A DNA stretch of 30,895 bases, taken from positions 1 to 30,895 of the forward strand of contig CAZQBW010000038.1 of NCBI GenBank assembly GCA_964591515.1, written 5' to 3'. This stretch comes from an uncultured Clostridia bacterium (GTDB lineage: Bacteria; Acidobacteriota; Blastocatellia; UBA7656; JADIYM01). Below the pieces are notes generated by a model. That model worked only from the letters and a program-made list of their open reading frames with translations. It made no database searches and had not been told where the DNA came from. Both the position numbers and the translations under genes were made by a program. Below are positions 1 through 30,895 of this stretch, one piece after another. Position 1 is the stretch's first letter; each line of letters begins with the position of its first letter.

Positions 1-1703
<1,703 letters not shown>

Positions 1704-1789
1704 ATGTCCCGGTAAGCCTCCGTTTCAGAGAACCCGAGACCGTAACACAGCGGCGAAGGGCGGAACAAATTCGGGACAATCATCCTTTT

Positions 1790-1876
1790 GCGTCTTTGCG
1801 AGACCTTGGCGTCTTTGCGAGAAACTTGTCATCAAGCCGGGTTTCTCGCAAAGACGCCAAGGTCTCGCAAAGACGC
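1790..1876. repeat. 87-bp perfect palindrome in the glmU-glmS spacer. Two 36-nt arms (1790-1825 and 1841-1876) flank a 15-nt loop. Each arm holds two direct copies of the 14-mer GCGTCTTTGCGAGA.
   Basis: Read directly: the reverse complement of the left arm gcgtctttgcgagaccttggcgtctttgcgagaaac equals the right arm gtttctcgcaaagacgccaaggtctcgcaaagacgc exactly. Two small hairpins follow, agtctgagaagact (1879-1892, reaching into the glmU stop codon) and ggactcgctcttcagagtcc (1895-1914, inside the glmU 3' coding end). Confidence 0.85.
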
Positions 1877-1891
1877 AAAGTCTGAGAAGAC

Positions 1892-3265
1892 TCAGGACTC
1901 GCTCTTCAGAGTCCGGATCACCCGCGCCGGGACACCCACGGCCAGAGAATCCGGCGGAACATCCTTCGTTACCACGCTGCCCGCCCCGGTCTTCGCTCCG
2001 TCGCCGACGGTGACTGGTGCCACGAGCATCGTGTCGCTGCCGATGTAGACCCCTGCCCCGATCGTAGTCCGGTGCTTGTTCTTGCCGTCGTAATTGCACG
2101 TCACCGTTCCCGCCCCGATGTTCGTCCGCGCACCAATGTCGGCGTCGCCCAGATACGTCAGGTGGTTGGCCTTCGCACCCGCACCGAGGACCGAGTTCTT
2201 GACCTCGACGAAGTTGCCGATGTGCACGTCTTCGCCGAGCTCAGTTCCCGGCCGGATCCGCGCGAACGGCCCGATCATCGCTCCGGCCGCGATCGTCGCG
2301 CTCTCGATCACGCTCATCGCGCGGACCACGACGTTGTCCGCGACGCACGCATCCACGAGCAACGCGTTCGGGCCGATCTCGCAGCATTCGCCGACGACTG
2401 TCGCCCCCGACAGAGTCGTCCCGGGATGCAGCACGGTATCGCTGCCAACTTCAACCGTATCGTCGACATACGTGTTCAGCGGATCGACGATGGTGACTCC
2501 GCCGTCCATCAGGCGGCCAAGCGTCCGCAGCTTCAGTCGCGATTCGGTCTCGGCAAGCTCCCGGCGCGTGTTGATCCCGGCGAGCTCCGCCGCGTCGGTG
2601 TGACAGACGACTCCGACGCGCTCGCCGTTGGCGACGAGCATTCCGAGAACGTCAGTCAAGTAGTACTCGCCCTGATCGTTGCCGGTAGAAAGCTGACCGA
2701 GCGCCGGAATCAGGCTGGCGCGGTCGAAGGCGTAGATGCCCGCGTTGATCTCGTCTATTGCCCGTTCGGCGTCCGACGCATCGCGGTGTTCGACGATGCG
2801 CTCGAATGTGCCGGCGCCACTTCGCACGATCCTGCCATAGCCAGTCGGGTCCACGAGCCGGACCGACAGGAGCGTGGCGGCGTTGCCCTCTAGCGCGTGC
2901 GCATCCACCAGCGACCTGAGCGTCTCCACTTCGAGCAGCGGGACGTCTCCGGACAGCACGACGACGGTGTCGCCTTTCAATTGATCGACGGCCTGCTGGA
3001 CAGCGTGTCCCGTGCCCAGCTGCTCGGCCTGCAGTGCAAACACGACCTCGGCCGTTCCCGAACCGCCGGCTGCGTGCCGGACCGCCGATTCCACGGAGGA
3101 CGCCTGATGACCGACGATCGTCACGAGCCGATCCGCTCCGAGCCCTGTCGCGGCTCTTACGACGTGCGCGACGAGGGGACGGCCTCCGACAACGTGCAGC
3201 ACCTTCGCCTTTCGGCTCTTCATCCGCGTTCCGAGTCCTGCCGCCATGATCACGACGTCGAGCAT
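1892..3265 (-). CDS. glmU: Bifunctional UDP-N-acetylglucosamine pyrophosphorylase / glucosamine-1-phosphate N-acetyltransferase
   Basis: 457 aa. The N-terminus MLDVVIMAAGLGTRMKS...LSGDVPLL is a nucleotidyltransferase fold. The C-terminal half is rich in hexapeptide (left-handed beta-helix) repeats (IGxxxxIG...NYDGKNKHRTTIGAGVYIGSDTMLVAPVTVGDGA). Confidence 0.92.
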   Translation of the reverse strand: MLDVVIMAAGLGTRMKSRKAKVLHVVGGRPLVAHVVRAATGLGADRLVTIVGHQASSVESAVRHAAGGSGTAEVVFALQAEQLGTGHAVQQAVDQLKGDTVVVLSGDVPLLEVETLRSLVDAHALEGNAATLLSVRLVDPTGYGRIVRSGAGTFERIVEHRDASDAERAIDEINAGIYAFDRASLIPALGQLSTGNDQGEYYLTDVLGMLVANGERVGVVCHTDAAELAGINTRRELAETESRLKLRTLGRLMDGGVTIVDPLNTYVDDTVEVGSDTVLHPGTTLSGATVVGECCEIGPNALLVDACVADNVVVRAMSVIESATIAAGAMIGPFARIRPGTELGEDVHIGNFVEVKNSVLGAGAKANHLTYLGDADIGARTNIGAGTVTCNYDGKNKHRTTIGAGVYIGSDTMLVAPVTVGDGAKTGAGSVVTKDVPPDSLAVGVPARVIRTLKSES

Positions 3266-3334
3266 AGAACCTCCTCCTCCTGCTTCGACGAACGGGGTCT
3301 CGAAGTGCAGAACCCGGAGACCGGTCGAGAAAGT

Positions 3335-4426
3335 TCAGGAGACGGCGAGTCTACGGCGCGCAGCCAGCGCAATGTCAAGCACCACCCGCGCGAGCTTTCC
3401 GGCGTCGTGACGGACGACCTCCCGGTCGTCGATGACGTCGAGCCCGACGAGAGTGGTTCGACGGGTCCCGTGACCGGGCAATCGCACTTCCCTCTCGTCG
3501 AGGATCGGAATATTCGCGTTGTCGCCGAATCCGAGTCGAACCTGGATTGCTCCCTCGGCAAGGTACTTCCGGCGGAGTCCCTCCGAGATCGGCAACGTGT
3601 TCACGATCACACGGTCCAATCGAAGGCCGGGAGCGTGCTCGGCGAGCGCAACGAGGTGATCCTCGACGGTGAAACCGTCCGTCTCGCCGGGTTGCGTCAT
3701 TCCGTTGCAGACGAAGAGTGCCGGTGCCGGCGACGCGGTGATGGCTTCCGGAATCCCGGGAACGAGCAGATTTGGAATGACACTCGAAAAGAGCGAGCCC
3801 GGTCCGAGCACGATCAGGTCCGCAGTGGCGATGGCCTCGAGTGTCGCGGCGAGTGGCCGGCAGTCCCTGCGAGACAGCCGAATCCGGCGTACTCGCGAGC
3901 CTGACGTCGCAATCTCGCGTTCGCCGTGTACCGTGCGACCGTCAGAGAGCTCGGCGATCAGGTCGACGACCTGCATCGTCGACGGCACGATCTGTCCCTT
4001 GATGGCCAGCACTTCGCTCGACACGCGGATGGCTTCGAGGAAGTCCCCCGTGACGTCGGTAAGCGCGGTGAGGAAGAGATTTCCGAAGGAGTGTCCACCG
4101 AGCGTACCGTCGCCGGCGAAACGATATCGAAAGAGCCGTGTGAGGAGCTGCTCGTCTTCGGCGAGAGCAACCATGCAATTGCGGATGTCGCCTGGCGGCA
4201 GAATCTTGAACTCTTCGCGCAAACGGCCCGAGCTTCCGCCGTTGTCGGTGACTGTGACGACGGCGGTCAGTCCATGTCCCGGCGGGCCTATCTCGACATC
4301 GACGTGCTCCTTGAGCCCTGCGAGCAGCGTCGAGAGTCCCGTCCCCCCGCCAATTGCGACGATCCGGAGGGTGTCTCCGATCTGACCGTCCTCCGTCGAT
4401 CTGTCTCTGTGTACCACGCCGTCCAA
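3335..4426 (-). CDS. yvcK: YvcK/GlmR-family protein (CofD-like, UPF0052; UDP-GlcNAc-binding gluconeogenesis factor)
   Basis: IVAIGGGTGLSTLLAGLK...VTVTDNGGSSGRLREE...PPGDIRNCMVALAEDE...GHSFGNLFLTAL...DLIVLGPGSLFSSVIPNLLVPGI...CNGMTQPGETDGFTVEDHL matches B. subtilis YvcK across the full length. The true start may lie slightly inside the ORF, because the N-terminal ~17 aa are not conserved. Confidence 0.8.
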   Translation of the reverse strand: MDGVVHRDRSTEDGQIGDTLRIVAIGGGTGLSTLLAGLKEHVDVEIGPPGHGLTAVVTVTDNGGSSGRLREEFKILPPGDIRNCMVALAEDEQLLTRLFRYRFAGDGTLGGHSFGNLFLTALTDVTGDFLEAIRVSSEVLAIKGQIVPSTMQVVDLIAELSDGRTVHGEREIATSGSRVRRIRLSRRDCRPLAATLEAIATADLIVLGPGSLFSSVIPNLLVPGIPEAITASPAPALFVCNGMTQPGETDGFTVEDHLVALAEHAPGLRLDRVIVNTLPISEGLRRKYLAEGAIQVRLGFGDNANIPILDEREVRLPGHGTRRTTLVGLDVIDDREVVRHDAGKLARVVLDIALAARRRLAVS

Positions 4427-4456
4427 GGCCCGGCCGTCAGCCGGGCGCCTCGTGCA

Positions 4457-5707
4457 CTAGACCGCGCCGAGCCCGACGAGTTCCTGGAACCGGGTGTCGC
4501 CGCGCAACGGGAGAAAGTCGGGATCCGTGCGGGCCTTCGAGCGGTGGATTTCGCGCACCGCGACCGCCTGTTCGAGCGTCTTCAGGCCTTCATCCGTATT
4601 GCCAAGCCGCACCTGTGCCGCCGCGAGCGAATACAGGACGTAGGGCATGTCGGGTTGGGACTTGAGCGCGCGCCGGAAGAGGTCGATGGCGGCCTCGAAG
4701 TGCCCGTTGTTCATTTCAATGACGCCCTGATCGTAGAGAGAATCCGGCGTCTGTGAGACCTTTTGCGGAGTCTGGAGCTTCGACTTGCAGATGGCAATAT
4801 AGCGGCTTACGAGCGCGACGATGTCGCTCTGTGTCGGGTACTTGGCGATGATCTTCTCGAATGCGTCCTCCGCGGCAACGAAGTTGGCCTTCTGGAAGAA
4901 CTTCATCGCCGCGTCGAGCGACTTGAGAACGTCGGCCATCTTCGGGGCCTTCGGCTGTTGAACCGGCGGCCGGTAGACAACCGGATCTGCCTTGACGGGC
5001 GGCAGCGGCTTCACGGGCAGGCGCGGAGTTGGCGACTTGGCGGGCTTCGATGGCGCCGCAACAGGGTGCTTCTCAGCCACGACGGCCTTTGCCGAGACCT
5101 TCGGGGCTGCTTTCGGAGCCGCTTTCTGAACTGACCTGGGAGCCGGTTTGGGCGACTTCCCCGAAGCCGTCTTCGCTGGTGACGGCAACGTAGCGGCCGC
5201 GGCTTTTGGAGTCGCGACCGCCGATTTCCCCGACTTCGGAAGAGCTTTGGAGGCCGCCGTCCTGGTCGCCTTCGCAGTCGAACCGGAAGCCTTTGCAGCG
5301 ATTGGCTTTGCAGGCGTCGACCGCTGCGGAGCCGCCTTGGCCTTCCCGCCCGCAACGGCCGCTCCCTTCAATTTCGCCGACGCGGCTGTCTTTGCCACCT
5401 TGGCCGGCGCCGGCACATTCTTCGACGCAACCGGCTTCTTTTCAGCGTCTTGTCGCGACTTGACCGACTTCACATCCGACTTTGCGGACGGTTTGGACGG
5501 TTGCTTCGAAGCTGTAGTCTTCTTTGCCGCTACGACCTTGGACGGCGAGGCCTTCGACACTACCGCTTTCACAGCGGGTTTCACCCTGGACGCGACGCTT
5601 CCCGGCTGCGACGACAGTCGCGACTTGGAAGTGTCCTTGGCAGTTGGCTTTACGGGCGTCTTTCCGGCGGGCTGGCGCTTGCTGGCGTTCGCTGGGGAGT
5701 TCCTCAT
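4457..5707 (-). CDS. Protein with a histone-H1-like Lys/Ala/Pro/Ser-rich disordered N-terminal region (~250 aa) and C-terminal TPR repeats
   Basis: 416-aa ORF. N-terminal AKKA/KPAA/PKAAPK-type low-complexity repeats (…KPAVKAVVSKASPSKVVAAKKTTASKQPSKPSAK…KAAPKAAPKVSAKAVVAEKHPVAAPSKPAKSP…). The last ~165 aa are TPR-like helical repeats (AEDAFEKIIAKYP…EAAIDLFRRALKSQP…LGNTDEGLKTLEQAV). It sits 30 nt upstream of yvcK on the same strand. Confidence 0.7.
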   Translation of the reverse strand: MRNSPANASKRQPAGKTPVKPTAKDTSKSRLSSQPGSVASRVKPAVKAVVSKASPSKVVAAKKTTASKQPSKPSAKSDVKSVKSRQDAEKKPVASKNVPAPAKVAKTAASAKLKGAAVAGGKAKAAPQRSTPAKPIAAKASGSTAKATRTAASKALPKSGKSAVATPKAAAATLPSPAKTASGKSPKPAPRSVQKAAPKAAPKVSAKAVVAEKHPVAAPSKPAKSPTPRLPVKPLPPVKADPVVYRPPVQQPKAPKMADVLKSLDAAMKFFQKANFVAAEDAFEKIIAKYPTQSDIVALVSRYIAICKSKLQTPQKVSQTPDSLYDQGVIEMNNGHFEAAIDLFRRALKSQPDMPYVLYSLAAAQVRLGNTDEGLKTLEQAVAVREIHRSKARTDPDFLPLRGDTRFQELVGLGAV

Positions 5708-5972
5708 CGAGTCCCTCTGTTTGTCGATTCTCTGAGGTGCCAGGCGGAGCCGTCCCAGAGGGGACGGTGCCTAAGTCGAATCAAATCGGTCGTTTATACC
5801 AGTTCGGCACTTGTGATGTCAACATGCGGGGCCGGAAAAGTTGCTAGTTATCAGAACCACTGTTTCACCGCCTCGACGCTGCGCCGGTCGCCATCACGAG
5901 GCGAGGTTGAGGCAGTCGCAAACGGCGGGGTATGATGCCGGCTTCATGCTCCAGACAAATCCACAACCAATC

Positions 5973-8516
5973 ATGATGAACGACAAGTACGAACCGAAGG
6001 CAATCGAGTCGAAGTGGCAGAAACGATGGGCGGCCGACGGAGCCTTCGTGGCTACGCCGGATCCGTCTCGACCGAAGTTCACGGTAGTCGAGATGCTCGC
6101 CTACACGTCGGGACGCCTGCACATGGGTCACGTCGAAAACTACTCGATCGGTGATGCTCTCGCCTGGTACAAGCGGCTCCGCGGATTCAACGTCTTTCAT
6201 CCATTCGGTTGGGACGCGTTCGGCCAACCTGCCGAGGAAGCAGCCATCAAGCACGGCATGGCGCCGGAAACCTTTACTTCGCAGTCAATTGCGAAGATGA
6301 AGGGACAACTCGAGCGGCTCGGCATCGGATACGACTGGACTAGCGAGCTCGCCACCTGCGAGCCGGAGTACTACCGCTGGAACCAGTGGTTCTTCATCGA
6401 GATGTGGAAGCGCGGCCTCATCTACCGGAAGTTCGGTCCGCTCAACTGGTGCCCGAAGGAAGAGATAGTCCTTTCGAACGAACAGGCCGAGAATGGCAAG
6501 TGCTGGCGATGCGGTACCGAGGTCGTCCAGAAGGAGAAGGAGCAGTGGTTCGCACGAATCACCGAGTACGCCGATCAACTGCTTGCCGACATGGATCAGA
6601 TCGAGGACGGCTGGCCCGAGGGCGTGCTGACCTCGCAGCGCGAATGGATCGGCAAGAGCCTAGGCGCCGACGTCACGTTCTCAGTCGAAGGCACTGACGA
6701 CGCGATCACAGTCTTCACGACCCGAATCGACACGATTTTCGGAGTCACCGCGGTCATGCTCGCTCCCGAACATCCGCTCGTCGCGGGGCTCGTCGAGCGG
6801 TCGCCCGACATCGAGAACGTTGCGGCGCTCGTCGAGTCGATGCGCAACGAGAAGCGCTCGGCGCGTGAGATCGATCAGCTCACGAAGCGCGGCGTGGCCA
6901 CCGGGAGCTTCGCCCTCAATCCTTTCACGGGCGAGCGAATTCCCATCTGGATCGCCAACTACGTCCTGATGGAATACGGAACGGGCGCCGTGATGAGCGT
7001 TCCGGGGCACGACGAGCGCGATTTCGAGTTCGCGACGGCCTTCAACCTTCCTGTCCGTCGGGTCATCGTGCCCGTTGACGTCGACCCCGCCTCCCTTCCC
7101 GATACCGTCGACGAAGCTACGGCCGGCGAGGGCGTGTTATGCAACTCAGATGAGTTCAACGGAATGCCGACGGCCGAGGCGCGCGTCGCGCTTGCGGCAC
7201 TCGCCGAGAAGGAAGGATTCGGAACGGCGCGAATCCGGTTCCGATTGCGCGACTGGACGATCACCCGGCAGCGCTACTGGGGAACGCCGGTCCCGATGGT
7301 TCACTGTCCCTCTTGCGGCGTCGTTCCGGTTCCGGAGGACCAACTCCCTGTGGTGCTTCCCCACGGCGTCGCGATCACCGGCGAGCGCGGTTCTCCGCTC
7401 GACCACGTCGAGTCGTATGTCGCCGTCGACTGTCCGTCCTGCGGCGAGCCTGCCCGTCGCGACACCGACACGATGGACACGTTCGTGGATTCGTCCTGGT
7501 ACTTCTTCCGGTACTGCGATCCGCACAATGACTCGAGGCCTTTCGATCCCGAGAAGATCGCCTACTGGTTCCCGATCGATCAGTATGTCGGCGGCAAGGA
7601 GCACGCCAACATGCACCTCATCTATTGCCGGTTCTGGACGAAGTTCATGCGCGACATCGGACTCGTCACGATCGACGAACCGGCGTCGCGGCTGCTCAAC
7701 CAGGGGATGGTCTGCATGTTCTCGGAAGTGACGGGCCGTACCGAGAAGATGTCGAAGAGCATCGGCAACGTAGTCGAGCCCGACGACATGTTCGACCGCT
7801 TCGGCGCCGACGCGACGCGCCTCTACGTGCTTTTTGCCTCGCCGCCAGAGAAGGACATGATCTGGGAGGCCAAGCGTTCGGCGTCCGGTGAACAGGAGTA
7901 CCCCGGCATCGAGGGCGCTTTCCGCTACATCGCGCGAGTCTGGCGGCTCGTTGCACGATGGCACGACGGGATTCTCGGAGCCGGCGAGCCCGGCGCCGAC
8001 CTGACCGAAGCCCAGCGTGCGGTTCGCCGAAAGACTCATCAGACGATCCGCCGCGCCACGGACGCCTTCGAGGACCGATTGCGGCTCAACACCGTCGTCG
8101 CGGCGCTGATGGAGCTGACGAACACACTCTACGATTTCACCGAGGCGACGCCGTCGCCCGGTGCGAACGACCGCGCCGTCGTGGCCGAGGCCATCTCGGC
8201 GCTCTCGCGAATGCTTGCGCCTTTCGCGCCGCACGTGGCCTCGGAGCTGTGGGAGTTGACCGGACACGCCGGGCTGCTCACACAGGCGTCGTGGCCCGAG
8301 TCGAACGAGGACCTCGCGCGCGAAGACTTGATCGAGATTCCGGTCCAGGTGAACGGGAAGCTTCGTTCGAAGGTCTTTGTCGCGCCCGATGCGACGAAGG
8401 AAACCCTCGAGGCCGCGGCTCTTGCGGACGAGCGGGTAGTCGCACTCCTCGACGGCAAGGTCATCGCGAAAGTCATTGTCGTGCCGGGGAGACTCGTGAA
8501 CGTGGTGATCAAATGA
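5973..8516 (+). CDS. leuS: Leucyl-tRNA synthetase
   Basis: MMNDKYEPKAIESKWQKRW…HMGHV (HIGH motif)…KMSKS…, with editing-domain and anticodon-binding regions. The ORF opens at 5841, but homology begins at the ATG at 5973 (MMNDKYEP aligns with the E. coli LeuS N-terminus). An ATG at 5946 is an alternative start. Confidence 0.92.
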   Translation: MMNDKYEPKAIESKWQKRWAADGAFVATPDPSRPKFTVVEMLAYTSGRLHMGHVENYSIGDALAWYKRLRGFNVFHPFGWDAFGQPAEEAAIKHGMAPETFTSQSIAKMKGQLERLGIGYDWTSELATCEPEYYRWNQWFFIEMWKRGLIYRKFGPLNWCPKEEIVLSNEQAENGKCWRCGTEVVQKEKEQWFARITEYADQLLADMDQIEDGWPEGVLTSQREWIGKSLGADVTFSVEGTDDAITVFTTRIDTIFGVTAVMLAPEHPLVAGLVERSPDIENVAALVESMRNEKRSAREIDQLTKRGVATGSFALNPFTGERIPIWIANYVLMEYGTGAVMSVPGHDERDFEFATAFNLPVRRVIVPVDVDPASLPDTVDEATAGEGVLCNSDEFNGMPTAEARVALAALAEKEGFGTARIRFRLRDWTITRQRYWGTPVPMVHCPSCGVVPVPEDQLPVVLPHGVAITGERGSPLDHVESYVAVDCPSCGEPARRDTDTMDTFVDSSWYFFRYCDPHNDSRPFDPEKIAYWFPIDQYVGGKEHANMHLIYCRFWTKFMRDIGLVTIDEPASRLLNQGMVCMFSEVTGRTEKMSKSIGNVVEPDDMFDRFGADATRLYVLFASPPEKDMIWEAKRSASGEQEYPGIEGAFRYIARVWRLVARWHDGILGAGEPGADLTEAQRAVRRKTHQTIRRATDAFEDRLRLNTVVAALMELTNTLYDFTEATPSPGANDRAVVAEAISALSRMLAPFAPHVASELWELTGHAGLLTQASWPESNEDLAREDLIEIPVQVNGKLRSKVFVAPDATKETLEAAALADERVVALLDGKVIAKVIVVPGRLVNVVIK

Positions 8517-9043
8517 AGCGGCGTGACGTCCTCGCTTCGGCCCTCGCGATACCGGCGGCCCTGGCTGCGGGCTGCAAGTACAAGCGCGTCGACACCGGTG
8601 AGTCCATCGGCGGCGACTACAAGACGATTGCGATTCCGACGTTCCTGAACCCGAGCCTGCGTTACCGCGTCGAGCAGCGATTCACCGACGCCGTGACTAA
8701 GGAGCTGCTGCGTCGAAATCGGCACTTCAGGATCGTCACCGACGAAAAGGACGCAGACCTCGTGCTCTCGGGAGAGATCAAGGACGTGCGTTCCGGAGGC
8801 GCGCTGCTCGACGACACCGGGCGCACCCGGGTCTTCCAGGTCGTCATCGTGACCGGCGTCACCCTGCGCGACCAGAAGCGCTCGAAAGTCATTTTCGACA
8901 ACCAGCGGATGGTCTTTCGCGGAGAGTACGAGCTGGCCGGCGACCCGCAGTCCTTCTTCAATGAAGAGGATCCGGCGTTCGATCGCATTGCGCGCGAGTT
9001 CGCCGCGAGCGTCATTTCGACAATCCTGAACGGCGCATTCTAG
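8513..9043 (+). CDS. lptE: LPS-assembly lipoprotein LptE (RlpB-like)
   Basis: Its ATG overlaps the leuS TGA (ATGA). It has a lipoprotein signal with lipobox LAAGC. The position is conserved, immediately after leuS and before holA as in E. coli. Size is ~176 aa. Sequence similarity to LptE is weak but the pattern is compatible. Confidence 0.7.
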   Translation: MKRRDVLASALAIPAALAAGCKYKRVDTGESIGGDYKTIAIPTFLNPSLRYRVEQRFTDAVTKELLRRNRHFRIVTDEKDADLVLSGEIKDVRSGGALLDDTGRTRVFQVVIVTGVTLRDQKRSKVIFDNQRMVFRGEYELAGDPQSFFNEEDPAFDRIAREFAASVISTILNGAF

Positions 9044-9079
9044 ACAGACGGGCTCTGCCCGACTCGATGCGAGGTCCCC

Positions 9080-10093
9080 GTGTCCCGTAGTCGCTCGAAA
9101 TCACAGGGGCTCGCCCCGTCCGATCTCGCCACAGCAGTCTCGGCCGGGCGAATCGATCCGCTGTACCTGTTCCTCGGGCCGGAGCGCTTCCTGAGGCGCG
9201 AATCCGTCGCACTGCTGACGGCAACAGTAGATGAGGCATTTCGGCCGTTCAACGTCGACACGTTCTCGGCGGCCGAGCACGACCTCGAGACGATATTTGA
9301 CGTCGCGAGGCAGCTGCCGATGATGAGCCCGCGCCGCCTGGTGGTCGTCCGCGATGCGGAGTCCATCCGCGAGGGCTCGCAGGATGCGCTCGAAAGCTAT
9401 CTGAAGGATCCCGTCGACTCTGCCATAGTCGTGTTCGTCGCGGATTCGCTCGATCAGCGGCGCAAGTCGTCGACGGCTCTCGCTAAAGCCTGCACAACCG
9501 TGAGTTTTGCGCAGCTCACCGAAGCCGACGCCTCGCGATGGGTCGAGGCGCGCGTAAAGCAGCTAGGCGCCCGGATCGACCGGTCTGCGATCGGCGCCGT
9601 CGTCGATCTCGCGGGCACCGAATTGACCCGGCTCTCGGTCGAGGTCGAGAAGCTCGCGTCGCACGCCGGCTCGGGGACGATCGACGTGCCGAGCGTGCGG
9701 GCGCTCGTCGCTCGCTCGCGCGAACACCAGGTGTGGGATCTGACCGACGCGATTCTCGCTCGCGACCGCGGGCGCGCGATCCGTGTGGTCGTCCGGCAGC
9801 TCGATGCCGGCGAGGAGCCTCTCGGACTGTTGGGGATGCTCGCATCGACCTATCGCAAGATGCTCATCGCCAAGGAGCTCATCCTGCGGAAGGCGCCTGC
9901 CGCCGAAGTACAGGCGGCCGTGAAGCTGCCGCCGTGGAAAATGTCGGAATTCAACACGCAGGTGCGGCGCGTTTCAGCCGAATCGATCGTGCACGGCCTG
10001 CGCCGCATGGACGAGGTCGATGCGGCGATCAAGAGCTCGGTCGGTACACCCAGGCTCCAGCTCGAGATTCTGGTCTGCGAACTGACTTTGTGA
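9080..10093 (+). CDS. holA: DNA polymerase III delta subunit
   Basis: 337 aa. The N-terminus …IDPLYLFLGPERFLRRESVALL…FSAAEHDLETIFDVARQLPMMSPRRLVVVRDAESI is typical of HolA. The leuS-lptE-holA order is conserved. A GTG start is assumed at 9080. Confidence 0.8.
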   Translation: MSRSRSKSQGLAPSDLATAVSAGRIDPLYLFLGPERFLRRESVALLTATVDEAFRPFNVDTFSAAEHDLETIFDVARQLPMMSPRRLVVVRDAESIREGSQDALESYLKDPVDSAIVVFVADSLDQRRKSSTALAKACTTVSFAQLTEADASRWVEARVKQLGARIDRSAIGAVVDLAGTELTRLSVEVEKLASHAGSGTIDVPSVRALVARSREHQVWDLTDAILARDRGRAIRVVVRQLDAGEEPLGLLGMLASTYRKMLIAKELILRKAPAAEVQAAVKLPPWKMSEFNTQVRRVSAESIVHGLRRMDEVDAAIKSSVGTPRLQLEILVCELTL

Positions 10094-10157
10094 TACATCC
10101 TTCGCGCCCGCAGTCTGGTCGCGGCCCAAAGACTCCAAGAGACGAAGAGGTAACGAC

Positions 10158-11003
10158 ATGGCAGTGTTCGCGCACGATGAAAACCCGCTCGACGAGCGGG
10201 AATGGGAGCACCTGAAGGCGGTCGTCATCGACGTTGCGCGACGCCGTCTCGTGGGACGACGCATCATCGACATCCACGGACCGCTCGGGGCGGGCGTTCA
10301 GACGATCGTCCACGACCATTTCACCGGAACGACGATGGGCCAGCTCGGATTGACGGGCGAGGGCGACCCGGATCCGATGCGCTCGGTGCGCCGCGAAGCC
10401 GGCATCATCCCGATCATCTCGAAGGACTTCATCCTTCACTGGCGCGACCTCGAGACATCGAGGCTGACTGGCGTGGCGCTCGACACGGCCATTGCCGCGG
10501 GAGCCGCGGCATTCTGCGCGGATCGCGAGGATCATCTCGTATTCTTCGGTGATTCGGAGATGGGGTACGAGGGGCTGACGACGGTGGAAGGGCGGCTGAC
10601 GCTCGACCTGGGCGACTGGACGGTGCCTGGACAGCCGTTCAGCGACGTGGTTCGGGCCACGGAGTCGCTCGTGCAGGCCGGACATTACGGTCCTTACGCG
10701 CTCGTCGTGACGCCTGAGCTCTACTCGCAGATGCATCGTGTGCACCCGGGCACGAGCGTGCTCGAGATCGCGCACATCCGCGAGATCGTCACGGATGGCG
10801 TTTACCAGTCGTCGATTCTCGGAAAGAACCGCGCGGTGATCGTCTCGACCGGTCGCCAGAACTTCGATCTGGCCGTCGCACAGGATCTCACGGTCGCCTA
10901 CCTTGGCGCCGAGAACATGAACCACCCGTTCCGGGTGTTCGAGTCGGTCTATCTGCGAATCAAACGCCACAGCTCGATCTGCACGCTCGAGCGGCACGCG
11001 TAG
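10158..11003 (+). CDS. Family 1 encapsulin shell protein (Linocin_M18 / HK97 fold)
   Basis: 281 aa. It aligns over the full length with T. maritima encapsulin. [34 protein letters not shown] aligns with [48 protein letters not shown] aligns with [28 protein letters not shown] aligns with FKLILGQDLSIGYE. The RBS GAAGAGG sits 8 nt upstream of the ATG. Confidence 0.85.
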   Translation: [281 protein letters not shown]

Positions 11004-11027
11004 AGCCCTAGGCGACACTGGACGCAC

Positions 11028-11070
11028 GAAAGGCGCGACGCCCACATGGGCATCGCGCCTTTCTTCAATC
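11028..11070 (+). terminator. Hairpin terminator between the convergent encapsulin and rpsT genes
   Basis: gaaaggcgcgacgcccacatgggcatcgcgcctttc has an 11-bp GC-rich stem and is followed by ttcttcaat (T-rich) on the + strand. It could act in both directions. Confidence 0.5.
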
Positions 11071-11085
11071 GAGCGCGCTGTCGGA

Positions 11086-11361
11086 CTACTTGGTAACGGG
11101 TTTGGCCGTGTTCACGCGAGCCGTCAGACGCGACTTGTAACGCGCCGCGGCATTCCGGTGAACGACACCCTTCTGGATCGACTTGTCGATGACGGACATG
11201 ACTGCCGGAAGAAGTTCCTTGGCCCCCGCAACATCGCCGAGCGCCAGTGCCGTGCGCAGCTTCTTGATTTCGGTTCGCATCCGGCTGCCGTTCGCGCGAT
11301 TGACCGCACGACGCTTCTCATTCTGCCGGATTCGCTTGATCGAGGATTTGTGGTTCGCCAT
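11086..11361 (-). CDS. rpsT: 30S ribosomal protein S20
   Basis: MANHKSSIKRIRQNEKRRAVNRANGSRMRTEIKKL…HRNAAARYKSRLTARV is the canonical S20 sequence. Confidence 0.93.
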   Translation of the reverse strand: MANHKSSIKRIRQNEKRRAVNRANGSRMRTEIKKLRTALALGDVAGAKELLPAVMSVIDKSIQKGVVHRNAAARYKSRLTARVNTAKPVTK

Positions 11362-11452
11362 ACCGCTGTAGGTTTAGTCCTTTGTCGTTTTCGCGAAACG
11401 GCAACTATAGGTAGCGCAATGGGATCTGTCAAGCAGGAAGAACGAAGAGCAT

Positions 11453-11538
11453 CGCGGATTCAACGGATCTGGCGGATATGGCGGATCAACCGGTATTCAA
11501 GTCTGATTCGTGTCATCCGCTCAATCCGCTCAATCCGC
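11453..11538. promoter_or_regulatory. Array of six GCGGAT/ATCCGC hexamers (three forward, then three reverse) in the rpsT / proline dehydrogenase divergent intergenic region
   Basis: cgcGGATtcaacggatctgGCGGATatgGCGGATcaacc … catCCGCtcaATCCGCtcaATCCGCg. The reverse-orientation copies are spaced 9 bp apart (CCGCTCAAT ×2). Together they form a large imperfect inverted repeat. Confidence 0.5.
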
Positions 11539-11636
11539 GTTGCTCTTCATTCGTCCCACCCCAGGGATGACCAGTACTTTTGTTGCCTTCGCGCACCATT
11601 CCATGCAGAATGGCGCGACCCTTCCCTGCCACCATC

Positions 11637-12548
11637 ATGATGAAGAAAATCCTCCTCTACCTCTCCGAGCGTGAAGCGCCGAAGAAGATGCTCACGAGCA
11701 TCGCCCTCTTCAACAACGTCACGAAGCGCTTCGTCGCCGGCGAGACGGTCGACGAGGCCTCGGCGGCCATCAAGGTGCTCAATGCAAAGGGGATCTCCGC
11801 GACTTTCGACCACCTTGGAGAGGCCATCCGCAGCGAGGAAGAGGCCACGGCAGAAGTCGAGATGTACAGTCGGATCCTCGATCGTATCGAGTCCGACGGC
11901 CTCAACTCGAACGTCTCGCTCAAGCTCACCCAGCTCGGTCTCGATATCCGGAAGGAATTCTGCATCGAGAACCTCACCAAGATCGTCGAGCACGCCGCGA
12001 AGACCGGCAACTTCGTCCGAATCGACATGGAGGACTCGGGACATCTGGAGGCTACTCTCGAGGTCTTCCGGACCGTCCGGGCCAATCACGACAACGTCGG
12101 CATCGTCATCCAGTCCTACCTCTTCCGCAGCGAGCAGGACATTCGCGACCTGCTCGCGATAGGCGCGCGGATACGACTCTGCAAAGGCGCCTACAAAGAA
12201 CCGCCCGAGGTCGCCTTCCAGGCCAAGTCGAAGGTCGACGCGAACTATGTCGACCTCATGAAGATCCTTCTGCCGAGCGGCATCTACCACGGCATCGCGA
12301 CGCACGATCCCGCGATGATCAACGCGACAATCCGCTTCGCCCGTGAGCAGAAGCTGGATCAGAAGTGCTTCGAGTTCCAGATGCTGTACGGAATCGCCCG
12401 GGACAGGCAGCTCAAGCTCGTCGAGGAAGGCTTCAACGTGCGCGTCTACGTACCGTTCGGCCGCGCCTGGTATCCGTACTTCATGCGCAGGCTGGCCGAG
12501 CGGCCGGCGAACGTCCTCTTCATCCTTCGGGCCATGGTGAAGGGTTGA
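11637..12548 (+). CDS. Monofunctional proline dehydrogenase (PutA-type ProDH TIM barrel)
   Basis: Full-length similarity to T. thermophilus ProDH: RFVAGETVDEA…SLKLTQLGLD…VRIDMEDS…GIVIQSYLFRSEQD…RLCKGAYKEPPEVAF…THDP…FEFQMLYGI…VRVYVPFGRAWYPYFMRRLAERPANVLF. The start is set at the tandem ATG ATG at 11637, not at the ORF opening at 11580. Confidence 0.88.
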   Translation: MMKKILLYLSEREAPKKMLTSIALFNNVTKRFVAGETVDEASAAIKVLNAKGISATFDHLGEAIRSEEEATAEVEMYSRILDRIESDGLNSNVSLKLTQLGLDIRKEFCIENLTKIVEHAAKTGNFVRIDMEDSGHLEATLEVFRTVRANHDNVGIVIQSYLFRSEQDIRDLLAIGARIRLCKGAYKEPPEVAFQAKSKVDANYVDLMKILLPSGIYHGIATHDPAMINATIRFAREQKLDQKCFEFQMLYGIARDRQLKLVEEGFNVRVYVPFGRAWYPYFMRRLAERPANVLFILRAMVKG

Positions 12549-12603
12549 CCCGCGACCGGTGCGCGACGCGCCCGGCCGCGGTCTTCATCCCCTGAATCCC
12601 GGA

Positions 12604-13041
12604 TCAGATCGTCGGCGCGGAGTTGACGTAGGCGTTCATGTACTCGAGCACCTCCGCCTTCTCGGTCGCATCGACCCTGTACAGGTCGCGAATCGACACC
12701 ATGCCGATGACCAGATCTCCATTCGTGATCGGCAGATGCCGGCATTTGTTGTCGAGCATCTTCTTGATGCACGACTCGTACGTGTCGCCCGGCGAGCCGT
12801 GCACGAGCCGGCGCGACATCACGTCGTCGACACGAGTCTCCTTCGGATCCCGGCCCTCGGCCACGACCCGCTTCATCAGGTCGCGCTCCGAGATGATGCC
12901 GACGAGTTTCGTTTCGTCGATGACCGTTACGGCGCCGACGTTCCGTTCCGACATATACTTCGCGGCATCGACGACACTGGTGCCTGGACTGACGCTGTAG
13001 ACTTCCTGGTCGGCGATGAGGGAATCAATCGTCCTGTGCAT
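12604..13041 (-). CDS. CBS-domain pair protein
   Basis: 145 aa with two CBS motifs (…VSPGTSVVDAAKYMSERNVGAVTVID…GIISERDL… and …HLPITNGDLVIGMVSIRDL…). Confidence 0.8.
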   Translation of the reverse strand: MHRTIDSLIADQEVYSVSPGTSVVDAAKYMSERNVGAVTVIDETKLVGIISERDLMKRVVAEGRDPKETRVDDVMSRRLVHGSPGDTYESCIKKMLDNKCRHLPITNGDLVIGMVSIRDLYRVDATEKAEVLEYMNAYVNSAPTI

Positions 13042-13170
13042 CGTCGCACCTCCTGGTGGATGGGGACGGGGCCGAGGCTCGGGCCCGACTTGGACATCGA
13101 TGGGTGAACCGAGTGCGTGGAGGGCAGTTTACTCCCGAAACGCAATTGTCACTACGCCGAAGAGGAAGGA

Positions 13171-13557
13171 ATGGCCGACGAGCCGATCGACAGTCTGCTC
13201 CTGATCTACAACGCCGATGCCGGCCGCGTCGCCGCGTTCCTCGACAGCGCGCGAAAGGCGCTTTCCATTGGCGCCTGTACTCTCTGCGAGTTGACGCATG
13301 GGCTGTTCGGAGAGCGATCCGAATGGGCCGAATGCCGGCTTTCCTACCGCGTGCCGGTGGCCGCGCTCCATCGTGACGAAGTCGACCGCGAAACAGCGGC
13401 TGTAGCGGGCGATCTGCCCGCGGTCCTCGCGCACTCGAGAGGACGCACGATCCGCCTCGTCACTGCCGGCCAGCTCGCGGCGTGCGAGAATGTCGAGGCG
13501 CTCGATCGCGTGATCCGGGCAAGCGCCCGGGAAAGCGGACTTTCTTTTCCGGAGTGA
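13171..13557 (+). CDS. Hypothetical small protein with CxxC…C (GACTLCELTHG…EWAEC)
   Basis: 129 aa. There is a good RBS (GAGGAAGG) before the ATG at 13171. GC3 is high. No family was recognised by eye. Confidence 0.5.
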   Translation: MADEPIDSLLLIYNADAGRVAAFLDSARKALSIGACTLCELTHGLFGERSEWAECRLSYRVPVAALHRDEVDRETAAVAGDLPAVLAHSRGRTIRLVTAGQLAACENVEALDRVIRASARESGLSFPE

Positions 13558-13670
13558 GCACGAATCCTTTCCAGCAGGTCGACGCGTAGGTTCGAATGAG
13601 CGCGCGGTTTCGGCTCCGACACCCGGGCCCGGCGTTGAAAGTCGTGGAATCCGTTCATAAATGTGCCGCT

Positions 13671-14492
13671 ATGTCGAATGATCGAAAAGAACTTCTTGCC
13701 CTGTACGCGCTCGGCGCCCTCGACGGCGACGATCTGATCGTTGCCGAGGCCTGCGTGGCCGAGGGCGCTCCATCTGATCTCGCGGACCTGCGGGCCTACG
13801 AGCACGTCACCGGACTACTCGGATGGGCTGCGACTCCGGTTGCGCCGCCAGTCGGTCTGCGACCGCGCGTCGTCAATGAGATCGGCGCTCGAAAGCCGGC
13901 TCCGGCGCCGATTCCCTTCCGGCCGCGAGCCGAAGTCGTCGAACCGACGGAGCCGTCGCGATTCGGCGCCTTTGCCGCGTTTGCGTCGCTTGCGGCGGCT
14001 GCAACGATCGCTGCCATCTTCCTCGGGCTCGCGTTGTACCGGTCCAGTGCCGAGCTAGAGGCGACCGTTCGCCAGCTGGCAGACGCTCGATCGGCTCAGG
14101 CCCGACAGCGGGAAGATCTCGAGCGTGCCAACCGACTTCTTGGCGTTACTCAGGACCCGGCGCTCCGGGTGACCCGCCTGACGACTACAGGCGCCGCGCC
14201 GGAACCGACCATTGACGTCCACTGGCAGCCCGAGCAGAAGACCGGCGTGCTCGTCGCCAGAAACCTGCCGAAGGTCGAGCCGAATCGCACCTACGAGCTT
14301 TGGCTCATCGACGGCAGCGCCCCGATTCCGGCTGGGACCTTCAATACCGACGCGAACGGAACCGCGATATTCGAGATCGATCGACTGACCGCGGCGGGCG
14401 AGCCCAAGAAGTTTGCGATCACAGTAGAGCCAGCGGGCGGCTCTCCGGCACCGACCGGCCAGATCCTCCTCATCGGTGACTATCGAAGCTGA
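13671..14492 (+). CDS. RskA-family anti-sigma factor (anti-sigma-K type): one TM helix and a conserved C-terminal periplasmic domain
   Basis: The N-terminus is KELLALYALGALDGDD. A TM segment follows (FGAFAAFASLAAAATIAAIFLGLALY). The C-terminal …TYELWLIDGSAPIPAGTF…FAITVEPAGGSPAPTGQILLIGD matches the RskA C-terminal domain consensus. The start is taken at 13671, not the ORF opening at 13596. Confidence 0.7.
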   Translation: MSNDRKELLALYALGALDGDDLIVAEACVAEGAPSDLADLRAYEHVTGLLGWAATPVAPPVGLRPRVVNEIGARKPAPAPIPFRPRAEVVEPTEPSRFGAFAAFASLAAAATIAAIFLGLALYRSSAELEATVRQLADARSAQARQREDLERANRLLGVTQDPALRVTRLTTTGAAPEPTIDVHWQPEQKTGVLVARNLPKVEPNRTYELWLIDGSAPIPAGTFNTDANGTAIFEIDRLTAAGEPKKFAITVEPAGGSPAPTGQILLIGDYRS

Positions 14493-14516
14493 TGGCCGTG
14501 TAGCGTCGATGGGGCG

Positions 14517-14609
14517 CCCGGAACCCCGAGCGGTAGCGAGGGGCCGGCGATAGAATTCACCGCGCGTGAATTCCACCGCCGGCCCCTCGCTGCCGCTCGG
14601 GGTTCTGGT
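14517..14609. repeat. Nested GC-rich palindrome. A 32-bp imperfect stem (2 mismatches) encloses a 28-nt loop, and the loop itself contains the perfect 22-bp palindrome gaattcaccgcgcgtgaattc.
   Basis: The left arm is cggaaccccgagcggtagcgaggggccggcg and the right arm is cgccggcccctcgctgccgctcggggttctgg. It lies between the anti-sigma gene and kdsB. A TTGACA hexamer follows at 14614. Confidence 0.75.
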
Positions 14610-14651
14610 TGGTTTGACACTTGTCTTTCCCATCCTGCATGCTGGAATCCC

Positions 14652-17131
<2,480 letters not shown>

Positions 17132-17932
17132 ATGAAGGATCTCGTCGGAACGGTCGAGTTCAACCGCCAGCTCGCGCCCCGGTATTTCCACATCCGGCTT
17201 CGACTTCCGGAGCCGGTCGACGTACTGTCCGGACAGTTCGCGATGCTGCGCCCGTCGGGACTCGTCGAGCCGATCCTGCGGCGAGCGCTGGCGATCCATC
17301 GTGCCGACGACTGCGCGGTCGAGTTCATCTACCTCGTGCTTGGCCGTGGTCTCGAGGCTCTCACGCGCGTGCGCGAGGGCGAGAACGTCGACGTACTGCT
17401 TCCGCTCGGCAACACATACCCGACGGACTCCGTCTTCAGTGAAGGCAGGCGCGCGCTCATCGTGGCGGGAGGAGTCGGTTCGCCGGCTCTCTTCATGCTG
17501 GCGGGCGATCTCGTGGCGAAGGGGGCGGACGTCCGCGTCTACTTCGGCGGACGCACACAATACGACCTGCCTGCTCTCAATGAATTCGAGGCGCTCGGCT
17601 GTCCGGTGACCGTGACGACCGACGATGGATCGGCCGGTGAGCGCGGCTTCGTGACGGCGCCGCTCGAGCGCGACCTCGCTGCGAACGCCGGCCCGAATGG
17701 CAGCGTCGTCTACACCTGCGGCCCGTGGCCGATGATGGCTCGCGTGGGCGCGATCGCCGCCGAACAGGGCGCGCAGTGCTTCGTGTCGCTCGAGGCGAGC
17801 ATGGCGTGCGGGTTCGGCATCTGCGTCGCGTGCGTCGTCGAGGTCTGCGAGGGCTCGTTCGCGCCTCCGTTCAAGTACCAGAAGGTCTGCACCGAAGGGC
17901 CCGTGTTTCCGGCGGAGGCGATCGTATGGTGA
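17132..17932 (+). CDS. pyrK: Dihydroorotate dehydrogenase electron-transfer subunit (PyrK; FAD/NAD-binding plus a 2Fe-2S cluster)
   Basis: It starts immediately after the pyrG stop (TAGATG). There is a C-terminal Cys cluster ([11 protein letters not shown]). It precedes pyrD and overlaps it. Confidence 0.8.
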
Positions 17933-18888
17933 ACACGACCGAGAGTTCCCGCGATCCGCGCCTCGCCGTCGAGGTTGCGGGCATCCGGTTCCACAATCCG
18001 ATTCTCACCGCCTCGGGCTGCTGCGGGTACGGCCTCGAGTTCGAACCGCTCTTCGATCTCTCGCGGATCGGCGGCATCTGCACGAAGGGACTCTCGTCGA
18101 GGCCGCTTCAGGGCAATCCCCCGCCCCGAATCCAGGAGACGCCGGCCGGCATGCTCAACGCGATCGGCCTGCAGAACATCGGCGCCCGCGCGTTCATCGA
18201 GCAGAAGCTGCCGCGATTGCGTGAATACGACGTCCGCGTGCTGACTAACGTTTTCGGCTACACCGTCGAGAACTACGTCGAGGCGATTCACATACTCAAC
18301 GACGGCGAAGGTATCGACGGCTACGAGTTGAACATTTCGTGCCCTAACGTGAAGGAAGGCGGGCTGATCATCGGCAACGACCCTCGCGCTGCCGCCGAGG
18401 TGACCGAGGCCGTGAAGCGCGTGGCGAAGCGGCCGGTAATCGTGAAGCTCTCGCCGAACATCAGCGACGTTGCCGGTATGGCTCGCGCGCTCGAGTCGGC
18501 TGGCGCGGACGCGCTCTCGCTCATCAACACGCTCGTCGGCGTGTCCATCGACATTCACACCCGGCGACCGAGAATCGCCAACGTCACTGGCGGACTCTCA
18601 GGACCCGCGATCAAGCCGGTGGCAGTTCGAATGGTCTGGCAGGCGGCAAGTGCCGTGAAGATCCCGCTCATCGGAATCGGCGGCATTGCGACGGCGGAGG
18701 ATGCCGTGGAGTTTCTCATCGCCGGCGCGACGGCGGTTCAGATCGGGACGGCGAGTTTCTACGATCCGTTGGCGACCGTCAAAGCCGTCGAAGGGCTGTC
18801 GAACTATCTCGACAAGGCGGGAATCGCGTCGGTGCGCGAGCTCACCGGATCCATCGATCTCGAAGCTCCGTTATCGCGCGGTCACTGA
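17926..18888 (+). CDS. pyrD: Dihydroorotate dehydrogenase catalytic subunit (class 1B)
   Basis: MVNTTES…[18 protein letters not shown]…GGICTKG…NAIGLQNIG…ELNISCPN…[10 protein letters not shown]…IGIGGI are PyrD motifs. The ATG at 17926 overlaps the pyrK stop. Confidence 0.88.
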
Positions 18889-19012
18889 GACAGCGCTGAG
18901 CTTCGCACACAGAGGCACGGAGACACGAAGGTCATCCGTCGTCTCCGACGGAATCCGGTTCTCTGTGCCTCAGAGGCTCTGTGTCTCTGTGTGCGAAGCT
19001 CTGTCAGGCCAC
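18889..19012. terminator. Complex inverted-repeat / hairpin cluster in the pyrD / regulator convergent spacer
   Basis: gagcttcgcacacagag at 18897-18913 is mirrored by ctctgtgtgcgaagctc at 18991-19007. Internal hairpins are cggagacacg…cgtcgtctccg and gcctcagaggc. The CTCTGTG motif occurs three times. Confidence 0.5.
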
Positions 19013-20881
19013 CCCGACGCGTCTTACGAGATCCAGGTACCGCGGATCCTTCCGCAACGGAGCGAGATTCGGATCCACGCCGATGAAGATCACGAAGAAG
19101 TCGCGCGCATCGTAGGCTTTTCGGAGCTGCTCGATCGCGCGATCGACGTCGCCCGTCTGCGCGTAGAGTCCGGCCAGCGAACACGGCGACTCACGCCCGC
19201 TGGCAATTCGCGCTCGGCAGAGCCCCAGCCAGCCTTTAGTGGCGTAGGCCCCCCGGAGCGCTGCAATGGCGTCCGTCCCCTCTCCTGCAATCTCCATCGA
19301 CCGGATGAGCGCAGCGACTGCATCATCGTGACGCCCGGCCCCGGCGTGCGCGGCGAAGAGATACTGATACGCAAACAGGAAGCTCGGGTCGAGCTCCAGC
19401 GCCTGCCGGCAATGCTCGATCGCTTCGTCATACTCGCCCGCGAAGTAGCAGATCTGCGCCATGTCGGCGCGCATGTTGGGCGAAACCGGATCGCATTCGA
19501 TCGCTCTGGCCAGGGAGGCCTTCGCTTCGGGGTAGCGTCCGCGGACAGCGAGCGAGATGGCGTACCACTGATGCGCCGTCGCGTAGTTGGGCGAAAGCTC
19601 GATCGCAAGACGCAACTCGTGGTCCGCCGTCGGCAGATCCCAGTGGTGGAACATCAAGTAGAAGCCCATCGACGCGTGGGCTTCGCCGATCGAGTCGTCG
19701 AGCTCGAGTGCCTTGCGGAGGGCTGGCTCGGCGAGTGGCGCCGCCTGGATCGAGTAGGCGTCGGCCAAACCGACGTGCGCGAGCGCAAAATTCGGGTCCT
19801 CCTCGATGGCGTCCTTGAAGCACTCGATACTCGCGCGCACGGCCTCGGTCGTCCGCTTGCTCCAGAGGTAGCGCCCCTTCAGATAGGACTCGTAGGCCCT
19901 GGCGCTCTGAGTGGGACGCGCCGCCGGACGCAATTCCTCCCCATCGAGCACGGGAGCCAGGCCTTTTGCAACGCGCGCCGCAATGGCGTCCTGCAGGACG
20001 AAGATGTCGGACGCGTCATTGTCGAACGTCTCGGTCCAGAGCGACGCGCCGTCTCGCGCACCGACGAGCTGCGCGGTCACCCGGATGCGACCCTCCGACG
20101 TCTGGATCCGACCGTCCAAGATGGCATCGACGCCGAGCGCGCGCCCGACGGCGATCGGATCATGGTCCCCTTCGGCATAGCGCTGGACCGCGCTCGTCGA
20201 TCGCACGCTGACGCGCTGGAGTCGGCCAAGTCGGCTGATGACGGCATCTGCCATTGCAATCTCGAGATAGGCTTTGTCGGCACGCGAGTCGTCGAGGACA
20301 CGAAACGGCAGCACCGCAATCGACCGGACGGCAAGCGGCGCTGCGATCGTTGCGGACCGATAACCGTTCCATGCGAAGACGAATGCTGCCACGGCGACGA
20401 CGAGCGCCACACCCGACAGGTACACCGCGGGCGATCCAAGTCGCGTGGCGGCCGGTGCGGAAACTGTGGCCACCTCTTCCCGAACCACAATCGAGGCGCG
20501 AGTCCGCCGGTGGACGGTCACCTCATTGTCGTCATCATCCAGTTCGTGGACTTCACCAACGAATCGATAGCCCCATCTCGGTACCGTCTCGATGTAGCGA
20601 TGCCCGTCGCCGTTCTCGCCGAGCGCCTTGCGCAGGATGGAGATGTACTGATTGAGGTTGTTCTCTTCGACGAAGGTGTCGGGCCAGACGGCCTCGAGCA
20701 ACTCGTCTTTCCGAACCGCGTGTCCCCGGTTCTCGACCAGCGCGCACAGTGTGTCGAACGCCTTAGGGGGAATGGTGACCGGCTCGCCATCGCGGAGCAG
20801 GTGGCGGTTGTCGGCGTCCAGGCGAAATGGCCCGAACTCGTAGAGATGCCTGGGATTCTCCGCCTTCATAAATCCCTTCAC
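19004..20881 (-). CDS. Membrane-anchored transcriptional regulator of the ToxR/CadC type. It has an N-terminal OmpR/PhoB-type winged-helix (Trans_reg_C) domain, one TM helix, and a periplasmic TolB_N-like plus TPR sensor region.
   Basis: …LRDGEPVTIPPKAFDTLCALVENRGHAVRKDELLEAVWPDTFVEENNLNQYISILRKALGE…IETVPRWGYRF matches the Trans_reg_C consensus. The TM segment is AVYLSGVALVVAVAAFVFAW. …SIAVLPFRVL… is TolB_N-like. The C-terminal ~300 aa carry multiple TPR-like repeats. Confidence 0.75.
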   Translation of the reverse strand: MKGFMKAENPRHLYEFGPFRLDADNRHLLRDGEPVTIPPKAFDTLCALVENRGHAVRKDELLEAVWPDTFVEENNLNQYISILRKALGENGDGHRYIETVPRWGYRFVGEVHELDDDDNEVTVHRRTRASIVVREEVATVSAPAATRLGSPAVYLSGVALVVAVAAFVFAWNGYRSATIAAPLAVRSIAVLPFRVLDDSRADKAYLEIAMADAVISRLGRLQRVSVRSTSAVQRYAEGDHDPIAVGRALGVDAILDGRIQTSEGRIRVTAQLVGARDGASLWTETFDNDASDIFVLQDAIAARVAKGLAPVLDGEELRPAARPTQSARAYESYLKGRYLWSKRTTEAVRASIECFKDAIEEDPNFALAHVGLADAYSIQAAPLAEPALRKALELDDSIGEAHASMGFYLMFHHWDLPTADHELRLAIELSPNYATAHQWYAISLAVRGRYPEAKASLARAIECDPVSPNMRADMAQICYFAGEYDEAIEHCRQALELDPSFLFAYQYLFAAHAGAGRHDDAVAALIRSMEIAGEGTDAIAALRGAYATKGWLGLCRARIASGRESPCSLAGLYAQTGDVDRAIEQLRKAYDARDFFVIFIGVDPNLAPLRKDPRYLDLVRRVGVA

Positions 20882-20905
20882 TGAAGATTCACGGCGGGTT
20901 CAGGA

Positions 20906-20942
20906 CACCGGTCCGGTGACCGGTCACAGTGCGTGCCACGCA
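20906..20942. promoter_or_regulatory. Cluster of overlapping palindromes (caccggtccggtg, gtgaccggtcac, tgcgtgccacgca) in the regulator / SBBP-operon divergent promoter
   Basis: Read directly: acaccggtccggtgaccggtcacagtgcgtgccacgca contains two 13-bp odd palindromes and one perfect 12-bp palindrome, which share CCGG/ACCGGT cores. Confidence 0.45.
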
Positions 20943-20998
20943 TTGTAGATCGGTTGGCAAGCGATTGGTACCAGCTTCTCGGCAAGCGCTGCCGCGTC

Positions 20999-21256
20999 AT
21001 GATCAGAACCCGCACTACCGAGTTCACCGTCGAAACGCAGGAGACCGTCGTGATCCGGCGGCCGACTACCGTTCGCGTCTGGTGCGTGAAGTGCGGGTCG
21101 ACGGTTCTCGCGGCCCGGCCGGAAACCGCGGCGGCCGCGAAAAGCGTCTCTCCCCGAGAGATCTACCGCCGCGTCGAATCCGGCGCTGTGCATTTCCAGG
21201 AGTCGGCTGACGGCCGGTTGCTGGTCTGCCTCGACTCTCTCATACCTCAGGAGTAG
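20999..21256 (+). CDS. Small hypothetical protein (~85 aa) containing WCVKCG and a C-terminal excisionase/HTH_17-like helix-turn-helix
   Basis: GC3 is high. The gene ends 4 nt before the SBBP1 start. …ETAAAAKSVSPREIYRRVESGAVHFQESADGRLLVCLDSL resembles the excisionase-family HTH pattern (…tvyrlvrsGelp…iGrr.ri). The ORF opens at 20933 but the first ATG is at 20999. Confidence 0.4.
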   Translation: MIRTRTTEFTVETQETVVIRRPTTVRVWCVKCGSTVLAARPETAAAAKSVSPREIYRRVESGAVHFQESADGRLLVCLDSLIPQE

Positions 21257-21260
21257 TGCC

Positions 21261-24200
21261 ATGAAGTCGACGCGTTGCCCCCAGGGTCGTTGGCGCGTTA
21301 TCGCCGCATTCGGATTGGCTATTGCGGTGACGATTCCCGCGGCCGGCTCGATTGCGCGACCGGTCCTGCCACGAACTGAGCGCCGACCGGACGCCATAGC
21401 GCTCCCGACTGAGCCGAAGGTGAATCCGTCGTTCGGGAGCCTGCCGATCAGCTTCGAGCCGAACGTCGGACAGGCGCCAGACGGGGTCCGGTTCCTGACG
21501 CGCGGATCGGCCGCTGCCTTGACCGCCACAGGAGCCGTGCTCGCGGGAGGCGCGACGCCCGTGTCGCTCGAGTTTGTCGGGGCGTCGGGCTCGGCCCGCG
21601 CCTCCGGCGCTGGCGAGTTGCCGGGAAAGGCCAACTACCTCGTCGGCAACGATCCGTCGAAGTGGAGGACGAACGTCCCGACCTATTCGTCGGTGCGCAT
21701 AGAGCAACTGTACGAAGGTGTCGATCTCGTCTGGTACGGAAAGGGACGGAGCCTCGAATATGACCTCGTCGTCTCGCCGGGCGCCGACCCGGACTCGATC
21801 GCTTTCGAGCTCGAGGGATTCCCCTCACCCGAGCTCGAGGCCGGCGGCGCGCTCGTGGCCGGCAGCGTCCGGCTCGAGCGCCCGTTTGCCTATCAGGAGA
21901 TCGACGGTGCGCGCTGCTCCGTCGCCAGCCGATACGCCGTGCGGGACTCGGGGCGAGTCGCGTTCGAGCTCGGCGACTTCGACCACTCGCTTCCGCTCGT
22001 CGTCGACCCGGAGATCGGCTACAGCTTCAGCCTCGCCGAATCGACGAAGGACATCGCGGTAAGCGGCATCTCGGTCGACCAGACTGGCTCTGCCTACGTT
22101 GTCGGCTCGAGCGCCCCCGCCGGCACGGGAGCCCGGGACGTCTACATCGCGAAGCTCAACCCCGAAGGAACGGCGCTCGTCTATTCGACGACGATCGGCG
22201 GAACGCGATACGACCTCGCGTACGACGTCGCCGTCGACGATGCGGGCAGTGCCTTCGTCACGGGCGAGACCCTTTCCAGCGACTTTCCCACGACGGCGGG
22301 AGCGTTTCAGCCGGCCTTCGCGAGCTCCAGCCCGGGCGATGCCGACGCTTTCGTCCTCAGGCTTGCGCCTGACGGCGCAACTCTCGTCTATGCCTCGTAT
22401 CTCGGGGGCGCAAAGTTCGACCACGGGAAGGACATCGTGATCGACGCGCCGGGCAATGCCTACGTCATCGGCACCACCACGTCGACCAACTTCCCGACCA
22501 CGGAGCCGGAGCAGGCAGGCAACGGCGGACTGGCCGACGCATTCATGACGATCGTCAATCCGACGGGAAGCGCGAAGGTCGCGTCGACCTACCTCGGCGG
22601 CTCCGAAAGCGACAACGGCGAGGGGATCGCGATCGACCCGGACGGAAACGTCTACGTCGTTGGAGCGACCTCCTCGACGAACTTCCCGGTGTCACCGGGT
22701 GCGCTGCAATCGACATTCGGCGGCGGCGTCATCGACGGCTTCTGGGCGAAATACGACCCGTCGGGCCAGCGCGTCGCATCGACCTATCTCGGCGGCTCTG
22801 GCGTCGACGTCGCCCGTGCGCTCGTCGTCGATGCCGCCGGGAATTCGTACCTGACCGGTGAGACGGACGTCACCGACTTTCCTGGAGTATCTCCGGTTGG
22901 CGGGAAGGTCACCGGCGGAAGCCGGGACGCCTTCGTCGTGCAGCTGAACGTGAACGGAACCGAAATCGAGTTCTCGATCTCCTTCGGCGGCAGTCAGTAC
23001 GAATCGGGGAATGCCATCGACTTCAACAGCGGCGGGCTGCTCTACATCGCGGGCGACACCTATTCGAGCGACGTTACTATGTTCGATCCCATTCAGGTGA
23101 CGTTCGGCGGAGGCATCTCGGACGCGTTTCTGCTGCAGTGCGACCCGAACGCGCCGGGTCCCGAATCCATCCAGTTCTGTACGTACATCGGCGATGAGCG
23201 AACGAACTTCGGTGTCGACTGCGGGGTCGGTCCGAACGACGAAGTGTGCGTGGCCAGCACGTCGCCGGACCTGAGCCCTGACGGATCGGAGAATGACGAG
23301 GGCGGGGTCGTCGAGTTCACCTTCGATCCGGCCGGACCGAAGCCCGACCTCAAGGTCAGCCTTGCAGTCTTTGACTACACGCCCAGAGAGGGTCGGCCGA
23401 GCGCCATCGTTCATGTGATCGTTCGGAGTACGAACGAATGTGCAGGACCGAAGGCTCCGAACGCCACGTTCTCCGTCGAGATACCGTTTGGGCTCGAGTT
23501 CGTCGGAGCAGCGGGAGGCGCGGCCGGCATTCGAGTGGTTTCGACGCCGCCCGTCGGCCAGCCGGGAGTGGTGACGTTCGCGATAGACCGAGCGGTCGAA
23601 CTTGACGGGACGGACCGCGGCACGGTCGGAGTGTCGCTTCCGGCCTCGGTTCCGTCGGCCGGCCCGTTCCAGCTCGAAGCATCGGCGTCGATCTCGGACG
23701 CGCTGGAATGCAACTATCGAAACAACACGGTCACTGGCGTCCTCGACATCGGCAAGCGCGTCTTTCAGCAAGGGGCCAGGCTGCTCGAGTTCAACGTGCT
23801 CGGGGACCCGACGGCCCCGCCAACAATTCAGATCGTGAACAACGCGACATCGCCTGGGGCGCTGCCGTCATCCCGACTCGCGGGCGGAACGCGCCGGTTC
23901 AACGTGTATGCCTCGACGCAGGCCGGTGTGCAGCCTGTGCCCTCGAATTTTTTCGTCTCGGTACCCGGCAGCCAGTCGTCCGTCGACGTGTCGACTGCTC
24001 CCGCCGGATCGTTTTTTGTTGTGACCACGGCGACTGACGACAGCGAGAGCGCGCCGTCGAACGAGGTCGGGGGCGTCCTGCCTACGGTCACCAAGCTGAG
24101 GGTGTCGGCGACGAAACTCGTTGCGCAGGGAACCGGCTTTGCTCCCGGCCTCCGGGTCCTGTTCGGCGGGCTGTCCTTCACGTCGGCCGCGTCTCTGAAG

Positions 24201-24353
24201 AAGAACAACACGAAAGTCATCCAGAAGGGCCCGCTGGTTTCGGGCCAGTCGATCGGCAGCTTCGCCGACCAGTACCTTAGCCCAGGCGCGAAGGTCGTAA
24301 TTCTCTTCGTCAATGCGAACGGAAGTGCGGTCGCGGTCGAATACACTCGGTAA
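21261..24353 (+). CDS. Secreted large SBBP-type beta-propeller repeat protein (paralog 1). It has an N-terminal conserved domain with the motif SLPISFEPNVGQAP and C-terminal CARDB-like and TIG-like domains.
   Basis: Signal peptide MKSTRCPQGRWRVIAAFGLAIAVTIPAAGSIA. Repeated units of the type YSTYLGGSxxDxGxxIAVDxxGNAYVxGxTxSxNFPTT are SBBP-like. PDLKVSLAVFDY…ATFSV is CARDB-like. The last ~95 aa are shared with paralog 2. An SD (AGGAG) precedes the start. Confidence 0.8.
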   Translation: MKSTRCPQGRWRVIAAFGLAIAVTIPAAGSIARPVLPRTERRPDAIALPTEPKVNPSFGSLPISFEPNVGQAPDGVRFLTRGSAAALTATGAVLAGGATPVSLEFVGASGSARASGAGELPGKANYLVGNDPSKWRTNVPTYSSVRIEQLYEGVDLVWYGKGRSLEYDLVVSPGADPDSIAFELEGFPSPELEAGGALVAGSVRLERPFAYQEIDGARCSVASRYAVRDSGRVAFELGDFDHSLPLVVDPEIGYSFSLAESTKDIAVSGISVDQTGSAYVVGSSAPAGTGARDVYIAKLNPEGTALVYSTTIGGTRYDLAYDVAVDDAGSAFVTGETLSSDFPTTAGAFQPAFASSSPGDADAFVLRLAPDGATLVYASYLGGAKFDHGKDIVIDAPGNAYVIGTTTSTNFPTTEPEQAGNGGLADAFMTIVNPTGSAKVASTYLGGSESDNGEGIAIDPDGNVYVVGATSSTNFPVSPGALQSTFGGGVIDGFWAKYDPSGQRVASTYLGGSGVDVARALVVDAAGNSYLTGETDVTDFPGVSPVGGKVTGGSRDAFVVQLNVNGTEIEFSISFGGSQYESGNAIDFNSGGLLYIAGDTYSSDVTMFDPIQVTFGGGISDAFLLQCDPNAPGPESIQFCTYIGDERTNFGVDCGVGPNDEVCVASTSPDLSPDGSENDEGGVVEFTFDPAGPKPDLKVSLAVFDYTPREGRPSAIVHVIVRSTNECAGPKAPNATFSVEIPFGLEFVGAAGGAAGIRVVSTPPVGQPGVVTFAIDRAVELDGTDRGTVGVSLPASVPSAGPFQLEASASISDALECNYRNNTVTGVLDIGKRVFQQGARLLEFNVLGDPTAPPTIQIVNNATSPGALPSSRLAGGTRRFNVYASTQAGVQPVPSNFFVSVPGSQSSVDVSTAPAGSFFVVTTATDDSESAPSNEVGGVLPTVTKLRVSATKLVAQGTGFAPGLRVLFGGLSFTSAASLKKNNTKVIQKGPLVSGQSIGSFADQYLSPGAKVVILFVNANGSAVAVEYTR

Positions 24354-24378
24354 ACCAGCTCCTCAAGGAGGCGGATCC

Positions 24379-27300
24379 ATGCGACTTCACCGCATCGCCA
24401 TTGCGCAACGCTCGGCCACGGTCCGGTCCGGTGTCCTGATGCTCCTGGCGTCGCTGGCGTGTTCGTCGGCCGCTCCCGCATCGACGACCCTCGAAGAGCC
24501 GATCTCCGCCGCCGTGCCCGCGGTTGCTGCTCCGGCAGCAGCTCGCGTCTCGCCCTCGTTTGGCAGTCTACCGGTCAGCTTCGAGCCGAACGTCGGGCAG
24601 GCGCCGGCAAATGAGAAGTACATCGTTGCAGGTGCTGATGCAGCTGCGGTGACCGCAACGGGCGTCGTGCTCCGAGGCGGTTCCAAGCCCGTGACGCTCG
24701 AGTTCATTGGGGCGTCGACGTCGGCCAGCATGACTGGGACGAATGAGCTTGCCGGAAAGGCCAACTACCTCGTCGGCGACGATCCGTCGGCTTGGAAGAC
24801 GAACGTGCCGACGTATGCGTCGGTCCGCGTCGAGCAGCTCTACCCGGGCGTCGACCTGGCTTGGTACGGAAAGGGTCGGAGCCTCGAGTTCGACCTCGTG
24901 CTGGAGGCTGGCGCCGATCCGGGCAATGTCTCGTTCAAGCTCGACGGCGTTCCCGCGCCCATTCCCGAGATCGGTCCGGACGGCGCGCTCGTCGCTGGCG
25001 ACGTACGGTTCGAGCGGCCGGTCGCCTATCAGGAGGTCGACGAGGTGCGCAAAGCGGTTCCGTGCGGATATGTCACCAACGGCGATGGACGCGTCGGCTT
25101 CCGGCTCGGCGAATACGACCACTTGCTCCCGCTCGTCATCGATCCGGAGATCGGCTACACCTACACGTTCGCGGATTCGAGCAAGGACATCTCGATATTC
25201 GGCATTGCCGTCGATTCGACCGGAGCGGCGTACGTCGCCGGACGGACGCGAACCGAGGGCTCCGGCGGAGTGCTCACTGTGGCCGCCTTCGTCGCCAAGC
25301 TGAATCCGGAGGGCACGGCGCTCGTCTACTCGACGACGATTTCCGGGTCGGCGGGCAACGAGGAGGCGCGCGACATCGCGGTCGACGCCACGGGCAACGC
25401 CTTCATTACGGGCTTCGTGTTCTCGAGCAATTTCCCGACGACCGCCGGAGCGTTTCAGACGACGAAGGGATCGCCGAACGGAACCCAGGATGCGTTCGTC
25501 GCGAAGCTCGCGCCGGGGGGCGACTCGTTCGTCTACTCGTCGTTCCTCGGAGGCAGCGGAGGTACGTCCGGAAGCAGGATCGCGATCGACGCCAGCGGCA
25601 ATGCCTTCGTGGCCGGCTTTACACAGTCGAGCAACTTCCCGACGACGTCACCAGCACAGGGGACGTTCGGCGGGGTCCGCGACGCATTCCTGACGAAGGT
25701 CAACGCCGCGGGCAGCGCGAAGACCTATTCGACCTATCTCGGCGGAAGTCAGAGTGACACCGGCAACGACGTCGCGGTCGATGCGTCGGGCAGTGCCTAC
25801 GTCGTCGGCGTGACGACGTCTACGAACTTCCCTGTCTCGGCGGGCACGATCCAGGGAACAAGCGGCGGCGGTTCGGACGGTTTCTGGGCGAAGTACGATC
25901 CGGCCGGACAGCGGGTGGCGTCGACGTATCTTGGCGGCACGGGATTCGACAGCGCGAACGGCGTCGCGGTAGATGCGGCTGGAAACAGCTATCTCACCGG
26001 CGAGACGGCATCGCCCGAATTTCCGCTCGTGGCGCCGGTACAGTCGACGATCGCCGGGGATCGCGACGCCTTCATCACCTCGCTGAACGGGTCCGGGACG
26101 GCGACGACTTTCTCTACGTTCTACGGTGGCACCCGGTACGACTACGGAACCGCAATTGCCCTGGGTGGCACGGGCTCAATCGACGTCGTCGGCACGACCG
26201 AATCGAACGATTTCCCTGCAGTTGACCCAGTCCAATCCACGTTCGGCGGTGGAGTCTCGGATGCGTTTGTCATCCGATTGGGCTTCGGTACGACCGCCGG
26301 GCGACTCGAGCTTCCATTGCCGACGGTGACATCTTCCTCGTATCAAGGCGGCCCCGGTCGCGAGACGGGCGCAGCCGTCGGGCCGAACGGTGCGAATGGG
26401 GTCGCCGTCGCAACGAGTCAGCAAAAGGACAGCCCTCAAGGCGGACACGACGAAGCCGGTGTCACGACATACACTTACGTCGGACCGCCCGCTCCCGACC
26501 TCGCCGTGACAGGTGCGCTTGCGGGAACCTACACCTCCAATGGTGAGCGGTACTACCTGATCTTCGTGCTCGCTACCAGCACAACGCGTTGCTCCGCGGA
26601 CCTGCTCGCACCGAATGCCACGTTCGGCGTCGTCCTTCCGGCGGGAGTCCGCTTCAAGGGCGTCTTTGCGTCAAACCGCGACGTCACGGTAACGGACCGG
26701 CCTGATGTGGACCACGCAGGTGCAGTGACGTTCACGTACTCGAAAGCGGTGCCCATTCTGAGGCCAAACCAGGAGTTCGCCGCGTTTCCATCGTCGGCAT
26801 ACGTCCTCGTGACGGTGGAGGACCCACAGGTCACTTCCCTCCCCGTGAACTTCTTCGCGTCGGTCAGCGGAAGTCTCGAGTGTTACTACGACAACAACGA
26901 GCAGACCAAGGTCCTGGACCTTCTAAGCAAGGGACTTCGACTCGGCTTCGGTTCGAAAACACTCCAGGTGTTTGGCTATTCTCCCGAAGGCTCCGGTAAG
27001 CCCGTTACACGAATGATCGGTGACGCCGTTCCCGACCTGAATCCACCTCACCGGTCGGAGTTGGTACCTGGGCTCGTCGGATTCAATGTCTACATGTCAG
27101 TGAGCCCCGGCGTTCAACCGGTCGAAGCGAATCGGATTGGCTTCATTCCGGCGGACCAGGTGTTCTTCGACGCCTCGGATACGCCCAGCGGGGCGTTCTT
27201 CATTCTTACGGCGGTCTCCGCGGACGGAGAGTCCGAAGCATCGAACGAGGTCGGAGGAGCGTTGCCTTCGGTATCGTCGCTGAAAGTCAGCGGGACGAAA

Positions 27301-27540
27301 CTTGTGGCGAAGGGAGCGGGCTTCGCGACGGACGTTCGCGTTTACTTTGCGGACAATGCCTTTGAGCAGGCACCGAAGTTGAAGGCGGGAAATTCGAAGC
27401 TCACCCAGAAAGGACTGCTCGAGAGAGGCACGACCATTGGCGAGTTCACGTCATCGCTGCTGATTCGGGGATCGAAGGTACTGGTCCTGTTCGTCAATGG
27501 CAACGGAAACGCCGTGGCGACTGAGTACATGGTGCCGTAG
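24379..27540 (+). CDS. Secreted large SBBP-type beta-propeller repeat protein (paralog 2), a tandem duplicate of the upstream gene
   Basis: A perfect SD (AAGGAGG) precedes the ATG at 24379. Signal peptide MRLHRIAIAQRSATVRSGVLMLLASLACSSAAP. It is ~60-65% identical to paralog 1 over the N-terminal domain (SLPVSFEPNVGQAP…KANYLVGDDPSAWKTNVPTY…) and the SBBP repeats. It has the same C-terminal domain. Confidence 0.8.
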   Translation: MRLHRIAIAQRSATVRSGVLMLLASLACSSAAPASTTLEEPISAAVPAVAAPAAARVSPSFGSLPVSFEPNVGQAPANEKYIVAGADAAAVTATGVVLRGGSKPVTLEFIGASTSASMTGTNELAGKANYLVGDDPSAWKTNVPTYASVRVEQLYPGVDLAWYGKGRSLEFDLVLEAGADPGNVSFKLDGVPAPIPEIGPDGALVAGDVRFERPVAYQEVDEVRKAVPCGYVTNGDGRVGFRLGEYDHLLPLVIDPEIGYTYTFADSSKDISIFGIAVDSTGAAYVAGRTRTEGSGGVLTVAAFVAKLNPEGTALVYSTTISGSAGNEEARDIAVDATGNAFITGFVFSSNFPTTAGAFQTTKGSPNGTQDAFVAKLAPGGDSFVYSSFLGGSGGTSGSRIAIDASGNAFVAGFTQSSNFPTTSPAQGTFGGVRDAFLTKVNAAGSAKTYSTYLGGSQSDTGNDVAVDASGSAYVVGVTTSTNFPVSAGTIQGTSGGGSDGFWAKYDPAGQRVASTYLGGTGFDSANGVAVDAAGNSYLTGETASPEFPLVAPVQSTIAGDRDAFITSLNGSGTATTFSTFYGGTRYDYGTAIALGGTGSIDVVGTTESNDFPAVDPVQSTFGGGVSDAFVIRLGFGTTAGRLELPLPTVTSSSYQGGPGRETGAAVGPNGANGVAVATSQQKDSPQGGHDEAGVTTYTYVGPPAPDLAVTGALAGTYTSNGERYYLIFVLATSTTRCSADLLAPNATFGVVLPAGVRFKGVFASNRDVTVTDRPDVDHAGAVTFTYSKAVPILRPNQEFAAFPSSAYVLVTVEDPQVTSLPVNFFASVSGSLECYYDNNEQTKVLDLLSKGLRLGFGSKTLQVFGYSPEGSGKPVTRMIGDAVPDLNPPHRSELVPGLVGFNVYMSVSPGVQPVEANRIGFIPADQVFFDASDTPSGAFFILTAVSADGESEASNEVGGALPSVSSLKVSGTKLVAKGAGFATDVRVYFADNAFEQAPKLKAGNSKLTQKGLLERGTTIGEFTSSLLIRGSKVLVLFVNGNGNAVATEYMVP

Positions 27541-27821
27541 GTCGTCCTCGACGCTGTTCCGCGAGGATGGCTGACGTTTCCGTTCGCACGGCGGGCCGAC
27601 TAAAGGTCCTTATCGGACAAGGTGTACGACGACGAGACGCTCCAGCGATTTCGCCGGTGAACGCGAAACAACCGGGTTGGCTCGAGATGGTCGATTCGTT
27701 CGGAGCCGAATGCATCCTCTGACCGATTGCCGAGGTCAAGCCGATGCTCGGTCCGCTCGAAGCGTCCGGTCGATGGCGCGTCCAGCGCGGCGGGCTGAGA
27801 AGCTCTGGTAAACTCGCGCCC

Positions 27822-28571
27822 ATGCAGCTTCCAGGCACCCCCCGCGAACGTCTCGTCGTCGCCCTCGACGTCGAATCCGGAGCCGAAGCCATCGCGCTCG
27901 TCGAACGGCTCAGCGGCACCGTCGGCATGTTCAAGGTCGGCAAGCAGCTTTTCACCGCCGAAGGCCCTGCCCTCGTGCGCGAGATCGTCGGCCGCGGCGA
28001 GCGCGTCTTCCTCGACCTGAAGTACCATGACATTCCGGCCACGGTCGCGAAGGCCTGCGTCGAAGGCACGCGCCTCGGCGTCTCGATCCTGAACGTGCAT
28101 GCTGCCGGCGGACGGCAGATGCTGACCGAAGCCGTGAAGGCCGTCGATGCGGTCTGTGCATCCGAGAATCTCGAGCGTCCGCTGCTGCTCGCCGTGACGG
28201 TGCTGACGAGCATGGACGACGAAAACCTCGCCGAGACCGGCGTTGCGGGCACGGCGGCCGAACAGGTCGTCCGCCTCGCAAGCCTGGCACGCGACTGCGG
28301 GCTCGACGGCGTAGTTGCGTCGCCGCTCGAAATCGAGCTCATCCGCCGCGACGTCGCGCGAGAGCCGTTTGCGATCCTCACGCCCGGCATTCGACCCGCG
28401 GGCGATGCCAAGGGTGATCAGAAGCGCGTATTGACCCCGGCCGAGGCTGTCGCGGCAGGCGCGACGTTCCTTGTCGTCGGTCGTCCGATCACGGCCGCCG
28501 CGGATGCGAAGGCCGCCGCCCAGCGCATCGCCGCCGAGATGGAGGCAGCGCCCGGCTCGGCATCGGCGTGA
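27822..28571 (+). CDS. pyrF: Orotidine 5'-phosphate decarboxylase
   Basis: …RLVVALDV…MFKVGKQLF…VFLDLKYHDIP…LNVHAAGG…LTSM…TPGIRP…DQKRV…GATFLVVGRPI are OMPdecase motifs. The start is taken at 27822 (MQLPGTPRE), not the ORF opening at 27744. Confidence 0.85.
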   Translation: MQLPGTPRERLVVALDVESGAEAIALVERLSGTVGMFKVGKQLFTAEGPALVREIVGRGERVFLDLKYHDIPATVAKACVEGTRLGVSILNVHAAGGRQMLTEAVKAVDAVCASENLERPLLLAVTVLTSMDDENLAETGVAGTAAEQVVRLASLARDCGLDGVVASPLEIELIRRDVAREPFAILTPGIRPAGDAKGDQKRVLTPAEAVAAGATFLVVGRPITAAADAKAAAQRIAAEMEAAPGSASA

Positions 28572-29320
28572 CGTCGCTCGACCCGATCGGCAAAGGTCCG
28601 CCTCTGGTGTATCTGCCGGGCCTCGACGGAAGCGGCGAGCTTCTGTTCGCCCAGGAAGAAGAGCTCGGAACCCGCTACCGGATCCATCGCGTCCGATACC
28701 GCAGCGAAGGCGAATTCACCTACGACGACCTCGTGCGCGATGTCGTGGAAGTACTCGACGAGGCGGACGTCGAGCGTGCGACGATCGTCGCCGAGTCGTT
28801 CGGCGGGACGATCGGACTGCATCTTGCGATCGCCTATCCCGAGCGCGTCGAACGCCTCCTGGTACTCAACAGTTTCGCGAGATTCTCGAACCGCCGGTTT
28901 CTGAGATGGGGCGGCATTCTCATTCGCCACGCGCCGCCAAAGATCGTCCACGCCGTCCGATACGCCATCGACACACCAACGCTTGCGCTGCTCGAGCACA
29001 TCCCGAAGGATCGTCGCAAGGTCTTCCTCGACGTCGCCCGCCGCCAGCCGCTCTGCGGCTATGCAAGACGAATCGAGCTCATCGAACACCTGGATCTCGC
29101 GAAGTCACTCGACGGCATCAGCGTTCCGACGCTGGTCGTCACTGGTGAGATCGACCGTGTAGTGCCGTCAGCAGCGTCACGCGAGCTCGCCGAACGCATT
29201 CCGGGCGCCACCCTTCGCACACTGCCCGGTGTCGGGCACGCGGCGCTGATGACGCCCGGCGTTTCGCTCCTCGAAATCCTGCAGAACTGGCCACAGATGA
29301 ACACAGATGAACACAGATAA
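28568..29320 (+). CDS. Alpha/beta-fold hydrolase
   Basis: Its GTG start overlaps the pyrF stop (GTGA). The nucleophile elbow is AESFGG (GxSxG-like), with …LVLNSFARF… and a C-terminal His in GHAALM. Confidence 0.7.
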   Translation: MTSLDPIGKGPPLVYLPGLDGSGELLFAQEEELGTRYRIHRVRYRSEGEFTYDDLVRDVVEVLDEADVERATIVAESFGGTIGLHLAIAYPERVERLLVLNSFARFSNRRFLRWGGILIRHAPPKIVHAVRYAIDTPTLALLEHIPKDRRKVFLDVARRQPLCGYARRIELIEHLDLAKSLDGISVPTLVVTGEIDRVVPSAASRELAERIPGATLRTLPGVGHAALMTPGVSLLEILQNWPQMNTDEHR

Positions 29321-29341
29321 TCTGTGAAGATCTGTGTTCAT
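29291..29341. terminator. Repeat-built bidirectional terminator: tandem ACAGATGAAC ×2 followed by the perfect 13-bp inverted repeat gatgaacacagat / atctgtgttcatc
   Basis: cacagatgaacacagatgaacacagataatctgtgaagatctgtgttcatc. The stem is 29305-29317 paired with 29329-29341, with an 11-nt loop. The region is AT-rich relative to its surroundings. The hydrolase stop codon TAA lies inside the loop. Confidence 0.55.
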
Positions 29342-29349
29342 CAGTGGAC

Positions 29350-30678
<1,329 letters not shown>

Positions 30679-30895
30679 TTGGGTGTCTCCTTCGAGTGAC
30701 AGTTCAGAGGTGCGAGGAGTATTGCAGACGGTGTGCGTCGGATCTTGCGGAGGTTTGGCGGGATCTTGCGGTGTTGAAGGGGATGAGAAGGCTTCGCATA
30801 CAGAGTTGCCCATGCGGCTTCGTGGCACCCCCTTTGATGTAACGGAACGGATTGGGAGCAGACCGTCCTGGAGCGACATTTGCGGCCCACGGAGA

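Follow-up and report, generated by a model that had tools for sequence, protein, structure and literature searches.

The window, a stretch of 30,895 nt with a GC content of 64%, carries glmU and the 5' part of glmS as neighbors on the minus strand, and a long perfect palindrome occupies the spacer between them (Table 1). We place the start of glmS at 1703 rather than 1704, where the minus strand reads ATG TGT GGA ATC (MCGI). The glmS ortholog in L161 contains GATase and SIS domains.

A repeat search finds two palindrome arms of 39 nt each (1787-1825 and 1841-1879) that are 100% complementary and enclose a 15-nt loop. An earlier reading of this DNA, made from the letters alone and here called the sequence-only reading, had described a 36+36-nt inverted repeat with a 15-nt loop (1790-1876); this is the same feature, which is really three pairs longer per arm. 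Its placement in the glmU–glmS spacer stands, while the distances given there, 16 nt after the glmU stop and 87 nt before the glmS start, become 12 nt and 83 nt with the full arms. The same reading saw four copies of a 14-mer, two direct and two inverted, and GCGTCTTTGCGAGA is indeed found exactly at four sites (1790 and 1809 on the plus strand, 1844 and 1863 on the minus strand), the copies lying 19 nt apart within each arm. With up to two mismatches allowed, the sole further match in the window is at 26660; by chance 0.8 matches are expected, and at least five occurred in 0 of 100 shuffles. Folded as RNA, a 107-nt piece reaches -78.5 kcal/mol; shuffles give -28.8 +/- 3.7 kcal/mol (z = -13.6), and none of 200 folds as well. 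The two additional small hairpins that had been noted are also present: the first reads AGTCT gaga AGACT (1879-1892), and the second, GGACTC...GAGTCC (1895-1914), is part of the glmU CDS. The element is also seen when this glmU is assembled elsewhere (L001, L002, and L147), so the palindrome is no artifact of this contig. Three of four same-species contigs (L001, L002, and L147) are broken inside it, and such palindromes disrupt short-read assemblies.

Table 1. Features of the glmU–glmS region, in coordinates of the window.
Feature	Position	Strand	Remarks
glmS CDS, 5' part	1..1703	-	Starts MCGIVGYVG; continues past the window edge
Shine-Dalgarno GGAGG of glmS	1717..1721	-	Also in the relatives without the hairpin
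Putative promoter-like motif for glmS	1739..1768	-	-35 TTGTTC (1768-1763), 18-nt spacer, extended -10 TGtTACGGT (1747-1739)
Palindrome arm	1787..1825	-	3' arm in glmU-sense RNA; two 19-nt units, each with GCGTCTTTGCGAGA; CTTTGCG-N octamers
Loop, 15 nt	1826..1840	-	Found at this locus only; small apical stem CUUG/CAAG in glmU-sense RNA
Palindrome arm	1841..1879	-	5' arm in glmU-sense RNA; 100% complementary to 1787-1825
Small 5-bp inverted repeat	1879..1892	-	Between the glmU stop and the palindrome; base 1879 common to the arm
glmU CDS, 457 aa	1892..3265	-	Pfam NTP_transferase and Hexapep; stop codon 1894-1892

Judging from its conservation, glmS appears to have its own promoter-like motif, located downstream of the hairpin. 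A promoter scan with the E. coli consensus did not call this motif; the pattern TTGTYC-N17/18-TGnTACGGT is kept, with or without the hairpin, in 6/6 readable loci (69-100% glmU identity). It would predict a glmS transcription start near 1732 on the minus strand, about 7 nt past TACGGT. Given the downstream position of the motif, the hairpin is probably outside the glmS transcript, and, as it lies just past the glmU stop and upstream of the conserved motif, it would belong to the 3' end of the glmU transcript rather than to the glmS leader. No T/U-run follows the palindrome on either strand, and no terminator-like site was called in 1500-2200; in the glmU sense the sequence after the hairpin is AAGGAUGAUUG. 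The palindrome is thus not a canonical intrinsic terminator, that is, a GC-rich hairpin followed immediately by a U-tract, as the sequence-only reading had also stated. The window as a whole shows no enrichment of canonical terminators (8 versus 10.8 expected; 5 versus 9.9 expected).

We compared the glmU–glmS spacers of close relatives, which were reached by protein search and contig look-ups (the best in JGI metagenomes was 54% identical). The orthologous hairpin is present at 93%, 87%, and 83% glmU identity and absent at 80% and 69%. All relatives of 83-100% glmU identity carry it except for a single 88% relative, which has a different repeat on a short contig. Because it was lost in the 80% relative, the hairpin is not essential at this locus. 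Both hairpin-less relatives (80% and 69%) keep the promoter-like motif and the Shine-Dalgarno sequence of glmS, which speaks against the idea that the palindrome is a dedicated control point for this gene. In about 30 more distant relatives, at about 50% identity, glmS follows directly; none has the hairpin, and the spacer measures 1-75 nt in about 20. Orthologous copies differ in the loop, whose mini-stem shows one compensatory change. Strains differ by one 19-nt unit; in two independent assemblies the unit is missing from one arm, so perfect symmetry is dispensable.

The palindrome is not confined to glmU–glmS spacers. Scanning public genome contigs with the pattern TCTTTGCGAGA-N(0-30)-TCTCGCAAAGA, taken from the hairpin core, we find 64 matching stretches where about one is expected by chance (6e11 positions x 31 gap lengths / 4^22). 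The carriers are Acidobacteriota-like, Bacteroidota, and Desulfobacterota genomes, often with many copies per genome. For instance, a GC-rich MAG labeled Clostridia (CAZXLQ01) holds 10 stretches with the core hairpin, and the Bacteroidota carriers comprise Flavobacterium isolates (among them Flavobacterium sp. ACN2 and D4, with copies in L039 and L055) and MAGs, MAG SZAS-41 accounting for 12 stretches, the highest number for a single MAG. Further carrier MAGs are from Blastocatellia, Pyrinomonadaceae, Solibacteraceae, and Desulfobacterota. In another genome (L037, 5255-5351), a 39-nt arm identical to that of the window surrounds an unrelated loop. The other three long palindromes in the window are also at gene ends, and its further 3'-end palindromes represent families common to other genomes, including MAGs labeled Blastocatellia and Pyrinomonadaceae. 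These common families and the GC content of 64% tentatively assign the window to Acidobacteriota. From these matches, the palindrome very likely belongs to a dispersed family rather than being specific to glmS. As one copy of a widespread hairpin family, it is unlikely to be a glmS-specific switch and most likely a general gene-end element. The sequence-only reading had itself named many scattered copies as the observation that would overturn a glmS-specific regulator, and such copies exist in the public genomes scanned. Its other suggestion, a REP/MITE-like insertion, is supported in the REP-like half, as the 64 stretches lie beside unrelated genes, and not in the MITE half, as target-site duplications are absent.

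Searches for a known counterpart gave little. Rfam has no match to the whole window at the gathering score, and for 1650-1950 at E <= 10 the only matches are spurious, to eukaryotic families of hairpin shape, chiefly miRNA precursors. Neither the glmS ribozyme nor GlmY/GlmZ is matched, consistent with the earlier remark that the element is not the ribozyme. Across 18 carrier loci Rfam reports only RNase P and Flavo-1, both away from the hairpins; we read the Flavo-1 copies and found a different motif. Literature searches with the sequence words CTTTGCGAGA, GCGTCTTTGCG, CGCAAAGGCGCAAAG, and CTTTGCG/CGCAAAG yielded only primers and unrelated operators, and the topical literature (a REP classification paper, RepRanger, and RNIE/TRIT) gives no account of the element. 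No described family matches the hairpin in Rfam or in the literature searched.

The family shares a characteristic arm design. Arms are tandem CTTTGCG-N octamers, arranged in the lineage of the window as the 19-nt unit CTTTGCGAGWCCTTKGCGT, and both array polarities occur (CTTTGCG...CGCAAAG and CGCAAAG...CTTTGCG). They are 25-45 nt long (median 26 nt; 67 copies), and related families have arms of up to 65 nt. Together, the 67 hairpins show 56 arm mismatches in 1683 positions; on the sense strand, G.U mismatches number 13 versus 7 A.C, an excess that is not significant and so does not favor selection on RNA over selection on DNA. In the 16 nt beyond the fixed core, complementarity is 72.6% between arms of the same copy versus 48.2 +/- 2.1% for arms re-paired between copies. 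In the 19-nt-unit subfamily (12 copies), 96% of cells are paired, with 20 of 36 pairs invariant and compensatory changes in 7/36. At the orthologous loci L010, L023, and L045 the arms show no difference (100% identity) and the loop is divergent, with a mean column identity of 79% over the full alignment. These alignments show that the arms keep both their sequence and their pairing and that loops vary freely and are locus-specific. That arms stay identical while loop and flanks diverge, and that arm changes are compensated, points to constraint rather than decay. Unit number also varies, which slippage would explain most simply. The sameness of the arms across loci and phyla could come from a duplex-binding factor, from concerted evolution, or from mobility.

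The copies also share a genomic position. For 51 hairpins with both flanks assigned, mostly by a longest-ORF heuristic rather than gene annotation, 20 lie between convergent, 28 between co-directional, and 3 between divergent genes. Copies are usually 2-30 nt past a stop codon, and in L161, with real gene calls, 3/3 long hairpins follow stop codons. The family has no U-tract, and Bacteroidota copies have a T-run on the 5' side and an A-run on the 3' side, the reverse of a canonical bidirectional terminator.

By analogy with known transcript-end hairpins, we tentatively propose a REP/TRIT-like role for the palindrome: placed at the glmU 3' end, the hairpin could act as a transcript-end barrier, stabilizer, or insulator. 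Transcription of the element would give a 39-bp RNA hairpin that may define or protect the glmU mRNA 3' end as a block to 3'-exonucleases; alternatively, the long perfect duplex may be an RNase III substrate. The hairpin could also limit read-through into glmS, thereby insulating glmU and glmS from each other. Enterobacterial REP elements and mycobacterial TRIT hairpins are thought to act at transcript ends likewise. Against termination, the hairpin lacks a U-tract, and in vitro the RNA polymerase of mycobacteria reportedly does not terminate at hairpins without one. Family membership and transcript-end function taken together, as a compromise between a highly probable part and a tentative one, make an overall explanation that we regard as moderately probable.

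One rival is that the hairpin is a selfish or neutral REP-like repeat, spread enzymatically, perhaps through a Y1/HUH transposase, or else by recombination, and tolerated only after genes, where it is harmless, without function for glmU or glmS. A repeat of this kind would account for the many copies per genome and their patchy distribution across phyla, for the differences in presence and absence among close relatives, and for the unit-number polymorphism between strains. Certain copies look like products of copy-paste: a Pseudomonadota-labeled MAG, JAYEMC01 (L018/L036), and Ca. Tharpella (L014/L066, with the L014 loop reverse-complemented) share loops, L018, L036, and L066 also have flanks in common, and hairpins form tandem arrays at L025, L027, and L047. 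However, these shared loops are the exception; copies within one genome otherwise carry unrelated loops, which makes simple whole-element copy-paste hard to invoke. Target-site duplications are also missing, as direct repeats at the palindrome borders do not exceed in length those of a control with shuffled flanks. No transposase is found in the window, nor does one lie beside the copies or separate them at the loci sampled, and the hairpin pattern has no match in plasmids, phages, or 2.9 million viral contigs. A REPtron-like arrangement was rejected, as the ORFs between neighboring hairpins are ordinary, judged from translations read by eye (an ABC-type binding protein, a sulfhydrylase, an aldehyde dehydrogenase, and a PIN-domain protein). 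Finally, a merely tolerated repeat is at odds with orthologous arms that remain identical, or change in compensated fashion, beside diverging loops and flanks. We consider this rival unlikely.

A second rival, which we consider improbable, places the function in the DNA. Here the octamers, tandem in direct and inverted order, would be bound as an array of sites by a protein of double-stranded DNA (nucleoid-associated, gyrase, or a heptad/octad repressor) or would form a supercoil-absorbing cruciform; E. coli BIMEs, for example, are gyrase sites. The conserved unit occurs in both polarities, as if the duplex unit is read rather than one RNA arm, the G.U bias is absent, and there is an excess of copies between convergent genes, a place at which positive supercoils build up. 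Against this, arm changes are mirrored, which intrastrand pairing needs and independent double-stranded operator half-sites do not. The 8-bp period is unlike the DNA helical repeat, no candidate protein has emerged, and the CTTTGCG heptamer is not enriched outside hairpins: the window has 6 versus 4.3 expected, and relative to same-composition permutations in five genome samples the word is unremarkable (highest in Flavobacterium, with 7/209 permutations at least as high). The last rival, a control specific to glmS through an operator for a multimeric regulator or a processed hairpin (for example, by RNase III) in a glmUS co-transcript, like E. coli RNase E/GlmZ-GlmY, can point to the position in the glmU–glmS spacer, kept down to 83% glmU identity, and to a perfect 39-bp RNA duplex that should suit RNase III well, provided that it is co-transcribed, but it is very improbable and already largely refuted by copy number, with the same arms beside dozens of unrelated genes in many genomes, further 3'-end palindromes of shared families in the window itself, the glmS upstream motif shared by hairpin-less relatives, mostly short and hairpin-free spacers in distant relatives, and no Rfam match to the three RNAs named above.

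Comparison with known systems places the hairpin nearest to elements of gene ends. Like the REP and BIME elements of Enterobacteria and Pseudomonas, the copies are short non-coding multi-copy palindromes, mainly between convergent or co-directional genes and just past coding regions; they are probably transcribed, lack target-site duplications, and are arranged head-to-head, tail-to-tail, and sometimes in clusters. In the broad sense of REP, multi-copy extragenic palindromes downstream of genes, the family belongs here, with its 64 stretches and 20/28/3 contexts. However, REPs of the GTAG and CGTC families have a stem of 5-13 bp (8-9 bp for CGTC), a small loop, and an unpaired tag at one end (PMC3733652), whereas the arms in the window measure 39 nt (family median 26) and consist of tandem octamers. 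We rejected a CGTC-tagged REP, as the stem is too long, the CGTC in GCGTCTTTGCGAGA is base-paired, and the flanks of the copies have no tag in common. Also unlike REP, no RAYT-type gene was seen nearby in the window or sampled loci, and the hairpin core is common to several phyla, while REP consensus sequences are reportedly little alike between taxa (PMC12306157). TRIT (Tuberculosis Rho-independent terminator) is a palindromic hairpin conserved in sequence and structure, with 147 copies in M. tuberculosis, located at gene termini and with a non-classical terminator profile (PMC3152330). Our family is TRIT-like in its conserved sequence and structure, its many copies, and its gene-terminus position. 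TRIT proper is excluded by sequence and by taxon (TRIT is restricted to Mycobacterium); in addition, TRIT typically begins inside the CDS (about -8 from the stop), whereas these hairpins are mostly past it, and tandem-octamer arms with unit-number variation are not described for TRIT.

In the DNA uptake sequences of Neisseria (DUS) and Pasteurellaceae (USS), inverted pairs form hairpins after genes, with variable loops, and the words are strongly over-represented as single copies genome-wide, including in genes. The short conserved word, its inverted pairs, the hairpins downstream of genes, and the variable loops are all likenesses, but CTTTGCG is not over-represented as single copies in the window or in the five genome samples, and we rejected a DUS- or Chi-like word. 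MITEs (for example, Correia/NEMIS, RUP, and ERIC) are 70-300 bp long with 15-30-bp terminal inverted repeats, a common interior, and target-site duplications. They resemble our hairpins as small non-coding inverted-repeat elements, often co-transcribed and folding into hairpins that affect mRNA fate. In contrast, nearly the whole element here is inverted repeat and the interior differs between copies; without target-site duplications and with loops unrelated within a genome (except in the JAYEMC01/Ca. Tharpella subfamily), the MITE form is unsupported and was rejected. With the E. coli glmUS processing by GlmY/GlmZ and the Firmicute glmS ribozyme, the sole likeness is a location near glmS; unlike them, our element is not glmS-specific and lies upstream of the conserved glmS promoter-like motif.

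More speculatively, the hairpins may form a new family, with tandem CTTTGCG-type octamer arms in either polarity and a core common to Acidobacteriota, Bacteroidota, and Desulfobacterota, that marks gene 3' ends where canonical terminators are few, although we hold this to be a doubtful extrapolation. If it is true, the retention of arm sequence between orthologs despite drifting loops, together with the compensated changes, would imply either a conserved trans-acting factor that reads the repeated RNA or DNA duplex unit, and hence a sequence-specific transcript-end system, or self-propagating palindrome building, for example, by hairpin-templated copying with octamer-unit slippage. We know of no description of a system of either kind. 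For glmS, the tempting idea of a new control device is removed. Long, sequence-conserved octamer hairpins stand at gene ends of Acidobacteriota-like genomes, and of some from Bacteroidota and Desulfobacterota, where classical terminators are not evident. These phyla are poorly studied but abundant in the environment, and a conserved, readily recognizable gene-end element could help to annotate operons and 3'-UTRs in metagenome-assembled genomes.

The spacer between glmU and glmS holds a perfect inverted repeat (see the table). The sequence-only reading had measured arms of 36 nt around a 15-nt loop, 16 nt after the glmU stop and 87 nt before the glmS start; the perfect repeat, its loop of 15 nt and its place in the spacer all hold, but the arms are 39 nt each and the distances are 12 and 83 nt. 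Exactly four copies of the 14-mer GCGTCTTTGCGAGA are present, as had been claimed, two direct ones spaced 19 nt within each arm and inverted between arms. Allowing up to two mismatches, there is a single further match to GCGTCTTTGCGAGA in the 30.9-kb window (0.8 expected by chance), and 5 matches were reached in 0 of 100 shuffles. The predicted RNA fold of the palindrome is also far more stable than that of shuffled sequences (-78.5 versus -28.8 +/- 3.7 kcal/mol; z = -13.6). Two small hairpins described nearby are present as inverted repeats at 1879-1892 and 1895-1914, although the latter lies inside glmU. The element is also found in independent assemblies encoding an identical GlmU. All three assemblies that reach it (L001, L002, and L147) break off inside the palindrome, as expected if it is longer than the assembler k-mer.

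Coordinates of the features discussed
Feature	Locus	Position	Strand	Description
Palindrome arm	window	1787-1825		39 nt, 100% complementary to 1841-1879
Palindrome arm	window	1841-1879		39 nt, 100% complementary to 1787-1825
glmU	window	3265 to 1892	minus	
glmS start	window	1703	minus	protein begins MCGIVGYVG
-35 of promoter-like motif	window	1768-1763	minus	TTGTTC, then 18 nt to TGtTACGGT
Extended -10 of promoter-like motif	window	1747-1739	minus	TGtTACGGT
Shine-Dalgarno of glmS	window	1721-1717	minus	GGAGG
Palindrome	window	14518-14608		43-nt arms, 91% complementary, 5-nt loop; after RskA-like anti-sigma gene, before kdsB-like cytidylyltransferase
Palindrome	window	18898-19001		34-nt arms, 82% complementary, 36-nt loop; between convergent pyrD and TPR/Trans_reg_C regulator
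pyrD	window	17725-18888	plus	
TPR/Trans_reg_C regulator	window	19004-20881	minus	
Palindrome	window	29291-29347		28-nt arms of CACAGATGAA decamers; between alpha/beta hydrolase and myo-inositol-1-phosphate synthase genes
Family of 18898-19001	L058 (Blastocatellia)	6000-6102		
Family of 18898-19001	L037 (CAZXLQ01)	1513-1591		
Family of 18898-19001	L038 (CAZXLQ01)	3971-4117		65-nt arms
Family of 18898-19001	L013 (Pyrinomonadaceae)	121-209		
One-unit variant	L002	1395-1462		same species as window
One-unit variant	L147	5375-5419		same species as window
Tandem hairpin array	L025	42-92 and flanks		
Tandem hairpin array	L027	6895-7047		
Tandem hairpin array	L047	4469-4606		
Flavo-1 copies	L010	1579-1656, 2090-2157, 5211-5287		
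Flavo-1 copy	L021	4924-5014		
Flavo-1 copies	L023	67-144, 2762-2838		

With each GTDB species represented by a single genome, a scan for the core pattern TCTTTGCGAGA-N(0-30)-TCTCGCAAAGA of the hairpin returned 64 stretches where we estimate about 1 by chance, a sample that the seed pattern biases toward one core and one polarity. The carriers, with taxon labels as given by the submitters, are Flavobacterium isolates and MAGs, the Bacteroidota MAG SZAS-41 (12 stretches), MAGs labelled Blastocatellia, Pyrinomonadaceae, Solibacteraceae, or Acidobacteriota, Desulfobacterota MAGs, and MAG CAZXLQ01, labelled "Clostridia" (64-67% GC; 10 stretches). Hairpin flanks are AT-rich in Bacteroidota and GC-rich in Acidobacteriota-like genomes; therefore, the copies sit in different genomes, and we rejected contamination as their source. 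In every lineage the arms consist of tandem octamers running outward from the core (such as cTTTGCGc cTTTGCGt cTTTGCGa ga ... tc tCGCAAAGa cGCAAAGg cGCAAAG), and both polarities, CTTTGCG...CGCAAAG and CGCAAAG...CTTTGCG, are represented. The median over 67 family hairpins is 26 nt for the arm and 11 nt for the loop. The 19-nt unit architecture of the window recurs in arms of CAZXLQ01 and a Blastocatellia MAG, and one CAZXLQ01 hairpin (L037 5255-5351) repeats the window's 39-nt arm exactly around an unrelated loop. Sister families, found together in the same genomes, follow the octamer plan with other words (CTCTGTG/CACAGAG and CTCCGTG/CACGGAG) that fit roughly C-T-Y-Y-G-Y-G. In Desulfobacterota and Mariniphaga loci, CTTTGCG hairpins are arrayed in tandem rather than occurring singly, with hairpin and spacer repeating every 90-120 nt. 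The CAZXLQ01 loci (L006, L015, L020, L026, L034, L037, L038, L049, and L052) are 63-67% GC and have several hairpin families in common with Blastocatellia MAGs, Pyrinomonadaceae MAGs, and the window, so the label "uncultured Clostridia bacterium" of this MAG is doubtful.

Pairing of the family arms is maintained through variation. The 67 hairpins contain 56 mismatches in 1683 arm positions. Over 16 nt beyond the fixed core, complementarity is 72.6% between the two arms of a copy, against 48.2 +/- 2.1% (maximum 55%) for arms re-paired between copies. We aligned 12 copies of the 19-nt-unit subfamily, drawn from Blastocatellia, CAZXLQ01, and the lineage of the window: pairing holds in 96% of cells, with compensatory changes in 7 of the 36 pairs and 20 pairs invariant, and sliding the partners by 1-3 columns lowers pairing to 30-53%. 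At columns 20/83 of this alignment, the arm "alleles" GAGACC/GGTCTC and GAGTCC/GGACTC are found together both in one genome (CAZXLQ01, Blastocatellia) and in different ones, and this variation is therefore common to the genomes rather than lineage-specific. The arm sequence itself is constrained, while the loops are not: three Flavobacterium/Sphingobacterium genomes have identical arms and a diverged loop at one orthologous locus (79% mean column identity over the whole alignment). The loop of one family copy (L051) is roughly the reverse complement of that in another (L056), as expected from recombination between arms. Candidate explanations for the likeness of arms across loci and phyla are a factor that reads the duplex repeat unit, concerted evolution of the copies, or unrecognised mobilisation.

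By a longest-ORF heuristic, which supplied the gene contexts for most family loci, the hairpins usually sit 2-30 nt past a stop codon; 20 of the 51 with both flanks assigned lie between convergent genes, 28 between co-directional genes, and 3 between divergent genes. In L161, a locus with gene calls, all 3 long hairpins follow stop codons (rpsT and linocin, convergent; lptE and holA, co-directional; glmS and a hydrolase, convergent). The palindrome is real and striking, but the proposal of a glmS-specific regulator was not borne out: it is a copy of a dispersed REP/TRIT-like family of gene-end hairpins. The other earlier suggestion, a REP/MITE-like insertion, survives in its REP-like half, although the length of the stem and the lack of an unpaired tag exclude the hairpin from the GTAG/CGTC REP families. 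A MITE is ruled out because family hairpins have neither a target-site duplication nor a shared interior. No transposase was found between or beside copies in the sampled loci and window, and no copies were found in plasmids, phages, or viral contigs. The single heptamer CTTTGCG is not enriched outside hairpins, ruling out an uptake or Chi-type word. The hairpin matches no Rfam family in the window or carrier loci, which agrees with the earlier view that it is not a glmS ribozyme and rules out GlmY and GlmZ. With its tandem-octamer arms in both polarities, a core common across phyla, constrained arms, and free loops, the family is unusual; its sequences are absent from the searchable literature in any relevant context and it appears undescribed. 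The Flavobacterium loci with CTTTGCG hairpins also contain several copies of the Rfam Flavo-1 motif (RF01705), located away from those hairpins, and the inner stems of two L010 copies (CCTTTTGCG...CGCAAAAGA at 5211-5287 and CCTTTTGTG...CACAAAAGA) bear a faint likeness to the octamer.

The remaining long palindromes in the window also lie at gene ends and belong to families common to other genomes. The palindrome at 14518-14608 has 84% mean column identity to a Blastocatellia hairpin (L042 2203-2299), with changes in one arm visibly mirrored in the other; its arms have no obvious octamer construction. In a second example, the arms of 18898-19001 are tandem CACAGAG/CACGGAG octamers. In a final example, 29291-29347 overlaps the alpha/beta hydrolase stop, is separated by 2 nt from that of the convergent myo-inositol-1-phosphate synthase gene, and resembles the L161 hairpin between lptE and holA (4237-4300).

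Protein searches and contig look-ups provided graded relatives of the glmU-glmS locus. At 100% glmU identity, the window has two units in both arms, L001 has two in the glmU-nearest arm, within which it ends, and L002 and L147, from different assemblers, have one unit in the glmU-proximal arm and, in the loop, a G>A substitution. This one-unit variant is a 19-nt slippage-type deletion; the other arm still has two units in L002, and the recurrence in two independent assemblies indicates that some strains can carry asymmetric arms. Relatives at 93% (L148/L149) carry an imperfect hairpin of two to three CCTTTGCG facing four CGCCAAGG, and 2+2-unit hairpins are found at 87% (L151; 6 mismatches) and 83% (L157-L160). 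The 88% relative, L150, has a different tandem repeat in place of the hairpin on a short contig that stops before glmS; at the same position after glmU (3112-3221) are about three tandem units of ~22 nt, each with the palindrome TCCGCGACCGCGGA. The hairpin is missing at 80% (L152-L156; 100-nt spacer with a small CCGGGGATCCCCGG) and 69% (L161; 92-nt spacer). glmS directly follows glmU in about 30 of about 50 more distant relatives (~50% glmU identity); the spacer is 1-75 nt long in about 20 of these, and none carries a window-type hairpin. One of ~52% identity, L093, has its own palindrome in a 151-nt spacer after glmU (stop ends 4359), built on the same principle from another word (tandem TGCGAAT/ATTCGCA units). 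Based on this series, the hairpin is an insertion that a single clade has retained in this spacer, in which the arms are conserved, the loop has drifted, and the apical mini-stem changed from CTTG/CAAG to CTCG/CGAG in a compensatory manner.

In six readable loci spanning 69-100% glmU identity, with or without the hairpin, the glmS ATG is preceded by TTGTYC, a 17-18-nt spacer, TGnTACGGT, about 20 nt, and GGAGG. This conservation and geometry suggest a promoter. A scan with the E. coli consensus did not call the motif, which is weak against that consensus and may reflect the lineage's own promoter type.

By analogy with how REP and TRIT are thought to act, we propose that the element would be transcribed together with glmU and fold into a 39-bp hairpin that would block 3'-exonucleases, serve as an RNase III substrate, or impede read-through, thereby defining the glmU 3' end and insulating glmS. 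The window hairpin may in this way work like REP/BIME elements and TRIT. The evidence is against simple intrinsic termination: neither strand has a T/U-run after the palindrome, as the sequence-only reading had it, which rules out a canonical terminator; in Bacteroidota the copies are flanked by a T-run on the 5' side and an A-run on the 3' side; and a test of G.U versus A.C mismatches does not single out action as RNA. The window shows no enrichment of canonical terminators of the hairpin-plus-T-run type (8 versus 10.8 expected; 5 versus 9.9 expected). Should the promoter motif prove real, the hairpin would follow the glmU stop and precede the glmS promoter, a placement outside the glmS mRNA that suits a 3'-end element of glmU and an operon insulator.

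Follow-up and report, generated by a model that had tools for sequence, protein, structure and literature searches.

A family 1 encapsulin shell gene that follows holA and lacks a neighbouring cargo gene in uncultured Blastocatellia

The function of an encapsulin is normally read from the cargo gene adjacent to its shell gene, but a whole clade of uncultured Blastocatellia keeps a shell gene that has no such neighbour, which raises the question of what this shell may enclose and where its cargo could come from. The gene, here termed enc1, is located in a stretch of 30,895 nucleotides (contig CAZQBW010000038.1; hereafter the window), in which it is the last of four co-oriented genes (Table 1). 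The holA-enc1 pair is carried by uncultured Acidobacteria that reach high abundance in soil and activated sludge. None of the 15 titles returned by a full-text literature search deals with encapsulins in Blastocatellia, and unlinked or orphan shells are addressed neither in the DFLP preprint nor in a 2025 encapsulin review.

The enc1 gene and its surroundings

The enc1 product contains a single domain match, to PF04454 (Linocin_M18; residues 1–264, E = 1e-64; Pfam), and scores 261.7 bits over residues 6–277 against NF041155 (encap_f1; NCBIfam), an equivalog model with a cut-off of 100 bits. The protein lacks an extended N-arm, the cNMP domain of family 2 and any fusion domain, and the full-length matches to PF04454 and NF041155 place it in curated family 1, where the preliminary description had also put it. 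Of the 37 encapsulin sequences of the PDB which match enc1, that of M. xanthus EncA (4pt2) is the closest and aligns, through its residues 5–279, with residues 4–278 of enc1 without a single gap (E = 2.9e-101), while maritimacin of T. maritima aligns with residues 9–253 only (E ~8e-10); the end-to-end alignment previously claimed for both proteins therefore stands for EncA and not for T. maritima. Homology to the solved shells predicts an HK97-fold subunit. Judged from its sequence, enc1 is an intact and real family 1 encapsulin shell gene, and its shells would probably be of the T = 3 type and ~32 nm in size, the T number being taken only from the gapless EncA alignment.

Table 1. Features of the enc1 locus, in window coordinates
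Feature	Position	Strand	Description
leuS	5841–8516	+	Leucyl-tRNA synthetase, first of the co-oriented block; Pfam tRNA-synt_1_2, tRNA-synt_1, Anticodon_1
lptE	8513–9043	+	LPS-assembly lipoprotein, 176 aa; PF04390 LptE, E = 4e-12
holA	9080–10093	+	DNA polymerase III delta subunit, 337 aa; Pfam DNA_pol3_delta, DNA_pol3_delta_C
holA-enc spacer	10094–10157	+	64 nt; Shine-Dalgarno-like AAGAGG at 10145–10150, 7 nt before the ATG
enc1	10158–11003	+	Family 1 (EncA-like) encapsulin shell, ATG start, 281 aa
Hairpin	11028–11063		GC-rich, between convergent enc1 and rpsT; 15-pair stem (11 + 4 pairs)
rpsT	11086–11361	-	Ribosomal protein S20, convergent on enc1; Pfam Ribosomal_S20p, E = 1.4e-30

The gene neighbours in the window are glmS, glmU, cofD, leuS, lptE, holA, rpsT, a putA-like gene, kdsB, pyrG and pyrD. 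The start of lptE overlaps the stop of leuS by 4 nt, and leuS itself, the ORF of which is given in full in Table 1, is started by gene callers at window position 5973 (847 aa) on six identical contigs (L001–L006). Scans for promoters and terminators gave no candidate site in the holA-enc spacer of the window, and the secondary structure of this spacer is not significant (fold z-score 0.30). The hairpin behind enc1 has a folding energy of -34.8 kcal/mol (z = -5.05; none of 200 shuffles folds as well) and probably terminates transcription from both directions, although it has a weak U-tract (TTTCTTC on the + strand) and was not called by the consensus terminator scan. A near-consensus promoter of rpsT lies at 11432–11404 (TTGACA, 17 nt, TATAGT; 11 of 12 matches), and the comparison of the window with Rfam gave no match. 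Coordinates, Pfam assignments, the AAGAGG and the hairpin all agree with the layout first proposed for this locus, in which enc1, with a ribosome binding site of its own and a hairpin after it, is appended to leuS-lptE-holA on the same strand and faces rpsT.

Conservation of the locus and the absence of an adjacent cargo gene

The order holA-enc is kept in all of the 35 distinct Blastocatellia loci examined, which consist of 30 species representatives (30/30) and the loci L007, L008, L010, L093 and L094. The spacer of these relatives measures 13–151 nt, and rpsT is found near the end of enc in 32 of the 35, mostly 81–170 nt off and in one case up to ~2 kb. Six assemblies made independently from separate samples (L001–L006) show the same gene order and, together with the 30 species representatives, rule out mis-assembly. 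The linkage, the conservation of which had been raised as a question in the preliminary description, is thus clade-wide, and as no relative has an adjacent cargo gene, the arrangement in the window is not the result of a local deletion either. In many relatives the spacer contains a long hairpin, which could serve in transcript termination or processing and is a point against co-transcription with holA. No regulatory motif common to the holA-enc spacers was found, only species-specific hairpins made of heptamer repeats; these repeat hairpins recur elsewhere in the same genomes.

A six-frame search of the 31-kb window for GSL-type targeting peptides (TPs) gave five matches, all of which lie in non-coding frames, and a same-operon cargo with a C-terminal TP, as is characteristic of family 1, was not found at the enc1 locus. 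Among the 35 Blastocatellia loci (neighbourhoods of ~20 kb each), none has a credible TP-bearing ORF within ~10 kb of enc1, and none of the holA-enc neighbourhoods contains a match to the EncFtn HMM. No conserved ORF of unknown kind accompanies enc1 across species. In the positive control, an adjacent ORF ending in (L/F)TVGSL was recovered from ~43 of the 50 outgroup loci. A DyP_N protein with its neighbour (L008) and a rubrerythrin (L010) were considered as cargo and rejected, as they contain no TP and are not conserved. An EncB homologue from Archangium was also used as a query for Blastocatellia cargo, and among the matches listed (at least 120) only Myxococcota were present. The earlier statements that no cargo gene is adjacent and that no protein in the window ends in a GSL-type TP are upheld, while the term cargo-less applies to the locus and not necessarily to the genome, since two relatives with holA-enc encode a TP-bearing cargo on another contig.

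The enc1 gene is under strong constraint, with a dN/dS of 0.002 (dS 0.67–0.80), while the values for the same genome pairs are 0.064–0.072 for leuS, 0.055–0.061 for holA and 0.035–0.045 for rpsT; in one further genome pair the dN/dS of enc1 is 0.017. Across the clade, the identity of the enc proteins is 65–72% versus 41–48% for holA. Thus, constraint within the block is strongest on enc1, which is held more tightly than the essential genes around it.

The closest solved relative of this shell, gapless over 275 residues, belongs to the M. xanthus EncA system (family 1, T = 3; EncB, EncC and EncD), and homologues from Myxococcaceae are 54–57% identical to enc1. In Myxococcota, however, EncB is always adjacent (L012, L095), and enc1 differs further in being part of the leuS-lptE-holA block and not of an operon of its own. 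The next-closest solved shells are those of the IMEF type from Quasibacillus thermotolerans (family 1, T = 4; 6nj8, E = 1e-81). IMEF-type outgroup loci, whose shells are 47–53% identical to enc1, contain the same (L/F)TVGSL peptide, but the taxa are Bacillota and the IMEF cargo lies directly upstream in nearly all of these loci. A lack of recognisable cargo type nearby is shared with 90 of the 2,383 family 1 systems, which could not be given a cargo or operon type and occur "within diverse genome neighborhoods" (Andreas & Giessen 2021, PMC8346489). These 90 form a mixed set for which no conserved context has been described, whereas enc1 keeps a set place among housekeeping genes throughout one coherent clade, and no entry for Acidobacteria or Blastocatellia was found in the accessible parts of the text and supplements of that survey.

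A second shell with its own cargo and the peptide-binding pocket

Two Blastocatellia MAGs with holA-enc1 (JAKEHD01 and CAZTUB01) also have, on another contig, a canonical operon which comprises a SufR-like regulator, a second shell gene (enc2) and an EncB-type ferritin-like cargo (EncFtn) ending in LTVGSLRR or FTVGSLR. In JAKEHD01, the cargo P0314 (which ends in ...PLTVGSLRRSEQG) and enc2 are on JAKEHD010000310.1 and holA-enc1 is on JAKEHD010000707.1; in CAZTUB01, the cargo P0475 (ending in ...FTVGSLRATDR) is on CAZTUB010000006.1 and holA-enc1 on CAZTUB010000026.1. As both genomes are MAGs, the assignment of enc1 and enc2 to the same genome rests on binning, and the local GC of the paired contigs is 0.53 vs 0.50 and 0.58 vs 0.52. 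Like enc1, enc2 is a bona fide family 1 protein; the two are 40–45% identical, and between the same two genomes enc1 is 86% and enc2 69% identical. In these relatives, and thus in at least two, the adjacent cargo belongs to the second, divergent shell, in which they differ from the EncA system, while the candidate cargo itself is EncB-family-like and its terminal LTVGSLRR is the motif of EncB, EncC and EncD.

The enc2 locus is syntenic with that of P0060 and P0061 (Mrp, NifU, HTH regulator, shell, EncFtn, ParB, ParA), where a SufR-like regulator is followed by a shell 60% identical to the enc1 of the window and by EncFtn. The P0060 and P0061 shells have an immediate downstream cargo and a dedicated regulator and enc1 has neither; a locus of this type is plausibly where the shell gene originally resided. 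Neither cargo nor enc2 was found for the high-GC subclade of the window (window, L007, L013–L015), within a scope below whole genomes. A metagenome scan with enc2 returned only 4 loci, none of which is from samples with the organism of the window, and a comparison of sample co-occurrence via P0061 gave different samples and no link. A profile search of 1.84 billion representatives, followed by cluster look-ups, was also performed, and its sequences carry almost no taxon names.

The TP-contact residues of EncA are R28, R34, D38, D213 and D243 (PMC10402063; PMC11126975), and M. xanthus EncD binds EncA via LTVGSLR (PMC11126975). These residues are conserved in 35, 35, 34, 33 and 35 of the 35 enc1 sequences, respectively, in an alignment where only 35% of the columns are invariant overall. 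All five are identical in the enc1 of the window, where a luminal TP site (N-helix and P-domain) is therefore predicted. The enc2 protein, which has its own adjacent cargo, contains N28 and A213, so that EncA-type residues are not needed for folding at these sites. The EncA-like pocket at the five polar contacts predicts an LTVGSLR-like ligand, and if enc1 bound no peptide, it would be difficult to account for a set of contacts that is nearly invariant in enc1 and dispensable in enc2.

Possible sources of cargo for the enc1 shell

It is considered probable that enc1 encodes a functional shell paralogue which, having no cargo gene adjacent, is loaded in trans by canonical TP proteins encoded elsewhere. 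An ancestor of this uncultured Blastocatellia clade would have fixed enc1 as the last gene of leuS-lptE-holA, in a neighbourhood that would have been free of cargo since then. From the spacer lengths, the lack of promoter or terminator signals in the spacer of the window and the strong ribosome binding site, we infer that transcripts of the housekeeping block read through into enc1. Expression with, or like, a housekeeping operon, as proposed in the preliminary description, is likewise a prediction from gene layout. The product would self-assemble into a shell and would be loaded in trans with proteins bearing a C-terminal (L/F)TVGSLR-type TP, whose genes would lie elsewhere in the genome. A single candidate cargo was identified, the EncB-family ferritin-like ferroxidase (EncFtn) encoded beside enc2 in at least two related genomes. 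Since it is a ferroxidase and its operon adjoins genes for Fe-S assembly, a role in the sequestration of iron or in defence against oxidative stress is predicted. The obvious partner of EncFtn is the adjacent enc2, which weakens the case for its entry into enc1 shells. Moreover, family 1 is characterised by cargo-shell operons with translational coupling (PMC7925596), so that efficient loading from a differently regulated locus is not a given.

Among the three readings offered in the preliminary description (a distal cargo, a non-canonical signal or an empty shell), the distal cargo is favoured by the TP pocket and by the cargo of two relatives, while the remark that each of them is unusual does not hold for it. 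In M. xanthus, the genes for EncC and EncD lie apart from encA, which, with the 90 family 1 systems mentioned above, makes a distal cargo not especially unusual. It is unlikely that enc1 is a constitutive cargo-free shell that would, for example, take up minerals or small molecules, bind nucleic acids or serve as a structural body, as its nearly invariant TP-holding residues and the canonical cargo in two holA-enc1 genomes argue against such a role; in its favour are the 35 lineages without a cargo gene within ~10 kb, the housekeeping context and the Lys/Arg-rich C-terminal tail, present in most enc1 proteins and not in that of the window, which could bind polyanions. The condensation of DNA by the encapsulin of M. 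xanthus is the subject of one published study. Non-canonical targeting, in which a partner without a GSL-type C-terminal TP would use an N-terminal or internal signal or represent a new cargo class, appears rather more doubtful. The local absence of a canonical TP, the N-terminal TPs known on ferredoxins of IMEF systems and the family 1 systems with no assignable cargo (PMC8346489) would be compatible with it, but all five polar contacts of the pocket are of the EncA kind, the motif scan over whole ORFs, beyond their C-termini, also found no credible match, and no conserved unknown ORF travels with enc1 across species.

A mixed shell, in which enc1 and enc2 would co-assemble into one compartment and the cargo of the enc2 operon would serve both, is highly improbable, although two MAGs have both genes and both products are bona fide family 1 proteins, since the two are only 40–45% identical, evolve at very unequal rates (86% vs 69%) and are encoded in differently organised loci. 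To our knowledge, no two-component family 1 shell has been described. Least credible by far is a non-functional relic, whether a remnant of a prophage HK97 capsid or a gene decaying after cargo loss. Weak matches of enc1 to the phage capsid families PF09950 (24 bits) and PF19774 are sub-threshold and result from the HK97 fold in common, and no phage morphogenesis genes (portal, protease, terminase) lie beside enc1, the neighbours all being housekeeping genes. The prophage remnant, which the preliminary description had named as one case that would overturn it, is ruled out by these neighbours, the equivalog-level encap_f1 score, the intact ORF and the low dN/dS, and decay after cargo loss by the ORF being intact in 35 lineages with a dN/dS of 0.002–0.017.

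Going beyond loading in trans as such, it may tentatively be suggested that enc1 is a "housekeeping" shell, made constitutively along with leuS-lptE-holA and permanently uncoupled from cargo operons, which would act as a general acceptor for one or more unlinked TP proteins. Where a genome has both shells, the extremely conserved enc1 and the SufR-regulated, fast-evolving enc2 would divide the labour and share or compete for the ferritin-like cargo; or else enc1 may carry an undescribed class of cargo. The enc1 locus represents a variation on an established encapsulin system. If its shell is loaded in trans, operon-based assignment of cargo overlooks real systems, and many of the ~4% of family 1 systems that have no assigned cargo may be loaded in the same manner; the genomes with enc1 and enc2 would then offer a natural instance in which two shells draw on a single pool of cargo and in which loading specificity could be studied.

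The encapsulin shell gene and its surroundings

Judged by profile and sequence searches, enc1, which lies behind holA, clearly belongs to the family 1 encapsulins, as its product matches PF04454 (Linocin_M18; Pfam, E = 1e-64) and scores 261.7 bits against NCBIfam NF041155, an equivalog model for "family 1 encapsulin nanocompartment shell protein" with a curated cut-off of 100. All phage capsid families of Pfam stay below their cut-offs, and the assignment made in the preliminary description is thus upheld against a prophage capsid. The top match in a PDB sequence search is M. xanthus EncA (4pt2; E = 2.9e-101), where residues 4–278 align with EncA 5–279 without a single gap, followed by the T=4 shell of Q. 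thermotolerans (6nj8; E = 1e-81), while T. maritima maritimacin is far more distant (residues 9–253; E about 8e-10). The end-to-end alignment claimed earlier for both the M. xanthus and T. maritima shells therefore stands for the former only.

The other genes of the window identified with Pfam are exclusively housekeeping. In the 64-nt spacer between holA and enc1, AAGAGG lies 7 nt 5' of the start codon, no promoter-like or terminator-like sites are found by scanning, and secondary structure is not significant (z 0.30). The promoter 5' of rpsT is the sole strong promoter match within the 6.3 kb scanned. The tandem DUF7948/SBBP genes probably encode secreted or surface paralogues. Gene callers conflict in the TPR region, where some contigs carry one 416-aa minus-strand TPR protein, and others a shorter one (160–207 aa) plus a 195-aa plus-strand ORF just 5' of leuS, which has no Pfam match; GC content by codon position speaks for the long minus-strand gene.

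Features of the window and of related loci
Sequence	Feature	Position	Strand	Details
Window	glmS, glmU, CofD-family gene, TPR protein		-	Pfam
Window	TPR region, long call	4457-5770	-	
Window	TPR region, conflicting call	5148-5735	+	
Window	leuS, lptE, holA, then enc1		+	Pfam; holA ends at 10093
Window	enc1	10158-11003	+	ATG start, 281 aa
Window	Hairpin between enc1 and rpsT	11028-11063		15-pair stem, -34.8 kcal/mol, z -5.05
Window	Promoter 5' of rpsT	11404-11432	-	Near-consensus sigma-70 type: TTGACA, 17 nt, TATAGT; 11/12 matches
Window	rpsT			Pfam; convergent on enc1
Window	Proline dehydrogenase, CBS-domain protein, anti-sigma factor, kdsB, pyrG, pyrK, pyrD			Pfam
Window	Winged-helix/TPR regulator			Pfam
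Window	Two tandem overlapping DUF7948 + SBBP beta-propeller genes	21261-24353, 24313-27540	+	~1,030-1,075 aa
L016	Heptamer hairpins	9900-9985, 4927-5007, 5103-5174, 16343-16426		
L026	Heptamer hairpin	3950-4037		
L038	Heptamer hairpins	1398-1510, 10248-10331, 11636-11772		
L022	Heptamer hairpin	9894-9973		
L098	97-98-aa ORF after EncFtn cargo	10371-10664		enc2 operon
L099	97-98-aa ORF after EncFtn cargo	10357-10653		enc2 operon
L100	97-98-aa ORF after EncFtn cargo	4016-4312		enc2 operon
L098	Regulator and flanks	8248-8976 and flanks	-	enc2/P0060 type
L096	Regulator and flanks	114-2330	-	enc2/P0060 type
L105	Regulator and flanks	115-1090	-	enc2/P0060 type

Conservation of the holA-enc1 linkage in Blastocatellia

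At least 22 contigs encode an identical enc1 protein, and the six longest of these (JGI, ENA and Logan assemblies from different samples) share the same gene order, which rules out an assembly artefact. Near-identical members of its cluster carry annotations as Blastocatellia bacterium MAGs, and one of these, MBK6313153.1, is encoded on a 4.06-Mb contig. Scanning with the alignment of close homologues, at one genome per GTDB species, gave 30 Blastocatellia loci (L013–L042), a few of which bear default mislabels, and 50 outgroup loci from Bacillota, Armatimonadota, Melainabacteria and others. Four MAGs (L013, L021, L031 and L034; binchicken, SRP co-assemblies) are titled "uncultured Clostridia bacterium", which looks like a default mislabel; their leuS-lptE-holA-enc1-rpsT block is of Blastocatellia type and their enc1 proteins are 70–100% identical.

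In tblastn searches with the window proteins, holA lies directly upstream of enc1 in 30/30 Blastocatellia loci and convergent rpsT downstream in 29/30, with lptE ahead of holA in nearly all; five more loci, reached through homologues 59–84% identical to the window protein, have the same arrangement with differing outer flanks. The holA-enc1 spacer measures 13–151 nt across relatives, leaving no space for an additional gene. A regular expression for C-terminal targeting peptides finds an adjacent ORF ending in (L/F)TVGSL(K/R/I) in about 43 of the 50 outgroup loci (positive control) and a credible one in none of the Blastocatellia loci, where a relaxed version of the motif, a motif scan along entire ORFs and a local search of all ORFs with an EncFtn HMM are likewise negative. 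A ferritin-like cargo gene adjoins the shell gene in all the nearest outgroups checked, and the three cargos translated end in ...PLTVGSLRRSR (Archangium), ...SFTVGSLKGRPDGS (L095) and ...GLTVGSLRGVPQLPSK (L096, shell P0060); the gene for the outgroup shell P0061 is immediately followed by an ORF of 120 aa, placed like the cargo genes of the others and a candidate cargo gene by position. Given the conserved linkage without a tagged ORF and the adjacent cargo of the outgroups, the sequences indicate that the absence of local cargo is a derived, stable trait of the clade, and a deletion specific to the window's genome is ruled out. The absence of an adjacent cargo described earlier is thus borne out, as is that of GSL-type targeting peptides from the window, since a six-frame scan of its whole length matches none in a real gene.

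Many Blastocatellia genomes contain long intergenic hairpins whose arms are tandem 7-nt repeats, such as (ATTTTGG)n ... (CCAAAAT)n, with a heptamer varying by species (AATGATG, TTTGTCA, GAGTTTT, CAGTTTT, GTGATGA). These hairpins, which resemble cyanobacterial STRR repeats, are found in the tabulated loci and others, often fill the holA-enc1 spacer as far as the GGAGG ribosome-binding site, and are absent from the window.

Across the clade, identity to the window protein is 65–72% for enc1, compared with 41–48% for holA, 49–60% for lptE, 52–57% for leuS and 61–69% for rpsT. At the codon level, enc1 is under very strong purifying selection, and its dN/dS of 0.002–0.017 excludes a relic or dispensable gene; the upper value comes from comparison with L015, where the neighbours reach 0.045–0.13. 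Since enc1 and its neighbours have similar dS, the protein-level identity is not accounted for by a recent transfer of the gene.

Codon-based dN and dS between the window and the related species L013 and L014
Gene	dN	dS	dN/dS
enc1	0.0016	0.67-0.80	0.002
leuS	0.058-0.063	0.87-0.92	0.064-0.072
holA	0.058-0.059	0.96-1.07	0.055-0.061
rpsT	0.023-0.030	0.64-0.66	0.035-0.045

A second shell gene in relatives

The broad EncFtn profile retrieves P0314, an annotated Blastocatellia ferritin-like protein of 116 aa ending in ...PLTVGSLRRSEQG, whose gene directly follows enc2, a second family 1 shell gene (NF041155, 184–185 bits), on JAKEHD010000310.1 (GCA_022615215.1). P0475, 49% identical to P0314 and ending in ...FTVGSLRATDR, is encoded beside enc2 on CAZTUB010000006.1. 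Both assemblies also contain a holA-enc1 contig (JAKEHD010000707.1, L036, and CAZTUB010000026.1, L021, respectively), a linkage resting on MAG binning, and both fall outside the window's high-GC subclade (window, L007, L013–L015). The cargo of the enc2 operon scores 78 bits against the EncB family, under the cut-off of 90. Between these two genomes, identity is 86% for enc1, 69% for enc2 and 49% for the cargo, while enc2 is only 40–45% identical to enc1. The P0060 locus (L096, 65% GC) shares synteny with the enc2 locus (Mrp 64–68% identical), and its shell is nearer enc1 (60%) than enc2 (41–44%). In one reading, inferred from these comparisons, a duplication would have left enc1 with the ancestral sequence and moved it behind holA.

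To one side of the enc2 locus are genes for Mrp/ApbC, NifU and an Fe-S biosynthesis protein, and to the other those for ParB and ParA. In enc2/P0060-type operons, a SufR-like/ArsR-type HTH regulator (below its cut-off at the enc2 operon) is always divergent, and Fe-S cluster assembly genes (Mrp/ApbC, NifU, HesB-like, 2Fe-2S thioredoxin-like) adjoin, which suggests that this ferritin-like encapsulin type is tied to Fe-S cluster homeostasis. The conserved 97–98-aa ORF, with neither a Pfam/NCBIfam match nor a targeting peptide, may be an accessory component of the enc2 operon.

Peptide pocket, proposed loading and expression

Cryo-EM of EncA with the EncC targeting peptide places polar contacts at R28, R34, D38, D213 and D243 (PMC10402063), and a study of EncD identifies the same aspartates and Tyr217, with numbering shifted by one (PMC11126975). 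With no gap in the EncA alignment, each of these residues has a direct counterpart in the window protein. The five polar contacts are kept in 35, 35, 34, 33 and 35 of 35 enc1 sequences, respectively, the few exceptions being Asp to Glu changes, while only 35% of all alignment columns are invariant. The enc2 shell, with its own adjacent cargo, has Asn at 28, Ala at 213 and Phe at 216, so folding does not depend on the contact residues, and peptide binding is suggested by their invariance in enc1. Across most of the clade (L010, L016–L042, L093, L094), the enc1 protein ends in a 10–15-residue Lys/Arg-rich tail after the conserved ...ICTLEP (e.g. ...TKTTRRRK, ...SKKRGK), which is absent from the window, L007 and L013–L015, where the end is ...ICTLERHA.

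The most economical explanation combines a functional EncA-type shell, putatively expressed with, or from within, the leuS-lptE-holA housekeeping block, with loading in trans by a canonical cargo bearing a targeting peptide. The sole candidate cargo so far is the ferritin-like protein of the enc2 operon, which is also the adjacent cargo of enc2. That enc1 forms a shell without cargo would agree with the lack of a tagged ORF beside it, and that its cargo is recruited through non-canonical targeting with the negative motif scans; both have a lower probability, the kept pocket pointing to peptide binding. Mixed enc1/enc2 shells, conceivable where both genes share a genome, are likewise less probable, the two proteins being divergent. 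If loaded in trans, enc1 is predicted to sequester iron or to protect against oxidative stress.

In M. xanthus, the cargos EncC and EncD are unlinked to the shell gene. The usual description of a family 1 system is that of a cargo-shell operon (PMC7925596), and 90 of 2,383 such systems have no assignable cargo type (PMC8346489). Given these unlinked cargos and unassigned systems, a shell without adjacent cargo is not a new category. The literature searched makes no mention of encapsulins in Blastocatellia, and the following combination appears not to have been described: enc1 holds a fixed position at the leuS-lptE-holA end across the whole clade, is more constrained than the essential genes beside it and keeps an intact EncA-type pocket, and a second, divergent shell retains the cargo in at least two genomes.

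Follow-up and report, generated by a model that had tools for sequence, protein, structure and literature searches.

What is the block of about 8.8 kb (about 19003-27790) that separates the pyrimidine genes pyrD and pyrF in this Blastocatellia genome, how long has it been there, and do its genes act together? We considered these questions in the window, by which we mean the whole 30,895-nucleotide stretch of DNA that was analyzed. An earlier note on this DNA had described a self-contained sensor/effector cassette inserted into a pyrimidine gene cluster; we confirm that observation in part, and its interpretation is supported in part.

The block between pyrD and pyrF is an accessory locus

On the left of the block lie kdsB (14652-15440), pyrG (15437-17131), pyrK (17132-17932) and the flanking core gene pyrD (17926-18888, plus strand; Pfam DHO_dh, 1.8e-77). 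The block itself comprises a regulator gene, here called REG (19004-20869, minus strand, with an alternative GTG start at 20881), a small ORF of 85 aa (20999-21256, plus strand), and two genes on the plus strand, SBBP1 (21261-24353, 1030 aa) and SBBP2 (24379-27540, 1053 aa). The core gene on the right is pyrF (27822-28571, plus strand), whose product matches the NCBIfam orotidine-5'-phosphate decarboxylase model above its cut-off (1.5e-83). The order and coordinates agree with the earlier note, and the non-coding spacer of about 280 bp that it placed on the right is also there (27541-27821, 281 nt), with no conserved ORF, Rfam match or tRNA found in it.

The block is an accessory, dispensable locus, as had been proposed. 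In a close relative (L006), the site is empty, such that pyrD is followed after 181 bp by pyrF, with flanks about 89% identical to the window (93% for pyrD). Homology between the spacer and this empty site is restricted to its last 25-45 nt (from about 27776-27797), and a conserved GCTCTGGTAAACTCGCG lies in this end, immediately 5' of the pyrF ATG. In other Acidobacteriota, pyrF likewise comes directly after pyrD (30-150 bp apart), and the more distant Blastocatellia L007, L008, L012 and L016 lack the cassette.

A clean empty site opposite 8.8 kb of additional DNA, together with the missing cassette in these more distant genomes, would fit a recently acquired island that entered by horizontal transfer between pyrD and pyrF and left the inverted repeat beside pyrD as its insertion scar, which is the reading that the earlier note implied. 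We consider this reading very improbable and largely refuted. The GC, GC3 and codon use of the cassette fall within the core-gene range and show no deviation, and no integrase, transposase, tRNA, target-site duplication, or direct or terminal repeat was found at the block. Moreover, when the window is compared to L122, the cassette (0.32-0.59) has the same synonymous divergence (dS) as the flanks: REG has a dS of 0.53, the small ORF one of 0.48, and the SBBP N-terminal parts have values of 0.32-0.59, compared to 0.49 in pyrF and 0.47 in the hydrolase gene.

The inverted repeat exists, but it does not mark a boundary. It is a long imperfect hairpin (18898-19001) with arms of 34 nt (18898-18931 and 18968-19001) and a loop of 36 nt, with an RNA fold of -69.7 kcal/mol (z = -6.3). 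Since a homologous hairpin is present 3' of pyrD at the L006 empty site (and also in L086), the repeat belongs to the flank and not to the cassette. Its core motif, GCTTCGCACACAGAG, is dispersed, occurring again at 30791 in the window and at 2372 and 2405 in L006. The left inverted repeat is thus flanking DNA of a REP-like kind and lies outside the cassette.

The distribution of the cassette also argues against recent arrival. The same cassette occupies the same site in L086-L090 and L122. At least four species-level lineages have it there, and two more distant genomes carry an SBBP gene 5' of pyrF. In L121 (pyrF 74% identical), whose contig begins inside REG and covers the pyrF side of the locus, the SBBP gene is 5' of pyrF with five more genes between; in L120 (pyrF 68% identical), it is directly 5' of pyrF, between pyrD and pyrF, with neither REG nor the small ORF. 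We count the arrangement in L120 against our overall explanation, as it implies that SBBP genes do not strictly depend on REG and the small ORF.

Is the empty site in L006 then ancestral or derived? The PyrF tree [((window,L122),(L089,L006)),L121,L120; bootstrap 95-99%] nests L006 among cassette-bearing lineages. The pyrG-pyrD flank leaves the window, L086 and L006 as a trichotomy, and therefore a loss in L006 rests on the PyrF tree and on outgroup parsimony. Because the distant relatives L120 and L121 carry an SBBP gene 5' of pyrF, a secondary deletion most likely produced the empty site. On these comparisons, the block is probably not a mobile island but a dispensable locus that one Blastocatellia lineage has long carried and inherited vertically.

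REG resembles membrane-tethered transcription factors of the ToxR/CadC type

The earlier note had described REG as a membrane-anchored CadC/ToxR-type winged-helix regulator with TolB_N and TPR domains. The winged helix, membrane segment and TPRs stand, while TolB_N does not appear among the best 25 of 26 Pfam matches. At its N-terminal end, REG has a winged helix of the OmpR/ToxR type (about aa 28-103; Trans_reg_C, 2.7e-19), no receiver domain, a single hydrophobic segment (aa 144-170) and a C-terminal part made up of an extracytoplasmic alpha/beta region followed by a TPR domain, to which multiple TPR families matched. Relative to L122, dN/dS is 0.14 for REG overall and 0.12 in the sensor, which is conserved.

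This domain order, an N-terminal OmpR/PhoB-type winged helix without a receiver, one transmembrane segment and a C-terminal extracytoplasmic sensor, is that of ToxR, TcpP, CadC and VtrA, although the sensor of REG, a roughly 450-aa alpha/beta region plus TPRs, differs from the periplasmic domains of CadC, ToxR and VtrA. REG scores far under the NCBIfam cut-off for CadC (59 bits; cut-off 400), and also for HilA (89.9 bits; cut-off 589), even though HilA is the best NCBIfam match for its N-terminal 110 aa (1.2e-25). Like REG, HilA/EilA proteins combine an OmpR/ToxR-type winged helix with TPRs, but HilA is soluble, whereas REG has a transmembrane segment between the two. ToxR-like transmembrane regulators are a known class, enriched in Acidobacteriae (PMC10269533), and REG is predicted to be such a membrane-tethered, one-component transcription factor, with a cytoplasmic winged helix and an extracytoplasmic TPR sensor. 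Unlike regulators with periplasmic co-components such as ToxS, TcpH and VtrC (PMC9214523), REG has as its partner a divergently encoded, cytoplasmic small DNA-binding protein.

The small ORF belongs to a large family of putative DNA-binding proteins

The small HTH-like ORF of the earlier note proved to be a conserved gene (dN/dS 0.13 relative to L122) whose product is predicted to have a BldC/Xis-type winged-HTH fold. The protein from the window matched no Pfam or NCBIfam family; the small ORF has 15 close homologues, its profile reached 2716 clusters at E ≤ 1e-3, and 10 of 40 relatives matched Pfam HTH_17. It is thus a member of a large family that is missing from Pfam and NCBIfam. In the AF2 model (pLDDT 75.6), a CxxC beta-hairpin precedes a winged HTH similar to those of BldC, Xis and MerR, and Foldseek retrieved BldC and Pukovnik Xis with probabilities of 0.99-1.0 but weak E-values of about 0.1. 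The C-terminal 45-50 aa superimpose on BldC (6ama) and Pukovnik Xis (4j2n) with an rmsd of 1.5-2.4 Å and a target-normalized TM score of 0.64-0.70.

While its C-terminal part thus shares the winged-HTH fold of BldC, Xis, RdfS and the MerR N-terminal domain, the small protein differs from BldC, Xis and MerR in its additional N-terminal CxxC beta-hairpin segment and in an invariant C-C-H-C tetrad (C29, C32, H65 and C77), which holds in 40 divergent members and is a putative zinc site. An excisionase role is unlikely because there is no recombinase near the small ORF, and the genomic partner of the small protein, unlike that of excisionases, is a transmembrane regulator.

The partnership with REG extends well beyond this genome. 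All relatives that bear the cassette have REG, the small ORF and SBBP in this order, down to 52-55% identity of the small ORF. In our tally of metagenome loci, a REG-type gene is adjacent to, or at most one gene away from, the small-ORF relative in 14 of 21 informative cases, and it is present with distant family members on all five long contigs (5/5). One subfamily (L106, L107, L109 and L113) has no neighboring REG; outside it, small-ORF relatives adjoin a divergent REG-type gene. The proposed link between the regulator and the downstream genes is thus borne out at the level of gene order.

Conserved elements in the REG/small-ORF intergenic region

The divergent promoter had been placed at 20882-21260, but most of that interval is the small ORF; the true intergenic region is 129 nt (20870-20998). 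The clustered palindromes described there are conserved among close relatives only; an ATTGTA...ATTGGTA pair and direct repeats in helical phase are what more distant relatives share. The direct repeats are three copies of TTCA[C/G] (20877-20906; starts at 20877, 20888 and 20899), ending in TTCAGGAC. They lie with 11-bp phasing 8-37 nt 5' of the REG ATG, and are kept in orthologues down to 64% REG identity. Direct repeats with a phasing of about 11 bp next to REG are as expected for a DNA-binding domain of the ToxR/TcpP/CadC/VtrA type, and we take the repeats as a candidate operator for the winged helix or a candidate segment of the REG promoter.

Self-similarity at a period of 10-12 bp had a mean z of 2.2 across 20 loci, compared to 0.02 in a control segment (z = 1.3 for the window alone, not significant). 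In 16 of 18 loci, a TTNRRGAY motif, which was defined post hoc on the data, occurs at a distance of 26-51 nt from the REG ATG (25 matches, compared to 2.7 in shuffles); in a hold-out set, two of five loci have the exact motif.

On the side of the small ORF, an intergenic alignment of seven orthologous loci has among its longest invariant blocks the conserved pair ATTGTAGATCGG (20942-20953) and GATTGGTA (20963-20970), which lies on the plus strand at 20942-20970, 29-57 nt 5' of the small ORF. The pair is a candidate promoter or operator of a small ORF-SBBP operon. A sigma-70 consensus scan found no promoter in the intergenic region, nor any promoter or terminator in the non-coding DNA of the locus.

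Are the SBBP genes under the control of the pair?

All regulation at the locus is read from gene order and conserved DNA, and the SBBP genes might be mere neighbors of REG and the small ORF, with their own control, while REG would target itself or distant genes. We regard this as unlikely, although several observations are compatible with it: the genes 3' of small-ORF relatives are very diverse and sometimes encode proteins that are not secreted (a 3-hydroxyacyl-CoA dehydrogenase on the other strand, a Tn3 transposase); the L120 site has its SBBP gene alone; and the conserved repeats adjoin the REG start, as autoregulation would allow. Against it, the small ORF and SBBP1 have the marks of an operon. 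Only 4 nt separate the small ORF stop from the SBBP1 ATG, a gap too short for a promoter, and an AGGAG lies 8 nt before that ATG, inside the small ORF. All orthologous loci that were compared (window, L087-L090 and L122) share this spacing; in L121, the small ORF and SBBP gene abut or overlap. In the window, SBBP2 follows SBBP1 after 25 nt. Furthermore, the three-gene order persists to the low small-ORF identities given above, and in most loci the next gene downstream of the small-ORF relative encodes a signal-peptide protein. FG-GAP_2, DUF5122, Beta_helix, Peptidase_S74 and SLH proteins with signal peptides are found 3' of small-ORF relatives.

The SBBP proteins and recombination in their 3' thirds

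Two paralogous secreted proteins with SBBP, CARDB and TIG domains had been claimed. Paralogy (48% identity, same architecture), a signal-like N-terminus and SBBP repeats (PF06739) stand, with DUF7948 in addition, while Pfam finds neither CARDB nor TIG, even at E ≤ 5. SBBP1 begins with a signal peptide, followed by DUF7948 (aa 65-251; 1.1e-46) and an SBBP propeller to about aa 640 (1.3e-30). Its Ig-like region (about aa 690-940; nt 23331-24080) is variable, and its C-terminal domain, which ends in VAVEYTR, is conserved. In SBBP2, the DUF7948 and SBBP matches are 1.5e-41 and 3.8e-23, and the variable region spans about aa 600-960. The model of SBBP1 aa 641-1030 (AF2 pLDDT 80) is all-beta, and Foldseek aligned it with Bap, PrgB, pilins, the CLIPPER adhesin domain and integrin-alpha legs; the C-terminal 390 aa are predicted to be a chain of Ig/FN3-like beta-sandwiches.

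Identity to L122 falls to 45-62% in only two regions, the 3' thirds of the SBBP genes. In segment 1 (23360-24560, plus strand), which runs from the SBBP1 3' third into the 5' end of SBBP2, nucleotide identity drops from 76-96% to 46-62%, and dS is 2.1 compared to 0.32 in the N-terminal part. Segment 2 (26160-27760, plus strand) covers the SBBP2 3' third and most of the downstream spacer, with 45-62% identity, a dS of 3.1 or saturated, and slightly lower GC (0.604) and GC3 (0.706). The strain-level variant L089, which lacks SBBP2, is 99-100% identical to L087 over 3.9 kb, after which identity drops sharply to 53-68%, though our comparison sequences are mostly metagenome contigs, of which single ones such as L089 may be chimeric between strains or paralogues. 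These patterns indicate that recombination has replaced the Ig-like C-terminal regions in both genes.

Conserved 5' and divergent 3' alleles with a sharp breakpoint between near-identical strains are likewise found at recombining surface-protein loci (pilins, adhesin alleles, tail-fibre-like proteins and polymorphic toxins). Unlike at those loci, the SBBP proteins vary internally, in their Ig-like domains, and are conserved over the last 90-120 aa. The window contains no toxin/immunity pair, silent cassette, or reverse transcriptase for a diversity-generating retroelement.

What might these proteins do? Among secreted, modular proteins, SBBP1 and SBBP2 resemble LipL53 and Bap1/RbmC. Binding to extracellular matrix molecules has been reported for the Leptospira SBBP lipoprotein LipL53 (Oliveira et al. 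2010, as summarized in PMC11350617), and Bap1/RbmC are secreted beta-propeller matrix adhesins of Vibrio cholerae (PMC10102183). SBBP1 and SBBP2 score 86 and 72 bits on the LipL53-family model (cut-off 400). They are twice as long, have DUF7948 at the start and about four Ig-like domains at the end and, unlike LipL53, show no evident lipobox. An adhesin-like function is putative. Since they also lack a recognizable outer-membrane or surface sorting signal, the SBBP proteins could be periplasmic once exported past the inner membrane, as their signal peptides would predict.

Alternatively, the SBBP proteins may serve in polymer use, as extracytoplasmic enzymes or as proteins that capture substrate, with a catalytic or carbohydrate-binding propeller, and REG may sense the substrate or its products. 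Catalytic or glycan-binding sites are common in beta-propellers, relatives join DUF7948-SBBP to many other domains, and the absence of a surface anchor signal would suit such a role. Moreover, the REG sensor is conserved while the Ig-like region varies, so that the signal sensed by REG would not be the variable part. We nonetheless find this alternative doubtful: no enzyme family was matched in Pfam, NCBIfam or PDB sequences, the C-terminal part has adhesin stalks, pilins and integrin legs as its structural neighbors, and LipL53, the sole SBBP protein for which we could trace experimental data, is an adhesin. Recombinational replacement of an exposed region is also more typical of surface or binding proteins than of enzymes.

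Discussion

On balance, we favor the explanation that this is an old accessory locus in which REG and the small protein control a recombining, secreted SBBP cargo. In this model, the divergent pair of REG and small ORF would be the conserved core, and the small ORF would open an operon for secreted cargo, which in this genome would be the two paralogous SBBP proteins. With its conserved sensor domain, REG would sense an extracytoplasmic cue; by binding the direct repeats, which are helically phased, in the 129-nt intergenic region, it would regulate itself, the small ORF-SBBP operon, or both. Alongside REG, the small protein would be a second, soluble DNA-binding component that either co-activates or provides feedback. 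The SBBP proteins, in turn, may work outside the cytoplasm as binding or adhesin-like proteins, whose Ig-like middle region would be diversified through allelic replacement by homologous recombination.

An old accessory block between pyrD and pyrF

Searches against Pfam and NCBIfam bore out the gene map that the earlier note had drawn. The genes kdsB (14652-15440), pyrG (15437-17131), pyrK (17132-17932) and pyrD (17926-18888) are followed by the minus-strand regulator gene REG (19004-20869, with an alternative GTG start at 20881), a small ORF of 85 codons (20999-21256), and the genes for two paralogous secreted propeller proteins, SBBP1 (21261-24353, 1030 aa) and SBBP2 (24379-27540, 1053 aa); a 281-nt spacer separates SBBP2 from pyrF (27822-28571), after which comes an alpha/beta-hydrolase gene. 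Outside this stretch the window is made up of ordinary core genes (glmU-like, cofD-like, leuS, holA, ino1 and one for an encapsulin). The GC content of the window is about 64%, a compositional break is absent over 18.9-27.8 kb, and searches of the window found no tRNA, Rfam RNA or mobility gene, nor any riboswitch or other RNA in the spacers at the Rfam gathering score. The encapsulin shell gene (10158-11003; Linocin_M18, 1e-64) is a neighbor of holA, in core DNA that lies upstream of the pyrimidine genes. We found the SBBP1 protein unchanged in five independent metagenome assemblies, and in the same five the cassette proteins are 100% identical wherever they are covered, with one partial pyrF match at 98%.

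The earlier note had proposed that this cassette was inserted between pyrD and pyrF. In L006, a Blastocatellia MAG from activated sludge and the closest genome in the species-level collection, the site is empty: kdsB-pyrG-pyrK-pyrD is followed by 181 bp, pyrF and the hydrolase gene, with flank nucleotide identity of about 89%, and from the alignment of the junctions the indel runs from about 19003 to 27776-27797. Thus, the block is accessory, as proposed, but neither dS nor composition supports a recent or mobile insertion. The GC (0.60-0.66), GC3 (0.71-0.82) and codon use of the cassette are all within the range of the flanking core genes, with no deviation of the kind that would mark an insert; the codon-usage row of ino1, which was read out of frame, is left out of this comparison. 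Comparison of the junctions with the empty site revealed no target-site duplication or terminal inverted repeat, a tRNA is absent, and Pfam and NCBIfam detected no integrase, transposase or recombinase in any of the larger ORFs that we selected throughout the window, including the flanks of the block. Moreover, dS between the window and L122, the main close comparison, is equal in flank and block: 0.49 for pyrF, 0.47 for the hydrolase gene, 0.53 for REG, 0.48 for the small ORF and 0.32-0.59 for the N-terminal parts of the SBBP genes. On these grounds we reject a mobile island or horizontal transfer.

The inverted repeat that had been taken for the left boundary of the cassette does not serve as its end, since this hairpin downstream of pyrD (18898-19001) is present at the empty site in L006, as well as in L086, and its core motif is dispersed. 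The motif (GCTTCGCACACAGAG) recurs between genes at 30791-30805 in the window and twice elsewhere in L006 (2372-2386 and 2405-2419), where 9839-9853 is a further position, and looks like a dispersed family of REP-like palindromic elements in these Blastocatellia.

We then have to place the gain and the loss of the block. The cassette occupies the same site in several relatives at species level: L122 (pyrF 94% identical to that of the window), L086-L089 (pyrD 92-93%, pyrF 90%) and L090. In the more distant L121 (pyrF 74%), REG, the small ORF and an SBBP gene are followed by five other genes before pyrF, which encode a Chalcone_3 protein, an NYN nuclease, a sigma-54 response regulator, a histidine kinase and a Na+/H+ exchanger (5594-11835). 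L120 (pyrD 84%, pyrF 68%; 8986-13120) has pyrD, a minus-strand DDAH-family gene, an SBBP gene and pyrF, without REG or the small ORF; an SBBP gene can therefore persist without either. Among Blastocatellia at a still greater distance (pyrF about 60%), L007, L012 and L016 have an unrelated gene (about 300 aa) in the pyrD/pyrF gap and L008 has a 220-bp gap only, and in other Acidobacteriota pyrD directly precedes pyrF. The unrelated gene (L007 9038-10001, L012 9032-10001, L016 5487-6507) encodes a secreted protein. By this comparison of gene orders, the pyrD/pyrF gap is a site of recurrent gene gain and loss.

The PyrF tree is ((window,L122),(L089,L006)),L121,L120, with bootstrap values of 95-99%, and the pyrG-pyrD flank is a trichotomy, with site support of 47, 39 and 34 for the branching of the window, L086 and L006. 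Because outgroups carry an SBBP gene upstream of pyrF, the empty site of L006 would be a secondary and remarkably clean deletion under either branching. From the outgroup distribution, the equal dS and the in-range codon use, we conclude that the block entered the lineage by a single, deep insertion, that it has passed down vertically from then on, and that it can be dispensed with. It is thus an accessory block, and neither recent nor mobile.

A conserved stretch directly upstream of the pyrF ATG (GCTCTGGTAAACTCGCG, 27797-27821) is shared by the window, L006 and L089, and within this region TGGTAAACT, whose end is 7 nt from the ATG, looks like an extended -10 box. Thus pyrF may be transcribed from a promoter of its own, into an mRNA with a very short leader or none; such a promoter, if present, would account for pyrF being left undisturbed by the cassette.

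The regulator gene and the small ORF are the conserved unit

We scanned metagenomes with an alignment of the small ORF and obtained 25 loci (38-83% identity), of which the 21 with at least 400 nt of upstream sequence were counted. A divergent Trans_reg_C gene directly adjoins the small-ORF relative in 11 of these 21 loci and lies within a single gene of it in three more; the other seven include a subfamily of four adjoining a hydroxyacyl-CoA dehydrogenase gene. In an independent sample of five distant family members, picked by length of contig alone, all five have a divergent Trans_reg_C-TPR gene of 650-666 aa upstream, directly adjacent in four. Transmembrane regulators account for something like 0.15% of bacterial genes and are somewhat commoner in Acidobacteriae (PMC10269533), so that the adjacency is far above chance. 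Thus, judged by gene neighborhood, the conserved unit of the locus is REG plus the small ORF.

The genes downstream of the small ORF vary between loci. Where this cargo has been sequenced, it consists mostly of repeat-fold proteins with signal peptides, among them FG-GAP_2 and DUF5122 propellers, a beta-helix, a Peptidase_S74 tail-fibre-like protein and weak SLH matches. The small-ORF stop codon lies 4 nt from the SBBP1 ATG, with an AGGAG present, in the window, L087-L090 and L122, and the two genes abut or overlap in L121; because of this tight spacing, the small ORF and the SBBP genes almost certainly form one operon.

One small-ORF relative, in L123 (2833-6784), has a tandem pair of REG-type paralogues (655 and 652 aa) upstream, and the next downstream gene, in both L123 and L124, encodes about 410 aa that weakly match SLH. 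In L117 (6269-9638), a Tn3-family transposase (DDE_Tnp_Tn3, 1.2e-124) directly follows the small-ORF relative, the sole association with a mobile element in the sample of this family.

REG has the architecture of a ToxR-like transmembrane regulator

The 625-aa ORF read from the GTG at 20881 matches Trans_reg_C (PF00486, 2.7e-19) at aa 32-107, and Pfam yielded no Response_reg match, leaving an N-terminal winged helix without a receiver domain. C-terminal to the DNA-binding domain is one Kyte-Doolittle hydrophobic segment (aa 144-170, score 2.46), and about 450 more residues follow, ending in TPRs. This arrangement suggests a single transmembrane segment followed by an extracytoplasmic domain. 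The winged helix, single hydrophobic segment and TPR end of REG make up the architecture of ToxR-like transmembrane transcription regulators, and REG would work like the ToxR, TcpP and CadC-type one-component systems. REG is not CadC itself (equivalog NF007540; 59.3 bits against a cut-off of 400, the match limited to aa 21-143), nor HilA/EilA (NF009037; 89.9 bits against 589, limited to the N-terminal 110 aa), and the TolB_N label that it had been given is absent among the Pfam matches listed. The sensor domain is conserved (dN/dS 0.12), so the variable part of the SBBP proteins is not its signal.

The small ORF belongs to a large family of putative DNA-binding proteins

We consider the small ORF a genuine gene: its length is retained in 15 close homologues, and its dN/dS relative to L122 is 0.13. 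It has no family match in Pfam or NCBIfam. Nonetheless, a profile of the small ORF recovered 2,716 clusters in a library of 1.84 billion proteins (1,022 at E≤1e-10), nearly all of 80-140 aa and matched end to end; by these searches, the family behind the small ORF is large and lacks a curated model in either database. Four residues (C29, C32, H65 and C77) are invariant in 40 divergent members and constitute a putative zinc site.

The AlphaFold model (pLDDT 76) has a CxxC beta-hairpin, followed by two helices (41-48 and 52-61) and a two-stranded wing (66-68 and 74-77), and its best Foldseek neighbors are BldC and the mycobacteriophage Xis (probability 0.99-1.0, E about 0.1). The protein is thus predicted to have a helix-turn-helix with a beta-wing. 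In Pfam, the small ORF itself has no HTH_17 (PF12728) or MerR match at E≤0.01, but among 40 relatives HTH_17 is matched by 10 (best 2.5e-6) and MerR by two. The model, its neighbors and the HTH_17 matches agree with the initial description of an HTH-like ORF.

Phased repeats adjoin the start of REG

The 129-nt intergenic region between REG and the small ORF (20870-20998) contains TTCAC, TTCAC and TTCAGGAC at an exact phasing of 11 bp (20877-20906), just upstream of the REG ATG, and this array is retained in orthologues down to 64% REG identity. Its terminal motif TTNRRGAY, a definition made post hoc from the data, occurs 26-51 nt from the REG ATG in 16 of 18 REG/small-ORF loci, with 25 occurrences in total compared to 2.7 in shuffles. 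We used five new loci as a test: the motif was exact in two, and the other three have, by eye, close variants (such as CTCAGGAC and TACAGGAC) slightly further upstream. Independently of any motif, we measured 10-12-bp periodic self-similarity in the 55 nt adjoining the REG start of 20 non-redundant loci, and obtained a mean z of 2.2, with nine of the 20 loci above 2, compared to a mean z of 0.02, with one locus above 2, in the next 55 nt; the window by itself has a z of 1.3. OmpR/ToxR-type winged helices bind helically phased direct repeats, and the repeats at 20877-20906 are therefore a candidate REG operator. Since conserved phased repeats adjoin its gene, binding to promoter DNA and regulation from the membrane are a candidate function of REG.

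A second conserved pair, ATTGTAGATCGG and GATTGGTA (20942-20970), is closer to the small ORF and may be the operon promoter or a site for the small protein; a sigma-70 consensus scan detected nothing at 20942-20970 and no promoter in the region scanned. Judged by eye, the conserved motifs might be of an ECF or sigma-70 type. The palindromes reported initially are present, but are conserved among close relatives only. We also scanned for intrinsic terminators and found two weak terminator-like sites, both inside SBBP2 and fewer than in shuffles. An inverted copy (16 of 17 positions complementary) of the 17-nt stretch at 20900-20916, which includes TCAGGAC, is found at 24423-24439, in the first 60 nt of SBBP2. 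This copy is in L087 and absent from L122, and could be due to chance or be a second regulator site.

SBBP1 and SBBP2 combine a propeller with predicted Ig-like domains

SBBP1 and SBBP2 are 48% identical, and each has an N-terminal signal-like sequence, in which we saw no canonical lipobox, followed by DUF7948 and SBBP propeller repeats. Both proteins are members of the Pfam families DUF7948 (PF25778; 160 and 143.2 bits, gathering cut-off 27) and SBBP (PF06739; 105.5 and 81.6 bits, cut-off 20.5), but lie outside the LipL53 family (NF047494; 86.1 and 72.1 bits against a cut-off of 400). The CARDB (PF07705) and TIG (PF01833) domains assigned earlier could not be recovered, as no Pfam family matches SBBP1 aa 641-1030 at E≤5; the sole Pfam match of the SBBP2 C-terminal region is Cadherin_5 (E 0.14), and the SBBP1 C-terminal region matched no PDB sequence. 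The predicted structure of the last 390 aa (pLDDT 80) is all-beta, with about four Ig/FN3-like sandwiches, and its structural neighbors are the Bap BSP domain, the PrgB Ig-like domains, Gram-positive pilins, a CLIPPER domain from a fibrillar adhesin and integrin alpha-chain 'leg' domains. The layout of a propeller and then Ig-like legs is similar to that of integrin alpha, a resemblance that is not evidence of homology.

LipL53 is a precedent as an adhesin (Oliveira et al. 2010, as cited in PMC11350617), and Bap1 and RbmC are secreted propeller adhesins (PMC10102183). By analogy with these proteins and with the fold neighbors, an adhesin-like role is suggested for the SBBP proteins. We found no sign of anti-phage defence, as PADLOC returned 0 families at E≤0.001 for the four cassette proteins.

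The 3' thirds of the SBBP genes recombine

Compared with L122, REG, the small ORF and the initial two-thirds of both SBBP genes have a nucleotide identity of 76-96%, which falls to 45-62% in 23360-24560 and 26160-27760. The variable cores of these segments are 30-36% identical in amino acids and the terminal ~90 aa about 55%, with dS at 2.1-3.1 or saturated, which indicates that the 3' thirds are old alleles imported by recombination rather than products of mere fast evolution. The variation does not come from a diversity-generating retroelement, a reading that we rejected: the window ORFs scanned include no reverse transcriptase, and we found no repeat matching the variable regions that could serve as a template; the divergence spans all bases and includes indels.

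The two contigs L089 and L087, from one species-level population, are 99-100% identical over 3.9 kb and then fall abruptly to 53-68% from SBBP1 codon 505, and L089 lacks SBBP2. SBBP copy number and the Ig-like region are thus polymorphic, with the caveat that any one metagenome contig may be chimeric. L089 has a single SBBP gene (2387-5482) in place of the two of L087 (2387-8678). This gene is not a simple SBBP1/SBBP2 deletion chimera, because its 3' part is unlike both L087 3' parts and is closest to SBBP1 of the window.

The last ~90 aa of each protein (24080-24353 and 27260-27540), ending in (N)GNGNAVAVEYTR, are conserved in all SBBP orthologues at the locus despite the replaced Ig-like region, and in all relatives the conserved end comprises the final 90-120 aa and ends in VAVEYTR. 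We found no match of this end to a known C-terminal sorting family; it could be a sorting, anchoring or partner-binding domain.

Discussion

As first described, the cassette is an ordinary accessory locus. What is worth following up is the pairing of regulator and partner, the unannotated small-protein family (about 2,700 clusters) that travels with REG-type regulators, and the allele-swapping Ig-like regions. In the reading that is best supported, a ToxR-like membrane regulator and a small zinc-type, BldC/Xis-like DNA-binding partner would control an operon of secreted proteins, which consist of propeller and Ig-like domains and in their evolution behave like exposed binding proteins. The conserved partner of REG is of another kind than the periplasmic co-components ToxS and VtrC (PMC9214523).

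A broader reading, which we put forward tentatively and consider rather doubtful as a whole, is that REG-type regulators and CCHC small winged-HTH proteins constitute an undescribed, widespread two-protein signaling module, seen here mostly in Acidobacteriota. A membrane-tethered sensor and DNA binder and a diffusible, zinc-dependent DNA-binding partner would act on helically phased repeats to turn on operons that encode large secreted repeat proteins. The cargo in this lineage, the tandem SBBP pair, would form a surface locus that is polymorphic, its Ig-like region being swapped between strains. If true, this would fit a specificity determinant, such as a site for recognizing kin or partners, a target of phages or predators, or variable binding of ligands. 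The literature searched, an incomplete set, contained no description of the REG/small-ORF pairing or of DUF7948, and nothing specific on SBBP in Acidobacteria or on other pairs of a regulator and a small protein.

As the locus also illustrates, genes 'interrupting' a biosynthetic cluster can have been in place for long and passed on vertically; here the empty site stems from a loss and not from a gain that never took place. Soils and activated sludge harbor Blastocatellia and other Acidobacteriota in abundance, and genetic studies of these bacteria are difficult. They encode many ToxR-like regulators with TPR sensors and many very large secreted repeat proteins, and the workings of either are hardly known. 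This locus offers three testable handles on them: a compact unit of regulator, partner and cargo with a defined 129-nt control region, the small-protein family, and a natural series of presence, absence and allele swaps among close relatives with which the role of the SBBP proteins may be probed.
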